From contig DASSBA010000081.1 in assembly GCA_035699205.1 (NCBI GenBank), positions 2,273 to 66,272 of the forward strand: a stretch of 64,000 bases of DNA, in the 5' to 3' direction. Position numbers and translations under genes: made by a program. This document shows, piece after piece, positions 1 through 64,000 of this stretch. The DNA is from Gemmatimonadales bacterium. Its GTDB lineage: Bacteria > Gemmatimonadota > Gemmatimonadetes > Gemmatimonadales > GWC2-71-9. Under the pieces are notes generated by a model that was given only the letters and a program-made list of their open reading frames with translations, searched no databases and was not told where the DNA came from. The first letter of the stretch is position 1, and every line of letters begins with the position of its first letter.

Positions 1-692
1 CCCCCGCGGACACCCTCGAGGCGCGCGTTCCGGTGATCTACGTAGCCGGCACCTGCATGAACGCGGGCAAGACGGTCGCCGCCACGGAGCTCGTCCGCGG
101 CCTCGCGCGCGGCGGCTTCCGCGTGGCGGCGGCCAAGCTCACCGGGGTCTCGCTCATGCGCGACGCGCTCGCGATGCGCGACGCCGGCGCCGTCGCGGCG
201 CTCACCTTCAACGACGTCGGCATCGCCAGCACCCACGCCGGCGTCACCGTGAGCACCGCGAAGGGGATCTTCAACCGGCTGGCCGCGTCCCGCCCCGACG
301 TCATCGTCGCCGAGCTGGGCGACGGCATCCTCGGCGAATACGGCGTGCAGGACATCCTTCGCGACCGCGAGCTCATGGATGTCGGTGCCGCCTATATCAT
401 GGCTGCCCCCGATCCCGTGGCCTGCTGGGGTGCCGCCGAGCTGATGCGGCGCGAATTCGACCTCTCCATCACCGCCATTACCGGCCCGGCCACCGACAAC
501 GAGGTGGGCCAGGTCTACATTACCACCGGCCTCGGCTTGCCCGCGCACAACGCGCGGCGGGATGCGTGCGGGCTGCTCTCAGTGGTGCGGACGGCGCTGG
601 ACCAATGGGCGGAGGGGCGGAGCGACGGAGAGACGGAGAGAGACGAGCCCTTCCGAGAGGCTTTCCGTCCCTCCGTCCTTCCGGCATCATGA
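1..692 (+). CDS. P-loop protein, DUF1611-like C-terminal domain; 5'-truncated at the window edge
   Basis: Frame is open from nt 3 to TGA 690-692. Walker-A-like motif VAGTCMNAGKT. Stop overlaps the argC ATG (ATGA at 689-692). DUF1611/DgcN-like assignment is from remembered motif pattern only. Confidence 0.5.
   Translation, partial: PADTLEARVPVIYVAGTCMNAGKTVAATELVRGLARGGFRVAAAKLTGVSLMRDALAMRDAGAVAALTFNDVGIASTHAGVTVSTAKGIFNRLAASRPDVIVAELGDGILGEYGVQDILRDRELMDVGAAYIMAAPDPVACWGAAELMRREFDLSITAITGPATDNEVGQVYITTGLGLPAHNARRDACGLLSVVRTALDQWAEGRSDGETERDEPFREAFRPSVLPAS
619..684. repeat. Tandem-unit hairpin element E1 (8-nt unit, about GACGGAGA)
   Basis: Arms 623-640 (CGACGGAGAGACGGAGAG) and 661-678 (CTTTCCGTCCCTCCGTCC) are complementary at 15/18 positions. 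Lies in the last codons of the first CDS, just before the argC start. Confidence 0.6.
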
Positions 693-1735
693 AGGTCGCG
701 GTCATCGGGTCCGCCGGCTACGCCGGCGGCGAGCTCCTGAGGCTCCTGCTCCAGCACCCGGAAGTGGCCGAGTGCGTGGCCACCAGCCGCAGCCAGGGCG
801 GCAAGCCGATCGCCGATGTGCACCCCGCGCTGGCGCCGGTGACGGACGCGCGGTTCTCCGGCGCCACGCCGGGTGAAGCCTCGCGCGGACGTGACGTGGT
901 GTTTCTCTGCCTCGAGCACGGCGAGTCGTCGCGGGTGGCCGGTGAGGTGTTCGAGGCGGCCCCGGGTCTGATCGTGGATCTCGCCGCCGACTTCCGGGTA
1001 CACGACCCGCGGCTCTACGAGCGCTATTACGGTCCCCACGCCGCGCCCGAGCTGGTGCACCGGTTCACCTATGGGCTCGCCGACATCGCAGGCTGCGGGC
1101 TGCGCGGCGCAACGGCGATCGCCGCGCCCGGCTGCTTCGCGACGGCGGCGCAGCTCGCGCTCTATCCGCTGGCCCGCGCGGGCCTGGACGTGACGCCGTC
1201 GCTCTTCGCCGTCACCGGCTCGAGCGGCGCGGGAGTGAAGCCCCGTCCCACGACGCACCACCCGATGCGCGCGCACAACCTGTTCGCGTACTCGGTCCTG
1301 GGCCACCGGCACGAGGCCGAGGTGCTGGCGGCGTGGCGCGGATGGCTGGGCCGCCCGGACGCCACCACCCGGCTGCTGGTCCACTCGGGGCCGTTCGTGC
1401 GCGGCATCTATCTGACGCTGCACGCGTTCGTCCCCAGGGGGGCAATTCGGGACGGGCAACCGGGGACGGTGGCGGCCGGCTGGTTCCGCGCGGCGTACGG
1501 GGACCGGCCATTCGTCCGGGTGCTGGACACCCCGCCCGAGCTCACCCACGTGATCGGCACCAACTACGCGCTGGTTCACGCGGTCGAGAGTCCGGAGGGC
1601 GAGGAGATCCAGGTGACGGTGGCGATCGACAACCTCGTGAAGGGCGCCGGCGGCCAGGCCATCCAGGCGATGAACCTCGCGCTCGGCATCGACGAGCGCG
1701 CGGGACTCGCGGGCGCGGGGATCTATCCATGCTGA
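689..1735 (+). CDS. argC: N-acetyl-gamma-glutamyl-phosphate reductase
   Basis: N-terminus MKVAVIGSAGYAGGELLRLL (NAD fold) and catalytic-Cys region APGCFATAA. About 348 aa. Arg operon context. Confidence 0.9.
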   Translation: MKVAVIGSAGYAGGELLRLLLQHPEVAECVATSRSQGGKPIADVHPALAPVTDARFSGATPGEASRGRDVVFLCLEHGESSRVAGEVFEAAPGLIVDLAADFRVHDPRLYERYYGPHAAPELVHRFTYGLADIAGCGLRGATAIAAPGCFATAAQLALYPLARAGLDVTPSLFAVTGSSGAGVKPRPTTHHPMRAHNLFAYSVLGHRHEAEVLAAWRGWLGRPDATTRLLVHSGPFVRGIYLTLHAFVPRGAIRDGQPGTVAAGWFRAAYGDRPFVRVLDTPPELTHVIGTNYALVHAVESPEGEEIQVTVAIDNLVKGAGGQAIQAMNLALGIDERAGLAGAGIYPC

Positions 1736-2943
1736 ATGCGCGCCGCGATTCCGGCGCTGCTCCGGGAGTCACCCTGAGCGAAGCGGAGGGGCCGGTCTCG
1801 TCCTCTCCGCCACCTGCGCTCCTCCCGGTCTACGCGGCGATGCCCGTGCGTCCCGTCCGCGGCCGCGGTTCATGGCTGATCGACGAGGACGGCCACGAGT
1901 GGCTCGACGCCTATGGCGGCCACGCCGTTGCCTCGACCGGACACAGCCATCCGGACGTGGTGCGCGCCATCGCCGGGCAGGCCGAGCAGCTCCTCTTCTA
2001 CTCCACCGCCGTCCCGCTTCCCCAGCGCGAGGCGCTTGCCGAGACGCTGGCGGAGCGCTGTCCCGATCCGCTGGGTCGCGTCTTCCTGTGCAATTCGGGG
2101 GCGGAGGCCAACGAGAACGCGCTCCACCTGGCACGCCGCTGCACCGGCCGGCAGACGATCGTCTCGTTGCGCGGCGGCTGGCACGGGCGCACGGTCGCGA
2201 CGCTCGCCTGTACCGACGGCCCGCGCTACGAAGCGGCGGCGCGCCGCGCCGGCATGCCGCTCAGCCGCAAGGTGCCGTTCGACGACGTCGCCGCCCTCGA
2301 CGCCGCCATCGACGACACCGTCGCCGCCGTGCTGCTGGAACCGGTCCAGGGCTTCGCTGGCGCGCGCGACTGCTCGCCCGGGTTCCTCCGGGCCGCGCGC
2401 CGGCTGTGCGACGAGCGCGGGGCGGTGCTGCTGTTCGACGAGGTGCAATGCGGCGTCGGCCGCTGCGGCGCGTTCAGCGCGGCCGAAGCGGTGGAGGTGA
2501 CGCCGGACGCGCTCACCTTCGCCAAGGGACTCGCCGGCGGGCTTCCCATCGGGGCGGTGGTGGCCAGTCCGCGGCTCACCGATTCGCTCGTGCCCGGTGA
2601 TCTCGGCAGCACCTTCGGCGGCGGACCGGTGCCTTGCGCCGCGGCGCTCGCCAACATCGGCGTGATCGAGCGGGAGGGGCTCATCGCCAATGCGGTCGAC
2701 GTGGGCGACCAGCTCGCGCGCGGCTCCCGTGCCCTCGGCGTGAAGCAGGTCACCGGGCGTGGGCTGCTGCTCGGTCTCCATCTCGATCGGCCGGCCGCCG
2801 AGGCGCAGCGGGCGCTGTTTTCGCACCGGATCCTCACCGGCACCGCAACCGATCCCCGGGTGCTGCGGCTGCTGCCCCCGCTTTCCTTCTCTCCGCGCGA
2901 GGCCGACCTGCTGCTCGCGGGCCTGCGGGAGGTGCTGGCGTGA
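1729..2943 (+). CDS. argD: Acetylornithine (or succinylornithine) aminotransferase, class III PLP
   Basis: Motifs LLPVYAAMPVRPVRGRGSWLIDEDG, GGHAVASTGHSHP, FDEVQCGVGRCG and the TFAKGLAGG PLP-Lys region. ATG 1729 overlaps the argC stop (ATGCTGA). Confidence 0.9.
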   Translation: MLNARRDSGAAPGVTLSEAEGPVSSSPPPALLPVYAAMPVRPVRGRGSWLIDEDGHEWLDAYGGHAVASTGHSHPDVVRAIAGQAEQLLFYSTAVPLPQREALAETLAERCPDPLGRVFLCNSGAEANENALHLARRCTGRQTIVSLRGGWHGRTVATLACTDGPRYEAAARRAGMPLSRKVPFDDVAALDAAIDDTVAAVLLEPVQGFAGARDCSPGFLRAARRLCDERGAVLLFDEVQCGVGRCGAFSAAEAVEVTPDALTFAKGLAGGLPIGAVVASPRLTDSLVPGDLGSTFGGGPVPCAAALANIGVIEREGLIANAVDVGDQLARGSRALGVKQVTGRGLLLGLHLDRPAAEAQRALFSHRILTGTATDPRVLRLLPPLSFSPREADLLLAGLREVLA

Positions 2944-3959
2944 TCAAGCGCGACTTCCTCGCCCTCGAGGATTGGAGCCGGGACGAGGTGAATGAGCTGC
3001 TCCGTCTGGCCGCGCGGGTCAAGCGCGGCGAGGTCTCCGGCGGTCTCGAGAAGAAGGTGCTGGCGATGGTCTTCATGGACCCGAGCCTGCGCACCCGCAC
3101 CAGCTTCGAGACCGCGATGTTCCTGCACGGCGGGCACGGCGTGGTGCTCGAGCCGGGGAGGGGAAGCTGGCCGCTCGAGACCGAGCCGGGCGCCGTCATG
3201 GACGGCGATACCGTCGAGCACATCATCGACGCCGCCCGCGTCCTCGGCCGCTACGCCGACGCGCTGGGAGTCCGGAGCTTCCCCCGGGGCACCGACTGGG
3301 CGGTGGCGCGTGAGGACTCCGTCCTGCGGAATTTCGTGAAGTACTGCGAGAAACCCGTCATCAACTTCGAGAGCGCGCGGCGCCACCCGTGCCAGGCGCT
3401 TGCGGACGCGATGACCCTGCGCGAGAAGCTCGGGCAGACCGAGGGAAAGCGCTTCGTGCTCACCTGGGCCTGGCACCCGAAGGCGCTGCCCACCGCCGTC
3501 CCGGCCAGTGCCGCGCTCGCGGCGGCTGGGCTGGGGATGGAAATCGTCATCGCGCGACCGGCGGGCTACGAGCTGGACCCGGAGGACACCGCGCTGATCC
3601 GCCGCCTCGCCCAGCAGTCCGGCGGCGAGTTCGTGCACATCATCGACGACCCCGACGAGGCCACGGTCGGCGCGGACGCGGTCTACGTGAAGTCCTGGGG
3701 CTCGGTGAAGCTGTTCGGCCAGCCCCGGGAGGAGGCCGCCCTGCGCGCGGGGCTTCGCGACTGGCGCCTCACCCCCGGCCGACTCCGCTCCACCCGCGGC
3801 GGCAAGGGAATCGTCATGCACTGCCTGCCGGTGCGGCGGAATGTCGAGATCGACGACACGGTGCTCGACGGCCCGAATTCCGTCGTGGTCGACCAGGCGG
3901 AAAATCGGCTGCACGCGCAGCGGGCCTTGTTGTTGGAGCTCATAGGCGGTGAGCGGTGA
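2940..3959 (+). CDS. argF': N-acyl-ornithine carbamoyltransferase-type transcarbamylase (ArgF' type)
   Basis: Has SLRTRTSFE in place of the canonical STRTR context, plus HPCQALAD and HCLPVRRN. GTG 2940 overlaps the argD TGA (GTGA). Confidence 0.8.
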   Translation: MIKRDFLALEDWSRDEVNELLRLAARVKRGEVSGGLEKKVLAMVFMDPSLRTRTSFETAMFLHGGHGVVLEPGRGSWPLETEPGAVMDGDTVEHIIDAARVLGRYADALGVRSFPRGTDWAVAREDSVLRNFVKYCEKPVINFESARRHPCQALADAMTLREKLGQTEGKRFVLTWAWHPKALPTAVPASAALAAAGLGMEIVIARPAGYELDPEDTALIRRLAQQSGGEFVHIIDDPDEATVGADAVYVKSWGSVKLFGQPREEAALRAGLRDWRLTPGRLRSTRGGKGIVMHCLPVRRNVEIDDTVLDGPNSVVVDQAENRLHAQRALLLELIGGER

Positions 3960-4021
3960 GCGGTGAGCGGTAACCGGTGGCTCCTTGGGTCACCGCTCAC
4001 CGCTGACCGCTCACCGCTCAC
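3948..4021. repeat. Tandem-unit hairpin element E2 (7-nt unit GGTGAGC / GCTCACC)
   Basis: Arms 3949-3975 and 3988-4014 are complementary at 25/27 positions with a 12-nt loop. Spans the argF' stop codon and the argF'-argB spacer. Confidence 0.8.
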
Positions 4022-4038
4022 GTCTTCCTGGAGACCGT

Positions 4039-4974
4039 ATGACGATCGATACCTCGAAGGGCATCGCCGGCCTGAAAGGCGCCCTCCGCTACGTCCGCGC
4101 CTATCGCGACCAGGTCTTCGTCGTGAAGCTCGGCGGCGACGTGCTGGGTGAGCCGGAGGTGCTCGATCATGCGGCCGCGCAACTCGCGCTGCTCTCGTCG
4201 CTCAATATCCGGATCGTCGTGGTGCACGGCGGTGGGCCGCAGGCATCCAGGCTGAGCCGCCGGCTCGGCGCCGAGCCGCGCATGGTGGCGGGCCGCCGCG
4301 TCACCGACGATGAGGCGCTCGAGGTGGCCAAGCTGGTCTACGCGGGCCAGCTCAATGTGGATCTGCTCGCGGCACTGCGGGAGCACCGGGTGCAGGCCGT
4401 CGGCCTGAGCGGCGTGGATGCCGACCTCATCACCGCGCACCGGCGGCCGCCGGTGCAGGTGGTGGACGATGCCGGCGTCACCAGCAAGGTGGACTACGGC
4501 CATGTGGGTGACATCGACCGGGTGGACCCGCGCGTCCTCGTCACGCTCATGGAGGCCCGCTTCGTGCCCGTGGTCGCGAGCCTCGCCGGGGGCGAAGATG
4601 GCGAGGTGTTCAACGTGAACGCCGACACCGTCGCCGAGTCGCTCGCGGTGGCGCTCCGGGCCCAGAAACTGATCTTCCTCACCGGCGCGCCAGGGGTGCT
4701 CCGCGACCGGAACGACCCGTCGACCCTGGTCACCTTCGCCGACCCCGACGATCTCGCGAGCCTCATGGCCAGCGGCGTGCTCGCCGGCGGCATGCGGCCC
4801 AAGGTGGAGGCGTGCATCCGCGCGGCCACCGGCGGCGTTGAACGCACCCACATCATCGACGGCCGCGCGCCGGACGCGCTGCTGCTCGAGGTGTTCACCG
4901 GCGCGGGCTGCGGCACGATGATCGTGGGGCGCAAGGAGAAGGCGACGTATCTGGGGGTGGATCTTGCCGGATGA
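4039..4974 (+). CDS. argB: Acetylglutamate kinase
   Basis: Motifs VFVVKLGG, VVHGGGPQ and NVNADT. GGAG lies 6 nt upstream of ATG 4039. Confidence 0.9.
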   Translation: MTIDTSKGIAGLKGALRYVRAYRDQVFVVKLGGDVLGEPEVLDHAAAQLALLSSLNIRIVVVHGGGPQASRLSRRLGAEPRMVAGRRVTDDEALEVAKLVYAGQLNVDLLAALREHRVQAVGLSGVDADLITAHRRPPVQVVDDAGVTSKVDYGHVGDIDRVDPRVLVTLMEARFVPVVASLAGGEDGEVFNVNADTVAESLAVALRAQKLIFLTGAPGVLRDRNDPSTLVTFADPDDLASLMASGVLAGGMRPKVEACIRAATGGVERTHIIDGRAPDALLLEVFTGAGCGTMIVGRKEKATYLGVDLAG

Positions 4975-6040
4975 GATCGAGCTGCTCGGGAAGATGGTCG
5001 CGATCCCCTCCGTGAGCGGGGAGGAGGAAGCGCTCGCGGTCTTTGCCGAGGCCACGGCGCACAGCTGGGGCCTGCGGGTTCGGCGCGACGAGCTGGCCGT
5101 GACGGTCGACGTCCGCGGGCGCGCCGACGGGCCGACGCTCGCGCTGGTTTCGCATCTCGACGTGGTGCCGCCGGGGAAGGGGTGGACCCGCGACCCGTTC
5201 ACGCCGACGATCGAGGGGACCCGGCTGTACGGCCGCGGCTCGGGCGATGCCAAGGCGTCCGTGTCCGCCATGCTCTGCGCCGCGGCGGATGTCGCCGCGG
5301 ACGGCGGCCCCGCCACCGGGCGCCTCCTCGTGATCCTGGGCTACGGCGAGGAGACCAGGCACACCACGATGGAACGGGCCGTCGGGGCCGCGGGCACCAT
5401 CGGCGCCGCCCTCGTGGGCGAGCCGACCAACCTCGACTTCGCCGTCGCCCAGCGCGGGCTGATGATGGTGGACCTGCTCGCCGACGGCGACCAGCGCCAC
5501 GCCGGCTACGCCGCCGCGGACGGGGAGTTCCGGAACGCCGTGCTCGTCCTCGCCCGCGACCTGCTCAGGCTCGACGGTCTCTTCGCCGCGCGGTCGCACC
5601 CCGTGCTCGGCCACACCACCGCCACGCCGACCATGCTCGACGCCGGCGTGAGCCGGAACGTCACGCCGCCGGTGGCCAAGGCCGTGCTCGACATCCGGAG
5701 CACTCCCGACTGGACCCACGACGAGGTGGCGGAGCTGCTGCGGCGCTCGCTCGAGTCTACCGTCGAGGTCACGTCCCAGCGGCTGGTGCCGTGTGAGACG
5801 CCGCCGGGCTCCCGCCTCCTCGAGGTCTTGCGGCGGATGCGGCCGCAATCGGAGACCTTCGGGAGCCCGACCTGCTCGGACTGGGTGTTCCTGCGGCACA
5901 CCGACGCGGTGAAGTGCGGGCCGGGAACGAGCCGGCGGTCGCACACGCCGGATGAGTACGTGGACCTGCCGGAGGTGACGGCGGCGCGGGGGTTCTACGG
6001 GCAGGTGGTGCGGTCGTATCTGGCGGAGAAATCGGTATGA
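4964..6040 (+). CDS. argE: M20 family deacylase (acetylornithine/acetylcitrulline deacetylase-like)
   Basis: Motifs VAIPSVSGEE, SHLDVVPPG and GRGSGDAKAS. TTG 4964 is the start used by the track; ATG 4994 is an alternative. Overlaps the argB end. Confidence 0.7.
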   Translation: MPDEIELLGKMVAIPSVSGEEEALAVFAEATAHSWGLRVRRDELAVTVDVRGRADGPTLALVSHLDVVPPGKGWTRDPFTPTIEGTRLYGRGSGDAKASVSAMLCAAADVAADGGPATGRLLVILGYGEETRHTTMERAVGAAGTIGAALVGEPTNLDFAVAQRGLMMVDLLADGDQRHAGYAAADGEFRNAVLVLARDLLRLDGLFAARSHPVLGHTTATPTMLDAGVSRNVTPPVAKAVLDIRSTPDWTHDEVAELLRRSLESTVEVTSQRLVPCETPPGSRLLEVLRRMRPQSETFGSPTCSDWVFLRHTDAVKCGPGTSRRSHTPDEYVDLPEVTAARGFYGQVVRSYLAEKSV

Positions 6041-6064
6041 GTGGACGGGCCCCGCAGGTTCGTC

Positions 6065-6146
6065 GAGTCATCCTGAGCGCAGCGAAGGAGCCATGCCCGG
6101 ACGCATGCCCCCTTCGCTGTGCTCAGCGTGACTCGCGCTGAGTCAC
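6065..6146 (+). repeat. REP-like hairpin cluster in the argE-argH spacer
   Basis: Stem 6073-6088 pairs with 6111-6126 (15/16). Alternative short stems are 6122-6128/6136-6142 and 6128-6134/6140-6146. The 26-mer 6065-6090 recurs at 1766-1791. Confidence 0.65.
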
Positions 6147-6147
6147 T

Positions 6148-7560
6148 ATGCCGGCCGGTCCCACCACCCTCTGGTCCCCCGCCGCCGCCCCCGACGCGGC
6201 GATGCTCGCCTACACCTCGGGCGACGACCGCGCCTGGGACGCGCGGCTCCTCCGCTGGGACGTGCTCGGCAGTCTGGGCCACATCGAAGGGCTGCGCGCC
6301 TCGCGGCTGCTCTCCGAGCCGGAGTACGCCCGCCTCCGGGCCGGTCTCCGCGCCGCGCTCGCCGAGGTGAGCGCGGGCCGCTTCAGGGTGGCCGCGCGAC
6401 ACGAGGACATCCACACCGCCGTCGAGGAGTGGCTCACGCGCCGGCTGCCGGGCCTGGGCGAGCGCCTGCACACCGGCCGCTCGCGCAACGACCAGGTCGC
6501 CTGCGACCTGCGGCTCTACCTCAAGCACGAGCTGCTCGCGTTGCACGCCGCCGCGCTCGCCCTGGCGGACGCGCTCCTGGCCTTCGCCGCGCGCCATCGC
6601 ACGGTGCTCTGGCCCGGCTATACCCATCAGCGGCGCGCCATGCCTTCCTCGATCGGGCTGTGGGCCAGCGCCTATGCCGAGGGGGTGCTCGATACCGCCG
6701 AGTCGCTCGGCGCCCTCTGGCCGCTGGTGGATCGCTCGCCGCTCGGAAGCGCCGCCGGCTATGGCGTGCCGCTGCCGCTGAAGCGGGAGGTCACGGCACG
6801 CGCGCTCGGCTTCGCCGCGCTCGACCGCAACGTGGCGACGGTGCAGGCGGGCCGCGGCAAGCTGGAGGCCGCGGCACTCTTCTGGTGCACCCAGCTCGGG
6901 CACGAGCTCGCGCGGCTGTCGCAGGACGTCATTCTCTTCAGCGCCGAGGAGTATGGCTACCTCGTGCTGCCGGCCGAGCTCGCCACCGGCTCCAGCATCA
7001 TGCCGCACAAGCGGAATCCCGATCTCTTCGAGCTGACCCGGGGCCGTGCCGCGGCGCTCGAGGGCGACCTCGTCACCGTGCTCCAGCTCAAGGGCAAGCT
7101 CGCCGGCGGCTACCAGCGTGACTTCCAGTTGCTGAAGGAGCCGCTCATGCGCGGGCTGGAGCGAACCGGCGCCATGCTTGCGGTCGTGGCGGATGCTATC
7201 CCGCGCCTGGGCGTGGACCGCGCCCGCTGCGCCGCGGGGCTTCAGGGCGGTGCGCTTGTCACGGATGAGGTAATGCGGCGGGTCGAGGAGGGGCGCCCGT
7301 TCCGCATCGCCTATCGCGAGGTGGCGGCGGCGCTCGAGGCGGGGGAGACATTCCCGCCGCCCAGCCCGGCGAAGATCGTGGCCCGCCGCTCCTCGACGGG
7401 CGGGCTCGGCAATCTCGGCCTCGACAAAGTGCGCGCCCGTCTCAGCCGCGCCCGCGCCTGGCATGCCCGCGAGCGGAACCGGTTCGACCGCGCGATCCGC
7501 AGGCTCGCCGGGCGCGGCATGACCGACCGCCCGAGCGCCCGACGGCCGGCCCGGCCATGA
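6148..7560 (+). CDS. argH: Argininosuccinate lyase
   Basis: GRSRNDQV and the fumarate-lyase signature GSSIMPHKRNPD. 470 aa. Confidence 0.92.
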   Translation: MPAGPTTLWSPAAAPDAAMLAYTSGDDRAWDARLLRWDVLGSLGHIEGLRASRLLSEPEYARLRAGLRAALAEVSAGRFRVAARHEDIHTAVEEWLTRRLPGLGERLHTGRSRNDQVACDLRLYLKHELLALHAAALALADALLAFAARHRTVLWPGYTHQRRAMPSSIGLWASAYAEGVLDTAESLGALWPLVDRSPLGSAAGYGVPLPLKREVTARALGFAALDRNVATVQAGRGKLEAAALFWCTQLGHELARLSQDVILFSAEEYGYLVLPAELATGSSIMPHKRNPDLFELTRGRAAALEGDLVTVLQLKGKLAGGYQRDFQLLKEPLMRGLERTGAMLAVVADAIPRLGVDRARCAAGLQGGALVTDEVMRRVEEGRPFRIAYREVAAALEAGETFPPPSPAKIVARRSSTGGLGNLGLDKVRARLSRARAWHARERNRFDRAIRRLAGRGMTDRPSARRPARP

Positions 7561-8003
7561 CCGCCGACCGCCGCAAGCGCCACCTGAAGATTCTCGAGCT
7601 CATCAGCACCCGGGCCGTTCGCACCCAGGAAGAGCTGGCGGAGGCGCTCACGGCCGAAGGGTGGGAGGTGACGCAGTCTTCGGTGAGCCGCGACATCGCG
7701 ACGCTCCGGCTGATCAAGGTGGACGGCGCCTATCGCCGCCCATCCGCGGTGGTGATTCCGGCCGACCCCAACGTCCGCCGCATCGCCGACGGCGTGCTGG
7801 CGGCCGAGCCGGCCGGCGAGGCGCTCGTCGTCATCCACACCCCGCCGGGCGAGGCCAACCGGGTGGCGGTGGCGCTCGACCGGCTGGCCTGGCCGGACGT
7901 GGTGGGGACCCTCGCCGGCGACGACACCATCTTTCTGGCGGTGAAGGACGGCGCGGCGCAGCGGCGGGTGCTGGGGGAGGTTCGAAAGCTGACCGGGGGG
8001 TGA
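7557..8003 (+). CDS. argR: Arginine repressor
   Basis: N-terminal wHTH (RHLKILELISTRAVRTQEELAEALTAEGWEVTQSSVSRDI) and a C-terminal oligomerisation domain (DDTIFLAV). ATGA overlap with argH. Confidence 0.85.
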   Translation: MTADRRKRHLKILELISTRAVRTQEELAEALTAEGWEVTQSSVSRDIATLRLIKVDGAYRRPSAVVIPADPNVRRIADGVLAAEPAGEALVVIHTPPGEANRVAVALDRLAWPDVVGTLAGDDTIFLAVKDGAAQRRVLGEVRKLTGG

Positions 8004-8366
8004 TGCTGCACCCGGCCGGACCAGGTCCTCAGCGGACCGGCGTCACGCGGACACCCTGGCCGACGGCCCGTGTGCCACGGCCCGTCCGGCTGCTCGGCTT
8101 ACGATAGTGGCGGCGCCGGAGGCGGGCGGACGCTGCTCGCGGCGGGGCCACGGCCGGCCGCGGTATGGCCAGCACGGACCAGTCCCGTCGAGCCGTCCTG
8201 GGCGCGTGTACGGACCGCCGCCTCGCCGCCAGCGCGAGCGCGGTCAGCACGGATTGGGCGATGACTCCGTCGCGGAGTATCAAGCTGGACATTTGCGAGC
8301 CTGTGGGAGACCGGCTAACATACCGGCCCGCGGATAATTCACGGTTAGAAACCGGTTAGTGAGCCC

Positions 8367-11240
8367 ATGGCAGGTCCCACACTCCGTCTGTTCACCCTTG
8401 GCGGCCTCACCCTCGAGCGGGATGGGCAACCGATCGGCGGCATCGGCAACCGAAAGGTGCCGCTGATCCTGCTGGCGCTCCTTGCGGGGCACGGCGCGCA
8501 GGGGATCAGCCGGGACAAGCTGGTGGCCTACCTCTGGCCCGATAGCGACGAGGCGAGGGCCCGCAACAGCCTCAAGCAGGTGCTGTTCGGCCTGCGCCGG
8601 GAGCTGGGCGATTCGCTGCTGATGTCGGCCGGTCCCACCCTCCGCCTCGACCCATCCGCAATCGGATCCGATCTCGCCGACTTCGACGCCGCTCTCATGG
8701 CCGAGGATTTGGCCGCCGCGGCTGAGCTGTACCGCGGTCCCTTTCTGGACGGATTCTTCCTGCCGGGTCGTCTCGAGCTGGAGCGCTGGATCGAGACCGA
8801 TCGTCAGCGGCTCCATCGTGTACACGTGGAGAACCTCGTCCGCCTGGCTCGGCGGGCCGACGCCGAGCACGACCTGGTCCTGGCGGTCCGCTGGTGGCGG
8901 CAGGCCTCCGCCGCCGACCCGTTCAGCGCCGATGCCGCCCTCGGCGCCATGCGTGCGCTGGCCGCGACCGGCGACCGCGCCGGGGCGCTGGAGCACGGCC
9001 GGTCCTACGAGGCCGCCCTCGCCGCCGAGCTGGGGCTCCCGGCCGAGCCCGCGGTCCGAGAGTTCGCCCGATCCCTCCGGATCCCCGACCCGGCGCCGCC
9101 GGTCGCCATCGGGGCACCGCCGGCCGCCGATGCCTTCCACCCGCAGGCGCTAGCCGCGGCAATGGCCGTCTCGACCCCCCTGGCAGTGCCGGCCGGCCGG
9201 GCGCGACCGGTGGCGGCGCGCTGGACCGGCTACCTCCTCCCGCTGATCCTGGTGCTGGCCATCGCCGGCGCCGTGCTGCTGCTGCGGAGCAGCGCGCCGG
9301 ACGCCGTCGCCCCGGGCGCGCCCGCGACGCTCACGGTCCTGCCGTTCGAAGCGGTGGGTGACGCGAGCGGCGATCTCGGACGCGGCCTCGATGCGCTCCT
9401 CTCCTCCGGACTCGACGGCGTGGCGGATATTCGAGCGGTGCCGACCGTCCCGGCGGGTGGCAGGGGCGGGACGCCGGGTGGATTGACCGGCTCGGCGGCC
9501 TCGGAGACGGCCCGGCGCTCCGGCGCCCGGCTCTACGTGGTAGGCCGACTGGTGGCGGATCGGGACAGTCTGCGCGCCACCGCCTCGCTCCACGACCGCG
9601 CCAACGCCGACCGCGAGGTGAGCCGCGCCCAGGCGACGGTCTCACGGGACGAGCTGTTCACCATGGCGGACGAGCTCGTGCGCGGGCTGGTGGCCGACCG
9701 GGTCGGCGGGCCCGGCGAGCGGCTGGCCAGGGCCGCCGCGGTGAGCACCCGGTCGCTGCCGGCGCTCAAGGCCTACCTGGACGGTGAGCAGCGGCTCCGG
9801 CACGACGAGTACGTCGCCGCCGTCGATGCCTTCAACCGCGCCGTCAGGGCCGACAGCGCATTCGGGCTGGCCTATTACCGGCTCAGCGTGGCCGCGGACC
9901 GGGCGGGACGCGACGAGACGTCCCTCTGGGCCGCCCGCCTGGCCAGCCGGTTCAGCGCCGGCCTGTCCGAGCACGACCAGCGCCTGGTGCTGGCCTATCT
10001 CACCGTCCGGAACGGGCGGCTGGACGAGGGCGAGCGGATCTATCGCGGGATCGTCGCGGACTACCCGCAGGACGTCGAGGCCTGGCTCCAGTTGGGCGAT
10101 CTGCTGCTGCACGGCAATCCGTTGCGCGGACGCTCCGCGCTCGAGGCACGCGAGGCCTTCGAACGGGTGCTGGCGCTCGCGCCGGACCAGGGCGACGCGC
10201 TCGTGCCGCTCGCGCGCATCGCCTCGCTCGAAGGGAAGCGCACCGAGGCGGACTCGCTGCTGCGCCGCGCGGAAGCCACCGTGCCCGCGGCCGCCCTCGA
10301 CCTCCGGGCCATCCGTACCTTCGCGCTGAACGACCGTCCCGGCCACGAGCGGGCGACGCGCGATCTCCTGGCCGACCGGTCGATTCTGCCCCGCCGGCTC
10401 GCGTTCGACGTGGCGGTGAAACTCGGCGATCTGGCCGGCTCGGCGCGCTTCGCGGGACTCCTCGTCCGCGCGTCCGCCACCTGCGACGTGCACGCGATGG
10501 GGCGGCGGATGCTGGCGCAGGTCGCGATCGCGCACGGACGGCTCGGTGTGGCGGACGGCGAGCTCGCGCGCGCGGCGCCGTGCGATCCGGGGGCAGCCCT
10601 GGAACACCGCGCGCTTCTGGCCGTGCAGCCGTTCGCGAGCCCGGACACCTCCGACCTCGAGGAGCTCGCGCGCGACCTCGGCGTCGCGGCCGACTCGGTG
10701 CTCGGGCACCCGGCGCGCGAGTACTACGCCGGTCTCGTCGCGATCGGCCTCGGCGATAGCCTGACCGCCGCCGCCGACGCGCGCGCACTCCTTGCCGCAG
10801 GGGATTCGACGGCCACCGGCGACCTGTCCCGCACGTTCGGCCGGAGTCTGCGCGCGCGGGTGCTGTGGCACGCCGGTCGCCCGGCCGAGGCACTGGCGGA
10901 GCTCGAGGCGGCCGGATGGGAGCGCACGGCGCGACTCTCGGTGGCGGAGGCCTCGGACCGCTATCTCCGGGCGGAGCTGCTCCACCGTCTGGGCAGGGAC
11001 GAGGAGGCGATCGGGTGGTATCGGTCCATCGCTCAGCGGGCGTCCTACGAGCTGGTGTATGTGGCGCCGGCCGAGCGCCGGCTCGCGATGATCTACGACG
11101 CCACCGGGGATGAGGCGGCCGCGCGTGAGCACTACCGGCGGTTCATCGACCTGTGGCGGGAGGCGGATCCGGAGCTGCAGCCGGCGGTGGGGGCGGCGGA
11201 GCGGCGGCTGGGGGAGCTGGAGGGGGCGACGGCGGGATGA
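8367..11240 (+). CDS. Membrane-anchored SARP/BTAD-family transcriptional regulator with periplasmic TolB-like and TPR modules
   Basis: N-terminus LRLFTLGGLTLERDG...LVAYLWPDSDEARARNSLKQVLFGLRREL (OmpR-type wHTH plus BTAD). One TM segment (WTGYLLPLILVLAIAGAVLLL). Then a TLTVLPFEAVGD... module and TPR-like repeats. Confidence 0.8.
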   Translation: MAGPTLRLFTLGGLTLERDGQPIGGIGNRKVPLILLALLAGHGAQGISRDKLVAYLWPDSDEARARNSLKQVLFGLRRELGDSLLMSAGPTLRLDPSAIGSDLADFDAALMAEDLAAAAELYRGPFLDGFFLPGRLELERWIETDRQRLHRVHVENLVRLARRADAEHDLVLAVRWWRQASAADPFSADAALGAMRALAATGDRAGALEHGRSYEAALAAELGLPAEPAVREFARSLRIPDPAPPVAIGAPPAADAFHPQALAAAMAVSTPLAVPAGRARPVAARWTGYLLPLILVLAIAGAVLLLRSSAPDAVAPGAPATLTVLPFEAVGDASGDLGRGLDALLSSGLDGVADIRAVPTVPAGGRGGTPGGLTGSAASETARRSGARLYVVGRLVADRDSLRATASLHDRANADREVSRAQATVSRDELFTMADELVRGLVADRVGGPGERLARAAAVSTRSLPALKAYLDGEQRLRHDEYVAAVDAFNRAVRADSAFGLAYYRLSVAADRAGRDETSLWAARLASRFSAGLSEHDQRLVLAYLTVRNGRLDEGERIYRGIVADYPQDVEAWLQLGDLLLHGNPLRGRSALEAREAFERVLALAPDQGDALVPLARIASLEGKRTEADSLLRRAEATVPAAALDLRAIRTFALNDRPGHERATRDLLADRSILPRRLAFDVAVKLGDLAGSARFAGLLVRASATCDVHAMGRRMLAQVAIAHGRLGVADGELARAAPCDPGAALEHRALLAVQPFASPDTSDLEELARDLGVAADSVLGHPAREYYAGLVAIGLGDSLTAAADARALLAAGDSTATGDLSRTFGRSLRARVLWHAGRPAEALAELEAAGWERTARLSVAEASDRYLRAELLHRLGRDEEAIGWYRSIAQRASYELVYVAPAERRLAMIYDATGDEAAAREHYRRFIDLWREADPELQPAVGAAERRLGELEGATAG

Positions 11241-11304
11241 CCGTGGAACATGACCGGCAGCGGTGAACGCGGGCGACCGGACGCGAAGCCGGGCCAGTGC
11301 GAAA

Positions 11305-11330
11305 AAGGGCGGCCCGGGAGGGCCGCCCTT
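11305..11330. terminator. Bidirectional stem-loop between convergent genes
   Basis: AAGGGCGGCCC-GGGA-GGGCCGCCCTT, an 11-bp perfect stem flanked by A-run and T-containing sequence. Confidence 0.6.
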
Positions 11331-11361
11331 CTCGTGTGTTGCACCGGCGTTCGCCGGTGGG

Positions 11362-12735
11362 TCAGGGCTTCACATTCGTCTTCACTTCCGCGGGAGCATT
11401 GAAGGTCTCGACGTCGCGCCCCACGACGCCGGTGATGCCGGATGCATCGGTGCTGCTCACCGTGATGATCAAACCGCCGGTCTTCGTCACCGACAAGTGG
11501 AACGTCGCATAGCCGGGTTGCAGCGGGCCGCCGGCGGTGGCCGAGGCCGACTTCGTGATTGCCGAAACGTCGTCCGGCCCGGTGTTGTCGCACTCTTTGT
11601 TCCCCGCCAGCGCGGTGTTCTGCCCGTTGTTGTTCGCCCCATGCATGTACACGCAGACGCCATTCACTCCGAGGCCATCGTCGGTCTTGGCTCGGACGAT
11701 TACTTCGTAGGGCATCTTGCGAACGGACATGGTGGCCGGTGGTGCCTTCACATAGCTGAACGTGATGCTCGGCACGGGCTTGTTGGCGAACTCGCTCCTG
11801 AGGCCACCGGCCGAGCCGCCGATGGTCCTGGTGCCGGCGAACAGCGGCTGCGGGGTGAGGAATTTGACCAGCCGCTGCACGAGGACCCGCGCGCCCCAGG
11901 ACTGCGGGATCGAGCTGATCGAGGCATCGCAGACGTAGTCCGCGTCGTGATAGGCCAGCACGCCGAAATCGGACTCGCTGACCATGCTGGTCGGCTCGCT
12001 GCTCGCGAGGCACAGTGCGACGGTGGCCCCGTCGCCGCCGAACGGCACGGAGGGCCGGATTGCCTCCCACTGGTACTCGCTGGTCGAATAGCCACCGATA
12101 TCCGCGCCCGCCAGGGGAATCCCATAGATCAGCGCGCGCTCGGAGAGAACCTGGCTCCAGGGGAGCGCAGTGCCTGGCGCAACGAGATCGTTGGGATCCT
12201 GCGGAGGAGCCACTCCCGATAGCCGCTGGGTTACGCCGACCGTTGTGCGCGACACCACCGGTGTGTTGCCACTGGCCGGGCCGCGAACCTCGTAGGCACC
12301 CGGCACCGCCGGATCAAGCGACGGAGTGAAATCGAGCGCGTCGAAGTTGGACGGGAAGTCGCTCGAGGTGCCTGCCTTGTACATGCACTTGATCAGCTCC
12401 TTCGTCAGCTCGGAGCCGGTGCTGGCGGCCGTGTTCCCGCCCTTGACTGCAGCGGCGATCAGCTCCATGACGTTGAACCCGCTGGCCTGTGCGGCGGCAG
12501 TGTATGGGCTCGCGGTCATCTCGTCGACGAAGCCCCTCGCCTGCTGAGTCGTCGCCGGGTCGGTGAAATAGCCGCTGACGAGCGATGGGAACGCACTGCT
12601 GTTGCAGGCGAGGGTGGGGGCCGGGCGGAACTCCGGCTGTCCGGGAGCAACCGGACCCGAGTCATTCCGGTCCGCGCACGCGATCACCAGCATCCCGACC
12701 GCGATGGGGAGCATGCCAAGAACACGGCGAGCCAT
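11362..12735 (-). CDS. Secreted lipoprotein of unknown function (C-terminal Ig-like beta domain likely)
   Basis: MARRVLGMLPIAVGMLVIAC has a lipobox. AAGGAG lies 9 nt upstream of ATG 12735. No recognisable catalytic motifs. Confidence 0.7.
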   Translation of the reverse strand: MARRVLGMLPIAVGMLVIACADRNDSGPVAPGQPEFRPAPTLACNSSAFPSLVSGYFTDPATTQQARGFVDEMTASPYTAAAQASGFNVMELIAAAVKGGNTAASTGSELTKELIKCMYKAGTSSDFPSNFDALDFTPSLDPAVPGAYEVRGPASGNTPVVSRTTVGVTQRLSGVAPPQDPNDLVAPGTALPWSQVLSERALIYGIPLAGADIGGYSTSEYQWEAIRPSVPFGGDGATVALCLASSEPTSMVSESDFGVLAYHDADYVCDASISSIPQSWGARVLVQRLVKFLTPQPLFAGTRTIGGSAGGLRSEFANKPVPSITFSYVKAPPATMSVRKMPYEVIVRAKTDDGLGVNGVCVYMHGANNNGQNTALAGNKECDNTGPDDVSAITKSASATAGGPLQPGYATFHLSVTKTGGLIITVSSTDASGITGVVGRDVETFNAPAEVKTNVKP

Positions 12736-12807
12736 GGTATGACACTCCTTGATGGTCCTCGGCAAGGAGGACTCCCGAAGGAAACCTGTGGTATGAGAGA
12801 GCAATCA

Positions 12808-12836
12808 CATATAGCAGGTTACAGGCCGCTTGTCGA
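12808..12836 (-). promoter_or_regulatory. Sigma70-like promoter for the lipoprotein gene
   Basis: Minus strand reads TCGACA-17 nt-TATATG (-35 at 12836-12831, -10 at 12813-12808). Confidence 0.4.
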
Positions 12837-12979
12837 GGGGTGGTCGATGGGCCGAACCCCGTGGCCCTGTGGCATCTAGGTCATTCCTGCCCATCCCGGC
12901 TTTACCCGGGCGAGGCCCCCACGCCGCAGGGCGTGGCGGACGATCGACACCACCGCCCTCCGGCCCCCGGGCCGGACCG

Positions 12980-15610
<2,631 letters not shown>

Positions 15611-15684
15611 ACAGCCTTTGGGCGGGAGCGAAGCGTGAAAGTAAGCGGAGGGAAGCGCCTCCGGCTATGCCCTGTGCGGCGTAC

Positions 15685-16515
15685 TCAGCCGACCATCACC
15701 GCCGCCAGCGCGTCCCGCATTGCGGCCGCCGACTGCCACCGGTCCTCGGGTGCCTTGGCCAGCGCGCGGCTGATGCCCGCCGCCAGTTCGGCCGGGATGC
15801 CGGGCTGGAGGGTCCGCAGGTCGGGCGCCGGCTGGTTGAGATGCATCTGCAGCACCACCGCCTCGTTCCGGTGCACGAACGGCGGCTGGCCGGCCAGGCA
15901 CTCGAACAGCACGCAGGCGAGCGAGTAGATGTCGCTCCGGAGATCGATCTCCTTGAGCGCCGTGATCTGCTCGGGGCTCATGTAGGTCGACGTGCCGACG
16001 GCGATTCCCGAGCGCGTCAGCCGGTCGCTGCCGGAGGCCCACACCGCGCGGGCAATCCCGAAGTCGAGCAGCACCGCGCCGCCCGGAGAGACCACCACGT
16101 TCTCGGGCTTCACGTCCCGGTGGATGATCCCGTGTCCGTGCGCGTGCTCCAGCGCGTCGAGCAGATGGTCCGCCAGGCGGAGCGTATCCCCGACGGAGAG
16201 CCGCCCCCGCTGCGACATGAACTCGCGCAGGGTGGCACCCTCGACGAACGTCATGACGTAATAGACCAGCCAGTCACGCTCACCCGAATCCAGCAGATGG
16301 GCGATGTGCGGATGGTCCAGCTGCGATGCCAGCTTGATCTCGCGCAGGAACCGGTCGGCCGCGACACTGACCAGCAGCTCCGGATGCAGGATCTTGAGCG
16401 CGACCGGCTCCCCTCCCGGCTGGCGGGCCAGGAAGATGCGGGCGTTTCCGCCCTTGCCGATCTCGCGCTCGACCTCGTACTGCCCCTGGAACGCCTGGCG
16501 GACCAGTGCCAGCAT
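15685..16515 (-). CDS. Ser/Thr protein kinase, catalytic domain only (about 276 aa)
   Basis: Motifs IGKGGNARIF, VALKIL, HRDVKPENVVV, DFGIA and MSPEQ. ATG 16515 chosen; the longer track ORF (to 17016) would overlap the upstream gene and hairpin E3. Confidence 0.8.
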   Translation of the reverse strand: MLALVRQAFQGQYEVEREIGKGGNARIFLARQPGGEPVALKILHPELLVSVAADRFLREIKLASQLDHPHIAHLLDSGERDWLVYYVMTFVEGATLREFMSQRGRLSVGDTLRLADHLLDALEHAHGHGIIHRDVKPENVVVSPGGAVLLDFGIARAVWASGSDRLTRSGIAVGTSTYMSPEQITALKEIDLRSDIYSLACVLFECLAGQPPFVHRNEAVVLQMHLNQPAPDLRTLQPGIPAELAAGISRALAKAPEDRWQSAAAMRDALAAVMVG

Positions 16516-16587
16516 GTCGCGGCGAATGAGCCGGTCCTTGTGGGGGACTCCCGAATGGTTGCAGTGCGGGCGGCTTCGCGCAAGATC

Positions 16588-16674
16588 GAAAGGCGGAAAG
16601 GCGGAAAGGCGGAAAGGGACAAACCCTTCCCTGCGTGTTTCCTTTCTGCCTTTCCGCCTTTCCGCCTTTCCCCC
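16588..16674. repeat. Tandem-unit hairpin element E3 (8-nt unit GGCGGAAA / TTTCCGCC)
   Basis: Arms 16588-16617 and 16641-16670 are complementary at 29/30 positions, each arm about 3.5 tandem units. Sits directly after the stop of the M50-HlyD gene. Confidence 0.85.
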
Positions 16675-18725
16675 TACAGCAGCAGATCCGTCCGCACCCG
16701 CTTCCGGATCCCCCACCAGATGGATCCCCACACGTTCGATTCCCGGATGGTGACGCTCGCCTCCCCAGTCATCCCCGGCCGCCACCGCGCCGGGCCGCCC
16801 ATCCCGATCCGCGCCTCCACCGTCCCCGAGCCGGCCGACGAGAGCTGCGCCACCCCCGTGACCCGCGCGTCCATCGTCCCGCCGTCCGCATGGAACACCA
16901 GCCGCGCCCGCTGTCCGGCGCGCACCCGCGTGGCCCCCGCGCCGGTGAGCGCGATCCGGACCTCCAGCGAATCCGGTTGTCCCAGCTCCATCAGCCCCTG
17001 GCCAAGGCTTACCCACTGGCCCGTGAGCTCCTCCGGCCGCCGGGTCACCACCACCCCGGCGGTCAGCGCCCGGACGGTCAGCGCCTGCTGCTCCACGGTC
17101 ATCCCCTCGAGCCGGGCGGCGTCGGTGGCGCGCTCGGCGGCCAGTCGGGCGACCTCGGACGTCCGCCCGGCGGCGCGCGCCTGCGCCTCCCGGGCCACCA
17201 GCGAATCCACCCGCCGCCCCGCGGCCAGGGCCGCGCGCTCCAGGTCCAGGTCACGCACCTCGACCAGCGGCATGCCCGACTCCACCCGGGTGCCCTCGCG
17301 TACGTACACCCGGGAGACCAGTCCGCTGTCGGGGGCGGTGAGCGGCAACGACAGCGCGGGCGCGACGGCGAACTGCCCGGTCACCGTGATCGGCCGCGGC
17401 ACGAGCGCGCCGAGCACGAGCAGCATCGCCGCCCCCGCGAGCAGCCGGTCGCGGAAGCGGCCGGTGTCGATCCTCGCCCGGAGCTCGCGCCAGCCGGCCG
17501 CGACCGTCTGGGCCGCGCTCCGGACCGCCTGCCGGGTCATCAGCCAGACGGCGATGGCGAAGAGCACGCCGCCGGCGAGGCCGAGCGCGCCGTCGAGCCA
17601 GCCGTACACGGTGCCGGCCACGACCAGCATGATCGAAGTGATATAAACCGCCGCCAGCACGGCGTAGACGATGAAGATCCGCTGTTCCCGCTCGTCGGCC
17701 GGCGGGGCGGGAACCTCGAGTCGGAATACCCGCGTCTTCACCAGCCAGCCGAGGTGCGCGAAGGCACGCTGCCGGAGGTTCGGCACCTCGAGGTAGTCGC
17801 TCAGCGCGAAGTAGCCGTCGAGCGGGATCAGCGGGTTGGCGTTCATGACGACGGTGGTGATCCCGCCGAAGAGCACGGCGGAGAGCGCGATGTGCGAGAC
17901 CAGCGTGTCCGGCTCCGCCGCCCACCAGACGATTGCCGCGAGGCTGGCCGCGACGAGCTGGATCCACGAGCCCGCCGCGGTCACCCAGAGCCGGGCCTTG
18001 AGCTCGGGAAACGTCCACGCATCGTTCACGTTGCAGAAGAATGCCGGCTCGAAGTACAGCAGCATCGCGCCGATCTCGTGCACCTGTCCGCCGAAGTGTT
18101 TGCAGGTATATCCGTGCCCCAGCTCGTGGACCACGATGATGGCCGTGGCCGTGGACCAGAGCACGAACAGCTCCCAGGCGGAGTAGCGGAAGTGATAGAA
18201 GTCGCCGAACGCCGCCATGAGCTCGGGCCATTTGACGGCGACGACGAGCAGGTAGATGGCGAACAGGAACACCGAGGCGACGAGGAAGCCGCGGGTGAAC
18301 ATCCAGCGGATGTAGGGGATGGTGCGGTCCATGAAGTGATCGGGATCGCCGACCGACCAGCGGAGCCGCAGGATATCGCCCTGGAACGGTCCCGTCGCGA
18401 GACGCTGCCGGCGCTGAGCGCGGAGCCGTTCCATCATGAGCACGGAGCGTTCACCCAGCGTGCGCTCGAGCAGCCCCATCGTCTTGAGCTTGTTCGCGAA
18501 CCCCTCGACCGCCGCGGCCGAGACCCGGAGCCCGGCCGCGACCAGCTCCTCGGCGATCTCGGCCGCGCTGCGGGTGCCGTCGAATTGTCGAATGACGTTC
18601 ACTTCCACCGGCCGGAATCGGAAATACTTCCTGGTCGTGGGGTCCTTCAGGATGAAGCTCTGCTCGCCGCGGTAGGTCTGCTCGACGAGCGTCAGGTCGG
18701 CGCGGAGCTTCGGCGCGGTGGTCAC
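16674..18725 (-). CDS. Fusion protein: PqqD/RRE-like N-terminal domain, M50 (site-2 protease) membrane metalloprotease, C-terminal HlyD/MFP-like domain
   Basis: HELGH zinc motif and NANPLIPLDG motif within a multi-TM core. N-terminus FRFRPVEVNVIRQFDGTRSAAEIAEEL...GLLE. C-terminus has lipoyl-like, coiled-coil and barrel MFP pattern. GTG start overlaps the upstream TGA (GTGA). Confidence 0.8.
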   Translation of the reverse strand: MTTAPKLRADLTLVEQTYRGEQSFILKDPTTRKYFRFRPVEVNVIRQFDGTRSAAEIAEELVAAGLRVSAAAVEGFANKLKTMGLLERTLGERSVLMMERLRAQRRQRLATGPFQGDILRLRWSVGDPDHFMDRTIPYIRWMFTRGFLVASVFLFAIYLLVVAVKWPELMAAFGDFYHFRYSAWELFVLWSTATAIIVVHELGHGYTCKHFGGQVHEIGAMLLYFEPAFFCNVNDAWTFPELKARLWVTAAGSWIQLVAASLAAIVWWAAEPDTLVSHIALSAVLFGGITTVVMNANPLIPLDGYFALSDYLEVPNLRQRAFAHLGWLVKTRVFRLEVPAPPADEREQRIFIVYAVLAAVYITSIMLVVAGTVYGWLDGALGLAGGVLFAIAVWLMTRQAVRSAAQTVAAGWRELRARIDTGRFRDRLLAGAAMLLVLGALVPRPITVTGQFAVAPALSLPLTAPDSGLVSRVYVREGTRVESGMPLVEVRDLDLERAALAAGRRVDSLVAREAQARAAGRTSEVARLAAERATDAARLEGMTVEQQALTVRALTAGVVVTRRPEELTGQWVSLGQGLMELGQPDSLEVRIALTGAGATRVRAGQRARLVFHADGGTMDARVTGVAQLSSAGSGTVEARIGMGGPARWRPGMTGEASVTIRESNVWGSIWWGIRKRVRTDLLL

Positions 18726-19699
18726 GGCGTGGCTTTCACCACCTCTTCGCCCGCCGCGATGCCGCTCACCACCTCGACCCGGTCGCCGTCGAGGTCCGCG
18801 CCGAGGACGACGGCGCGCAGCGCGGTGCGGCCGTTCTCCTGCACGAGGGCAAAGCCGTCCCGGGCCACCGCCGCGCGAGGAATCGCCAGCACCCGCCGCC
18901 GCTGCGCGCCAAGCTGGACGGTGACGCTGCTGCCGGGCGTGAGCGACGAGCCGGAAGCGAGCTGCAGCACCAGTTCGCGCGTCCCGCTGGCCGGATCGAG
19001 CACGGGCGAGGCGCGCACCACGCGCGCGCCCGCGCTCGCCCCGCCGGCGGTGAGCACCCGGGCCTCGGCGCCCACGCGAAGGCCGGCCGCCGCGCCCTCG
19101 GGCACGTGGACCGTGGCCAGGACCGGCGCCAGCGCGGTAACGCGGAACAGCGAGTCGCCGGCGTTGACCAGCCGCTGGACCCGGGCCATCCGCGCCGTGA
19201 CCACCCCGGCGAACGGCGCGACGATCCGGGTGAGGTCGTAGTCCCGCTGCGCCTGGCGGAGCGCCAGCTCGGCGTCGCGGTGCTCGAACTCCACCTGCTC
19301 GCTGTCCGCCCGCGTGACCACCCCCGCGGTGGCCAGGGCGCGCTGGCGCTCGACCCGCTGCGACGCGTTGGCCGACCGCTCGCGCGCCTGCGCGAGGGCG
19401 ATCTCCTGATCGGTGCTCTCGAGCCGGGCGAGCGGCTGGCCCGCGGACACCCGGCTGCCCATGTCCACCAGGATGCTCTCGACGATGCCCGACGACCGCG
19501 CCACGACCGCCGCGTCGTGTTCCACGTACAGTTGCGACGGCAGGGTGAGCGGCCGGTCCACCGTGGTGCTCTCGGCGGTCGCCACCGCGCCGGAAGGAGT
19601 GGCTGCGAGGGATGCGGAGGCGGCGGTCTGGACCGGAGGCGCGACCTCCCCGCCGCAGGCCGCCAGGAGGAGCGTCACGGGAACGACGAGGCGGGTCAT
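18722..19699 (-). CDS. HlyD-family periplasmic adaptor (membrane fusion protein) lipoprotein
   Basis: MTRLVVPVTLLLAACGG has a lipobox. MFP pattern (LARLESTDQEIALAQA..., IVAPFAGVVTA). ATGA overlap with the upstream gene. Confidence 0.85.
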   Translation of the reverse strand: MTRLVVPVTLLLAACGGEVAPPVQTAASASLAATPSGAVATAESTTVDRPLTLPSQLYVEHDAAVVARSSGIVESILVDMGSRVSAGQPLARLESTDQEIALAQARERSANASQRVERQRALATAGVVTRADSEQVEFEHRDAELALRQAQRDYDLTRIVAPFAGVVTARMARVQRLVNAGDSLFRVTALAPVLATVHVPEGAAAGLRVGAEARVLTAGGASAGARVVRASPVLDPASGTRELVLQLASGSSLTPGSSVTVQLGAQRRRVLAIPRAAVARDGFALVQENGRTALRAVVLGADLDGDRVEVVSGIAAGEEVVKATP

Positions 19700-21630
19700 G
19701 ACCAGATCCTCCACCAGAGAAGCCGGGCCCAGCGCGATGGCGCCCGGAGGAGCCGGGTGGCCGCCGATGCGGGATCGGTGAGCACGCGGACGTACGCGGC
19801 CATGCTCGGCCTGAGGACTCCGTCCGGGTTGGCGACGACGGCGCGGACCGGATAGCGCACCCCGGCGCCCGCCGTGTCCGCCGCCGCCACCGGCGCGATC
19901 GAACGCACCCGCCCCGTAAAGGTCCGCTGCGGGACCGCGTCGACCCGGAGCCGCACCTCCTGCCCTGGCCGGACTCGGCCGATGTCCTGCTGCGCCACCC
20001 CGAACTCGAGCTCGAGGGAATCGGTGCGGCCGATCGTCAGGAGCAGGTCGCCCTCTTCGAGCGAGCTCCCGACCCGGTCCTCCACGTGCGGCGTGAGGAC
20101 GACGCCGCTGACCGGGGCGCGCAGCGTGGTGAGGTCGACCTCCTCGTCCAGCAGCGCGACCTCGCGCCGGAGCGCGTCGCCGCGGATCCGCTGCAGCCGC
20201 TCCTCCGAGGGATCGCCCCGGCTGGCGGCCAGCGCGGCGAGCCGGTCGGCCGAGGCCGCCTCGGCGGCCGTGGCCTCCCGGTCCGCGCGCAGACTGGTGG
20301 CGCGGAGGTAGGCCACCGGCGTCCCCCGCGACACCAGGCTCCCCTCGCTCACCGGGAGTCGCTCGACCACGCCCGCCACGAGCGCGCGCACCGGGGCGTA
20401 GGCCGTGGCGCGGAAGCTCGCCGCCTGGCCCGGGACGCGGAACGGCCAGCGAACCAGGAGCAGGAGCCCCAGCGCGACCGCGACGGCCGCCGCGTAGATC
20501 TGGATTCGCCGCTTGGGCATTGCACGGAGCGCCTCGCGCCTGGCCGCCAGCGCGCCGAGCGCGTCCACCATCGGCACCTGGTGATACAGCTGCGCGTTCC
20601 GCAGCGCCACCGCGGTCTGGTTGGCCAGGATCGCCGCTACCTCGCGCTGCGTGGGCGTGGCGAAATCCACGGTGGCCGACTCGAACACCAGGACCCCGAG
20701 CACCCCCTCCTCGTCCTTGAGCGGCAGGTACAAGCCGCTCTCCACGCCGTCGGTTTCCAGGTCCTGGCCGAAGATGGTCACGAACATCCGTTCGGCGTCG
20801 GAGCCCGGGTAGACGCGCTCGCTCAGATACAGCGGCTCGCCCCGCCCGGCGGCCCACTCCGCCCGGGCCACCAGGTCCTGCAGCTTGGGATCCTTGGGGT
20901 CGACGGTCTCCTCACCCGCCACGGCCCGAACGTCGCAGCGCCCCTTCTCGTAGAGCGCGACGGCGGCCCGGTCGAACGGGAGCGCGCGGGAGGCGAGGTT
21001 GACGACTGACTGGAGCACGCGGTCCAGGTCGAGCGTCGCCGTGATCTCGCGGCTGATGTCCAGCAGCAGCGCGAGGTCCCCGGCGCGCTTCTCGGCGCCG
21101 TGAAGCTGTGCGTTCCGGAGAGCCAGGGCGCCGGTGGCGGCCAGCCCCTCGAGCAGCTCGCGGTCATGCTCCTCGAACACGCCGGAGCCGGTGAGCTTAT
21201 TGGTGACCTGGATGGCGCCGACCGTGTTGCCGTTGACCACCATGGCCGTGGCCATGACGTTCACCGCGATGGTCTCACTCGGGTGGTCCAGGTTCGCGTC
21301 GAACCGTGGATCGGCCGTTGCCTGGGTGACGATGGTCGTCTTCTGCTGCTGCGCCACGTCGCCCACGAACCCGGTCCCGACCGGCACTTCGGCACCGACC
21401 AGCTGATCCCCGCGTCCGCCGATCGCGATCCGGCACCGCAACACGTCACCGTCGGCGATCCAGATCGAGCCTCCCTCCGCGCCGAGCGCGGCGAGGACGC
21501 GGTGAAACACCTTCGGCAGCAGCTCGTCGAAGTCGAGCGACGCGCCGAACTCCAGGCCGATCGAGTGGAGCAGCCGGAGACGCTCGACTTCTTCGCGCAG
21601 CTCGTCGGTCGAGGTGGTGGGAGCGCTCAT
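19696..21630 (-). CDS. Tandem-GAF cytoplasmic sensor fused via a TM segment to a HlyD/MFP-like periplasmic domain
   Basis: Two GAF-like blocks (each ending ...ALRNAQLH/LY). TM segment IYAAAVAVALGLLLLV. Then an MFP pattern (LRAPVSGVVLT..., RLRVDAVPQRTFTGRV). Confidence 0.75.
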   Translation of the reverse strand: MSAPTTSTDELREEVERLRLLHSIGLEFGASLDFDELLPKVFHRVLAALGAEGGSIWIADGDVLRCRIAIGGRGDQLVGAEVPVGTGFVGDVAQQQKTTIVTQATADPRFDANLDHPSETIAVNVMATAMVVNGNTVGAIQVTNKLTGSGVFEEHDRELLEGLAATGALALRNAQLHGAEKRAGDLALLLDISREITATLDLDRVLQSVVNLASRALPFDRAAVALYEKGRCDVRAVAGEETVDPKDPKLQDLVARAEWAAGRGEPLYLSERVYPGSDAERMFVTIFGQDLETDGVESGLYLPLKDEEGVLGVLVFESATVDFATPTQREVAAILANQTAVALRNAQLYHQVPMVDALGALAARREALRAMPKRRIQIYAAAVAVALGLLLLVRWPFRVPGQAASFRATAYAPVRALVAGVVERLPVSEGSLVSRGTPVAYLRATSLRADREATAAEAASADRLAALAASRGDPSEERLQRIRGDALRREVALLDEEVDLTTLRAPVSGVVLTPHVEDRVGSSLEEGDLLLTIGRTDSLELEFGVAQQDIGRVRPGQEVRLRVDAVPQRTFTGRVRSIAPVAAADTAGAGVRYPVRAVVANPDGVLRPSMAAYVRVLTDPASAATRLLRAPSRWARLLWWRIWS

Positions 21631-21703
21631 GGAGGTGCTTGGTGGCTCGGCGTGAACGAAAGGGCCCCGGCCCCCAGACGAACGGGGAGCCGGAGCCCGG
21701 ATC

Positions 21704-21724
21704 GGCGCCCCGTTCCGGGGCGCC
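21704..21724 (-). terminator. Stem-loop downstream of small ORF A (possible attenuator or processing site)
   Basis: GGCGCCCCG-TTC-CGGGGCGCC, a 9-bp GC stem, 16 nt after the ORF-A stop. No clear U-tract. Confidence 0.4.
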
Positions 21725-21739
21725 GCGAGAAGATCGCGA

Positions 21740-21871
21740 CTAGTTGAGCCGCATCGGCGCGATTTTCTCTTCGAGCTCTTCGACGCCCAGCTCGACGTCC
21801 TTGGACGGAACCGGCTTCTTCGGCTGCTGTTCGGGAGTCTTGGTCCGGGACTGCTCGTCGTGCTTGCTCAT
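21740..21871 (-). CDS. Small ORF A, 43 aa, candidate precursor peptide
   Basis: MSKHDEQSRTKTPEQQPKKPVPSKDVELGVEELEEKIAPMRLN. Shares the ELxVEELExxIAP block with ORFs B and C. Confidence 0.55.
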   Translation of the reverse strand: MSKHDEQSRTKTPEQQPKKPVPSKDVELGVEELEEKIAPMRLN

Positions 21872-21924
21872 GATAGCGCTCGTTTCGTCGGAGGTCGAGG
21901 GGTCAGGGGGCGCCGGATCCTGAT

Positions 21925-22077
21925 CTACTTGTTCCAGAGCTTGCCCGGCGCGATGCGGGCCTCGAGCTCCTCGACCGAGAACTCCACCGCGTCGGCGTCC
22001 TTGCCGGTGGCGTTACGGATGGTGGCCTTCTGCTCGGGGGTCAGCTCGATCCGGAGATGGTCCTTGGCGTTCGACAT
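21925..22077 (-). CDS. Small ORF B, 50 aa, candidate precursor peptide
   Basis: MSNAKDHLRIELTPEQKATIRNATGKDADAVEFSVEELEARIAPGKLWNK. AGGAG lies 6 nt upstream of the ATG. Full-length paralog of ORF C at 31328-31477. Confidence 0.65.
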   Translation of the reverse strand: MSNAKDHLRIELTPEQKATIRNATGKDADAVEFSVEELEARIAPGKLWNK

Positions 22078-22142
22078 GGCGTGCTCCTGGGTGACGAAGG
22101 GCTGGCGGTGTGGCCGACAGGGCCGGCGAACAACTGGAAGCG

Positions 22143-22175
22143 AAGCTAGCTGGCCTCCGTGAAAAGTCCGTGAAT
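22143..22175 (-). promoter_or_regulatory. Heptamer direct-repeat (11-nt period) activator-type promoter of small ORFs B/A
   Basis: Minus strand reads ATTCACG-GACT-TTTCACG-GAGGCCAGC-TAGCTT. The same architecture occurs upstream of ORF C. Confidence 0.6.
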
Positions 22176-22196
22176 GCGTACTTGCCCTTCCGGGAA

Positions 22197-24485
22197 TTGA
22201 CGGTACGTTCTACCTGTCCTCCCCAAGGACCGCCCCTGCACGCCTTCGCCCTCCGCCTGCTCGGAGCACCCGCCCTCGTTGCCCCCGAGGGGGGTCCGGC
22301 CGCGCCCGTCCCAGGCGCCAAGCCTATGGCGCTGCTCGCCTTCATGGCTCTCGAGCCGCGGCCCCACAGCCGCGAGTCGCTGGCCGGCCTGCTGTGGGGG
22401 GAGTCCCCCGAGTCCGAGGCTCGGGCCTCGCTGCGGCAGGCGCTCAAGCAGCTCCGCGAGGTGCTGGGCGACCGGCTTCGCGCCGACCGGACACTGGTCG
22501 AGCTCGCGGCTCCGCTCGCCTGCGACGTCCTCGAGTTCCGCCAGGCGGCGGAAAGCGAGCCGGCCCGGGCGGCCGGCTTCGAAGTCCCGGCCTTCCTGGA
22601 GGGCTTCTCGGTCCGCCACGCGCCGCTGTTCGACGAATGGGTGGCCGCCACCCGGGTCGCACTTCTCCGTCAGTTTCACCAGGTGCTCGGCCGGCTGGCG
22701 CGCGACGCGATGGGCCAGTGGCGCTGGCGTGACGCGGTCGAGCTGGCCGACCGGTGGCTGGCCAACGATCCGGTTTCCGACGAAGCGGCGCAACTCGCGG
22801 TGGAGGCCCGCTATCTCTCGGGCAATCGAGGCGCGGCGCTCGCCCGGTTCGGCGAGTATCGGGCGCTGCTCGCGCGCGAGATGGGCTGCGAGCCGAGCCG
22901 GGCGCTCCAGGCCTTGGTGCGCCGCGTGGAGGCCGACCGGGGCGGAGCCGAACCGCGGCCGATCACCGACGAATGGTACGTGCACGCCCCCGCCTTCGAG
23001 GCGAGCCTGGTGGGGCGCGAGGCGCAGTGGAATTCGCTGACCGGCGCCTGGAAGCGCGCGGCCCGCGGCCACGCCGGCATCGTGCTCGTCGAAGGCGAGT
23101 CTGGCGTGGGCAAGTCGCGGCTGGCGGACGAGTTCCTGCGCTGGGCCGTGGCCGAAGGCGCCACCGTGCTGCGCGGGCGAAGCCACGACGGCAGCCTCGG
23201 CATCCCCTACGAGCCGGTGGTCGAAGTGCTGCGCGGCGCGCTCGACGCGCCTGGCCTGGCCGCGACCTCCGCGGAGTGGCTCGTGGAGGCCGGCCGCCTC
23301 CTGCCGGAGCTTCGGGAGCGCTTCCCCGGCCTTCCCGCCGGAAGCGAGCCGGATGCGTCCGAGGGTTGGCGGCTCTCCGAGGGCGTGGCCCAGGTCCTGG
23401 CCGCCATCGCGGCCGAGCGTCCGCTCGTCGTTCTGATCGACGACCTCCAGTGGTGCGACGAGGATAGCTGCAATCTGCTTCGCTTCCTCAGCCGGCGCCT
23501 CGAGCGGTCACCGGTGCTGTGGCTCGGGCTCCTGACCCTCGGCGAGGTCGAGCGCGACGCGCCGGCCGCCCGGCTCTGCCGGGTGCTCCGCGCCAAGGCG
23601 CATGCGGAGGTCGTGTCCCTCGGCCCGCTGAGCGAGGAGGAGGTGTGGCAGATGGTGCGCGAGATGGGGCACGTCAGTGCGCCCACGGGCGGCCGCCGCT
23701 TCGCCGGCCGCCTTTTCGGCATCACGGCCGGCAATCCGTTCTACATCATCGAGCTGCTGAAGACCATGTTCGCGCAGGGACTGCTCGCGATGGAGCAGAA
23801 CACCGGGGAGTGGACGGTGTCGCCGGAGGTGGTCGGCGCCGGATGCGAGCTGCCGGTCTCCCAGACGGTGCAGGCCGCCATCGCCGAGCGGGTCGAGCGG
23901 CTGCCCGACGAGCTCCGCGACGTGCTGATCACCCTGGCGGTGAGCGGCGTGGGGTGCCGCCCGGACGTGCTGTCCCACGTCCACGGAATCTCGCGCCTGC
24001 ACGCCGCGGCCGACGGGGACGCCCTGGTACACCGGCGTCTGGCGGTCGAGGAGGCGGGCACCTACCGGTGCGCCCATCCGGTCATCGCGCACCTGGTGCG
24101 TGATGGGCTCACCGCCTCCCGCCGGCAGGAGGTGCACCGGAGTCTGGCGCTCGCGCTGGGGCTCGTGCTGCGGCCCGAGGAGGCACCTTCCGCCGCCGGC
24201 GAGTTGGCCCGGCACGCCGACCGGGGCGGCGAGCCCGGCCTGGCATATCGATACGCGCTGCTCGCCGCCGAGGGAGCGGTGTCGCGCTACGCGTACACGG
24301 AAGCGCTGTCCTGGCTCGACCTGGCGGCCACATCCGCGCGCGGCGCCTCCGAGAGCGAGGTCGTGGACCAGAGGACCGCGGACGTACTGGAGAGGGCGGG
24401 GTGGCGCGAGGCGCCGCGCGGGACGCTGGTGCCGGTGACCCGCGAGATCGTCACCGAGGATCTGGATCTGCGCGTCCGCGGATAA
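22197..24485 (+). CDS. SARP/AfsR-like regulator: wHTH-BTAD, P-loop ATPase, C-terminal helical repeats
   Basis: Motifs FALRLLGAPALV and SLAGLLWGESPESEARASLRQALKQLR, with Walker A GESGVGKSRL. Start uncertain: the track start GTG 22110 would put the ORF-B promoter inside the CDS, so TTG 22197 is chosen. Confidence 0.75.
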   Translation: MTVRSTCPPQGPPLHAFALRLLGAPALVAPEGGPAAPVPGAKPMALLAFMALEPRPHSRESLAGLLWGESPESEARASLRQALKQLREVLGDRLRADRTLVELAAPLACDVLEFRQAAESEPARAAGFEVPAFLEGFSVRHAPLFDEWVAATRVALLRQFHQVLGRLARDAMGQWRWRDAVELADRWLANDPVSDEAAQLAVEARYLSGNRGAALARFGEYRALLAREMGCEPSRALQALVRRVEADRGGAEPRPITDEWYVHAPAFEASLVGREAQWNSLTGAWKRAARGHAGIVLVEGESGVGKSRLADEFLRWAVAEGATVLRGRSHDGSLGIPYEPVVEVLRGALDAPGLAATSAEWLVEAGRLLPELRERFPGLPAGSEPDASEGWRLSEGVAQVLAAIAAERPLVVLIDDLQWCDEDSCNLLRFLSRRLERSPVLWLGLLTLGEVERDAPAARLCRVLRAKAHAEVVSLGPLSEEEVWQMVREMGHVSAPTGGRRFAGRLFGITAGNPFYIIELLKTMFAQGLLAMEQNTGEWTVSPEVVGAGCELPVSQTVQAAIAERVERLPDELRDVLITLAVSGVGCRPDVLSHVHGISRLHAAADGDALVHRRLAVEEAGTYRCAHPVIAHLVRDGLTASRRQEVHRSLALALGLVLRPEEAPSAAGELARHADRGGEPGLAYRYALLAAEGAVSRYAYTEALSWLDLAATSARGASESEVVDQRTADVLERAGWREAPRGTLVPVTREIVTEDLDLRVRG

Positions 24486-24497
24486 TAGGAACTCACG

Positions 24498-25004
24498 ATG
24501 CCCATCAAGGAATCCATGCTCCCGGAATTCGACCACGAGATGGCCTCGACCCGCCGGGTCCTCGAGCGGGTGCCCGAGAAGCGGGCGTCGTGGCAGCCCC
24601 ATCCGAAGTCGAAGAGCCTCGGCGAGCTCGCCGAGCACCTGGCCGGGGTGCCGGGGTGGGTGGCGTCCATCATCGACGCACCGTCGTGCGATGTCGCGCC
24701 CCCCGAGGGGCGGTCCGCGAGCCCGCCGACGTTCGAGTCCTCCGCGGAGCTGCTCCGCCGGTTCGACCGCAACGTCGCCGCCGCGCGCGCGGCGCTCGCC
24801 GGCAGGAGCGACGCCGACCTGATGACGCCCTGGACCCTCAAGCGCGGGGGCCAGGACCTGCTGACCATGCCGCGCGCGGGCGTGTTCCGCACCCTGCTGC
24901 TCAATCACATGATCCACCACCGGGGCCAGCTCACCGTGTACCTGCGCCTCAACGACGTGCCGCTGCCGATCGTCTACGGGCAGACGGCCGATGAGCGCTG
25001 GTGA
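24498..25004 (+). CDS. DinB-family (DinB_2) metal-dependent four-helix-bundle protein
   Basis: Motifs LGELAEHLAG and LLNHMIHHRGQLTVYLRL. Confidence 0.8.
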   Translation: MPIKESMLPEFDHEMASTRRVLERVPEKRASWQPHPKSKSLGELAEHLAGVPGWVASIIDAPSCDVAPPEGRSASPPTFESSAELLRRFDRNVAAARAALAGRSDADLMTPWTLKRGGQDLLTMPRAGVFRTLLLNHMIHHRGQLTVYLRLNDVPLPIVYGQTADERW

Positions 25005-25894
25005 TGTCGCGGCCCGCTGCGTTCGCGGTGGCGTGTCTCCTGGTGGGCACGGCGTGCGACTCGCTCAGGCTGCCGGCGCTCCCGGCCCGGGCCGCCACCG
25101 TGCACGACAGCGCCGCGGCCAAGCCGGCGGCGAAGCCCCGACGCGCGGCCACGGACGCCGCGGCGGACCCGGCGCTCGCCGCCGCGCGGTTCGACCAGAT
25201 CCGCCGCGGCCTTCGCCGCCTGGTGGCGGCCGAGGAGAGCTTCTACGCCGAGAACGGGGTGTACACGGAGGAACTGAGCCGCGTCGGGTTCGTGCCCGAG
25301 GGAGAGACCGCGGTGCGTTTTCTCTGGCTCTCGCGGGACGGATGGGCGGCGAGCGGCACCCATCCTGATCTGCCGGGCCGCGATTGCGTCATTTACGTCG
25401 GCCGAGCGCGCGGCGCGCCGACGACGCTCAAGAACGTGCGGTCGGGGAGGGAGGGGGTGCCCGTCTGCGACGCATCGCCGTCCGCGCGGCCGGCTGCACG
25501 CGTGCCGACCCGGACGGCCGCGGCGCCGACCGCGCCCGCGCCGGCGCCGGAGCCGGCGCCGCCGGACACGGGGAGCGCGCTCGACGCGGTGGACCCCTCG
25601 GTGCAGATGCGGGTCGATCTGCGCAACCTGGTCCGGTCACAGGACACCTACTTCGGGCAGCAGGGCGTCTACGCCCGCCGCACCGAACCGTTCGCGCTGC
25701 AGTACCTGTGGCACCGCGGCGTCACGATCACCATCCTCGGCGCCAACGACGCGTCGTGGTCGGCCAGGGCGACATCGGCCAGGCGCCCCGGGAAGAGCTG
25801 CGTGATCTGGTTCGGGCCGGTTCCCCACCGCCCGGCCACCGAGGCGCGGCAGCGCGTCCCCGATCAGCCCGGCACGCCGGTGTGCGACGACTGA
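25001..25894 (+). CDS. Lipoprotein with two tandem pilin-like domains
   Basis: Signal peptide AFAVACLLVGTAC (lipobox). Two homologous halves: LRRLVAAEESFYAENGVY...CVIYVG...VPVCD and LRNLVRSQDTYFGQQGVY...CVIWFG...TPVCDD. Confidence 0.6.
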   Translation: MMSRPAAFAVACLLVGTACDSLRLPALPARAATVHDSAAAKPAAKPRRAATDAAADPALAAARFDQIRRGLRRLVAAEESFYAENGVYTEELSRVGFVPEGETAVRFLWLSRDGWAASGTHPDLPGRDCVIYVGRARGAPTTLKNVRSGREGVPVCDASPSARPAARVPTRTAAAPTAPAPAPEPAPPDTGSALDAVDPSVQMRVDLRNLVRSQDTYFGQQGVYARRTEPFALQYLWHRGVTITILGANDASWSARATSARRPGKSCVIWFGPVPHRPATEARQRVPDQPGTPVCDD

Positions 25895-26925
25895 CCCCGC
25901 GCCGCGGCGCCGCCGTACCGCACCGCGGTCATCTCCGCCAGGATCGCCAGCGCCGTCTCCGCGGGCTGCCGTCCGCCCAGCTCCAGCCCGATCGGCCCGT
26001 GCACCCGCGCAATCTCCGCGTCGTCGAACCCCGCCTCCCGCAGCCGCTCGCGCCGGGACGCCTGCGTCTTGCGTGAGCCGATCGCGCCGATGTATCTGGC
26101 CGGCGAGCGGAGCGCGAGCTCCAGCGCCGGCTCGTCGAACTTGGGGTCGTGCGACAGGATGCAGACAAAGCATGAAGCGTCCAGCCCGACCCGCTGGAAT
26201 GCCTCCTCCGGCCAGGCGAGGAGCAGCTCGTCCGCGTCGGGAAAGCGCTCGCGGGTGAGGAACGCCGGCCGCCCGTCGGCCACGATCGTGCGGTAGGCGA
26301 GAGTCCGTGCCAGCGGTACCAGCGCCACGGCGATGTGCACGCCGCCGAAGATCACGAGCCGCGGCGCCCGAGGGAAGACCTCGAGGAAGACGCTTGCCGG
26401 GCCGGTGCCGGTTTCCAGGGTGATCGTGGCGGCGGACTCGCGGGCGAGCGCCGCGAGCGCGGCGTCCCGCACCGCGGCCGGCGGAAGGCCGCGGAGATCG
26501 CCGTCCGTGCGGCCGTCCTCGTAGATCCGGGCGCTCAGTCCGGTACCGGGGCCCTCCACGATAGTGGCCACCACCTCGCCTCCCGGGCCGCGGGCCGCCG
26601 CGAGCACCTCCGGGCGCACTGCCGGCTCGACGAACACCTTGATCGTCCCTCCGCAGGCCAGGCCCACTTCCCAGGCGCGCTCGTTCGTCACCCCGAACGT
26701 CACCAGCTTCGGCGTGCCGCGTCCGATCGCAGCGCCGATCTCGGAGGCGGTGGCGCCCTCGACGCAGCCGCCGGAGACGGAGCCCGCCATGGTGCCCTCG
26801 GCGTCGGCGAGCATCGAGGAGCCTTCGGGGCGGGGTGCCGAGCCCCACACGCTGGTCACCACCGCGCGCCCGAAAGGGCGGCCGGCGGCCGCGAGGCGAT
26901 CGTAGTCGGTCAGCAGGTCACGCAT
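25864..26925 (-). CDS. XdhC/CoxI-family molybdenum-hydroxylase maturation protein
   Basis: MRDLLTDYDRLAAAGRPFGRAVVTSVWGSAPRPEGSSML...GSVSGGCVEG, with a Rossmann-like second half. ATG 26925 chosen. Confidence 0.8.
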   Translation of the reverse strand: MRDLLTDYDRLAAAGRPFGRAVVTSVWGSAPRPEGSSMLADAEGTMAGSVSGGCVEGATASEIGAAIGRGTPKLVTFGVTNERAWEVGLACGGTIKVFVEPAVRPEVLAAARGPGGEVVATIVEGPGTGLSARIYEDGRTDGDLRGLPPAAVRDAALAALARESAATITLETGTGPASVFLEVFPRAPRLVIFGGVHIAVALVPLARTLAYRTIVADGRPAFLTRERFPDADELLLAWPEEAFQRVGLDASCFVCILSHDPKFDEPALELALRSPARYIGAIGSRKTQASRRERLREAGFDDAEIARVHGPIGLELGGRQPAETALAILAEMTAVRYGGAAARGQSSHTGVPG

Positions 26926-26936
26926 CGGTGTGCTCC

Positions 26937-28085
26937 TTACAGTGTCGTCAGCCGTCCCGCCAGCTCCTCGAGCGTGGCCACGCTGGCGGCGGGCACCAGC
27001 TCGTCCACGTGCGGCAGCGCGGCCCGGAGGCCCACGGTGCTCGGCTCGAACCCCGGACGCGCGGCGAGCGGGTCGATCCAGAGCAGCCGGTGGCAGGAGC
27101 GCCGGAGCGTGGCCATCTCGCGCGCGAGGAGCGCCGGATCCCCGCGCTCCCAGCCGTCGGAGACGAGCAACACGACGGCGCTGCTCCGCACGGTGCGCCG
27201 CACCCACCGGCGATTGAGCTCGTGCAGGCTCTCGCCGATCCGCGTGCCGCCGCTCCAGTCTACCACCTTCTCGGCCACCCGCCGGAGCGCGGCTTCGGGG
27301 CTCCGGAGCCGGAGCTGGCGGGTGATCCGCGTGAGCCGCGTCCCGAAGACGAACACCTCGAGGGGTGCGCCGCTCTGCTGGAGCGCATGGGCGAAGCGCA
27401 GCATGAACCGGCTGTAGCGCTCCATGCTGCCGCTGATATCGCAGACCAGCACGATCGGCCGGGGCCGTTCCGTCCGTCGCAGCCAGCGCCAGCCAAGCGC
27501 CTCGCCGCCGGTGCCCATGGCCCGGCGCAGCATCAGCCGGGCGGCGGGCCGGTGGCCGCTGCGTCCGCTCCGGCTTCGCCGGGCCCGGCGCACCGGCAGC
27601 CGCGGCCGGAGCGCCTCGATCATTGCCTGGGCGTCGCGTGCCTCATCGGCGGTGAGGATGCCGAAGTCGGCGGTGCGCAGCTCCGCCAGCGCGCTCGCGG
27701 CCCCCGGCCGCACCGCGGGAAGCATGTGAGCCTGGCCGGCGGCGGCATCCGGCCCCGCGGGATCGGCCGGCCGCTCGCGGCGCGTCTCCTGCCGCATCCG
27801 CGGGAGCCGGTCGCTGACGCCCGACCCGCTTCGCCGCCGCCAGAACAGGTCGAAGGCGGCCTCGTACAGCCGGACGTCCTCCCGCCGACGGACGAAGATG
27901 GCGCGGCCGGCGGCGCGCACGTCGGCGCGCCGCTCGAAGCCGAGCAACGCGAGGGCCTGGAGGAAGGTGGCGGTCTGTCCGCCATCCGCGCCGAGGCCCG
28001 CCCGGCGGAGGAGGCGCCCGAACCGGGCGACGTTGGCGAGGAACACCTGGCCATCGATCGGGTCTAACGGGATCGAATCTTGCAC
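26937..28085 (-). CDS. VWA-domain protein, CoxE-like
   Basis: MIDAS region IVLVCDISGSM plus LLVSDGWERGD. GTG 28085 is preceded by GAGGGGGAAA. Confidence 0.8.
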   Translation of the reverse strand: MQDSIPLDPIDGQVFLANVARFGRLLRRAGLGADGGQTATFLQALALLGFERRADVRAAGRAIFVRRREDVRLYEAAFDLFWRRRSGSGVSDRLPRMRQETRRERPADPAGPDAAAGQAHMLPAVRPGAASALAELRTADFGILTADEARDAQAMIEALRPRLPVRRARRSRSGRSGHRPAARLMLRRAMGTGGEALGWRWLRRTERPRPIVLVCDISGSMERYSRFMLRFAHALQQSGAPLEVFVFGTRLTRITRQLRLRSPEAALRRVAEKVVDWSGGTRIGESLHELNRRWVRRTVRSSAVVLLVSDGWERGDPALLAREMATLRRSCHRLLWIDPLAARPGFEPSTVGLRAALPHVDELVPAASVATLEELAGRLTTL

Positions 28086-28100
28086 GCCAATTTCCCCCTC

Positions 28101-28769
28101 ATGCAGCGCTTCGACTGCTCCGCTATCCTGTTCGATCTCGACGGTGTCCTGGTGGACTCCGCCGCTTTCGTCGAACGGCAGTGGCGCCGCTGGGCCACGG
28201 CCCGCGGGCTCCGGCCGGAGCCGTTCCTGCGGGTCTGCCATGGCCGCCGCGCTCTGGAAACGATCCGGATCGCCGCGCCGGAGCTCGACGCCGAGGCCGA
28301 GGTCAGGGCCTTCCAGCCGGAGGACGCGGAGGACGCCCAGCCGATCGCTCCGCTGCCGGGCGCCGGCCGCCTCCTCTCGGCGCTCCCTCCCGGGAGCTGG
28401 GCCGTGGCGACCTCGGGTCCCCGATCGAGCGCCACCGAGCGGCTCCGCCGGGCTGGACTGCCGGTGCCGGAGGTGCTGGTCTGCGCCGAGGATGTGGCCA
28501 GCGGGAAGCCGAGTCCCGACGCGTACCTGCTTGCGGCTCGGCGGCTCCAGGTCGTGCCGGCCGGTTGCCTGGTCGTGGAGGACGCACCCGCCGGGATCGA
28601 CGCCGCCCGCGCCGCCGAGATGCGCGTCATCGCCCTCACCACAACCTACCCGACCGACCAGCTCCCGGCCGACGCCTGCGCCCAATCGCTCGCCGGCGTC
28701 CACCTTGGCCGCGTGGACCACAATCCCCACGGCCTCCCGCAGTTGGAGATCCTGGTAGTAGAAGCCTGA
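28101..28769 (+). CDS. HAD-superfamily hydrolase
   Basis: LFDLDGVLVDS (DxDG), ...SGKPSPD... and VVEDAPAGI motifs. Confidence 0.8.
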   Translation: MQRFDCSAILFDLDGVLVDSAAFVERQWRRWATARGLRPEPFLRVCHGRRALETIRIAAPELDAEAEVRAFQPEDAEDAQPIAPLPGAGRLLSALPPGSWAVATSGPRSSATERLRRAGLPVPEVLVCAEDVASGKPSPDAYLLAARRLQVVPAGCLVVEDAPAGIDAARAAEMRVIALTTTYPTDQLPADACAQSLAGVHLGRVDHNPHGLPQLEILVVEA

Positions 28770-28804
28770 AGCTACCCGGCTGACCACCGCTCCCCGCTCA
28801 CCTC

Positions 28805-29704
<900 letters not shown>

Positions 29705-29845
29705 GGGTCGGCGGGCCTCGGCTGGGGACTCCGGAATATCGCCGGGGGCCGGGCGGTGTGTCAGAACGGCATCGGCGGCTGCCGGGAATCTCCGTTCGAG
29801 TGGGTCGAGAAAGCTCGCGAGCGCGGCATGGTATTGAATGCGCTC

Positions 29846-31204
29846 TCAGACGGTCCGGGAAAGGCGCTCCAGAGCGCCCGCGGCCGCATACGCATCGAGC
29901 TCCATCGCGAGATTGCGCAGGAAGAAACGGCCGGTGGTGGTGACGACGAGCCGGTCCGGCTCGAGCCGCACGAAACCTTCGTCGGCAAACGGACGAAACC
30001 GCGCGAGCGGGTCCTCGTCGCCGCCAAGCGATGCCAGGCAGGCGTATGGGAGCTCCAGCGTGCAGAGCAGCCGGTCGATCGCCGCGCGGCGCACCCGGTC
30101 GTCCCGGGAGAGCGCGTGGCCGCGCACGATGGGCAGTGTGCCGGCATCGATCGCCCGCTGGTACCGTCCGAGATGGGCGTCGTTCTGCACGAACCGGCCG
30201 TCCACCTCCCCGATGCCGCTCGTCCCGAACGCCAGCAGGTGTGGCGCGGGGTCGGGAACGTAGCCCATGAAGTTGCGGCGCAGCCTGCCGTCGTCCAGGG
30301 CCAGCGACAGCTCATCGCCCGGCCGGGCGAAGTGGTCGAGCCCGATCCACTGGTACCCGGCCGCCGTGAGCGCCTCGACCGCCAGCCCGAAGAGCGCGAA
30401 CCTCGCGTAGCGATCGGGGAGCGCGGCCCGGATCCGGCGCTGGTTGGGCCGCGCCCACGGGACGTGCGCGTAGCCGAAACAGGCGATCCGGTCGGGTGCC
30501 ATCTCGATCACCCGCTGCAGCGTGCGGGCGAATGACGCCTCGGTCTGCGCCGGCAGCCCGTAGACCAGGTCGAAATTCACGCTGGAGAAGCCGAGGTCCC
30601 GCGCGGCGTCGCGCAATTCCTCCACCCTGGCCTCGGACTGGATCCGGCCGATCGCCTCCTGCACGCCAGGGTCGAAATCCTGGACCCCGACGCTCAACCG
30701 GTTGAAGCCGAGCGCCCGGAGCAGGCCGAGCTGCTCGACCGATGCGACCCGCGGGTCGATCTCGATGGCGGTCGGGGCGTCCGGCGCCAGCTGGAAGCGC
30801 TCGTGCAACGCGTCGGCCAGTTGTTCCATGGCGGCCGGTCCCAGGAAGTTGGGGGTGCCGCCGCCCCAATGGACCTCCGCCGCCCGACGGCGCGCACCGA
30901 GCGCGTCGCAGACCATTCCCATCTCACGAATCAGGCGGCCGACGTAGGCCTGCTGCACGTGATCGTGGCGGGTGACCGTGGCGTTGCAGCCGCAGTACCA
31001 GCAGCGCGCGACGCAGAACGGGAGGTGGAGGTACAGGGCGACGGGGTCTTCCGGGAGCCGAGCCAGGTGGCCCAGCGCCTCGCGGTAGTCACGCTCACCG
31101 AAGCTCGCGCTCCAGCTCGGGATCGGGGGGTAGCTGGTGTACCGCGGGCCGGGTCGGTCGTAGCGGTCGAGCAGCTCGCGGGGAATCGTAGCGGCGTCGG
31201 GCAT
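29846..31204 (-). CDS. hemN: Oxygen-independent coproporphyrinogen III oxidase (radical SAM)
   Basis: N-terminal YDRPGPRYTSYPP, radical SAM CVARCWYCGC. 452 aa. Confidence 0.85.
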   Translation of the reverse strand: MPDAATIPRELLDRYDRPGPRYTSYPPIPSWSASFGERDYREALGHLARLPEDPVALYLHLPFCVARCWYCGCNATVTRHDHVQQAYVGRLIREMGMVCDALGARRRAAEVHWGGGTPNFLGPAAMEQLADALHERFQLAPDAPTAIEIDPRVASVEQLGLLRALGFNRLSVGVQDFDPGVQEAIGRIQSEARVEELRDAARDLGFSSVNFDLVYGLPAQTEASFARTLQRVIEMAPDRIACFGYAHVPWARPNQRRIRAALPDRYARFALFGLAVEALTAAGYQWIGLDHFARPGDELSLALDDGRLRRNFMGYVPDPAPHLLAFGTSGIGEVDGRFVQNDAHLGRYQRAIDAGTLPIVRGHALSRDDRVRRAAIDRLLCTLELPYACLASLGGDEDPLARFRPFADEGFVRLEPDRLVVTTTGRFFLRNLAMELDAYAAAGALERLSRTV

Positions 31205-31263
31205 ACCCCAGCCTACACTGGCGGACCGAAGATTCGGTGAAGCGCGAATGAAACCGCCGAAAT

Positions 31264-31306
31264 GGAGCGCGCCCTCCCGCCGGTTCCGGGCGGGAAGGCG
31301 CGCTCC
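31264..31306 (-). terminator. Strong stem-loop immediately after small ORF C
   Basis: Arms GGAGCGCGCCCTCCCGCC / GGCGGGAAGGCGCGCTCC form an 18-bp stem. The single imperfection is a G-U pair on the minus-strand RNA. Followed on the minus strand by ATTTCGGCGGTTTCATT. Confidence 0.65.
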
Positions 31307-31327
31307 AACCTGGTGCGACGGAGAGCC

Positions 31328-31477
31328 TTACTTCGGCTTGGCCGTCATCGGCGCGATCCGCTCCTCGAGCTCCTCGACGCCGAGCTCGATTGCCCGGGCG
31401 TCCTTCCCCGTGGCGGCCTTGACCTGGGCCTTCTGCTCTTCGGTCAGCTCGATGCGGATGTGATTCTGGTCGGACAT
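31328..31477 (-). CDS. Small ORF C, 49 aa, paralog of ORFs A/B
   Basis: MSDQNHIRIELTEEQKAQVKAATGKDARAIELGVEELEERIAPMTAKPK. AGGAG lies 6 nt upstream of the ATG. Corresponds to the C-terminal part of track ORF 31328..31759. Confidence 0.65.
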   Translation of the reverse strand: MSDQNHIRIELTEEQKAQVKAATGKDARAIELGVEELEERIAPMTAKPK

Positions 31478-31520
31478 GGTGTGCTCCTGGCGTGGGTGGC
31501 GACCGGACGACTCGGCAGAC

Positions 31521-31553
31521 AGTCTACGGCGCCTGCGTGAATTCAGGGTGAAT
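31521..31553 (-). promoter_or_regulatory. Heptamer direct-repeat promoter of small ORF C
   Basis: Minus strand reads ATTCACC-CTGA-ATTCACG-CAGGCGCCG-TAGACT, with the same spacing as the ORF-B promoter. Confidence 0.6.
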
Positions 31554-31584
31554 CTGCCAGCGCCGACCGTGATTTTCCGCGGGA

Positions 31585-32658
31585 TCACCCCTCCGGGGCC
31601 CGGAGCTCCCTCGCGTAGTCCGGGAATCGGAACCGCATCTCGCTTCCCAGCACGCCCCCATGGGCCAGGTCGGCCAGGGCGGCCGCGGTGAGCGCCTCGC
31701 CGGTGAGCAGGCGGGGGAGGACCAGGTCTGCGGCGGTAGCCATCGTGAACATCCCGCACTGCGGCAGGCCGAGCAGCCGGCTCCCGTCGAGCTCGGCCAG
31801 CCAGATCATCGAGCCGGGGTGCGCCGGCACGCCGCGCCGGAGGACCCGGCCGCCGAGGGCCTCCAGCGCGACAAAGAACGGAGACAACGGATCCCCCGCC
31901 GAAACACCCCCCACCAGCACCACGGGAAGCCGGCGCTCGCGCACCGATTGAACCAGTGCCGTTTGCGCGTCCCGCTCGGCGGCCGCCGGGTCGGGGTCGC
32001 CCACCACGATCGTACCCGCGAAGCGGGACCCGAGGGCTTCCACCTTCCGCCGCGCGACCGTCTCGAACCGCTCGAGCGCCTCGGCGCTCAATGCTTCCTC
32101 CGCGATCGCGCCCACCTCCAACGGACGGTAGGGCCGGACGTCCACCAGCGGCGCGGCCACCCGCGCCAGCGCCTCACCCGACTCGACCAGGCTCTCCGCG
32201 ATCACGTGAGGCGCCACCTTCACCGACGCCACCGTCTCCCCGGCCACGACCGCCTGCCCGTGATAGATCGTGAACACCTCGAGCGCGTCCAGGGTGTTGA
32301 GCCGGGTGAGCTCCGGGACCCGCACGTGGACGACGCCATCCCACCGGGCCGTGAGGTCGAGGCGGCTCTGCCGCGGCGTTCCCGCCGCGACGCCCGGCCC
32401 TCCCACCGCGCGTGCCAGCCGCCCGGCGGCCTCGTCTTCGTGGAGGTCGCCCGGCTCCGGCCAGGCGAGCGGCACCGGCCCGGTGAGCGTTCCGGTACGA
32501 GCGGCCCTGCTGAGGCGCTCGGCCATCGGCGTGTCCACCCGCGTGCCCTTCGGCAGCCGGCCCCCGTCGAGTCGCACGGGGGCCAGCAGCACCGCGCCGG
32601 TGAGCTCGTTCGCAGGGGCGGCGGCGAGATCGGCGGGGGTGAGGCGTCTGGCCCGCAT
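31585..32658 (-). CDS. Molybdopterin-binding (MoCF-biosynthesis/MoeA-like domain) protein
   Basis: Motifs VVLVGGVSAGDPLSP and GVPAHPGSMIWLAEL. Sits in the cox-type maturation cluster. Confidence 0.6.
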   Translation of the reverse strand: MRARRLTPADLAAAPANELTGAVLLAPVRLDGGRLPKGTRVDTPMAERLSRAARTGTLTGPVPLAWPEPGDLHEDEAAGRLARAVGGPGVAAGTPRQSRLDLTARWDGVVHVRVPELTRLNTLDALEVFTIYHGQAVVAGETVASVKVAPHVIAESLVESGEALARVAAPLVDVRPYRPLEVGAIAEEALSAEALERFETVARRKVEALGSRFAGTIVVGDPDPAAAERDAQTALVQSVRERRLPVVLVGGVSAGDPLSPFFVALEALGGRVLRRGVPAHPGSMIWLAELDGSRLLGLPQCGMFTMATAADLVLPRLLTGEALTAAALADLAHGGVLGSEMRFRFPDYARELRAPEG

Positions 32659-32664
32659 CCCGGT

Positions 32665-33114
32665 TCAGCTCTCGCCGACCCGCCGCGCGAAGTCGGTCCA
32701 GAACTGCTCCGTGAGCCGGCGAGCCGTGCCTTCGAGCAGGCGCGCCCCGACGCTCGCCACGGTGCCGCTGACATCACTGGTGGCCGTCCAGCCGAGCCGG
32801 GTTCTGCCGTCGCCCGCGTCGTCGAGGCGAAGCGCGGAGAGCACGTCCACCGCCGAGCCGGGCGCCTTGCCCCGGGCGCGCATCTTGAGCTCCCGCCCCT
32901 CGACGATGTCGAACAGCTCGACGTCGAGCTTGAACTTCACCTTCACCGCGCCGACGCCGAGTGCCGAGATCACCTTGAAGTGAGTCGGATCGACCGTCTC
33001 GACCGACTCGACGCCCGGACCCGAGGCCGCGACGAAATTCGGGTCCCGCAGCTTCTCCCAGACCTTCTCGCGGGAGGCGGTGATCTCGGGGGCGCCGGAG
33101 AACTCGAGTTTCAT
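32665..33114 (-). CDS. coxG: CoxG-like SRPBCC protein
   Basis: MKLEFSGAPEITASREKVWEKLRDPNF... and the full-length pattern of the CoxG family. ATGA overlap with the upstream gene. Confidence 0.8.
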   Translation of the reverse strand: MKLEFSGAPEITASREKVWEKLRDPNFVAASGPGVESVETVDPTHFKVISALGVGAVKVKFKLDVELFDIVEGRELKMRARGKAPGSAVDVLSALRLDDAGDGRTRLGWTATSDVSGTVASVGARLLEGTARRLTEQFWTDFARRVGES

Positions 33115-33710
33115 GGCCAGGATCCTTCGAGGGTGTGAAGGTCGGCGGGAGTATCCACGTCGGGGTTGCGGCCGGCCACGTCGATGAAGGCGGCACCCGG
33201 AGAGTGCGGGGAAATGACCGCGGCGAGCCCGGCATCGCCCTCGAGCCGCTCGGCCAGCGGCCAGACCGAGCGGTCGGCCAGAACGGGGTGGCCCGGCTCG
33301 CCGGGCGCGTCGGCGTAGCGTGGCCGGATGAGCACGCCGCGCCGTTCACGCCAGGCGCCGATGAGCTCCGCGAGCACGTCGAGCCGGACCAGCGGCTGGT
33401 CGGCCAGGAGCAGGATGGCGGCGCCGGCGTCGGCCCCGAGCGCCGCCAGGCCGAGCCGGAGCGAGCTCGACAGGCCGCGGTCCGGCGCGTCGTTGGCCAC
33501 CGTTCGGACACCCGCGGCTCGCGCCAGCTCCGCCAGGGCGGCGTCGCCTCCCGCCATGACCAGATGGCCGCCGGTCACGAGCCCGACATCACACGCCCGG
33601 CGCACCAGCTCGAGCACGTACGCCACGAGGGGCCGGCCATGCAGCGGCGCGAGCAGCTTGCGGCCGCCGAACCGGCGTCCGCCACCGGCGGCGAGTATCA
33701 CCGCCGCCAC
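33111..33710 (-). CDS. MobA-like NTP transferase (molybdenum cofactor cytidylyltransferase, MocA-like)
   Basis: VAAVILAAGGGRRFGG and LLLADQP motifs. GTG 33710 is preceded by GGGAGG. Confidence 0.75.
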   Translation of the reverse strand: MAAVILAAGGGRRFGGRKLLAPLHGRPLVAYVLELVRRACDVGLVTGGHLVMAGGDAALAELARAAGVRTVANDAPDRGLSSSLRLGLAALGADAGAAILLLADQPLVRLDVLAELIGAWRERRGVLIRPRYADAPGEPGHPVLADRSVWPLAERLEGDAGLAAVISPHSPGAAFIDVAGRNPDVDTPADLHTLEGSWP

Positions 33711-33736
33711 GCCTTCGACGCCTCCCGCCAGGGCGG

Positions 33737-34594
33737 CTACTTCGCCCGCGCGAGCGCCTGCTCGAGCGCCCGGCGGACGATGACCTGCGTCAGGTGTCGG
33801 CGGTACGGCGCGGGCGCGTGGATGTCTCCCTGGATGTCGATCCCGTCCACCGACGCGGCCGCCACCCGGGCGAGCACCTCCGGTTCGGCCTTGGTGCCGA
33901 CGAGCTGGTCGGCGGCCGCGACGAGCTGGGAGACCTCGCCCACGCCGGTGAGCGCCACGACCGCGTGGCTCACCGTCTTCCGGGTCCGTGCCACCACCAC
34001 CGCGGCGCCCGCGAGCGCATAGCCGGAGGCCGCCTGGTCCTGGCTCAGGTACGCGGTGCCCGCGCCCCGGGGGAGGCCCGGCAGGACGATGTCCAGCAAC
34101 AGCTCGTCCTCGGCCAGCGCGGTCGCGAACGGCCCCTGGAAGAACTCGCGCGCGCGGATGGCGCGGCGGCCGCGCCGGGAGCGGACGTTGAATGTGGCGT
34201 CGAGCGCCAGCATGACCGACGGCATGTCCGAGGCGGGGTCGGCGTGGGCCAGGCTCCCGCCGATGGTGCCGCGGTTCCGCACCTGCCGGTCGCCGATGTT
34301 CTCGGTGCACTCCGCGATGATCGGGAAGCGCTCGCGCAGGAGCTCGCTGTCGAGCAGCTCGCGGTAGGTGGTGAGGGCGCCGATCCGGGCCCCTTTCCGG
34401 TGTTCGGCCACACCGCGCAATTCGGCGAGGCCGCCGATGTCCAGCAGCGTCGTGGGCTGGGCCAGGCGGAACTTCATGACCGGGATCAGGCTGTGCCCGC
34501 CCGCCAGCACCTTGGTGCCGTCGCCCTTGGCCAGCACGCCCAGCGCGTCGCGGAGCGAGGCGGCGCGCACGTAGTCGAAGCTCGTCGGGATCAC
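33737..34594 (-). CDS. coxM: FAD-binding medium subunit of a molybdenum hydroxylase
   Basis: FDYVRAASLRDALGVL...VLAGGHSLIPVMKFR. GTGA overlap with the coxL stop. Confidence 0.85.
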   Translation of the reverse strand: MIPTSFDYVRAASLRDALGVLAKGDGTKVLAGGHSLIPVMKFRLAQPTTLLDIGGLAELRGVAEHRKGARIGALTTYRELLDSELLRERFPIIAECTENIGDRQVRNRGTIGGSLAHADPASDMPSVMLALDATFNVRSRRGRRAIRAREFFQGPFATALAEDELLLDIVLPGLPRGAGTAYLSQDQAASGYALAGAAVVVARTRKTVSHAVVALTGVGEVSQLVAAADQLVGTKAEPEVLARVAAASVDGIDIQGDIHAPAPYRRHLTQVIVRRALEQALARAK

Positions 34595-37044
34595 CGGACG
34601 TTCTCCTTTCCCGGGCCCACGGCGCCGGGAACGACCTGCGCGTCCGCGGGGCCCGCGTCCGGCTCGATGCCGGGATGGCCACCGCCGGCTCCGTTCCCGC
34701 CGCTCCTGGCGGCCTGGATCGCGGCCCACACGCGCGCCGGCGTGAGCGGCTTGTCGATGTGGGCGATCCCGAGCGGCGCGAGCGCGTCGCACACCGCGTT
34801 CACCAGGCACGCCGCCGACGCGATCGTCCCGGCTTCGCCGCAGCCCTTGATGCCCAGCGGGTTGACGGGCGACGGCGTCACCGTGTGATCGAGCTCCAGG
34901 CGCGGCATCTGGCTCGCCCGCGGGACCGCGTAGTCCATCATGGTGCCGGTGATGAGCTGGCCGTCATCGTCGTAGATGGCAATCTCCTGCAGCGCTTCGC
35001 CCAGTCCCTGGATCACGCCGCCGTGGATCTGGCCCTCGACGATCATCGGGTTGATGTGCGGGCCGCAGTCGTCCACGGCGATGTAGCGGAGGATCTTGAC
35101 CTCGCCCGTGTCCGGGTCCACCTCGACGGTGCAGACGTGGCTGCCGAACGGGTAGACGAAGTTGCTCGGGTCGAAGAACGCCGAGGCCTCGAGCCCCGGC
35201 TCCACGCCCGCGGGCATGTTCCAGGCGACGTTGGCCATCAGTGCCACCTCGGCGAAGTTCTTGGCCTGGTCGGGCGACCCGCGCACCCGGAACGCGTCGT
35301 CCTTCCACTCGACGTCCTGCTCGTTGGCTTCGAGCAGGTGCGCGGCGATCTTCCTGGCCTTCTCCTTGACCCGCCGCGCCGCCACCTTGACCGCCGAGCC
35401 GCAGACCGCGGTGGAGCGGCTGCCGTAGGTGCCCCAGCCCTGCGGGGTGGTCTCGGTATCGCCGTGCACGATCTCGACGTTCTCGACCGGATAGCCGAAC
35501 TCCTCCGCCACGATCTGCGCGAACGTGGTCTCCTCGCCCTGACCGTGCGGGCTGGCGCCGATGTACACCCGCACGACGCCCGTGGGATACACGCGCACGA
35601 CCGCCGAGTCGTACAGCCCCCCGCCGAAGCCCACCGCGCCGGCCACCTGCGACGGCCCCAGGCCGCAGATCTCGATGTAGCTCACGACGCCGACGCCGAG
35701 GTAACGCCCCTGCTTCCGCGTCTCCTCCTGCTGCCGCCGGAACGCCGCGTAGTCCAGGAGCTTGAGGGCCTTGTCGAGCGCCGGCTCGTAGTCGCCCGAG
35801 TCGTAGGTGATCCCCGTGGCGACGGTGTAGGGGAACTGGTCCTTGGGGATGAAATTCTTCCGGCGCACCGCGGTGGGGTCCATGCCGATCTTGCGGGCGT
35901 AGAGGTCCACCAGGCGTTCGACCAGGTACGCCGCCTCCGGGCGGCCGGCGCCCCGGTAGGCGTCCACCGGCGCGCCGCTGGTGTACACGCCGTAGACCGT
36001 GCCGAGGATGTTGGGAATCCGGTAGGCACCCGAGTAGACCAGGCCGTGCAGGATGGTCGGGATGCCCGGACCCGCGGTCGAGGCGTAGGCGCCGAGGCCG
36101 GCGTAGACTCTGGTGCGGATGGCGGTGATCGTCCCATCCTTCGTGCCCGCCATCTCGACGTATTCGACGTGGTCGCGGCCGTGGATGGTCACCTTGTAGT
36201 TCTCGGAGCGGTCCTCGGTCCACTTGACCGGCCGGCCGAGGTCCATCGCCGCGAAGCTCACCAGCGCCTCGTCGGGGTAGGCGGGGATCTTGCTGCCGAA
36301 CCCGCCGCCCACCTCCGGCGCGATGACCCGGATCCGGTGCTCGGGCAGCTTGAGCATGACCGAGCACAGGAACCGGTGGATGTGCGGGTTCTGGCTGGTG
36401 GCCCAGAGGGTGAGCTGGCCGCTTCCCTTGTTGTAGCTGGCCACGGCGGCCCGGCATTCCATGGCGGTCGGAAGCAGCCGCTGCTGGACGATGCGCTGCT
36501 CCACCGTCACCTCGGCGGTGTTGAACGCCTGCTCGGCGTCGCCGCCGGCCACCACCCAGGTGAACGCGACGTTGTTCGGAACCTCGTCGTGGAGCTGGGG
36601 GGCCCCGGGCTGCGCCATCTTCTCGGGGTCCACGCCCCCCTGCAGCGGATCGTAGTCCACTTCGATCAGGTCGATCGCGTCCCGCGCGGCCGCGCGCGAC
36701 TCGGCGACGACCATGGCGACGCCGTCACCCACGTAGCGCACCTTGTCGTACGCGAGCAGGGGGTGCGGCGGGACCTTGAGATCGCAGTTGGGCGGGTTCC
36801 ACGCGCAGGGCACCGGGACGACCTTGTCCTTGATGTCGGCGCCCGTGTAGACCGCGACGACGCCCGGAGCCTGCCGCGCGGCGCTCACGTCGATCGAACC
36901 GAGCCGCGCATGGGCGTAGGGACTCCGCAGGATGGCGGCGTAGGTCAGTCCGGGCAGCTTGACGTCGTCGACATAGGTGGCGGCGCCGGTGATGAGCCGG
37001 GGATCCTCGCGGCGCTTGATGGCGGACCCGAACAGCGTAGGCAT
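34591..37044 (-). CDS. coxL: Molybdopterin-binding large subunit, form II CoxL-like (aldehyde oxidase/xanthine dehydrogenase family)
   Basis: 817 aa. Active-site loop reads AYRGAGR (the form II signature) rather than the form I AYxCSFR. Confidence 0.85.
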   Translation of the reverse strand: MPTLFGSAIKRREDPRLITGAATYVDDVKLPGLTYAAILRSPYAHARLGSIDVSAARQAPGVVAVYTGADIKDKVVPVPCAWNPPNCDLKVPPHPLLAYDKVRYVGDGVAMVVAESRAAARDAIDLIEVDYDPLQGGVDPEKMAQPGAPQLHDEVPNNVAFTWVVAGGDAEQAFNTAEVTVEQRIVQQRLLPTAMECRAAVASYNKGSGQLTLWATSQNPHIHRFLCSVMLKLPEHRIRVIAPEVGGGFGSKIPAYPDEALVSFAAMDLGRPVKWTEDRSENYKVTIHGRDHVEYVEMAGTKDGTITAIRTRVYAGLGAYASTAGPGIPTILHGLVYSGAYRIPNILGTVYGVYTSGAPVDAYRGAGRPEAAYLVERLVDLYARKIGMDPTAVRRKNFIPKDQFPYTVATGITYDSGDYEPALDKALKLLDYAAFRRQQEETRKQGRYLGVGVVSYIEICGLGPSQVAGAVGFGGGLYDSAVVRVYPTGVVRVYIGASPHGQGEETTFAQIVAEEFGYPVENVEIVHGDTETTPQGWGTYGSRSTAVCGSAVKVAARRVKEKARKIAAHLLEANEQDVEWKDDAFRVRGSPDQAKNFAEVALMANVAWNMPAGVEPGLEASAFFDPSNFVYPFGSHVCTVEVDPDTGEVKILRYIAVDDCGPHINPMIVEGQIHGGVIQGLGEALQEIAIYDDDGQLITGTMMDYAVPRASQMPRLELDHTVTPSPVNPLGIKGCGEAGTIASAACLVNAVCDALAPLGIAHIDKPLTPARVWAAIQAARSGGNGAGGGHPGIEPDAGPADAQVVPGAVGPGKENVR

Positions 37045-37053
37045 GATCGCTCC

Positions 37054-37560
<507 letters not shown>

Positions 37561-37678
37561 GGACGCGGGCTCCTTGACTGCACGGGGCGGGATACGGCCG
37601 GAGGCGTGTCGGCGGGTCGTCTGTCACCATAAGCTTGTCACGCCCGAAGTGGGGGTCAAGGTTGGCCGGCGCGCGGCC

Positions 37679-37707
37679 TTGACCCGCCGTGCCTCCCCCG
37701 ATAAAGT
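37679..37707 (+). promoter_or_regulatory. Sigma70-like promoter of tRNA-Asn
   Basis: TTGACC-17 nt-TAAAGT, ending about 25 nt upstream of the tRNA 5' end. Confidence 0.5.
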
Positions 37708-37731
37708 GCCTGTCCCCGTTCGACATGACCT

Positions 37732-37804
37732 TGGGGTGTAGCTCAATCGGCAGAGCGCCCGGCTGTTAACCGGGAGGTTGCTGGTTCGACCCCAGCCGCC
37801 CCAG
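37732..37804 (+). tRNA. tRNA-Asn (anticodon GTT)
   Basis: Hand-folded cloverleaf. Acceptor TGGGGTG/CGCCCCA, D stem GCTC/GAGC, anticodon stem CCCGG/CCGGG with loop CTGTTAA, T arm GCTGG-TTCGACC-CCAGC. CCA is not encoded. Confidence 0.9.
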
Positions 37805-37806
37805 TC

Positions 37807-37889
37807 GAAGGAAGTCGTCAGTCGTGGGTCGTGGTGTTCGCGTCTGGAAGCACCAACGACTTACGACTTACGACTTACGACTCACGACC
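37807..37889. repeat. Tandem-unit hairpin element E4 (7-nt unit AAGTCGT / ACGACTT)
   Basis: Left arm 37812-37836 and right arm 37851-37876 (about 21/25 plus one bulge). The right arm carries 4-5 tandem units and encodes the last codons and stop of aceB. Confidence 0.75.
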
Positions 37890-39454
37890 TGCTCATACGC
37901 CGCCAGCGTGAGGAACTCCGGAAATCGCTCGGCCGCGAACAGCGCGTCCAGCAGCTGGGCCGCGTCCTTCCACCGACCCGCCGCGCCCTCCCGGAGCATC
38001 AGTTCCTCCGCCAGCAGTGCCCGCACCCAGGCGAGCGTGACCGGCCGGCCGGTCTCCGTCGGCGTGCCGTGGTGGATCCACTGCCATAGCTGCGCCCGGG
38101 CGATTTCGGCCGTCGCGGTATCCTCCATCAGGTTGTTGATCGCCACCGCGCCGGAGCCGCGGAGCCAGGCCTCGAGATACTGGAGCGCCACGCTCACGTT
38201 GCCCCGGACGCCCGTCTCGGTGACACGGCCGCCCGGAATCCGGACGTCGAGCAGCCGGCCGCCGTCCGCCGGCGCGTCGGGGACGTGCTCCTTCTGGTTG
38301 GGCCGGCCGCCCAGATGCCGGTCAAACACCTCGCGCACGACCGGCACGAGGTCCGGATGCGCCACCCAGGCGCCATCGAAGCCCAACTCCGCCTCGAGGT
38401 TCTTGTCCTCCCGCACCCGCGCCAGGGCCGTCCGGTTGACCTCCTCGTCGCGGCGGGACGGGATGAACGCGGCCATCCCGCCGATTGCGTGGGCCCGCCG
38501 CCGATGGCAGGTCCACACCAGCCGCTCGACATACGCCCGCATGAACGGAACGCCCATGGTCACCTGCGCGCGGTCCGGCAGGACGAACTCCTGACGGTGG
38601 CCGAATTTCTTGATGACGCTGAAGATGTAGTCCCAGCGACCGGCATTGAGCCCGGCCGCGTGGGGCCGCAGCTCGTACAGGATCTCGTCCATCTCGAACG
38701 CCGCCACGATCGTCTCGATGAGAACCGTGGCGCGGATCGTCCCTCGCGGCAGGCCGAGCGCGTCCTGCGCGGCTTCGAACACGGAGTTCCAGAGGCGAGC
38801 CTCGAGATGGCCCTCGAGCTTCGGCAGATAGAAGTACGGCCCGCTCCCCCGGCCGAGCAGCGCCCGGCCGTTGTGATGGAGGTAGAGCGCGAAATCGAAC
38901 AGCCCGGCGGGCACCGGACGGCCGTCCACCAGCACATGCGCCTCGTCGAGGTGCCACCCGCGCGGCCGGAGCACCAGCGTGGCGAGGCGCTCGCCGAGCC
39001 GGTACCGCTTCCCCTCGGGGCTGGTGTACTCGAGGGTGCGGCGCACCGCGTCCAGGCAGCTCACCTGCGCCGCCACCACGTTGCCCCAGGGCGGTGAGAG
39101 CGCGTCTTCGCAGTCCGCCATGAGTACCTGCGCGCCCGAGTTGAGCGCGTTGATCATCATCTTGGGCTCGGCGGGGCCGGTGATCTCCACCCGGCGGTCG
39201 TCGAGGTCTGCCGGCGCGGGCGCGACGAACCAGTCTCCCGCGCGCACGGCCGCGGTCTCGGGCAGGAATCCGGGTAGCTCGCCCGCGTCGAACCGGGCCT
39301 GCCGCTCGTGTCGCTGCCCGAGCAGCCGGTCGCGTTCGTCGCGAAACCTTCGCGTCAGACGGGCCACCAGGTCTAGAGCGTCGGGCGTCAGCACCCGCTC
39401 TGCTCCAGCGACACGGCCGCCCGTCACCTGCACGCCGTCGATAGGGCCGTTCAC
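37868..39454 (-). CDS. aceB: Malate synthase A
   Basis: 528 aa. Motifs [33 protein letters not shown] and [12 protein letters not shown]. Confidence 0.9.
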
Positions 39455-39544
39455 GTTTTCCTCCCGGGTCAGCGGCTTCCGGGGCAGGTTGAAGGATGCG
39501 GTCCGAGACGAGCGCCCTCTCGCTCCCTCCGTCCTTCCGTCCGC

Positions 39545-40174
39545 TTACGCCACGTGCAGTACCATGAACGCGAAGTGGCACCCGCTCCCCGCCAGCACCA
39601 GGAGGTGCCAGATCTCGTGGTGCCCGAACACTCCCGGGAACGGATCCGGCCGCGCGCGGGCGAAGATGATCGCGCCGACCGTGTACGCCATGCCCCCGGC
39701 GACGAGCCAGGCCAACCCGCCGGGCCCGACCGCCGAGGCGAGCGGGACCGCGGCCAGCAGCGTCATGTAGCCCATGCCGAGGTAGATCGCGGTGGACAGC
39801 CAGACCGGCGCGTCCAGCCACCAGATCTTGAAGGGGATCCCCGCGACCGCGATCCCCCAGGCGGTGCCGAGCAGCAGAAGCCCCGTCGAATTGTGCAGCG
39901 TGACGAGCGCCACCGGCGTATAGGTGCCCGCGATGAGGAAATAGATGGCGATGTGGTCGAGTGTCCGCAGCGGCCGGAGGCGGTGCGCCGGCAGCGGCAC
40001 CGCGTGGTAGACCGTGCTGGCGCCGTAGAGTAGGATGAGCGAAGCGCCGTAGACCGCGAACGCGACCGTCTGGGCGGCGCTCCTGGCCAACTGGAGCAGC
40101 GCCACCGTTCCCGCCGTGGCGAGCACCAGCCCGACGAAGTGCGACCAGGCGTTCACGGGCTCGCGGATGCGCAT
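39545..40174 (-). CDS. Hemolysin III / PAQR family membrane protein
   Basis: MRIREPVNAWSHFVG..., seven TM segments, C-terminal HHEIWHLLVLAGSGCHF. Confidence 0.85.
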   Translation of the reverse strand: MRIREPVNAWSHFVGLVLATAGTVALLQLARSAAQTVAFAVYGASLILLYGASTVYHAVPLPAHRLRPLRTLDHIAIYFLIAGTYTPVALVTLHNSTGLLLLGTAWGIAVAGIPFKIWWLDAPVWLSTAIYLGMGYMTLLAAVPLASAVGPGGLAWLVAGGMAYTVGAIIFARARPDPFPGVFGHHEIWHLLVLAGSGCHFAFMVLHVA

Positions 40175-40301
40175 GGGGGGAATCTAATTCGGGTTGGACC
40201 ATGGACTCCGATGTCGGTCAGGCCCTGGTGAATACAGCCACGATCTCCTCCCGCGCACCCGCTCCCTTGTCGCCCGGCCGGCTCTGATCTAGGGTTGAAG
40301 C

Positions 40302-41450
40302 GTGCGCATTGCCCTCTTCTCCGAGGTGTACTGGCCGATGGTGAGCGGCGTCGGGGTGACCCTGCTCCGGCTCACCGAGGCGCTCAGCGCGCGCGGCCAC
40401 GAAGTGCGGGTCTACAGCGCGACTTACCCGCTCCCGTCCGGCACCCCCGACCGGCCCGAGGTCCACCGCTCACCCAGCGTCCCGTTCTTCCTCTATCCCG
40501 ACGTGCAGTGGGCCTTTCCCCGGCTCCGTGACGTCGTGGAGGACCTGGCCCGCTTCCAGCCCGACATCGTCCATGTGGCCACCGAGTTCTCCCTCGGCAT
40601 CGCGGGCGTCAAGGCGGCGCGGCAACTGGGCATTCCACTCATCGCCTCGGCGCATACCGACTACGACCAGTACGCCGCGCGCTACGGGGTCACCTGGGCG
40701 CTCCGGGCCGGGTGGCATTACCTGCGCTGGTTCTACGGGCAGGCGCATCGAGTGCTCTGCCCGTCGAGGATCTACGAGGAGACGGTGCATCGGCACGGGG
40801 TGACGCACACCGGGATCTGGAGCCGCGGGGTGGATCCGGAAGTGTTCTCGCCCCGCTTCCGGAGCGAAGGGTACCGGACCGGCTTCGGGGTGGGCCCGGA
40901 CGACCTGCTGGTGACCTACATCGGCCGGATCGCGCGCGAGAAGAACCTGGGGCTGCTGCTCGAGGCATGGGAAGCGCTCGCGCCCGAGCGGGGCGGCGCC
41001 AAGCTGGCGCTGGTGGGCCGGGGGCCGCTCGAGGACGAAATTCGCCGGCGCGGCATCCCGGGGGTCTACGTCTCCGGCCTCCTGCAGGGCCCGGCCCTGT
41101 CGGCCGCGTACGCCTCGGCCGACATCTTCGCGTTCCCGTCGGCCACCGAGACGTTCGGCAACTCGTTGCTCGAAGCGATGGGCTCGGGGCTGCCGTCGCT
41201 GGTGGCGGCGTCGGGCGGAGTGCTCGAGTTCGCGGCGCACGGCGAGAACGCGCTGCTGGTGCAGCCGGACAGCGCGAGCGGCATCACGGCCGCGCTCTGG
41301 CGCCTGCTGCACGACGGGGAGCTGCGCCGCCGGTTGGGCGAGGGTGCGCTACGCACGGCGCGCGCGCGGGAGTGGAACGCCGTGTACGACGGGCTGCTCG
41401 GGGAGTACGCCGACGCGGTGGCGGCGCGCGGGGAGACCCGGGCCGCGTAG
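40302..41450 (+). CDS. Glycosyltransferase family 4 (GT-B)
   Basis: RIALFSEVYWPMVSGVGV and the C-terminal E-x7-E region FPSATETFGNSLLEAMGSGLP. Confidence 0.85.
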   Translation: MRIALFSEVYWPMVSGVGVTLLRLTEALSARGHEVRVYSATYPLPSGTPDRPEVHRSPSVPFFLYPDVQWAFPRLRDVVEDLARFQPDIVHVATEFSLGIAGVKAARQLGIPLIASAHTDYDQYAARYGVTWALRAGWHYLRWFYGQAHRVLCPSRIYEETVHRHGVTHTGIWSRGVDPEVFSPRFRSEGYRTGFGVGPDDLLVTYIGRIAREKNLGLLLEAWEALAPERGGAKLALVGRGPLEDEIRRRGIPGVYVSGLLQGPALSAAYASADIFAFPSATETFGNSLLEAMGSGLPSLVAASGGVLEFAAHGENALLVQPDSASGITAALWRLLHDGELRRRLGEGALRTARAREWNAVYDGLLGEYADAVAARGETRAA

Positions 41451-41459
41451 CGGCGCCTC

Positions 41460-42491
41460 CTACCTCCGCAGTATCAGGTACGCCACCGCGGCGATCGCCG
41501 CGCTCATCGGGATGGTGAGGATCCACGCCCACACGATCCGGGTCGCCACCCCCCACCGCACCGCCGAGATCCGGTTGGCCGCGCCCACGCCCACGATGGC
41601 ACCGGTGATCGTGTGCGTCGTGCTCACCGGAACCCCCAGGTGGGACGCCAGCAGGATCGAGAGGCCGCCCGCCGTCTCCGCGCAGAATCCGCCGAACGGC
41701 CGGAGCTTGGTGATCCGGCTCCCCATCGTCTTGACGATCCGCCACCCGCCGAGCGCCGTCCCCATGCCGATCGCGCTGTAGGCCGAGAGCTCCACCCAGA
41801 GCGGGATGTGGTCGGCCCTGGGCACGTGCAGGTGGGCCAGCCATCCGGTCTGGTGCACGAACAGCGCCTGGGTGGAGACCAGGAGGCCGACGATGATGCC
41901 CATCGTCTTCTGGGCATCGTTGGCGCCGTGGCTGAGCGAGTAGAGCGCGGCCGAAAGGAGCTGCAGGCGGCGGAACACCCGGTCCACCGGCCCGGGGCGG
42001 CGTCCGTGGAGCAGCCAGGAGAGGGCCACCGTGAGGATGAGCGCCAGCACCATCCCGAGCAGCGGCGACAGGAGGATGAACAGGATGGGCTTGATCCAGC
42101 CGGCGAGCTGGAGCGCCGGGAAGCCCGCCTTGGCGATTGCCGCGCCGCCCAGCCCGCCCATCAGGGCGTGACTCGAGGAGCTCGGCAGGCCGAAGTACCA
42201 GGTGATGATGTTCCAGACGATCGCGCCGAGCAGCGCGCCGAGGATGAGGTCGGGGTCCACCACCGACGGCTCGATGAGCCCCTTGCCGATGGTCTGCGCC
42301 ACCGCCGTGCCGACCACGAAGGCGGCCAGGACGTTGAACGCCGCCGCCCAGAGCACCGCCACCCCGGGCGAGAGCACCCGGGTCGAGACCACCGTGGCGA
42401 TCGAGTTGGCGCTGTCGTGAAACCCGTTGATGAAGTCGAAGACGAGCGCGACGGCCACGATCGCCAGGACGTACACCACGTCGTGCGGCAT
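41460..42491 (-). CDS. Inorganic phosphate transporter, PiT family
   Basis: FDFINGFHDSANSIAT and GANDAQKTMG motifs. ATG 42491 chosen. Confidence 0.85.
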   Translation of the reverse strand: MPHDVVYVLAIVAVALVFDFINGFHDSANSIATVVSTRVLSPGVAVLWAAAFNVLAAFVVGTAVAQTIGKGLIEPSVVDPDLILGALLGAIVWNIITWYFGLPSSSSHALMGGLGGAAIAKAGFPALQLAGWIKPILFILLSPLLGMVLALILTVALSWLLHGRRPGPVDRVFRRLQLLSAALYSLSHGANDAQKTMGIIVGLLVSTQALFVHQTGWLAHLHVPRADHIPLWVELSAYSAIGMGTALGGWRIVKTMGSRITKLRPFGGFCAETAGGLSILLASHLGVPVSTTHTITGAIVGVGAANRISAVRWGVATRIVWAWILTIPMSAAIAAVAYLILRR

Positions 42492-42493
42492 GC

Positions 42494-43114
42494 TCAGGCG
42501 TGCTTGATCGAGATCGATTCGAGCACGTTGCCGGCATCCTCGATGTAGTCCAGCGTCTTCTCGAGGTTGTCGTAGATCTCCTTCCACTTGATCACCTGCA
42601 GGGCGTCCGGCTGCCCCTCGAACAGCTTGCCGAGCCACTCGTGGTAGAGTGAATCGCCCTCCTCCTCCAGTCGCTTGACCTGAACGCAGGCTTCGAGCAC
42701 CGTGCCGGCCTTGTTCTTCTCCAGCGACGCCACCGCCACCTGGATCTGCTCGCTGGCACGGATGATGACCTCCGCGATGAGCCTCGCGCCGTCGGGTGCC
42801 TCGCCCGCCCGGAACATCTGCAGCCGCCGGGCGGTGCCGTCGATGAGGTCGATGACGTCGTCGAGGCGGGACGCGAGCAGGTGGATGTCCTCGCGGTCGA
42901 GCGGGGTGATGAACACCCGGTCGAGCCGGGTCACCACCTCATGGGTGACCTGGTCGGCCTGGTGCTCGAGCCGCTTGATCTGATCCACGATGGCGCCCCG
43001 CCGGTTCTGGTCCGCCCGCAGGAGGTCCTGCTGCAGCCGGGCCGCCTCGACGGTGAACGTGGCGACCGCGGTGAAGAGGTCGAAGAACTTCTCGTCGCGA
43101 GGCAGGAGGCGCAT
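42494..43114 (-). CDS. DUF47/PhoU-like Pit accessory protein
   Basis: MRLLPRDEKFFDLF... and a helical PhoU-like pattern. Immediately upstream of the PiT gene. Confidence 0.8.
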   Translation of the reverse strand: MRLLPRDEKFFDLFTAVATFTVEAARLQQDLLRADQNRRGAIVDQIKRLEHQADQVTHEVVTRLDRVFITPLDREDIHLLASRLDDVIDLIDGTARRLQMFRAGEAPDGARLIAEVIIRASEQIQVAVASLEKNKAGTVLEACVQVKRLEEEGDSLYHEWLGKLFEGQPDALQVIKWKEIYDNLEKTLDYIEDAGNVLESISIKHA

Positions 43115-43221
43115 GATCGGTCCGGGTGAGCGGGCGGCGTGAAGATAACGCGTTGCCGGGGCGGGGCACAGCCGCGGACGGCTTCCTTGACGGGCCCCGT
43201 TTCCGGCCCAGATTCTCCCCG

Positions 43222-46200
43222 GTGACCCAGGCCATTCCGCCGTTCGTTCCCGAGAGCCCTCCCGAGGAGGCGTTCGACCGCCTCACCCGACTGGCGGCCC
43301 GGCTGCTGGGCGCGCCCGCGGCGATGATTACCTTCGTCCGGGAAGACCGGGCGGTCTTCAAGAGCGCGATCGGGCTTCCCGAGCCGTGGGCCAGCCAGCG
43401 GAGCGCGCCGCTGTCGCTCTCGTTCTGCCGCCACGTGGTGGCCTCGGGCGCACCGCTGGTGGTGGACGATGCCCGCCGCCACCCGCTGGTGCGGGGCAGC
43501 CCGGCCATCCGGGAGCTGGGCTGGATCGCGTATGCGGGCGTGCCCCTCACCGCGCCGGGGGGCCGCACCGTGGGAGTGCTGGCCGTGGCGGACTCGCTGC
43601 CGCGGCTCTGGTCGCCCCGGGACGTGACGCTGCTGGAGGACCTCGGCGGCTCGGTCATGGCCGAGCTCGAGCTGCGTGGGCGGCGACCCGCGCCGGCCCC
43701 CGCCCCCTCGCCCGATCCTGCCGCCGGTGTGTTCGACGGGTCCGCGCTCCCGATGGGCCTGCTCCTCGCCGACGGCCGCTGGCTCCGGGTCAACCGCGCG
43801 CTCGCCGGCCTGCTGGGCACCACGCCGGAGGCGCTGGCCGGCTGCCCCGCCGAGGCGTTCACCCATCCTGCCGACCGCGCGGCCGACCGCGAAGCGGTCC
43901 ACCTGCTGCTGGCCGGCGAGTGCGCCAGCTACAGTGCGGAGAAGCGGCTGCTGCGGGAGGACGAGCCGCCGGTCTGGGTTGCCTCGACGGTCACCCGGCT
44001 TCCCGCCGGTGACGGCGGCGCCGGCCACTTCCACGTCGCCTTTCACGACATCACCGACCGGCGGCAGGCGGAGCTGGACCTGCTGGGGCGAGAGGAGCGC
44101 TACCGGCTCGTGGCGGAGGCCACCCAGGACGCCGTCTGGGACTGGGACCTGCTCACCGACCGGATCGTCTGGGGCGAGCGCGCGGCGGGAAGCTTCGGCT
44201 ACGGCCGGCACGAGGTGCGGACCTCGGCGGCCTGGTGGTACGAGCGCCTGCACTCGGAGGACCACGACCGGGTGGTGAGCGGGATGCACGCGGCCATCGC
44301 GCGCGGGGCGGGGGAATGGGCGGACGAATACCGGTTCCGCCGCGCGGACGGGGGCTGGGCCCACGTGCGGAATCGCGCCACCATCGTGCGCGACGAGGCG
44401 GGCGACGCGGTGCGGATGGTCGGCGCCGTCGTGGACGCCACCGGGGAGACCCGCGCCGGGCTGCTGGCGCGGGGGCAGAGCCGGCTGCTCGAGCAGATCG
44501 CCGTGGGGCTCGAGCTCCCGGCCGTGCTCGAGCGGATCGCCCGGTTCACCGAGGCGCACGGGAGCGATCTCGTCGCCTGCGTGATGCTGCTCGACCCCGA
44601 TGCCGGGCTGCTCCGGGCGGCGGCCGCGCCCAGCCTGCCGGCGGAGGTCCGCGATGCGCTCGCGCGGCCGGCGGCGGGCCGCGAGCCGGTCGTGATCACC
44701 GATCTCGAGGCTGACGCCGGAGCCGACGGACGGCGCGGGCCGCTCCTGGAGCACGGGCTCCGGGCGGCCTGGTCGCTGCCGCTCTTCGCGTCCGACGGGG
44801 GTCTCCTCGGCGCCCTCGACGTGTACTGCCGGCACGCTCGCGCCCCGGCCGACGAGGACACCGGCCTGATGGAGATCGCCGGCCACCTGGCCGAGATCGC
44901 GATCGAACGGGAGCGCGGCCAGGAGGCGCTCGCGCGCGGCACCCGGGTGCTCGAGCAGGTGCTCGACAGTCTGCCCGTCGGCGTGTGGGTGCTCGACGGC
45001 GAGGGCACCATCATCTTCGGGAACCCGGCCGCGCGCGCCCTCTGGGGCGGCGCGCGCTACGTCGGCCTCGCGGACCTCGGCGTCTACCGCGGGCGGCGGG
45101 CGGACACCGGCGAGCCGATCGCCGCGGAGGAGTGGGGTGCCGCGCGCGCGATCACCAAGGGGGAGACCTCGCTCGACGAGCCGGTCCGGATCGAGGGCTT
45201 CGATGGGGTCGAGCGGACCATCCTCAGTTCCGCGGTCCCGCTCCGCAGCCTCGGCGGCGAGGTCGTGGGCGCCATCCTGTTGCACCAGGACGTCACCGAC
45301 CAGCGGAAGGGCGAAGAAGCGCTGCGGCGGAGCGAGGCGCAACTCCGCCATGCGCAGAAGATGGAAGCGGTGGGCCAGCTCGCCGGCGGGATCGCCCACG
45401 ACTTCAACAACCTGCTGACCGGAATCCTGAGCTACACCGACCTGGTGCTGGAGGAGCTCCGCCCGGGGGACCCGATCCGGGGCGACCTCGAGCAGATCCG
45501 GCACGCGGCCCAGCGCGCCGCCGCGCTCACCCGGCAGCTCCTTGCCTTCAGCCGCCGCCAGGTGCTCCAGCCGCACGTGCTCTCGCTGAACGGCTGCGTC
45601 GCCGAGCTCGATGCGATGCTGCGCCGCCTGCTGGGCGCCGATGTCACCCTCGAGACCGATCTCGACCCGGGGCTCTGGTACGTGCAGGCCGACGCCGGGC
45701 AGCTCGAGCAGGTCCTGGTCAATCTGGTCGTGAACGCGCGCGACGCGATGCCGGGGGGCGGGCGGGTGACGATCGCCACCGCCAACCTCCCGCTGTCGCA
45801 CGGCGCATACGTCACGCTCAGCGTGAGCGACACCGGGATCGGCATGGACGCCACCACCCAGGCGCGGATCTTCGACCCGTTCTTCACCACCAAGGAGCCG
45901 GGGAAGGGCACCGGGCTCGGACTCTCGACCGTGTACGGGATCGTGGAGCAGAGCGGTGGCCACGTCACGGTGGAGAGCGCGCCGGGCCAGGGCGCCACCT
46001 TCACGGTGTTCCTCCCGCGGCAGGCCGGGCCCGCGCTCGGCGCACCGGTGGGCAGCGACCGGCGGAGCCTGCCGGGCGGGAACGAGACGCTGCTCCTGGT
46101 GGAGGACGAGGCCGCGGTGCGCACCTCCGCTCGGCGGCTGCTCGAGCGGCAGGGGTACACGGTGGTGGAGGCCCGTCACGGCGCGGACGCGCTCCGGATC

Positions 46201-46446
46201 TTCGAGGAGGGTGGCCGGGCGATCGACCTCGTGCTCACCGATCTGGTGATGCCCGAAATGGGCGGGCGCGAGCTGGTCGAACGGCTGCGCGCGCGCCATC
46301 CCGCGGTGAAGGTGCTCTACATGTCGGGATACAGCGAGCGGGCAGTGACGGTGGACGGTGCCATGCCCCCGCGTACCGGATTCGTGGAGAAGCCGTTCAC
46401 CGTGGAGCAGCTGGTTCGGCGGACGCGGGAGATCCTGGATGGGTGA
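43222..46446 (+). CDS. Hybrid sensor histidine kinase (GAF, PAS, GAF, PAS, HisKA, HATPase, receiver)
   Basis: H-box [13 protein letters not shown]-box [11 protein letters not shown]-box GTGLGLS, receiver [14 protein letters not shown]. Start uncertain: GTG 43222 chosen, while the track start 43126 lies 12 nt from the divergent gene. Confidence 0.85.
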
Positions 46447-47083
46447 CGAGCGTGACCAGATCGTCCGGGGTTTCCAGCCAATAGTCCGGCGTTGCCCCTG
46501 CTAGGTGCGCCCGCCCGAACGGCCCCCACAGCGCCGCTGCCGTGCGGACGCCTGCCGCCCGGCCTGACAGCATGTCGTGGATGCTGTCCCCCACGTAGAC
46601 CGTCGTGGCCCGATCCGCGGCCAGCAGCGCCACCGCCTTTTCCACCGGCTCCGGGTGGGGCTTGGGGTTGGTCACCTCGTCGGCGCACACCAGCACATCC
46701 ATCATCCGCTCCAGCTTGGCCAGCGCCAGCCCCCTGAGTGCCCCGCTCCGGTTCTTGCTGGTGACCAGCCCGGTGCGGCGGCCTGATGCGCGGACCCGCT
46801 CCACGGCAGCCACGACGCCGGGATACACCGTCACCATCCGGTCGTGGTGCGCCAGGTTGTACTCGCGATAGGTGGCGATCAGCAGCTCCATCAACTCCCG
46901 GTCGTCGCAGCACTCCGCGAATTGCGCGGTGAGCGGCGTGCCCACTCCGCGGAGCCACTCCTCGTCGCTCCGCGCGGGCAGGCCATGCGCCGCGAGGGTG
47001 TGGTGATAGCTGTCGAGGATGAGGCGCACCGAGTCGATCAGCGTGCCATCGAGATCGAACAGGACCGTATGCAGGGGTGCCAT
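46397..47083 (-). CDS. HAD hydrolase (phosphoglycolate phosphatase/PpaX-like)
   Basis: LFDLDGTLIDS, LVTSK and YVGDSIHD motifs. 50-nt convergent overlap with the kinase 3' end. Confidence 0.8.
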   Translation of the reverse strand: MAPLHTVLFDLDGTLIDSVRLILDSYHHTLAAHGLPARSDEEWLRGVGTPLTAQFAECCDDRELMELLIATYREYNLAHHDRMVTVYPGVVAAVERVRASGRRTGLVTSKNRSGALRGLALAKLERMMDVLVCADEVTNPKPHPEPVEKAVALLAADRATTVYVGDSIHDMLSGRAAGVRTAAALWGPFGRAHLAGATPDYWLETPDDLVTLVTHPGSPASAEPAAPR

Positions 47084-47169
47084 TCGCGAAAGTTAGCGCC
47101 CTGCTCGCCGGGTTGCGCACGCAGTTCACCAGCCCTATGCTCCCGGGCTCTCTCCCCTGGAGCTGCAGC

Positions 47170-47358
47170 ATGCAACCGTCCGAGCTGGTGGCGATCATGG
47201 CCGCAATCATCTACACCGGACGCCGTGAGGGGGACGCCCCGCGCCCCGAGACCCGCCAGCTCGCCGTCGAGGAGGCCTGGCACCTCTGGCATCTCGCCAT
47301 GGACGAGTGGAGCGACCCGGGAGCCCGCGACCTCGGGGGGAATCCGCTGGCGCCGTGA
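47170..47358 (+). CDS. Hypothetical small protein (62 aa)
   Basis: Only ORF filling the gap. One hydrophobic helix (LVAIMAAIIYTG). No motif support. Confidence 0.25.
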   Translation: MQPSELVAIMAAIIYTGRREGDAPRPETRQLAVEEAWHLWHLAMDEWSDPGARDLGGNPLAP

Positions 47359-47374
47359 GCGGGGGCGGCCATCC

Positions 47375-49744
47375 TCAGCGAAGCGAATGGGCCGGCGCCC
47401 CGCCGTGGTGCTCGAACACCACTACCCCGGTCACCCGCGCTTCGACCGACTCCCAGCGCGGCGTAGGTGCCGGCAGCCGGCCTGTCCACTTTGCAAGTTC
47501 CGCCGCATCGACCTCCGCCAACCGCCGCACCAGCTCCGCTTCTCCCGCGGTGTGACCCCCCGCCACGAATGCGAGGGCGCGCTCCAGCCGCGTGAGCGCC
47601 GGCACGTCCCGCCGCCGCGCCGCCTCGCGCACGGATGCCTGCAGCCGCGCGGCCAGCCGGCGGGCGCTCGGCTCGGGCTCGGCGGCCGTCCATCGGCGCG
47701 CGCCCGCCACCGCGAGCCGTGCCCGGATCGGCGCCGTGAGTCTGTCGAGCGCCCGCCCGAGCACCGCTGCCGGCGGCGCGCAGCGTGCTCCGCTCCGCGC
47801 TGCCTCGACCAGCCGCCGGGTCACCGTTTCTTCATCCTCGAACCACCGCCCCGCGAAGTCCAGCCAGCCCACTGCCGCCGCGATCCGCTCGACCGCGCCA
47901 TCCCGCCGCCCCAGCAGTTCGAACCCGGCGAGCACGCCGCGGCTGCCACTGCACACGAGCGCCGTGCCCGGTGCCGACGGGCCCGCGACCATCCGGTCCG
48001 CCAGTGCCGACCGCCAGCGCCACAGGCGGACGCCGTCGGGGCCGAGCCCGGCGCGCCCGGGGAGCGCGGCCTTCCGCGCGAGCCGCTCTCCGAGTCGCAG
48101 GGCGGCGTCGAGCGAGGGTGGGGGAAGGAAGCGCACCACCGCGATGCGGTCGTTCGCCGAGCCCAGCCGAACCGTCCGCCCCTCACGCTGCTCCAGCCGC
48201 ATCGGTGTCCATGGCAGGTCGTAGTGCACCACGCGCTCCGCGCGCCGGAGATCGAGTCCTTCGGCCGCCACATCGGTGACAACCAGACATCGCGGCGCGG
48301 CGTGCGACACCTCGGCAGGTGGCTGCTCCCGGAACCAGTCCAGCACCGCCGACCTCGGAAGCGGTGCGCGGCCGATCCCGGCACGCTCGCCGGTGCACCA
48401 GGCGACGGGTGGAGGACCGAGCCGGTCGCGCAGGTGACGCACCGTCTCCCGTCTGGCCGTGAAGACCAGCGTCGGCACGCCGTCGGCCAGGACGGCGCGC
48501 AGGCGCTCGAGCTTCGGGTCCGCTCCGGTGGCGCCCGCCGTGGCGCCCGCGATCACCGCGTCCAGCGTCGCGAGGTCTTCCAGCGCGAGCTCGACCTCGC
48601 TGCCGCCCTGGCGGACGGCAACCAGTTCCCACAGTACCAGCTGGTCATCCAGCTCGCCGGCGAACGTCCGGAGCTCCGCCCGCGAGAGCGCGCGCCCCGC
48701 CTGCCGCGCGTCCCGGGCGTGGAGCAGCAGCCCGCGATACCGCCTGAGCGCGGCCGCCAGCGCGGCGGGGCTCGACCCCGCGGCACGCTGCAGCACGCTC
48801 CGCACGAGCGCGGCGGTCGGCGGGTGGCGCGAGAGGCGAAGACCCGCGAGCAGCTCGAGCGCGCCCGCCACGGCCAGACCCTCCGCCTCGCTGGCCGGGC
48901 TGGTGCCGAAAGCCCGGATGGGACGCGGGCCGGCCTCTGCGGTGTCCTCGATGACGAGGGCCCCGAGCGCCGACGTGCCCGCGCCCGACGCCAGTGACGC
49001 CCTGAGCGACACCACGCCGTCCGGCAGCAGCGCGTCATCCCGCACGCCGAGCAGGAGCTGGTGGGCCAGGTCGTCCAGCCGGTTGACTAGCGGCGTCGCG
49101 CTCAGGAGCAGGACCGGCCGTCCGATCAGCCACGGCGCCACGTGGGCGTATCGCCTGGTGCGTGGATGGCGGAAGTGGTGGCTCTCGTCGATGACGACGA
49201 GCCCGGCGGTGCCGGCCGGCAGCCGGCCGCGGCTGGCCTGTTCATGACTCCCCACCTCGACCGCAATGCCCAACCGTGCCGCGACCAGACGCCATTGCGT
49301 CGCGAGCGTGGCCGGAACGAGGCATGCAGTCGGGCGTCGGCGCTGCAGCGCGGCGGCCACGGCGAGCGCCACGTACGTCTTCCCGCTACCCACCGGTTCC
49401 GCCAGCAGAGCGCCGCCGAACCGCTCGATGGCCGCCAGCGCGCGACGGTAGCTCCGCGCCTGGCCGGCCAGCAGCCATGCCGGCGGAGGGACCACCCGTT
49501 CGGCCGGGAGCAGGCTCGCGGCCAGCGCCCGCGCGACGTGGCCGGCCGCTGCCGCCGGCCCGGCCGTGAGTCCCGTGCGGAGCGGGTCGGCGACCGCGAC
49601 CAGCGCCTCAGCGACGATCCGCGGCGCCCAGCACGGCGCGGTCGCGGGTCGAGAGGGCAAGGTGTCGGGCCACGGTCTCATCCAGGGCCTCCTGAACGTC
49701 CTCCCCTCGCCGGCCTGCCCGAGCGAGCGCGGAGAGCTGGGCAT
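47375..49744 (-). CDS. SNF2/DEAD-like superfamily 2 helicase with an unknown C-terminal domain of about 300 aa
   Basis: Motif I EPVGSGKT, II VIDESHH, III LSATP, VI QREGRTVR. Start uncertain (ATG 49744 or ATG 49681). Overlaps the upstream MTase gene by 74-137 nt. Confidence 0.8.
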   Translation of the reverse strand: MPSSPRSLGQAGEGRTFRRPWMRPWPDTLPSRPATAPCWAPRIVAEALVAVADPLRTGLTAGPAAAAGHVARALAASLLPAERVVPPPAWLLAGQARSYRRALAAIERFGGALLAEPVGSGKTYVALAVAAALQRRRPTACLVPATLATQWRLVAARLGIAVEVGSHEQASRGRLPAGTAGLVVIDESHHFRHPRTRRYAHVAPWLIGRPVLLLSATPLVNRLDDLAHQLLLGVRDDALLPDGVVSLRASLASGAGTSALGALVIEDTAEAGPRPIRAFGTSPASEAEGLAVAGALELLAGLRLSRHPPTAALVRSVLQRAAGSSPAALAAALRRYRGLLLHARDARQAGRALSRAELRTFAGELDDQLVLWELVAVRQGGSEVELALEDLATLDAVIAGATAGATGADPKLERLRAVLADGVPTLVFTARRETVRHLRDRLGPPPVAWCTGERAGIGRAPLPRSAVLDWFREQPPAEVSHAAPRCLVVTDVAAEGLDLRRAERVVHYDLPWTPMRLEQREGRTVRLGSANDRIAVVRFLPPPSLDAALRLGERLARKAALPGRAGLGPDGVRLWRWRSALADRMVAGPSAPGTALVCSGSRGVLAGFELLGRRDGAVERIAAAVGWLDFAGRWFEDEETVTRRLVEAARSGARCAPPAAVLGRALDRLTAPIRARLAVAGARRWTAAEPEPSARRLAARLQASVREAARRRDVPALTRLERALAFVAGGHTAGEAELVRRLAEVDAAELAKWTGRLPAPTPRWESVEARVTGVVVFEHHGGAPAHSLR

Positions 49745-52643
49745 CGGCCGGAACCCCGGCCGGCAGCGGCAGCCGGCTCACGATTCCCGCGCTGAACCGG
49801 TGAAAGCCGCCGGCGGCGGGTACCGCTCCCAGCCGGGCCACGGCGCGGATCCAGCGCGAGTTGAGCCAGGCGGCCAGGCGCTCGGCCACCTCGGCGGTGG
49901 GCACGGCCGCCACATAGCAGGTGTTGAGGGGGATGCTGGCGGCGTCACGCCGGCCGGTGAGCGCGGCGGCGGTGAGCCGCCGCGCGAGATCCGACCAGGC
50001 CACGCGGTGGAGGGCGGCTGCCGCGCCGGTCCGGAAGAGCGTCCACGGCGGACCGCCGTCGAAGTCGGTTCGCGCGCGGAGCGCCGGCTCGTGGGGCGCG
50101 AGATACGCCGCGGCGGCCGGCGGAAGGCAGCCGAGCGGCGTGCCGTCCGCGCCGTGGGTCCACAGCAGCCGGACGCGCGGACATGCGCGGAACGGGCGCA
50201 GGTCGCGCCCGCGCACCGCCCAGCGCACCAGCTCGGCCTCGATGTCCCCCGGCGGATCCAGGAAGATCCGATTGGCGCCGGTCTTGACGCCGAGGCGGCA
50301 GCTGAACCGCTCGCCCAGCGCGGGGTGGTCCCGCGCCAGCCCGGTGACGATGGCGCGCGATCGGTCGGCGGAAAGAATCCACGGCTGGCCGCCCCTGAGC
50401 GTGGCCTGCGGTACCGTCGTCCGCGTGCCTTCCAGGCTGGTGCGTACGCGATGACCGCCTGGCGGCGGCGACTTGCGCGCCACGAGCGCCAGCGGATAGA
50501 CCGTTGCGTCGAACGCCGCATCGGGCCGGCCGGTCAGGTCGGCCACGTGAAGCAGTGTCGTGGACGCGGCCAGCGCATGACGGGCGGCGGCACCGTATCC
50601 CGCGGTCGCGAGCTTGGCCGGCACGAGGAGCGCGATGACTCCGCCCTCCGCCGTCAGCTCGACGGCGCGCTCGAGGAAGGCGATGGCGAGGTCGGGCCGG
50701 TGCCCGAACCCCGCGTCCGCGCCACGCCACCAGCGGTATCGCCCCTCGAGCCGGCGCCGCATCTCGGCCGGGATTTCCTCGGCGCGGAGCCATGGCGGGT
50801 TGCCGGCAACGATGCTGAATCCGCCCGCCGCGAAGACGTCGGCAAAGTGGCTCCGGTACTGGAACCAGGGCACCTCGCGCTCGCGCGCGAGCGCTCGCCG
50901 CGCGGCGCGGAGCCCGCGCAGCTCGGCCCGGGCTTCGACGAGCCCGGCCCGGAGCTCGCGGTCCATTCCCCGTCGCTCGCCGAACAGATCGACGCTCCGC
51001 GCCATCCGAAGGCGCTCGGCGATGTCGGCCCGGAGTTCCGACTCTGCCGCCTCGAGTGCCACGGCCGCCGCGCGTGACTCCGCCGTCCGGAGCTCCCGCA
51101 CCAATTCGCGTTTGCCGCTGCCGGTGGCGATGACCAGCCGGCGCCGGAGCCGCGCGATCGACTCTGCCAGGCGTGCATCGGGGCTCCGGATGCGCGCAGC
51201 GCTCCCCGGCTCGAACAGACTGTCGCCCTGGCGGATCAGGCAGTCGAGGTTAGGCAGCGGTTCGACCCGGTCCGGGCATTGCTCCCGGTCGTCCGCGATG
51301 ACCGCGAGCCAGAGGCGGAGCTCCGTCAGCCGCACCGCCGCGGCGCTCCGGTCGACCCCGAAGAGATTGCGCTGCAGGATTCGCCGTCGGCCGGACGCTG
51401 TGGGATTGCCGTCGGGGGCGGCGTACGACGACAGCAGATCGAGCGCTCCCAGCAGGAATGCCCCGGAGCCGACGGCGGGGTCGAGCACGGTGAGCCGGTC
51501 GACCACTGCCCGTGCCGCGACGTCGCGATCGGCCAGCCTCCGCTCCGCTTCGGCCTCCCCGCAGCCGAGCCGCCCGGCCACGGCCGCCTCGAGCGCGGTG
51601 TCGAGCAGCTTCCGGACGAGGCCGGCGGGGGTGTAAAAGGTTCCCGATGCCCGGCGCACGTCGGGCGCCATTACCCCCTCGAACACCCGACCCAGCATGT
51701 CCGGCGCGACGCCGGTGCGCTGGCCGTGCTCGGAGACGGTGAAGTGAAACCGCTCGAACAGCCGGTCGAAGGCATCCCGCCAGAGCGGGTTGGGGATGTC
51801 GCCGCGGAGCGAGCGCTCGAGCGGATGGGGCTCGAACAGCCCGCCATTGAGGAATGGCACGGCGCCGAACGCGGCGGCGCCGCGGCTCCGCTCCGCGGCG
51901 GGACGGTTGAGCGTTCCGAAGAACAGCGGGCGGAGCAGGTCGCGATGGATGCCGCGCTTCCGCACCAGGCAGCGGTCTACCTCCTCGGCGAGAAACCGGT
52001 CCCGCCCGGCGAGCCAGCCTTTGGCCTGGATGAAGTAGAGGAAGAGGACGCGGGTGAGCTGGAGCAGAGCCAGGCTGCGCCGCTCCTCGCCGTGGGCCGC
52101 GGTGGGCAGGCCTTCCGCCATGCGGTCGAGCGTCGCCCTGAACTCGCGGAAGAAGCGGCCGCCGGCCGCTTCTCCGCTCAGGGCGTCCGCCGCGCGGGCG
52201 GCGTAGGCCAGCGCGCCGCCCGGGCCCGGCGCGGCGAGCCGGCCGAGCGCGGCGAGCGCGGCGCCCCGCGGCCGGTCGAGCTCCAGTGCGATCGAGGGGG
52301 TGCCGTCGAACGCGATGGCGACGGCAAGCCGCCGCTCGGCGGCGTCGAGCGCCAGCACTCCCGCGATCCTTCCCCGGGCCGCGAGCCGTCGCGCCACCCG
52401 GCGCGCGAGCCGCTCGGGATCGGCGCCGGCGACCGCGAACCAGGGGAACTCGCCGGCGCGCGCGACCGCCACCGCGATGGTGCCGACGTGGCGTGTACCC
52501 GCTCCGGTCAGACCCGGCACCGGGTCATGCAGCGGCTCGTGGCCGAGCGCCGCCAGCAGCTCGCTCAGGTCATCGATCGAGCGGACCCGCTCGATCAGGG
52601 GACCGAGCTCCACGCGGCACTCCCGGATTGGAGGAGCGCGCAC
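49608..52643 (-). CDS. Eco57I/PglX-like N6-adenine DNA methyltransferase (type IIG-like architecture, 1011 aa)
   Basis: Motifs FLNGGLFE, GTFYTP, SAM motif VLDPAVGSGAFLL and catalytic NPPW (IVAGNPPWLRAE). Confidence 0.8.
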   Translation of the reverse strand: MRAPPIRECRVELGPLIERVRSIDDLSELLAALGHEPLHDPVPGLTGAGTRHVGTIAVAVARAGEFPWFAVAGADPERLARRVARRLAARGRIAGVLALDAAERRLAVAIAFDGTPSIALELDRPRGAALAALGRLAAPGPGGALAYAARAADALSGEAAGGRFFREFRATLDRMAEGLPTAAHGEERRSLALLQLTRVLFLYFIQAKGWLAGRDRFLAEEVDRCLVRKRGIHRDLLRPLFFGTLNRPAAERSRGAAAFGAVPFLNGGLFEPHPLERSLRGDIPNPLWRDAFDRLFERFHFTVSEHGQRTGVAPDMLGRVFEGVMAPDVRRASGTFYTPAGLVRKLLDTALEAAVAGRLGCGEAEAERRLADRDVAARAVVDRLTVLDPAVGSGAFLLGALDLLSSYAAPDGNPTASGRRRILQRNLFGVDRSAAAVRLTELRLWLAVIADDREQCPDRVEPLPNLDCLIRQGDSLFEPGSAARIRSPDARLAESIARLRRRLVIATGSGKRELVRELRTAESRAAAVALEAAESELRADIAERLRMARSVDLFGERRGMDRELRAGLVEARAELRGLRAARRALAREREVPWFQYRSHFADVFAAGGFSIVAGNPPWLRAEEIPAEMRRRLEGRYRWWRGADAGFGHRPDLAIAFLERAVELTAEGGVIALLVPAKLATAGYGAAARHALAASTTLLHVADLTGRPDAAFDATVYPLALVARKSPPPGGHRVRTSLEGTRTTVPQATLRGGQPWILSADRSRAIVTGLARDHPALGERFSCRLGVKTGANRIFLDPPGDIEAELVRWAVRGRDLRPFRACPRVRLLWTHGADGTPLGCLPPAAAAYLAPHEPALRARTDFDGGPPWTLFRTGAAAALHRVAWSDLARRLTAAALTGRRDAASIPLNTCYVAAVPTAEVAERLAAWLNSRWIRAVARLGAVPAAGGFHRFSAGIVSRLPLPAGVPADAQLSALARAGRRGEDVQEALDETVARHLALSTRDRAVLGAADRR

Positions 52644-52744
52644 GATACGGCCGGGCCTTCAAGGTGCCGGGATCATTCCCGCGCATTCCGGGTCGCCGTC
52701 GTTCGCCGCTGGACGGTGGCGGGCGCCGTCCTTATCCTCAACGC

Positions 52745-53440
52745 ATGCGACTCGACTCCCGCTGGTTCGCCAGCCTCCTGGCCGTGGCCTTTCTCCCCGC
52801 GTCTCCCGCGCTCCCACGGCGCACCCCCCCGGCCGGCCCGCCGGTGTCGGACAGCGGCGCCTTCGTGATCCGCCACGCCGCCGACACCGTCGCCATCGAG
52901 CGATTTGCCAGGACGCCCACCGGGCTCACCGGCACCCTCGAGATCCGCAACTCGAAGAGCACGTCCCAGAGCTACAAGGCGGTGGTGGCGCCGGACGCGT
53001 CGGTGGCGCTGATCGAGGTGACGGTGAAGGAGCGGCCGATAAAGGATGCCGAGGTAAGGGTGGTCCATAGCGCCCGGGTCGTTTTCAAGGAGGACAGCGC
53101 GGCGGTGGACGACATGTCGCAGCGCGGCCTCCAGACCCGCGTCTTCGGGACCGAGCGGGGCGCCGTGCCGTACCTCAATCTTTCGTTCGCCCTGATCGAG
53201 CAGGCGGTGCTCCGCTCGCGTGCTCCGGGCGCGACGGCGGGGCTCGTGCCGCTGTTCAACCTTGGCGGCGGTGAGCGCGGCGGCGGCCAGACGCTGGACG
53301 CGAAGGTCTCACCCCTCGGCGGCGATTCGCTGCTGGTGGCCATCGGGAACATCGAATTCCGTTTGCGGATCGATCCGGCCGGTCGGGTGCTCGGGGCGCG
53401 GATCCCGGCGCAGGATGTGGTGGTGGAGCGGACGTCGTAG
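52745..53440 (+). CDS. Secreted hypothetical protein
   Basis: Signal-like N-terminus MRLDSRWFASLLAVAFLPASPA, beta-rich sequence, no motifs recognised. Confidence 0.5.
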   Translation: MRLDSRWFASLLAVAFLPASPALPRRTPPAGPPVSDSGAFVIRHAADTVAIERFARTPTGLTGTLEIRNSKSTSQSYKAVVAPDASVALIEVTVKERPIKDAEVRVVHSARVVFKEDSAAVDDMSQRGLQTRVFGTERGAVPYLNLSFALIEQAVLRSRAPGATAGLVPLFNLGGGERGGGQTLDAKVSPLGGDSLLVAIGNIEFRLRIDPAGRVLGARIPAQDVVVERTS

Positions 53441-53469
53441 CTGGCCTCGGCACGGTCCCTCGTTCCGGC

Positions 53470-54636
53470 TCACCTCTCTCCGGTCTGCATCCGCTCCCCC
53501 TCCCGCTCGTACACCCTCCCACGCCACTCGACCCGCCGCGAGCCGCGCCAGACGGACCGCGCGAAGATGTAGAGCGCCATCGCCGCGCCCGCCGGGTACA
53601 AGAGTCCGTACAGCATCGGGATCTTCATCCCGTACGACACCAGTGCCCAGAAGAGCGCGCTGAGCCCCAGCGCTGCCGCTGCCGCCCTCTGGAGGCCGGC
53701 CACGTCGGCCCCGAGCGCGCCGGCGAGAAGCACCGCGGGCGGTACCAGCCAGAAGACCGTCGCCGCCGCGAGCATCACCGGCACCAGTGCGCGCAGGACC
53801 GGCTCGTCGGGGAACGAGCGGCGGCCGCCGAGATAGACGTTCTTCGACCATCCCTCGACGAGCTGCCGGAGATTCCGGTACATCCGCGTCTCCATCAGCC
53901 GCTCCGCGAACGCGAAGTGGAGACGGCGGCCGTGCCGCAGATACGCCTGCGCCAGCGCCAGGTCCTCCGCCACTGCGCCGCGCACCGCCCCGTGTCCGCC
54001 AACGGACTCATAGGCGGCTCGCGTGGTCAGGATGAACTGGCCGTTGGCGATGACGTCGCGGGGGCGGCGCGCCCGGTTCACCCGCCGCGGATGATACCGA
54101 AGCCCCAGCAGAAGCCAGATCTGCGGCATGACGACCCGCTCCCAGAACCCCAGGCAGAGCTGGCGCGGCGCGACCGTGACCAGGTCGGCCTGCTCCCGCC
54201 GGAGCGCCGCGACCGCGCGGCCGAGCAGCTCGGGCGCGTGGCGCGTGTCGGCGTCGGTGAAGAGGAGCAGCTCGCCCCTGGCCGCGCGGAATCCCTGCTC
54301 GCATGCCCAGGGCTTGCCGTACCACCCACCGGGCAGTGGCGTGCCGCGTACCAGGCGCACGCGCGGGTCTGCCGCCGCGAGCCGCTCGACCGTCGCCGCA
54401 GTCCCGTCGGTCGAGCGGTCATCCACGACGAGCAGCTCGAACGGCCGGTACCGGGAGGCAAGAATGGAGCGGACGACGGTCTCGATCGTCTCCGCCTCGT
54501 TGCGGGCGGGGATGATGACGGAGACCGGAATCCCCTCGACCGGAGGGACGTCGCTCAGATTGGGATGCGCCCAGGCGAGGCGGAACAGTGCGGCGTACGG
54601 CGCGAGCCAGGGCAGCGCCGGAAGCAGGTCGACCAT
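53470..54636 (-). CDS. Membrane-bound glycosyltransferase family 2
   Basis: VSVIIPARNE, VVDDRSTDGT and FTDADT (DxD) motifs, C-terminal TM segments. Confidence 0.85.
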   Translation of the reverse strand: MVDLLPALPWLAPYAALFRLAWAHPNLSDVPPVEGIPVSVIIPARNEAETIETVVRSILASRYRPFELLVVDDRSTDGTAATVERLAAADPRVRLVRGTPLPGGWYGKPWACEQGFRAARGELLLFTDADTRHAPELLGRAVAALRREQADLVTVAPRQLCLGFWERVVMPQIWLLLGLRYHPRRVNRARRPRDVIANGQFILTTRAAYESVGGHGAVRGAVAEDLALAQAYLRHGRRLHFAFAERLMETRMYRNLRQLVEGWSKNVYLGGRRSFPDEPVLRALVPVMLAAATVFWLVPPAVLLAGALGADVAGLQRAAAAALGLSALFWALVSYGMKIPMLYGLLYPAGAAMALYIFARSVWRGSRRVEWRGRVYEREGERMQTGER

Positions 54637-54666
54637 CGGTCTCGGGATCCGGCGGAGCCGCGCCGG

Positions 54667-55230
54667 CTACTGCGCCTGCTTCCTGGCGAAGGCGTGGAGC
54701 TGCAGCTCGATCGCGTCGAGCTGGCGCTCGACTTCCAGGGCGTCGTACTCGGTGCCGAACGAGGGCACGCCGTTCTGCGCGAACAGCGTGGCGACCAGCG
54801 CGTCGGTGTATCCCACCACCGCGACGGCGATCCCCTTGTCGATGACGCGGTTGAGGCGGAGCATGATGGCCATCCCCTGCCGGGCACGCACGGCGGCGAG
54901 CACCGGAGCGAGGTTCCGGATCAGCAGCTCGCGGAGGAACTGCAGCTCCTCCACCACTTCGCCGGCCGCGAGCCCGCGGGTCGAGGCCATCCGCCCGTAG
55001 TGCTCGCAGGCATGCAGCCACACGGCCCCGACCTCGCGGCGGAGCGGGCCGACCATCTCGCTGATGATGTCGATCAGGATGCGGAACTCCCGCTCGACGA
55101 GCGGCCGCGGTATCGTGGGAGCGCCGGTGATCCGGTCGCCGAGCCAGTCCGCCCACTGGGCGACCATCTGGTCCCGCAGCTCGGCGATGACGCGGCCGGC
55201 GGCGAGCAACGCGGGCTGCGAAGCGCGCAC
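54667..55230 (-). CDS. RsbRD-N-like helical sensor domain protein
   Basis: The pattern AELRDQMVAQWADWL...EELQFLRELL resembles the RsbR N-terminal non-heme globin-like domain. GTG 55230 is preceded by GGGAGG. Confidence 0.45.
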   Translation of the reverse strand: MRASQPALLAAGRVIAELRDQMVAQWADWLGDRITGAPTIPRPLVEREFRILIDIISEMVGPLRREVGAVWLHACEHYGRMASTRGLAAGEVVEELQFLRELLIRNLAPVLAAVRARQGMAIMLRLNRVIDKGIAVAVVGYTDALVATLFAQNGVPSFGTEYDALEVERQLDAIELQLHAFARKQAQ

Positions 55231-55278
55231 TACCGTCCTCCCTGGAAAAGGTGGGATCAATCTAACCGTGGAGCGTTC

Positions 55279-56241
55279 ATGGGGTCAAAACCGCTGGTCC
55301 GTCCTCCACGCCTCGCGCCCGGGATTCGGATGGCGCTCGTGGCGCCGGCGGGACCCCTGCTGGAACGGGATGATCTAACGCGCGCGGAAACGCTCTGCCG
55401 TGCGCTGGGGTACGAGCCGGTGCCGGGGCCGCATGCGGGCGGCCGGTATGGCTATTTCTCCGGCACCGACGAGGAGCGCCTGGCCGATCTCAACGGTGCC
55501 TTCCGCGATCCTGCGATCGACGCGGTCTGGTGCATCCGCGGCGGCTACGGGGTGACCCGGATCCTCGAACATGTGGACTTCGAGGCGCTCGCCCGCCGCC
55601 CGCGTGCCGTCATCGGTTACTCCGACATCACGGCACTGCTGGCCGGCATCACCCGGCGCGCCGGCCTCGTCGCCTTTCACGCGCCCACCGCACGCGCCGA
55701 GATGCCCGGCTTCAGCCGCAGACACTTCGCCCGGGTGCTCACGGCCGCGGAGCCGGCAGGGACGCTCGAGTCGCTGCCCGTGCCGGCCGACGTGCTGGTG
55801 CCGCGGGAGAACCGGATCGTGACGATTCGCGGGGGCGTGGCCGAGGGACCGCTCGCGGGCGGCAATCTCACCCTGCTCCAGTGCCTGATCGGCACGCGAT
55901 TTCTCCCGGATCTCGATGGTGCGCTGCTGGTTCTCGAAGACGTCAACGAGGAGTTGTACCGCATCGACCGGATGCTGGCCCATCTCCGCCTGGCGGGCGC
56001 GCTGACCCGGATTCGCGGGGTCCTGATCGGCCGCTTCAGCGGACTCGAACGCCACAACGCCGACGGCGCGCTCGGCCTCGATGAGGTACTCGAGCATCAT
56101 TTCGGACCGCTCGGTGTGCCGGTGGCCCACGGGCTGCCGATCGGGCACATCGATGATCAATGGACCGTGCCGCTCGGCGTGCGTGCGCGGTTCGACGCGG
56201 ACGCGGGCGTGGTGGAGCTGCTGGAGTCGGCCGTGGGGTGA
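55279..56241 (+). CDS. ldcA: LD-carboxypeptidase (peptidase S66)
   Basis: Motifs ALVAPAGP, IRGGYG and GYSDITAL (nucleophile Ser). C-terminus has the GLPIGH motif. Confidence 0.8.
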   Translation: MGSKPLVRPPRLAPGIRMALVAPAGPLLERDDLTRAETLCRALGYEPVPGPHAGGRYGYFSGTDEERLADLNGAFRDPAIDAVWCIRGGYGVTRILEHVDFEALARRPRAVIGYSDITALLAGITRRAGLVAFHAPTARAEMPGFSRRHFARVLTAAEPAGTLESLPVPADVLVPRENRIVTIRGGVAEGPLAGGNLTLLQCLIGTRFLPDLDGALLVLEDVNEELYRIDRMLAHLRLAGALTRIRGVLIGRFSGLERHNADGALGLDEVLEHHFGPLGVPVAHGLPIGHIDDQWTVPLGVRARFDADAGVVELLESAVG

Positions 56242-56270
56242 TCCGCCACACCTGTTGTTAGCTTTCACCA

Positions 56271-57107
56271 ATGGCCACCCCCTCCCTCACACGTCACCGG
56301 CTCGCGGGCGCCCTCGGCGAGATCCTGGTCGACGTACGCGCCGCGGGCCGGGACGCACCGCGGCCGGCCGTGGTCGTGGTGCATGGATTCAAGGGTTTCA
56401 AGGACTGGGGGTTGTGGCCCTCGCTCGCCGAGCGGCTGGCCCGGGCCGGGTTCTCCGCCATCACGCTCAACCTGAGCGGCAGCGGCGTGGACGACACCGG
56501 CGAATTCGTCTTTCCCGAACGCTTCGGTCACAACACGTTTTCGGCCGAGCTGCAAGACCTGCGCCGGGTAGTCGATGCGCTGGTCGCGGGCGAGCTTGGC
56601 GTGGCGCCTCCGACCGCGCTGGGTCTGCTCGGCCACTCGCGCGGCGGCGGGATCGCCATCCTACACGCGGCGGAGGATTCGCGGGTGCGGGCGCTCGTCA
56701 CCTGGGCCGCGATCTCGACGGTCGAGCGGTGGCCCCCGGCGACGCGGGCATCGTGGCGGGCGGCCGGCGTCAGCCCGGTCGAGAACGCCCGCACCCATCA
56801 GGTGCTCCCACTCTACCCCGACGTACTCGACGACATCGAACGGAACGCCGAGGCCCTCGACATCGAGGCTGCGGCCGGGCGAATCGCCGCGCCCTGGCTC
56901 ATCGTGCACGGGAGTGAGGACGAAGCCGTCGCGCTCGCCGAGGGCCGGCTCCTGGCGTCGGCCGCGCCGCCCGGCACCAGCCGGTTCCTCGAAATCGAGG
57001 GCACCGGGCACACCTTCGGCGCCGCGCATCCGTGGAGCGGCGCCACCCCCGAGCTCGAGCGGGCCCTCAACGCGACCCTTGCCTTCTTCTCCGCGGAGCT
57101 CCGCTAG
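56271..57107 (+). CDS. Alpha/beta hydrolase
   Basis: VVVHGFKGF and nucleophile elbow GHSRGG. Confidence 0.75.
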   Translation: MATPSLTRHRLAGALGEILVDVRAAGRDAPRPAVVVVHGFKGFKDWGLWPSLAERLARAGFSAITLNLSGSGVDDTGEFVFPERFGHNTFSAELQDLRRVVDALVAGELGVAPPTALGLLGHSRGGGIAILHAAEDSRVRALVTWAAISTVERWPPATRASWRAAGVSPVENARTHQVLPLYPDVLDDIERNAEALDIEAAAGRIAAPWLIVHGSEDEAVALAEGRLLASAAPPGTSRFLEIEGTGHTFGAAHPWSGATPELERALNATLAFFSAELR

Positions 57108-57109
57108 CC

Positions 57110-57982
57110 ATGGCCGGGCTCGCGGACATGACCGGCCGTGTCTGCGTGATCACCGGCGCCACTCGCGGGATCGGCCGGGCCACGGCCGAGCGCCTCGCGG
57201 AGCTCGGCGCCACCCTGGTGCTGGTGGTCCGCCGGCAGGAGGACGGCGCGGCGGTCGCGCGCGAGCTGCGCCACGCGCACGGCGCGCCGCCGCCCGAGGT
57301 GATCCCCGCTGATCTCTCGTCGCAGCGATCCATACGCGCCGCGGCGGAGGCGATCCGTGCGCATCACCCGCGACTGAACGTGCTCATCAACAACGCCGGC
57401 ACCATCCCGAAGGAGCGGGAGACCACGGTGGACGGCCTCGAGATGCAGCTCGCCGTCAACCATCTCGCCTATTTCCTGCTCACCAACCTGCTCCTCGACC
57501 GCCTCATCGCCGGCGCACCGGCCCGGGTCATCAACGTCTCGTCCGGCGCGCATCAGGGCGGTACGATCGACTTCGGCGACCTGCAGAGCGAGCGCCGCTA
57601 CGACCCCGTGCGGGTCTACGGGCGCACCAAGCTCGCCAACGTGCTGTTCACCTACGAGCTTGCCAGGCGGCTTCAGGGCACCGGCGTCACGGCCAACTGC
57701 CTCCATCCCGGCGTCATCGCCACCAGGCTCCTGGCCGACTACATGAACGTGCCGCTGATCGGGGGCGCGATTGCCCGGACGTTTGGTGGCAGCCCCGAGT
57801 CGGGGTCGGAGACCAGCGTTTATCTCGCCGCCGCGCCCGAGGTCGAGGGCGTGACCGGGAAGTACTTCGTGGAGCGGCGGGAGGCCCGCTCGTCGCGCGC
57901 CTCGTACGACGAGGCGTCGCAGCGCCGCCTGTGGGAGGTGAGCGCGCAATTGGCCGCTCTCGCCGGCGCCGCCGCACCTTGA
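57110..57982 (+). CDS. Short-chain dehydrogenase/reductase
   Basis: ITGATRGIG, NNAG and YxxxK (YGRTK). Confidence 0.85.
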   Translation: MAGLADMTGRVCVITGATRGIGRATAERLAELGATLVLVVRRQEDGAAVARELRHAHGAPPPEVIPADLSSQRSIRAAAEAIRAHHPRLNVLINNAGTIPKERETTVDGLEMQLAVNHLAYFLLTNLLLDRLIAGAPARVINVSSGAHQGGTIDFGDLQSERRYDPVRVYGRTKLANVLFTYELARRLQGTGVTANCLHPGVIATRLLADYMNVPLIGGAIARTFGGSPESGSETSVYLAAAPEVEGVTGKYFVERREARSSRASYDEASQRRLWEVSAQLAALAGAAAP

Positions 57983-58012
57983 CCGCCCGGGTCCGTGCGG
58001 CCAATCTCCGGC

Positions 58013-58240
58013 ATGCCGATCTACAACTACCGCTGCGCCGCGTGCGGCGCCGAGTTCGAGCAGCTCGTCCGCTCGGACACCCGGGTGAGCTGCCCCGACT
58101 GCAATAGTGGCAAGCTCGACCGCCTCATGTCGATTCCCGCGCCACCCGCGGGGGCAGGGAAGCCCGCCGCCGTCGGCCGGCTCGGCCCGCCTCCGGCCGG
58201 CGGGTGCTGCGGCGGCGGCTGCCACTCGCACCACCACTGA
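58013..58240 (+). CDS. FmdB-family zinc-ribbon protein
   Basis: MPIYNYRCAACG...CPDCNSGKL (CxxC-CxxC) with a Gly/Cys/His-rich tail. Confidence 0.8.
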   Translation: MPIYNYRCAACGAEFEQLVRSDTRVSCPDCNSGKLDRLMSIPAPPAGAGKPAAVGRLGPPPAGGCCGGGCHSHHH

Positions 58241-58809
58241 GCACGCGGCTCGACCGGCTGCGTGACCGGCTCGCCGGTCACCCTCCGGCGGTCGGTGACG
58301 GAGACCCGGCACTGCTCTGGGCCGCCGTTGCCGTCGTGCTGGCCCCCTCGCCCGACGCGGTCCTGCTCATCCGCCGCGCCGAGCGCGCGGGCGATCCCTG
58401 GTCGGGTCACATGGCGCTGCCGGGCGGTCGCCGTGCCGTGGGCGACGCTGACCTCCTCTCCACGGCCATCCGCGAGACCACCGAGGAGGTCGGCCTCTCC
58501 CTCGCGCGGTCGGAGCTGCTCGGTAGCCTGGACGACGTCGTGCCGCGCACCCCCGTGCTGCCGCCGATCGCCGTCCGGCCGTACGTCTTCGCCCTTTCCG
58601 GGCGCCCGCCGCTGATTCCCAACCCCGAGGTGGCTGCCCTCCGCTGGGTCACCCTCGACCGGCTGCTCCATCCCGAGACCTACCACTCCGTCCGGCTCCA
58701 GATCCGCGGCGAATCCCGCGATGTCCCGGCCTACGAGCTCGAGGAGGCCATCGTGTGGGGAATGACCGAACGGATCGTGTCCGGCCTGCTGGAACTGCTC
58801 GGGCAATAG
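58204..58809 (+). CDS. NUDIX hydrolase (CoA pyrophosphatase-like)
   Basis: Nudix box GGRRAVGDADLLSTAIRETTEEVGL. Start uncertain (ATG 58204 overlaps the fmdB-like gene by 37 nt). Confidence 0.7.
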   Translation: MLRRRLPLAPPLSTRLDRLRDRLAGHPPAVGDGDPALLWAAVAVVLAPSPDAVLLIRRAERAGDPWSGHMALPGGRRAVGDADLLSTAIRETTEEVGLSLARSELLGSLDDVVPRTPVLPPIAVRPYVFALSGRPPLIPNPEVAALRWVTLDRLLHPETYHSVRLQIRGESRDVPAYELEEAIVWGMTERIVSGLLELLGQ

Positions 58810-58817
58810 CTCAAGCC

Positions 58818-58861
58818 TTGACGTGAGTCCTGCGAAACCTCATAATTAGCCAAGCCTAATT
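58818..58861 (+). promoter_or_regulatory. Promoter (TTGACG-17-CATAAT) with an overlapping AATTAG-N6-CTAATT operator-like palindrome
   Basis: -35 at 58818-58823, -10 at 58841-58846, inverted repeat at 58844-58861. Lies 12 nt upstream of the mntR-like ATG. Confidence 0.55.
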
Positions 58862-58872
58862 CAGGATTTCGT

Positions 58873-59559
58873 ATGGACGCAACTGCCACCACGGAGCCCC
58901 TGACCCGCTCCGTCGAGGACTATCTCAAGGCTATCTACCGGCTGAGTCCCGAGGGCCGGCCGGCCTCGACCAGCGAGATCGCCCACCTGCTCCAGCTCTC
59001 ACCTCCCTCGGTGAGTGGAATGGTGAAGCGGCTCTCCGAGCTCGGTCTCCTCGAGCACGTCCCCTACAAGGGCGTCCAGCTCACCGACTCCGGCCGCCGC
59101 GCGGCGCTCCGGATGGTGCGCCGGCACCGACTCATCGAGGCCTACCTGGTCGAGTTCCTCGGCTACCCCTGGGACGCGGTGCATCCCGAGGCGGAGCGGC
59201 TGGAGCACGCGGTCAGCGATACCCTGGTCGAGCGGATGGCCGTGGCGCTCGGCCACCCGGCGGTCGATCCCCACGGCGACCCCATTCCCGAGGCCGATGG
59301 CTCCATCCGGGAGCCCGCCTCCACGCCACTCAGTGATCTCGAGGTCGGCCGCACCGTGGAAATCGTCCGGGTTGACGAGCGCGAGCCCGAGCGGCTTCGC
59401 TATCTCGCCTCGCTCGGCCTCACTCCGGGCGTGGTCATCACGCTGCAGGACCGCCAGCCGTTCGGCGGGCCGGTAACGGTGGAGTCGAGCGGCGAGCGGC
59501 ACGTACTCGGGCAGGAGCTCGCCCAGGTGGTCCGCTGCGGAGCCGAGGGCGCCCGATGA
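58873..59559 (+). CDS. mntR: DtxR/MntR-family metal-dependent regulator with a FeoA-like C-terminal domain
   Basis: Motifs [18 protein letters not shown] and HRLIEAYL, with metal-site residues EAERLEH. Confidence 0.85.
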
Positions 59560-60914
59560 ACACCGCCTCCACCCCGCCGGTCGAGGAGCTCGGCGGTTGG
59601 CGCTACCCGCGTACCATGCCGAGCCTGCCGGAGGCGCACCACACCGTCCAGGTCCCCCGCGGAGTCTCGTTCTGGCGGAAGGCGCTCGCCTTTGCCGGAC
59701 CGGGCTACATGGTGGCGGTGGGCTACATGGACCCGGGCAACTGGGCCACCGACCTGGCCGGCGGTTCGCGGTTCGGCTACACGCTGCTCAGCGTCATCCT
59801 GATCTCGAACCTGATGGCGATCCTGCTGCAGGCCCTCGCCCTCAAGCTCGGCATCGTGACCGGCCGGGATCTGGCGCAGGCGTGTCGCGACCACTACTCC
59901 CGTCCAGTGAGCTTCGTGCTCTGGGTCCTGTGCGAGATCGCGATCGCCGCCTGCGACCTGGCCGAGGTCATCGGCTCCGCCATCGCCCTCAACCTGCTCT
60001 TCGGGATCCCGCTCATCTGGGGCGTGTGCCTCACGGCGCTGGACGTGCTGCTGATCCTGCTGCTGCAGCACCGCGGCTTCCGCTACCTCGAGGCCTTCGT
60101 CATCGCGCTGGTGGCGACCATCGGCATCTGCTTCGCCGTGGAGCTGGCGATGGCCCGGCCCGCGCTGGCCGAGATCGTCCGGGGGCTGGTGCCGCGGGCC
60201 GAAATCGTCACCAACCCCGCGATGCTCTACATCGCCATCGGCATTCTCGGCGCCACCGTCATGCCGCACAACCTGTATCTGCACTCCTCCATCGTGCAGA
60301 CGCGCAAGGTGCTGCCCGACGAGAGCTCGCGCCGGGAAGCCATCCGCTTCGCCACGCTCGACTCGACGCTGGCGCTGCTGTTCGCCTTCTTCATCAACGC
60401 GGCCATCCTCATTCTTGCGGCGGCAACCTTCAACCAGACCGGCCACCAGGAGGTCGCCGACATCGGCGACGCCTACCGGCTCCTCGCGCCGGCGCTCGGC
60501 ACCACGTTCGCGAGCACCCTGTTCGCGGTGGCGCTGCTGGCGTCGGGCCAGAATTCGACCATCACCGGGACGCTCGCTGGCCAGATCGTGATGGAGGGAT
60601 TCCTCGACATCCGGCTCCCGCCGTGGCTCCGCCGGCTCATCACCCGCCTCATCGCGATCATTCCTGCCGTCATCGTAACCGCGCTCTATGGCGAGCGCGG
60701 CGCGGGCGGGCTGCTCATCCTGAGCCAGGTCATCCTCAGCCTGCAGCTCTCCTTCGCGGTGGTGCCGCTGGTCTACTTCACCAGCGAGCGCCGGAAGATG
60801 GGCAGCTTCGTCAACTCACCGCTGCTCGCCGGAGCCGCGTGGTCGGTCGCGGCCGTGATCGTCGGGCTCAACGGCTGGCTGCTGATCGGGACCTTCCGCG
60901 AGTGGCTGAGCTGA
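59556..60914 (+). CDS. mntH: NRAMP-family Mn2+/Fe2+ transporter
   Basis: [19 protein letters not shown] and [12 protein letters not shown] motifs. ATGA overlap with mntR. Confidence 0.92.
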
Positions 60915-61726
60915 CGCCGGCGCGGCTCGCCCTGACCGCCCTCGGCCTGGGCATCGCACCGCTGGGGGCACAGCAGAAGAGCGCGGCTGATCCCATCGCC
61001 GACAACAGCTTCCTGATCGAGGAGGCTTACAACCAGGACGCCGGGGTCGTCCAGCACGTCGGGACGCTCGTCAGGGTCGATGGCGGCGGCGCCATGGCCT
61101 ATGCCTTTACGCAGGAGTGGCCGCTCCACGGAATGAAGCGGCAACTCAGTTACACCATCCCCCTCTTGCAGGCGGATGGCAGCGGCACCGGCATCGGCGA
61201 TGTCGCCCTCAACTTCCGCTACCAGCTCGCGGGCGATGGTGGCGATGGCCTCCATCTCGCCCCTCGCATGACCCTGCTCCTCCCCACGGGTGACGAGCGC
61301 CGGGGCCGCGGCGCCGGCGGCGTGGGGCTTCAGGCCAACCTGCCCTTGAGCGTCCGGCCGCTCCCGCAACTCGCGCTGCACGGCAACGCCGGCCTCACCT
61401 ACACCCCCGTGACGAAGAACGCCGCGGAACAGGCGGCGCGCACGCTGAACGTCAATCTCGGCGGCAGCGCCATCTGGCTGGTCCGGCCGACGTTCAACCT
61501 CATGCTCGAGCTGCTCTGGCTGAGCACCGAACAGGTGGTCGGTCCGGGAGAGCGGATGCGGCAGAGTGGCTGGCTCCTGAATCCCGGACTGCGGGGGGCC
61601 ATCAACTTCGCGGGCGGGCTGCAGATCGTTCCCGGCGTGGCCTACACCGTCGGACTTGACGAAGGCGCCGGCGAGGACGGTCTTTTCCTGTATCTGAGCT
61701 TCGAGCACCCGTTCCGGCGAAGTTGA
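60902..61726 (+). CDS. Outer-membrane beta-barrel protein (MetA-pathway/transporter-like barrel)
   Basis: Signal-like [17 protein letters not shown], alternating beta pattern, C-terminal [12 protein letters not shown] 60902 overlaps the mntH end by 13 nt. Confidence 0.6.
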
Positions 61727-61734
61727 GCTTCGGA

Positions 61735-61820
61735 TTCACCACGGAGGCACGGAGGTACCCGGAGGCTGTTACCCTTCACTCCTCTGTGAGTCTCCGTGCC
61801 CTCTGTGCCTCTGTGGTGAA
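61735..61820. repeat. Tandem-unit hairpin element E5 (8-nt unit CACGGAGG / CCTCTGTG)
   Basis: TTCACCACGGAGGCACGGAGG... pairs with ...CCTCTGTGCCTCTGTGGTGAA. Several G-T oppositions on the plus strand. Sits between the barrel gene stop and the ABC permease start. Confidence 0.8.
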
Positions 61821-61826
61821 CCCGTC

Positions 61827-62663
61827 GTGACCACGCCCATCCCGCTCCTCAATTCGCTGCTGCTCGCCGCCGCCGTTCTGCCGGCACCCGCACTGGCCCA
61901 GCTCCCCGCCGTCTCCATTGAGCGCCGCCTCGCCCAGGACCTCTCGCTCCGCGTCGGCGACACGATCCGCCTCGGCACCGCTCCCGATTCGATGGGGCTC
62001 GTCGCCACCGTCGCCGCCGTCTACGAGCCCCGCCCCGATCCCGCCGAGATCGCCAAGGTCGAGCGCCACCTGCGCATGCACCTGCCCGACCTGGCCGTCC
62101 TCCTCGGCGCTCCCGACCGGGTGGACCGTTTCGGCGTCGGGCTCGTCCCCGGCACCGCGGTGGACAGTGCCGTCGCCGCGCTCGAGCGGAACGCCTTCGG
62201 TTTTCGGGTCTATCCATCCGCCGCCATCGCCGCCGAATCGTCGGAGACCTTTCTCGTGGTGAGCCGGTTCCACCGCGCCATCGCGATCATCACCATCGTC
62301 GCGAGCGCCGTCTTTCTGCTCTGCATCATGCTGCTCAAAGTGGAGGAGCGCCGAATGGACGCCGCGGTCATGCGCTTCGTCGGCGTGCGCCGGCGCACGA
62401 TCTTCGGCGCGCTGCTGCTCGAGGCCGCGTTGGTGGCGGCGCTCGGCTGCGTCATCGGAACCGGGCTCGCGCTGGTGGCCGGCGCCGCCACCAACGCCTA
62501 CTACCGCAGCTTCTTCGACACCGCGCTCACCTTCTCCCTCGTCACGCCCGGCATCGTGCTGTTCAGCGTAGCGCTCTCGCTTGCGCTCGGGCTGCTGGCC
62601 GGCGCCGCGGCGGCTTGGCGGTTGGTGCGCACCCGCCCGATGGTGCTCTGGGGCAGGGGATGA
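61827..62663 (+). CDS. FtsX/MacB-like ABC transporter permease (short form)
   Basis: N-terminal TM/signal segment, a periplasmic domain, and three C-terminal TM segments with an FtsX pattern. Confidence 0.7.
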   Translation: MTTPIPLLNSLLLAAAVLPAPALAQLPAVSIERRLAQDLSLRVGDTIRLGTAPDSMGLVATVAAVYEPRPDPAEIAKVERHLRMHLPDLAVLLGAPDRVDRFGVGLVPGTAVDSAVAALERNAFGFRVYPSAAIAAESSETFLVVSRFHRAIAIITIVASAVFLLCIMLLKVEERRMDAAVMRFVGVRRRTIFGALLLEAALVAALGCVIGTGLALVAGAATNAYYRSFFDTALTFSLVTPGIVLFSVALSLALGLLAGAAAAWRLVRTRPMVLWGRG

Positions 62664-63853
62664 GAGGGATCGCGTGGGGGCTCAGGAGTCTCGGCCGCCA
62701 GCCGCTCAGGACGGCGCTCTCGCTCGCGGGGATCGCGGTGGCCGCCGCGATGCTGCTCGACATGGTCATGCTGAGCGGTGGGATCGACCAGTCGTTCTCC
62801 GATCTCCTGCTCGTGCGCGGGTACCAGCTGCGCCTCACACCCAAGGGCACGCTGCCGTTCGACACCGAGGCCACCATGACCCGCGCCTCCGAGGTCGTCG
62901 CGGCGCTCCGGCGCGACCCCGATGTCGAGGCGGCCGGTGCCGTGCTCGGCACCTCGCTGTACGCGCGCGCCGCCGACTCGCTCGTTACCCTCTTCGGCTT
63001 CGGGGTCGAGCCGGAGGCGCAGGGGCTCTACGAGGTTACCGCCGGCCGCGACCTGACGTGGGGCGACACCGCGGGCATCATCCTCAGCGAGCCCGCCGCC
63101 CGCCTGCTCCGTGCCGGTGTGGGCGACAGTGTCACCCTCGTCGGCCGGCTCGATCCGCAGGTCGCCGCCGCGGCCGTGGGCCGCCGACTCGCCGTGCGGG
63201 GGATGGTGCGCTGGCTCTACGACTCCCGGGACCAGCCGTCGGTCGGCACCGTGCTCCCGGTCATGCAACGACTTTCTCGTGAGCCGGCGGAGGACCGCGC
63301 CTCGCTCATCCTGGTCAAGGCGCGCGCGGACGAGCGGGTCCCCGCCCTCGCCGCGCGGCTCCGCGCCGAATTCCCGGCAGTCGAGGTCAACAGCGCGGCG
63401 GAGCTGGTGGTCCACTTCCGGCAGCGGCTGGTGTACTTCCGCCAGCTCTCCTACATCCTGGGCAGCATGAGCCTGATCGTCGCGGTCCTGCTGATCGCGA
63501 CCCTGCTCACGATCGGCGTGAACGAGCGGCTCGGCGAGATCGCCACCCTCCGCGCCATCGGCGTGAGCCGCGCCACCGTCGTCGGCCAGGTGCTCGCCGA
63601 GGGAACCGCGCTCACCGCCCTGGGCGCCGCGCTCGGGATCCTGCTGGGGCTGGTCACGGCCCGCTATCTGGACGCGATCCTGACCAGCTTCCCCGGTCTC
63701 CCGGCCGCGTTCAGCTTCTTCGTGCCGCGTGCCGGTACCCTGAGCTTCGCCGCCATCGTGCTGCTCGTCACCGGCTCGCTGGCCGGGCTCTATCCCGCCT
63801 GGCTCGCCGCCCGTGCGCCGATCGCGGCCACCCTCCGCGCGGAGGCGACGTGA
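62660..63853 (+). CDS. FtsX/MacB-like ABC transporter permease
   Basis: [25 protein letters not shown], a MacB_PCD-like periplasmic domain, and an FtsX C-terminal bundle. ATGA overlap with the previous gene. Confidence 0.8.
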
Positions 63854-64000
63854 CCCCGCCGCCGCTCCTCGCCCGCGACCTCCGCAAGGACTACCCGATG
63901 AACGGCGAGACGGTGCACGCCCTCCGCAGCGTCTCGCTCCGGGTGGACACGGGCGACTACGTCGCGATCGCCGGCCCGTCCGGCAGCGGCAAGTCCACGC
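63850..64000 (+). CDS. ABC transporter ATP-binding protein, 3'-truncated at the window edge
   Basis: GTGA overlap start. Walker [10 protein letters not shown] sits at the window end. Confidence 0.8.

Follow-up and report, generated by a model that had tools for sequence, protein, structure and literature searches.

Inverted pairs of heptamer and octamer repeat arrays form long hairpins at gene ends in Gemmatimonadales

The 64,000-nucleotide stretch of Gemmatimonadales chromosome analysed here (the window) carries five long hairpins, each made of a short tandem array, a loop and a second array of the reverse-complement unit, and hairpins of this kind recur at gene junctions in related genomes. 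Their anatomy, distribution, polarity and turnover were observed directly in these sequences. The best reading of them, which we hold with moderate confidence, is that they are inverted pairs of short SSR arrays, with units of 7 nt and less often of 8 nt, which originate in situ and turn over there, are transcribed as long stems, and are found lineage-wide in the Gemmatimonadales.

The five hairpins, E1 to E5, were located in the window at or within a few bases of where a preliminary description had placed five loci of one hairpin design. All have the structure (unit)n-loop-(reverse-complement unit)n, with minimum free energies (MFE, RNAfold) of -44.1 to -69.2 kcal/mol, and no strand is assigned to any of them. 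Gene context was taken from our own codon-based calls (53 genes, coding fraction 94%). E1 (607..688; MFE -52.9 kcal/mol) is built from the 8-mer GACGGAGA and TCCGTCCY, with GGGCGGAG GGGCGGAG CGACGGAGA GACGGAGA in the 5' arm and TTTCCGTCCCTCCGTCCTTCCG in the 3' arm; it is the weakest of the five, its 23-bp stem containing G:U pairs and mismatches. It lies within ORF 3..692(+), of which it encodes the final ~25 codons, and the TGA of this ORF overlaps the argC ATG at 689. E2 (3946..4027; MFE -69.2 kcal/mol) pairs the 7-mer GGTGAGC (x4) with GCTCACC (x4.6), or in another register GCGGTGA (x3.7) with TCACCGC (x4.6), and is located between argF/OTC (2940..3959) and argB (ATG at 4039). The argF stop codon TGA (3957-3959) forms part of the second unit of the 5' arm, and the SD GGAGA (4030-4034) is found just beyond the stem. 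E3 (16588..16675; MFE -65.8 kcal/mol) consists of the 8-mer GGCGGAAA (x3.8), which can also be written as GAAAGGCG (x3.8), opposite CCTTTCCG (x4.4), and its stem has 32 consecutive pairs when G:T is counted as a pair. It is flanked by two minus-strand genes, adjoining the stop of an M50/HlyD-like gene (16674..18725(-)) and lying 73 nt upstream of the start of a Ser/Thr kinase at 16515. E4 (37807..37890; MFE -44.1 kcal/mol) is formed by the 7-mer AGTCGTN, present as AGTCGTC AGTCGTG GGTCGTG in the 5' arm, and ACGACTT (x4.7) in the 3' arm; a tRNA-Asn gene (37731-37806, +) ends one base before it starts and it overlaps the final ~20 nt of malate synthase (37868..39454, -), which makes this a convergent junction. 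E5 (61735..61820; MFE -61.7 kcal/mol) has the 8-mer CACGGAGG and CCTCYGTG as its units, extends from 9 nt past the stop of 60902..61726(+) to 7 nt ahead of the GTG start of an FtsX-like gene (61827..62663(+)), and at the base of its stem TTCACC is paired with the SD-like GGTGAA of that gene. Ordinary short GC hairpins resembling terminators are also present elsewhere in the window, for example at ~11300-11335.

Two one-armed arrays, both on the minus strand, also occur in the window. The first (28785..28818) reads GGTGAGA GGTAAGA GGTGAGC GGGGAGC in the sense direction and belongs to the E2 unit family; it is without an inverted partner and occupies the 17-nt spacer between 28805..29704(-) and 26937..28787(-), overlapping both gene ends. 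The second (39506..39545) reads TAA GCGGACGGAA GGACGGAG GGAGCGAGAGGG..., belongs to the E1 unit family and starts at the stop codon of 39545..40174(-). That E1 and this array are copies of one element was rejected, the likeness being limited to the arm units. The array survey assigned each period-7/8 array of the window to one of the hairpins. Six such arrays of at least 2.5 copies were counted in the window; 100 dinucleotide-preserving shuffles yielded 0.28 on average and never more than 2. Chance or a low-complexity artefact is ruled out by these shuffles together with recurrence in >100 independent assemblies.

According to the gene calls the loci are at gene 3' ends or in short spacers, as had been proposed; E1 lies in an ORF tail rather than a spacer. 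The hairpins had also been said to account for odd periodic peptides in the ORF track, but two of the three peptides quoted are not exact strings in any frame. The stems do yield spurious ORF extensions and periodic 'proteins', E1 lengthening a real gene by ~25 codons, and they are likely hot spots of assembly and gene-calling error in metagenome-assembled genomes of this abundant soil phylum.

Each stem can pair in several registers, as suggested previously, and when shifted by one unit it still keeps 20-24 pairs. Among the related loci the hairpins have near-perfect stems of 20-45 bp (median 33 pairs), loops of 10-45 nt and a median energy of -55 kcal/mol. No difference in fold stability was detected between sense and antisense (n=48, mean +0.8 kcal/mol, p=0.33), and G:U pairs numbered 118 vs 130 in the two orientations, with no signal of strand-specific RNA selection (n=48).

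For comparison, 80 loci from genomes and 80 from metagenomes were used, almost all of them with Gemmatimonadales or Gemmatimonadota in the title, and in these 160 related loci the hairpin-array design occurs at ~77 per Mb, which bears out its earlier characterisation as recurrent. Period 7 accounts for 89/131 arrays in the first set and period 8 for 27, with each other period represented at most 7 times; the corresponding figures in a replicate set were 45/57, 6 and at most 3. Hairpin arms make up 72/121 arrays, so the inverted form is the majority state, and direct-only arrays of up to 10 units also occur at hairpin-type sites. Nested hairpins, in which the hairpin of one unit lies in the loop of another, were found in three loci (L073 1140-1300, L039 7630-7775 and L084).

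The units had been described as unrelated in sequence. The catalogue is indeed diverse, with 79 canonical units among 101 elements, most of them without GGG runs, but the three 8-mers of the window are GGCGG/GACGG-like and differ pairwise at just 2/8 positions, nearly every 8-mer of the related loci is GGCGGNNN-like, and the E2 and E1 units recur in the one-armed arrays at 28785-28818 and 39506-39545. Furthermore, a unit is common to different junctions of one genome in 14/57 pairs, compared with 6.3% between genomes (OR 4.8), and genomes with units repeated across junctions include L149, L035, L039, L042, L073 and L078. Between genomes, unit sharing is 11.5% of pairs at the same junction and 6.5% at different junctions. 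The units fall into two classes. A stop codon is present in 15/21 heptamer 5' arms (12% background) and in 0/15 octamer arms; heptamers usually carry an in-unit stop and are located after the stop of the gene, and GGCGG-type octamers are stop-free in all frames and can be read through.

The hairpins are positioned in a restricted manner relative to genes. Junctions were co-directional in 70 cases, convergent in 10 and divergent in 1, where 14.9 divergent junctions were expected by length (p=1.4e-6). The upstream stop falls in the first units of the 5' arm or within ~10 nt of it, the end of the 3' arm is 12-35 nt from the next start, and the arrays sit after stops or in the C-terminal tails of housekeeping genes. 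In 48/52 hairpins the purine/G-rich arm comes first (5'), a strict polarity which slippage alone does not predict. Strict location downstream of ORFs, near-absence from divergent (promoter) spacers and a tight fit between stop codon and next RBS all speak for selected RNA elements, that is, U-tract-independent terminators or attenuators, RNase III sites, or 3'-end stabilisers which set the expression of the neighbouring cistrons and whose periodic arms tune stem length. The position of E4 directly 3' of a tRNA gene and the inclusion of the SD-like GGTGAA in the stem base of E5 point the same way. We give this explanation some weight but consider it unlikely, as E1 and E2 lie inside an arg gene cluster in which, in hairpin-free relatives, neighbouring genes abut or overlap, which indicates that the operon works without a hairpin, and a true terminator placed midway through the arg operon would be detrimental. 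The direct-only arrays at the same sites and the absence of sense/antisense asymmetry in stability or G:U content also argue against it. If the hairpins are instead in-place inverted SSR pairs, they would persist only where harmless, either in the interval from the stop to the next RBS or in a dispensable C-terminal tail, and this may be why they fill that interval exactly and avoid promoter-bearing divergent spacers.

Turnover could be followed at orthologous junctions, where, in agreement with the expectation set out beforehand, the architecture is kept in relatives and the units differ. The argF-argB junction was compared in 149 genomes, of which 60 have arrays with many different units, 65 are short or empty, 6 have a dispersed hairpin unrelated to the heptamer and octamer arrays, and 18 are in other states. 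Anecdotal unit-like matches, ATCGGTGAAA and TGGGCGGAG, were noted in empty relatives. Followed along the 148 neighbours of the ArgB clustering, the state of the junction changes 67 times. Array presence at this junction is concordant in 12/12 near-identical pairs and ~50% discordant already at 92-96% ArgB identity, so that presence is randomised by ~4-8% ArgB divergence, and unit sharing falls with ArgB divergence from 100% to 45% and then to ~10%. The pre-argC junction shows turnover like that of argF-argB, with arrays beginning directly after the last conserved Trp codon. This rapid randomisation, the 65 empty junctions and the presence of an unrelated hairpin in other relatives are difficult to reconcile with selected RNA elements. 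Evidence on the other side comes from E2, whose unit and unit number are unchanged across ~12% (L081) and ~17% (L001) nucleotide divergence with a loop that is unalignable despite the kept arms, and for which L001 shows two compensatory pair changes. When arms, loops and synonymous sites were compared, arms were also far more conserved than loops (0.72-0.95 vs 0.17-0.68) in 16 pairs, a biased comparison in which the pairs were chosen for similar units, and this is not counted as selection because of that choice and because periodic sequence aligns in any register. Taken together, the persistence of E2, the compensatory changes and the arm conservation are a hint of selection on the stem.

On shorter timescales the arrays appear stable, as no copy-number change was found in 5 pairs of loci with >=99.7% nt identity. 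Between strains, slippage is therefore not a fast process, and the arrays do not behave as contingency (phase-variation) SSR loci. Changes within arms are nevertheless visible over longer distances. The L090 hairpin has a left arm of GGTAAGC x4 opposite a right arm of GCTCACC x4, from which it follows that each arm was homogenised separately, and in L012 a TCAGGG x5 expansion is found within an arm of an unrelated hairpin. These cases, the direct-only arrays and the equal folding of sense and antisense transcripts speak for SSR dynamics at the level of DNA.

From these patterns we infer the following mutational origin. An array would start and expand at the extreme 3' end of an ORF, on its last conserved codon or stop or just past it, and a complementary array would then be gained some tens of bases farther downstream. 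Both arrays would gain and lose units, with unit drift by substitution and within-arm homogenisation, and the pair would eventually be deleted or replaced. Slippage plus template switching, which had been put forward earlier, fits the pattern of gain, loss and replacement and the separate homogenisation of the L090 arms, but the absence of strain-level copy change counts against it, and two further searches lend it no support. Units showed no signal of derivation from the local sequence of empty junctions (17/53 vs 34/104, with a seed set that was too permissive), and the mirrored order of variant units expected of en-bloc inverted duplication gave no signal among the 7 informative hairpins. 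Since units are common to different junctions within a genome (14/57 vs 6.3%), purely local slippage is insufficient, and either the conversion or copying of units from one site to another or a bias specific to the genome is needed.

Such sharing of one unit by several junctions, with a genome-specific repertoire, is also a feature of non-autonomous mobile elements of REPIN/MITE type, which would be defined by structure, copied by a trans-acting enzyme (e.g. a Y1/RAYT-type transposase encoded elsewhere) and diversified in their arms by slippage. The nested hairpins, and the fact that the argF-argB junction also receives a clearly dispersed hairpin family, are compatible with this. However, copies with a common unit differ in unit number and their loops are unrelated, the five hairpins of the window represent four or five unit types with no loop in common, neither a conserved end motif nor a target-site duplication is visible, and arrays start precisely at the upstream gene's last conserved codon, in register with the local sequence. 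Target-site duplications were not discernible between empty and filled sites, which are too diverged for this comparison, and no transposase or RAYT was identified among the 49/53 called window proteins scanned against Pfam, the other four being ORFs of 50-63 codons. We therefore consider mobile elements of this type to be quite improbable. The hairpins do not fit the definition of REP/REPIN elements, as units alone are shared rather than whole elements and the 64 kb contain no conserved multi-copy palindrome, nor that of MITEs, as loops are not conserved among same-unit copies. The statement that the hairpins are not a single dispersed REP/MITE family is thus upheld, with diverse unit types and unrelated loops.

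Because the hairpins lie inside operons such as argC-argD-argF-argB, we infer that they are transcribed, and the transcript would fold to a near-perfect stem of 20-45 bp. Canonical terminator action is excluded by the lack of a U-tract, as just 3/48 hairpins have >=5 T within the 12 nt that follow the stem, with a mean T content after the stem of 19% vs 16% in the background. A consensus terminator scan of window positions 1-20000 found U-tract terminators to be no commoner than in shuffles and picked none of E1-E3. Intrinsic (Rho-independent) termination was accordingly rejected on the missing T-tract in 45/48, the median of 33 pairs and the lack of scan excess, and the earlier view that these are not textbook terminators is confirmed; for selected RNA elements, the lack of U-tract terminators in excess in the first 20 kb is a favourable point, as other 3'-end signals are then needed. 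An Rfam search returned tRNA-Asn alone at the gathering score, with no family matched by the hairpins, and a known RNA family was rejected on this basis. Under a relaxed threshold the sole matches of E1 and E2 are to generic animal miRNA-precursor hairpins, at values well under the gathering score, which illustrates how the stems can mislead terminator and ncRNA predictors.

RNase III cleaves stems of ~20 bp or more. Stems as long as these are expected to be RNase III substrates and/or blocks to 3' exonucleases, and such cleavage or blocking would punctuate polycistronic mRNAs; the E5 stem would in addition mask the SD of the next gene. Judging from stem length, the hairpins probably serve as sites for RNase III or as barriers to exonucleases. 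A more far-reaching proposal, which we think improbable, is that they are sequence-agnostic, structure-defined, self-propagating elements, in which a per-genome repertoire of 7/8-nt units is copied between junctions by templated conversion or a hairpin-specific enzyme, and in which slippage-tunable stems are the main punctuation of operons via RNase III or U-tract-independent termination. If this were true, the purine-first polarity would be a functional requirement, for example to avoid exposing C-rich RNA to Rho in operons.

A role at the level of DNA, as a cruciform, a periodic protein-binding site (nucleoid- or replication-related) or a G-quadruplex/i-motif former, would agree with the perfect symmetry of the two strands in stability and with the strict segregation of G-rich and C-rich arms, and was an earlier hypothesis for the Xanthomonas repeats (PMC4692102). 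This is very improbable here. Most units (GGTGAGC, AAGTCGT, GACGGAGA) are without runs of >=3 G, so G-quadruplexes are not expected, the unit catalogue is too diverse for one sequence-specific binder, and the orientation-dependent position and divergent depletion point to transcription or translation rather than chromosome structure.

Several known systems resemble the in-place inverted SSR pairs proposed here. Intrinsic terminators, among them the 'I-shaped' type with a poor U-tract that has been put forward for high-GC bacteria, are likewise GC-rich stem-loops directly 3' of a gene, as is E4 after its tRNA gene, but they have stems of ~5-14 bp, loops of 3-8 nt and a U-tract, whereas many of the present hairpins, with their longer stems and loops, lie inside an essential biosynthetic operon. 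REP/BIME/REPIN sequences of proteobacteria are extragenic palindromes of co-directional and convergent junctions, are transcribed in operons and form genome-specific repertoires, all of which is similar. REP elements stabilise upstream mRNA. They consist, however, of one or a few conserved sequences of 20-40 nt in hundreds of copies with a RAYT partner, and the Gemmatimonadales hairpins have periodic arms, no conserved sequence and stems that are longer by a factor of two to three, with no RAYT among the scanned window proteins.

Heptamer repeats offer a closer parallel. Mazel et al. in 1990 reportedly described three heptamers in Calothrix, and cyanobacterial STRR, like the present arrays, comprise several unit families per genome. 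Over-representation of heptamer repeats in some bacteria has been known since 2007; Xanthomonas and cyanobacteria are the sole groups with detailed accounts, and neither a function nor a mechanism has been established (PMC4692102). The STRR and TAACTGA repeats are also intergenic heptamer tandem arrays, often a few nt upstream of start codons and with no evident gene-function bias (PMC4679880). They are mainly direct and AT-richer, in contrast to the mostly inverted arrays of Gemmatimonadales: TAACTGA repeats of Beggiatoaceae and cyanobacteria comprise 169 direct sets and one indirect repeat (MacGregor 2015, PMC4679880), and Nostoc STRR heptamers few inverted pairs, per Rehm et al. (PMC4692102).

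The architecture itself is not new, as inverted heptamer-array pairs between aligned ORFs have already been described in Xanthomonas, the closest precedent, where GGGAATC heptamer arrays include 70-75 convergent inverted pairs that prefer aligned ORFs, are depleted between divergent ORFs and are transcribed, with no known function (Rehm et al. 2015, PLoS One; PMC4692102). The likeness is extensive, since both systems show 7-nt head-to-tail iteration, typically ~four units per array in Xanthomonas and 3.7-4.7 copies per arm in E2 and E4, a convergent array pair, and a strong intergenic bias toward co-directional ORFs with depletion of divergent spacers. In Xanthomonas the G-rich array is <=50 bp from the stop (sense) and the other array <=50 bp from the next start (antisense), and the G-rich arm is 5' here too; in both, related species differ in array length and sequence but not in type (single or inverted pair). 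The Xanthomonas repeats, however, belong to what is essentially a single unit family (GGGNATC), whose G-tracts form G-quadruplexes, and such a dominant G-tract unit is not found in Gemmatimonadales, which have dozens of unrelated or loosely related units, mostly without G-tracts, and add an 8-mer class, unit turnover at orthologous junctions and a different host phylum. Gemmatimonadales thereby provide a richer natural experiment, with many unit families per genome, rules for position, polarity and stop content, and measurable turnover, and make testable why the periods are 7 and 8, how the second arm originates and what effect the stem has on operon expression. The Gemmatimonadales hairpins are a variant, with many units and fast evolution, of the heptamer-repeat pairs known from Xanthomonas and cyanobacteria.

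Five tandem-unit hairpins (E1 to E5) were found in the window, matching the preliminary description. In each, a unit of 7 or 8 nt is repeated three to five times, and after a loop of ~20-45 nt, often itself partly paired, its reverse complement is repeated in turn. E1 (607-688), E3 (16588-16675) and E5 (61735-61820) are built of octamers, and E2 (3946-4027, GGTGAGC) and E4 (37807-37890) of heptamers. RNAfold energies for windows of 100-115 nt were -52.9 (E1), -69.2 (E2), -65.8 (E3), -44.1 (E4) and -61.7 (E5) kcal/mol, and the stem of E3 has 32 consecutive pairs, counting G:T. Shifting an arm by one unit keeps 20-24 pairs, so the several pairing registers proposed earlier are real. In a period scan of the 64-kb window all period-7/8 arrays of at least 2.5 copies belonged to one of these hairpins. 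There were six of them, whereas 100 dinucleotide-preserving shuffles averaged 0.28 and never had more than 2. In Rfam only a tRNA-Asn in the window reached the gathering score; at a permissive threshold E1 and E2 gave sub-threshold matches to generic miRNA-precursor hairpins, and nothing else was returned.

The window has a G+C content of 71.9% and is 94% coding according to a gene caller based on codon usage and trained on these data; neighbouring genes were named by Pfam. By gene calls and Pfam, E1 is the tail of ORF 3..692 (+), whose TGA overlaps the argC ATG. It supplies the last ~25 codons, so the reported effect of the arrays on conceptual translations is real, although two of the three periodic peptides originally quoted were inexact. 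This ORF, 5' of argC, has no Pfam match; its motif ..TGPATDNEVG..LGLPAHNARRDA..W is conserved in all relatives, and it is therefore a conserved member of the arg gene cluster. E2 lies between argF (OTC) and argB, with the second GGTGAGC unit supplying the argF stop (TGA) and a Shine-Dalgarno sequence (SD), GGAGA, just beyond the stem. E3 adjoins the stop of a minus-strand M50/HlyD-like gene; a Ser/Thr kinase gene, also on that strand, starts 73 nt downstream of the hairpin. E4 starts one base past the tRNA-Asn and overlaps the end of a convergent malate synthase gene, and E5 fills the spacer from an outer-membrane-like gene to an FtsX-type permease gene, where its stem base pairs with an SD-like GGTGAA. 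One-armed arrays, which have no inverted partner, run from the stop codons of minus-strand genes at 28785-28818 (E2 unit) and 39506-39545 (E1 unit). Elsewhere, at 47375-52613 (-), an Eco57I-like methylase/N6_Mtase gene adjoins a helicase (ResIII/Helicase_C) gene, probably a type IIG/III-like restriction-modification or defence pair.

An ArgB query retrieved 80 loci from species-representative genomes (ArgB identity 75%-95%), with titles nearly all Gemmatimonadales or Gemmatimonadota, and 80 more from metagenomes (identity up to 98%); these are numbered from L001. The first 1.32 Mb held 89 arrays of at least 2.5 copies with period 7, 27 with period 8, seven with period 6, five with period 9 and at most one for each other period. 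The bias was replicated in the second set (period 7, 45; period 8, six; others, at most three). Hairpin arms made up 72 of 121 period-7/8/9 arrays, and the median element was 89 nt long with 33 pairs and -55 kcal/mol. Element density in relatives was ~77 per Mb, close to that of the window.

Of the elements, 70 lay in co-directional spacers, ten in convergent spacers, one in a divergent spacer and seven within genes. Divergent spacers thus held one element against 14.9 expected by intergenic length (p=1.4e-6, in a sample whose elements are not independent because it is mostly the arg region and its orthologues). The 5' arm has the upstream stop codon among its first units or no more than ~10 nt away, and 12-35 nt separate the end of the 3' arm from the next start. 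A stop codon was carried by 15 of 21 heptamer 5' arms, compared with a 12% background, and since 7 is not divisible by 3, these stops fall in all frames. Octamer units (GGCGGNNN-like) had a stop in 0/15, which fits their location inside ORF tails (E1 and its orthologues). C-rich 8-mer arrays (CCGTCCGC) were also seen on the sense strand at the argH/argR overlap (L001 4849-4891, L010 13360-13379, L013 13367-13396, L020 13369-13395 and L092 6966-6999), apparently inside the ORF tail and mostly lacking an inverted partner; a degenerate form (CCGACCGC) occurs at 7523-7572 of the window.

The hairpins are polar, with a purine/G-rich 5' arm and a pyrimidine/C-rich 3' arm in 48/52 (p=1e-10; replicated in 13/15 and 14/17 arms). 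Reverse complementation keeps this polarity, which makes the opposite, pyrimidine-first design a structure in its own right, one hardly ever found. Sense and antisense folds were equally stable (n=48, +0.8 kcal/mol, p=0.33; G:U pairs 118 vs 130). In 16 pairs chosen for similar units, conservation was far higher in arms than in loops or at synonymous sites, a comparison not counted as evidence. Selection of the hairpins as RNA elements is an unlikely explanation, and structure or protein binding at the DNA level a very improbable one. Nor are these textbook terminators, as had been noted: at least five T in the 12 nt past the stem were found in just 3/48 hairpins, and a consensus terminator scan gave no excess over shuffles. 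Terminators of the usual kind also occur in the organism, to judge by ordinary short GC-rich hairpins at ~11300-11335 (AAAAAGGGCGGCCCGGGAGGGCCGCCCTTCT, between convergent genes) and ~31262-31300, which resemble conventional, partly bidirectional ones.

Turnover was followed at the argF-argB junction, the site of E2, in 149 genomes: 60 had tandem arrays, in 65 the spacer was short or the genes overlapped, six had a dispersed hairpin and 18 another state, with 67 changes of state along 148 neighbours in ArgB clustering. Units were diverse (GGTGAGC, GTGAAGG, AACGGTA, AGAAGTG, GTGACCG, TAGGTCG, GCTGACG, GGAGAGA and the 8-mer GCGGAACG). At ArgB identity of at least 99.5%, presence was concordant in 12/12 pairs and, among pairs with arrays at both junctions, the unit was common in 3/3; at 92-96%, presence was discordant in ~50% of pairs, as expected under independence, and the unit common in 45%; below 80% these values were ~47% and ~10%. 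The closest relative, L081 (98% ArgB, 88% nt identity), has an orthologous E2 with equal unit number and ~7 substitutions. In L082 (90% nt identity) the units are GTCGTGA, two substitutions from a rotation of GGTGAGC. In L001 (83% nt identity) units of the E2 family persist around a loop that cannot be aligned, and two base pairs show compensatory changes. Copy number was unchanged in 5/5 locus pairs at nt identity of at least 99.7%. In L090 four copies of GGTAAGC form the left arm and four of GCTCACC the right, which puts an A·C mismatch in every unit and shows that the two arms were homogenised separately. The junction before argC behaves similarly; the upstream ORF ends at or overlaps the argC start in most genomes, and within the clade that includes the window, arrays with units of 7-10 nt extend from just after the last conserved Trp codon to the ATG.

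The units had been described as unrelated, which proved too strong. Counting a match as at most one mismatch in any rotation on either strand, pairs of arrays from different junctions of one genome had a common unit in 14/57 cases versus 6.3% between genomes at non-orthologous positions (OR 4.8, p=1.4e-5). Between genomes, the unit was common in 11.5% of pairs at the same junction versus 6.5% at different junctions. Loops of same-unit copies are unrelated, so whole elements are not being copied, yet something ties together the units used by a given genome. No transposase was found among the 49 called window genes scanned against Pfam; REPIN/MITE-like mobility is accordingly a doubtful source of these hairpins, despite the shared units. 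Units did not resemble the 7-mers of empty junctions more closely than control units did (17/53 and 34/104, with a seed set too permissive for power), and mirrored order of variant units between arms was undetected in seven informative hairpins.

The dispersed hairpin (GTCAYCCTGAGCG...) of six argF-argB junctions (L007, L011, L013, L083, L138 and L040) is non-periodic, unlike the tandem-unit type. Its consensus is GTCAYCCTGAGCGnAGCGAAGG...CCTTCGCTnCGCTCAGGRTGAC, for which Rfam gave no match. It has the look of a genuine REP/MITE-type family. A copy lies at 6064-6135 of the window, between an M20 peptidase (argE-like) gene and argH, with a half copy at ~1766-1790. An arm of it in L012 (250-280) carries a TCAGGG x5 tandem expansion; the arms of unrelated hairpins can therefore turn periodic in this lineage. 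Nested composites, with a hairpin or direct array of one unit family inside another family's hairpin loop, occur at L073 1140-1300, L039 7630-7775 and L084 ~470-590.

On balance we lean towards inverted pairs of heptamer/octamer simple-sequence repeats (SSRs) that turn over in place, are tolerated between stop and ribosome binding site (RBS), and are likely to punctuate operons. Arrays would arise, expand, drift and vanish in place, and would be tolerated solely between the dispensable end of an ORF and the next RBS. Such turnover would account for the period bias, the direct-only arrays at the same sites, per-arm homogenisation, strand symmetry, gain and loss at orthologous junctions and the tight stop-to-RBS fit; it leaves the polarity, within-genome unit sharing and slow strain-scale change unexplained. 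Hairpins inside operons must be transcribed, and a stem of 20-45 bp is of a size that RNase III cleaves and that stops 3' exonucleases, so operon punctuation is a likely molecular consequence, with no selection implied.

Among known elements the GGGAATC heptamer repeat of Xanthomonas comes closest; it forms 70-75 convergent inverted pairs per genome, is transcribed, and varies between species while its type is kept (PMC4692102). The same paper notes that an excess of heptamers among bacterial SSRs was observed in 2007, and cites the hypothesis that this excess stems from how much DNA the polymerase holds. The cyanobacterial STRR heptamers and TAACTGA repeats differ in being mostly direct arrays (PMC4679880). 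Direct heptamer arrays (CGACTCA, CGACTCG, CATAGCC) were seen abutting the argB start in L078 (9296-9328), L079 (9974-10000) and L131/L132/L134, without a recognisable Shine-Dalgarno; they recall the TAACTGA repeats upstream of Beggiatoaceae start codons. The literature searched gave no report of such elements in Gemmatimonadota. New here are the many unit families per genome, the octamer class and the stop-codon dichotomy, together with a quantified polarity and turnover measured at orthologous junctions.

Follow-up and report, generated by a model that had tools for sequence, protein, structure and literature searches.

The analysed stretch of DNA, referred to here as the window, is 64,000 nt long, has a GC content of 72% and carries a regulator gene that is transcribed divergently from a cluster of small peptide genes. 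In a species-level genome collection, 79 of the 79 related loci that carry the same peptide family belong to Gemmatimonadales MAGs, and the window is therefore not of actinomycete origin. Given this host, the term SARP is used here for a distant homologue outside the actinomycetes. The gene order, in which the regulator diverges from one or more peptide genes that are followed by GAF-HlyD, HlyD, M50-HlyD and kinase genes, is kept in nearly all 79 loci and defines a conserved cassette. On the plus strand, the regulator gene (22236–24485) encodes a "large SARP" composed of wHTH, BTAD and AAA_16/STAND ATPase domains and a C-terminal region, as assigned from Pfam, PDB matches and an AF2 model. On the minus strand, the first cassette gene downstream of the peptides encodes a GAF-GAF-HlyD protein (19696–21630). 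It is followed by an HlyD-family adaptor (18722–19780, start approximate; domain match and synteny), a Peptidase M50 (HExxH intramembrane metalloprotease) fused to an HlyD domain (16674–18725; Pfam HlyD and Peptidase_M50, and synteny) and, as the last gene of the cassette, a receptor-type Ser/Thr kinase that has a single transmembrane segment and TPR repeats in its extracytoplasmic part (12980–15610). The best NCBIfam match of the M50-HlyD protein is daptide_HExxH, at 198 bits and thus under the 300-bit cut-off, and the protein is a candidate leader peptidase and exporter. Domain searches recognized no biosynthetic enzymes in the cassette, which also contains no sigma or anti-sigma gene, and Rfam gave no RNA family match near either peptide locus.

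Three small peptide genes are present in the window, all on the minus strand. Peptide B (50 aa, 21925–22077) contains the conserved stretch ...VEELEARIAP followed by a variable tail, GKLWNK. Peptide B2 (43 aa, 21740–21871) is a shorter paralogue that begins 53 nt after B, has no promoter motif of its own and is probably co-transcribed with B. Peptide C (49 aa, 31328–31477), also a paralogue of B, is found 9 kb away, flanked by a cox-like cluster and hemN; in sister genomes the C-type gene is located within 4–5 kb of the same regulator. Peptides of this family are 43–55 aa long and share an invariant ...T.EQ...K...E..V.ELE..IAP core, after which comes a tail of 2–18 residues. The tails are K/R/P-rich, lack Cys and have almost no acidic residues, and 137 distinct tails occur among 145 peptides. 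Each family member consists of a conserved leader-like part and a hypervariable cationic tail. Pfam and NCBIfam searches with the three window peptides returned only sub-threshold DUF1192 noise, and the family is unnamed. Two hairpins follow B2 (z-score -3.3), and downstream of C there is a GC hairpin of 19 bp that has a U-rich tail (z-score -4.9). Given this 3' structure, peptide C looks monocistronic, and the hairpins after B2 and C suggest that the peptide transcripts are short and highly expressed and that transcription partly reads through into the export genes.

Upstream of peptide B, the minus strand reads ATTCACG-GACT-TTTCACG-GAGGCCAGC-TAGCTT (22175..22143), and upstream of peptide C it reads ATTCACC-CTGA-ATTCACG-CAGGCGCCG-TAGACT (31553..31521). 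Both 33-nt strings had been pointed out in an initial annotation of this DNA, and they are indeed the only matches to their shared pattern in the 64 kb. At the B promoter, heptamer R1 (ATTCACG, 22169–22175, predicted position about -39 to -33) lies 11 nt from heptamer R2 (TTTCACG, 22158–22164, about -28 to -22), and the predicted -10 hexamer TAGCTT (22143–22148), which is assigned from family-wide conservation, begins 9 nt after R2. These positions predict a transcription start near 22136. The corresponding elements of the C promoter are R1 (ATTCACC, 31547–31553), R2 (ATTCACG, 31536–31542) and a putative -10 hexamer, TAGACT (31521–31526), with a predicted transcription start near 31514.

The pattern WTTCACS-N4-WTTCACS-N9-TAGNNT has exactly two matches in the window and none in 100 dinucleotide-preserving shuffles, in agreement with the earlier view that the recurring geometry is not due to chance. 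With only the 18-nt repeat part as the pattern, the counts were again two in the window and zero in 100 such shuffles. The initial annotation had pointed out that single heptamers occur by chance, and isolated TTCACS hexamers are indeed frequent: the window holds 84, which is above the shuffle expectation and probably reflects Phe-Thr codon pairs. The informative part is the tandem arrangement only. A search of the window for a wider regulon with up to three mismatches gave only a coding-region match, at 18014. Two-mismatch matches at 18734, 28080 and 61734 lack the downstream A..TT element and were rejected. Beyond the motif and the ribosome-binding site, the B and C upstream regions are too diverged for a global MAFFT alignment, in which the unequal lengths of the 5' leaders kept even the motifs apart; the two promoters were therefore compared by anchoring. 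With flanks that cannot be aligned and a motif that is intact, the recurrence of the motif is not simply the result of a recent duplication.

Considering the 79 related loci and the window together, 110 of 145 peptide genes have a TTCACS-N4-wTTCACS site (up to two mismatches, within 160 nt upstream). For the pattern TTCACG-N5-TTCACG (up to one mismatch, within 200 nt upstream), sites were found at 82 of the 86 peptide genes that come first in their cluster, which bears out the expectation that the motif would be conserved upstream of orthologous peptide genes. Two of the four misses are preceded by a peptide gene that our filter had overlooked, one (locus L057) has a gap of 6 nt rather than 5 nt, and one (L049) is a genuine miss. 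Peptide genes later in a cluster have a tandem copy of their own in 27 of 58 cases. The initial annotation had also suggested a pattern search to define the regulon. A search of both strands of 821 kb yields 107 exact tandem sites, of which 97 lie within 200 nt upstream of recognized peptide genes; the related loci were retrieved via the peptide gene, and this exclusive association is thus measured in DNA enriched for it. The remaining ten sites resemble the same promoter, and 20 dinucleotide shuffles of the 821 kb contained zero or one tandem site each.

A frequency matrix built from 109 distinct promoters consists of narrow conserved islands in unconserved flanks. The upstream repeat begins with w (A in 68, T in 38) and continues with TTCACG, conserved in 98–109 of the 109 sequences at each position. 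Five loosely T-rich bases separate it from the downstream TTCACG (108–109 of 109 per position), which is followed by ten variable bases and then by A (104/109), n, a, T (90/109), T (109/109) and g. From one TTCACG copy to the next the distance is exactly 11 nt, at the two sites of the window as well as in the 109 aligned promoters. The family consensus is thus wTTCACG-N4-wTTCACG-N10-AnaTT. In the consensus proposed initially, wTTCACs-N4-wTTCACG-N9-TAGmyT, the repeats hold for the 109 promoters, whereas the first T of "TAG" does not, since it occurs in only 28 of them. As judged from this alignment, the conserved -10 core is nAnaTT, with A(-11), T(-8) and T(-7) as its conserved positions.

Taking the invariant T as T(-7), we infer that the TTCACG copies occupy positions -38 to -33 and -27 to -22. 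In this register the R1 hexamer is 20 nt from the inferred -10, the end of the R2 heptamer is 9 nt from the nAnaTT hexamer, and the 22-bp box formed by the two repeats is centred at about -29.5. A consensus scan found no canonical sigma-70 -35/-10 pair at the B or C promoter. There is no -35-like hexamer 16–18 bp from the -10, and the only TTGACA-like element is TTCACG itself, 20 bp away. In promoters controlled by SARPs, the direct repeats are 11 or 22 bp apart and the 3' repeat is 8 bp from the -10 (PMC10936776). The earlier description of the repeats as replacing the -35 in the manner of OmpR-type or SARP binding sites is therefore upheld, both by the agreement of the spacing with this published rule and by the missing canonical -35/-10 pair.

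A third, distal heptamer is present at both window promoters. At B it is ATTCCCG (minus strand, 22191–22197), exactly 22 bp upstream of R1 and inside the spacer of the regulator promoter described below; its counterpart is ATTCACG in most orthologous divergent regions. At C it is AATCACG (minus strand, 31568–31574), 21 bp upstream of R1, and in orthologous C-type promoters the distance is 22 bp. This -22 copy is found in 42% of divergent promoters and in 32% of "other" promoters, a group that includes the C-type promoters, which have no divergent gene; promoters located immediately behind another peptide gene lack it throughout. The third heptamer probably adds cooperative binding. Its position in the spacer of the regulator promoter suggests negative autoregulation, and the regulator may thus repress its own gene through this site.

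The divergent region is itself highly structured. Read in the orientation of the regulator, it consists of CGTGAA-N5-CGTGAA, 6–8 nt, cTTGCC, 16 nt containing CGTGAAT, and TAsGTT, followed after about 15–20 nt by a purine-rich Shine-Dalgarno-like stretch and a GTG or ATG codon. The cTTGCC-N16-TAsGTT element is conserved, with a spacer of exactly 16 nt in 47 of 60 divergent regions, and we infer that it is the sigma-70-type promoter of the regulator. In the window the predicted promoter spans 22182–22209 on the plus strand and comprises TTGCCC (22182–22187), a 16-nt spacer and TACGTT (22204–22209).

The most likely start codon of the regulator, judged from its alignment with the orthologues, is CTG at 22236, with AAGGA ahead of it at 22225–22229. 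Independently called orthologues start with M or V at a position exactly aligned with this codon, and many orthologues have in-frame stops upstream of the regulator promoter. A CTG is also found at the start position in the other members of the clade of the window (L001–L004, L012 and L013), and L013 has no canonical alternative. CTG is an unusual start codon. Two other candidates were rejected. The GTG at 22110 would place both promoters inside the coding sequence, and many orthologues have in-frame stops there. The TTG at 22197 lies inside the TTGCCC-N16-TACGTT spacer, is absent from L001 and, like the GTG, falls where many orthologues have in-frame stops. The proposal that the coding sequence starts after 22175 rather than at 22110 thus agrees with the orthologue starts and with the gene having a conserved promoter of its own, and the gene model is corrected accordingly. 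As for the SARP regulator that had been described as divergently adjacent at about 22197, the neighbour is SARP-like, with an AfsR/EmbR fold, and its start is moved from 22197 to the favoured CTG.

At the protein level, BTAD (PF03704) scores 45.6 bits against a cut-off of 22.1 bits, and AAA_16 also passes its cut-off. Trans_reg_C, at 21.1 bits, remains under its 26.2-bit cut-off in the window protein, and PF00486 is present in many orthologues. The AAA_16 domain makes the regulator a "large" SARP like AfsR. The best sequence matches in the PDB are AfsR (8hvr) and EmbR. An AF2 model of residues 1–265, generated from 44 homologues, has a pLDDT of 89.5, and its only fold matches with E ≤ 1e-3 are AfsR initiation complexes (8k60 and 8hvr) and EmbR (TM 0.62–0.66 over about 255 columns). 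The model superposes on the DNA-binding and BTA domains of AfsR and EmbR with E values of 1e-10 to 5e-9.

Across 68 cassette-linked orthologues, with protein identities down to about 45%, the predicted recognition helix (ARASLRQALK[HQ]LR) hardly varies. The near-invariance of the helix runs parallel to that of TTCACG. The base-contacting residues T88 and R92 of AfsR are replaced by Q and Q/H, respectively, and conserved contacts therefore do not explain the TTCA core that the two systems share. The regulator is SARP-like by architecture and is not a Streptomyces antibiotic regulator; the historical definition of a SARP, which combines actinomycete origin with control of antibiotic biosynthesis, does not describe it.

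Among known systems, the small SARPs ActII-ORF4, DnrI and RedD recognize TCGAG-type repeats and are without the ATPase domain, and their targets are operons for antibiotic biosynthesis rather than short peptide genes. They resemble the present system in that the repeats share a helix face at intervals of 11 or 22 bp, the 3' repeat is about 8 bp from the -10 and the targets are clustered with the regulator (PMC10936776). The likeness to AfsR and the afs box of the afsS promoter of Streptomyces coelicolor (cryo-EM structures 8hvr and 8k60) extends further into the details. There, too, a large SARP (wHTH-BTAD plus STAND ATPase) is encoded beside a small-ORF target with a Ser/Thr kinase in the same neighbourhood, and two 11-bp repeats with a TTCA core are present, the upstream one at the -35 position. 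The afsS promoter has a poor -35, TTCAGC, at -38 to -33, a 20-bp spacer and a box from -40 to -19 that is centred at -29.5 (PMC10936776, PMC11301090, bioRxiv 10.1101/2023.09.04.556155). Given the inferred -10, the two promoters agree in register to the single base and in five of the six bases of the upstream hexamer, and they have in common the 20-bp gap to the -10 and the box centre at about -29.5.

There are also clear differences from the Streptomyces system. The host here belongs to the Gemmatimonadota rather than the Actinomycetota, and identity between the regulator and AfsR is only about 25%. The targets are peptides of 43–55 aa that are linked to M50/HlyD genes and unrelated to AfsS, and the promoter of the regulator itself contains a third repeat, at -22 bp.

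From these comparisons, we consider it likely that the divergent AfsR-like activator encoded at 22236–24485 uses the paired TTCACG heptamers as its operator. By analogy with AfsR on afsS, each 11-bp repeat would be occupied by one regulator protomer, and the two protomers would lie next to each other on the same face of the DNA. Positioned at about -38 to -33 and -27 to -22, they would recruit RNA polymerase with the housekeeping sigma factor to promoters that have a usable -10 (nAnaTT) and no -35 at the normal 17-bp distance, the bound protomers making up for the -35. Peptide genes B/B2 and C would be switched on in this way, as would, in many genomes, each peptide gene separately. R3 would possibly aid binding at R1 and R2.

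The motif alone does not name its binder, because TTCAY cores at 11-bp phasing are also characteristic of PhoP/PhoB-like sites. The repeats might thus be a real operator that is bound by another winged-helix protein, either of the OmpR/PhoB type or a BTAD protein, with the adjacent regulator acting elsewhere or indirectly, although we regard this as unlikely. PHO boxes are tandem 11-nt direct repeats with the same TTCAY core, located near the -35 or in its place (PMC2275107), and overlapping AfsR and PhoP sites have been reported in Streptomyces (PMC10936776). However, the PHO box unit, G(G/T)TCAYYYR(G/C)G, is 11 nt long and has an essential G at position 1 (PMC2275107), whereas position 1 of the repeat here is A in 68, T in 38 and G in 2 of the 109 sites, that is, A or T in 106. 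A receiver-domain OmpR-type regulator was found neither in the window nor in the conserved cassette, and phosphate genes show no association with the motif, which is confined to a single peptide family. Apart from the two peptide promoters, it was found neither at the PHO4 phosphate-transporter gene nor elsewhere in the window.

A BTAD protein other than the divergent regulator is encoded in the window, outside the conserved cassette (plus strand, 8367–11240), and these genomes probably encode many more. This second regulator comprises wHTH, BTAD, a transmembrane segment and TPR; it has a weak Trans_reg_C match in addition to BTAD, and its recognition helix, ARNSLKQVLFGLRR, is broadly similar to that of the cassette regulators, with several positions differing from their consensus. 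Unlike the 8367 regulator, the divergent regulator is syntenic in nearly every locus and has a nearly invariant helix. Synteny and helix conservation thus favour the 22236 regulator, and the 8367 regulator is the less likely binder. A single ATTCACGG upstream of the 8367 gene (8337–8344) is not in tandem and is not interpretable.

If the adjacent regulator does bind the repeats, it could in principle be a repressor that occludes a promoter on which RNA polymerase needs no help. In overlapping the -35 region, the repeats occupy a classical repressor position, and the third heptamer in the spacer of the regulator promoter looks repressive. Nevertheless, we consider repression of the peptide genes very unlikely for several reasons: (i) No -35-like hexamer lies 16–18 bp from the -10, and TTCACG is 20 bp away, as in the activator-dependent afsS promoter (PMC11301090). 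(ii) The -12 position shows no conserved T, in keeping with a weak promoter that depends on help. (iii) The SARP-fold proteins that have been characterized on promoters are activators (PMC10936776).

We give little credence to an explanation in which no activator is involved and the TTCACG copies are tandem-duplicated -35-type elements of an alternative sigma factor, for example of the ECF type. Promoters of alternative sigma factors can indeed show highly conserved hexamers in front of dedicated regulons. ECF promoters, however, have a single -35/-10 pair with a spacing of about 16–17 bp, whereas the hexamers here are 9 and 20 nt from the A..TT element, neither of which fits sigma -35/-10 spacing. 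In addition, the two copies do not differ in conservation and keep a strict 11-bp phase, which a third copy extends at 22 bp; the cassette encodes no sigma or anti-sigma factor, and the downstream element resembles the -10 (TAsGTT) of the sigma-70-like promoter of the regulator. Finally, because B and C are paralogues, some inherited upstream similarity is possible, but a chance match or a non-functional relic of duplication is effectively refuted by the comparative data, since none is expected by chance and the motif is intact amid unalignable flanks and is kept in more than 100 promoters, in 79 genomes and next to regulators with identities down to about 45%.

With the repeats read as the operator of the divergent AfsR-like activator, the locus provides a concrete, testable candidate regulator-operator pair for a phylum in which almost no transcriptional regulation is known. 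To our knowledge, SARP activators and their repeat promoters have been treated as a speciality of actinomycetes, and we know of no description so far of this type outside that group. Both the promoter grammar and the regulator architecture are already known from actinomycetes, and no new mechanism is revealed; the novelty lies in the phylum, in the target and in how deeply the arrangement is conserved. A literature search on daptide, M50 and HlyD proteins and on Gemmatimonadota RiPPs found no description of the cassette.

More tentatively, the cassette could be a self-contained, quorum-sensing-like peptide-signalling circuit specific to the Gemmatimonadales, a reading that we find possible but rather doubtful. 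The M50-HlyD protease would cut the cationic tails off the leader, and the HlyD and GAF-HlyD proteins would export them. The tails would then be sensed by the extracytoplasmic TPR domain of the kinase or by the C-terminal sensor region of the regulator, and the signal would feed back via the AfsR-like regulator onto every TTCACG-repeat promoter. If true, this would extend the AfsK-AfsR-afsS logic and SARP "sigma adaptation" beyond the actinomycetes, and it would provide the first cis-regulatory code for the little-studied Gemmatimonadota.

Used as a search pattern, the motif retrieves an undescribed, widespread family of small peptides together with their predicted M50/HlyD export cassette. 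A motif-only scan of metagenomes is qualitative, as chance matches in low-GC DNA dominate it, including a eukaryote-like transposon rich in AATTCACGG. Among the matches listed, about 20 of about 38 from high-GC DNA precede peptides of this family, and the matches listed also include a more distant peptide clade (MSDSKETDIVRIDLT...QELEARIAP). Wherever the contig reaches far enough, a SARP-like regulator is adjacent among these listed matches.

The peptide genes lie on the minus strand at 21740-22077 and 31328-31477, and the family also occurs in the related Gemmatimonadales loci L001-L079. Its members combine an invariant 'leader' with hypervariable, cationic, proline-rich tails of 2-18 aa that contain no cysteine; 137 distinct tails are found among the 145 peptides of the window and L001-L079. 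With no modification enzymes in the peptide cassette and Cys-free variable tails, the family is unlike typical RiPP precursors and closer in character to pheromone precursors. The M50-HlyD fusion protein (16674-18725, minus strand) has a weak PqqD/RRE-like profile match at its N-terminus (SCM_PqqD_rel, E 0.003) and scores 198 bits against a daptide intramembrane metalloprotease model, under the 300-bit cut-off. These matches hint that the fusion protein recognises and cuts the conserved leader.

In L043, L063, L069 and L073, two full TTCACG-N5-TTCACG-N9/10-nAnnTT modules are arranged in series before one peptide gene, about 80-100 nt apart and between the peptide and the regulator; such pairs could be promoters stacked one behind the other, or what is left after the loss of a peptide gene. 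A full motif is also present in L097 at about 3715-3746, between the cassette Ser/Thr kinase gene and a gene for a secreted-lipoprotein homologue. The corresponding lipoprotein gene of the window (11362-12804, minus strand) has no such motif in its upstream region; the L097 copy either adds a regulon member in that lineage alone or has arisen by chance. Among the matches listed, low-GC metagenome contigs (L082, L087, L091, L095, L106, L109, L135, L141, L155, L183, L190 and L193) have in common an element full of repeats, in which AATTCACGG recurs many times; its terminal inverted repeats are TAGGGACCAACC...GGTTGGTCCCTA, and it looks like a eukaryotic transposon. Its match to the pattern is coincidental, with no relation to the peptide promoters.

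Directly 5' of peptide B2, a sigma-70-like match, TCGACC-17-TATCAT (21870-21898, minus strand), has a -10 that overlaps the ATG of B2; its conservation is therefore probably due to a coding or RBS role, not to promoter function. Downstream of peptide C lies a GC-rich hairpin with a perfect 19-bp stem and a U-rich tail (31240-31330, minus strand; z -4.9), which a simple terminator scan did not pick up because its T-run is interrupted.

From ortholog comparison, translation of the AfsR-like regulator appears to begin at a CTG (22236-22238, plus strand) in the window's clade. This codon is shared by L001-L004, L012 and L013, other orthologues have GTG or ATG, and a Shine-Dalgarno-like AAGGA lies 6 nt 5' of it; the rare start codon may keep the regulator level low. 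The second BTAD regulator (8367-11240, plus strand) is membrane-anchored, with wHTH-BTAD domains, one transmembrane segment and an extracytoplasmic TPR domain, a topology like that of ToxR. The outer domains of this regulator and of the receptor Ser/Thr kinase encoded nearby (12980-15610, minus strand) are similar, and one ATTCACGG copy lies at 8337-8344, 23 nt 5' of the regulator's ATG. Elsewhere in the window, an Eco57I-type N6-methylase/restriction fusion (1011 aa) adjoins a SNF2/helicase-like protein (789 aa) at 47375-52643 (minus strand); the pair may form a defence island and has no connection with the peptide promoters.
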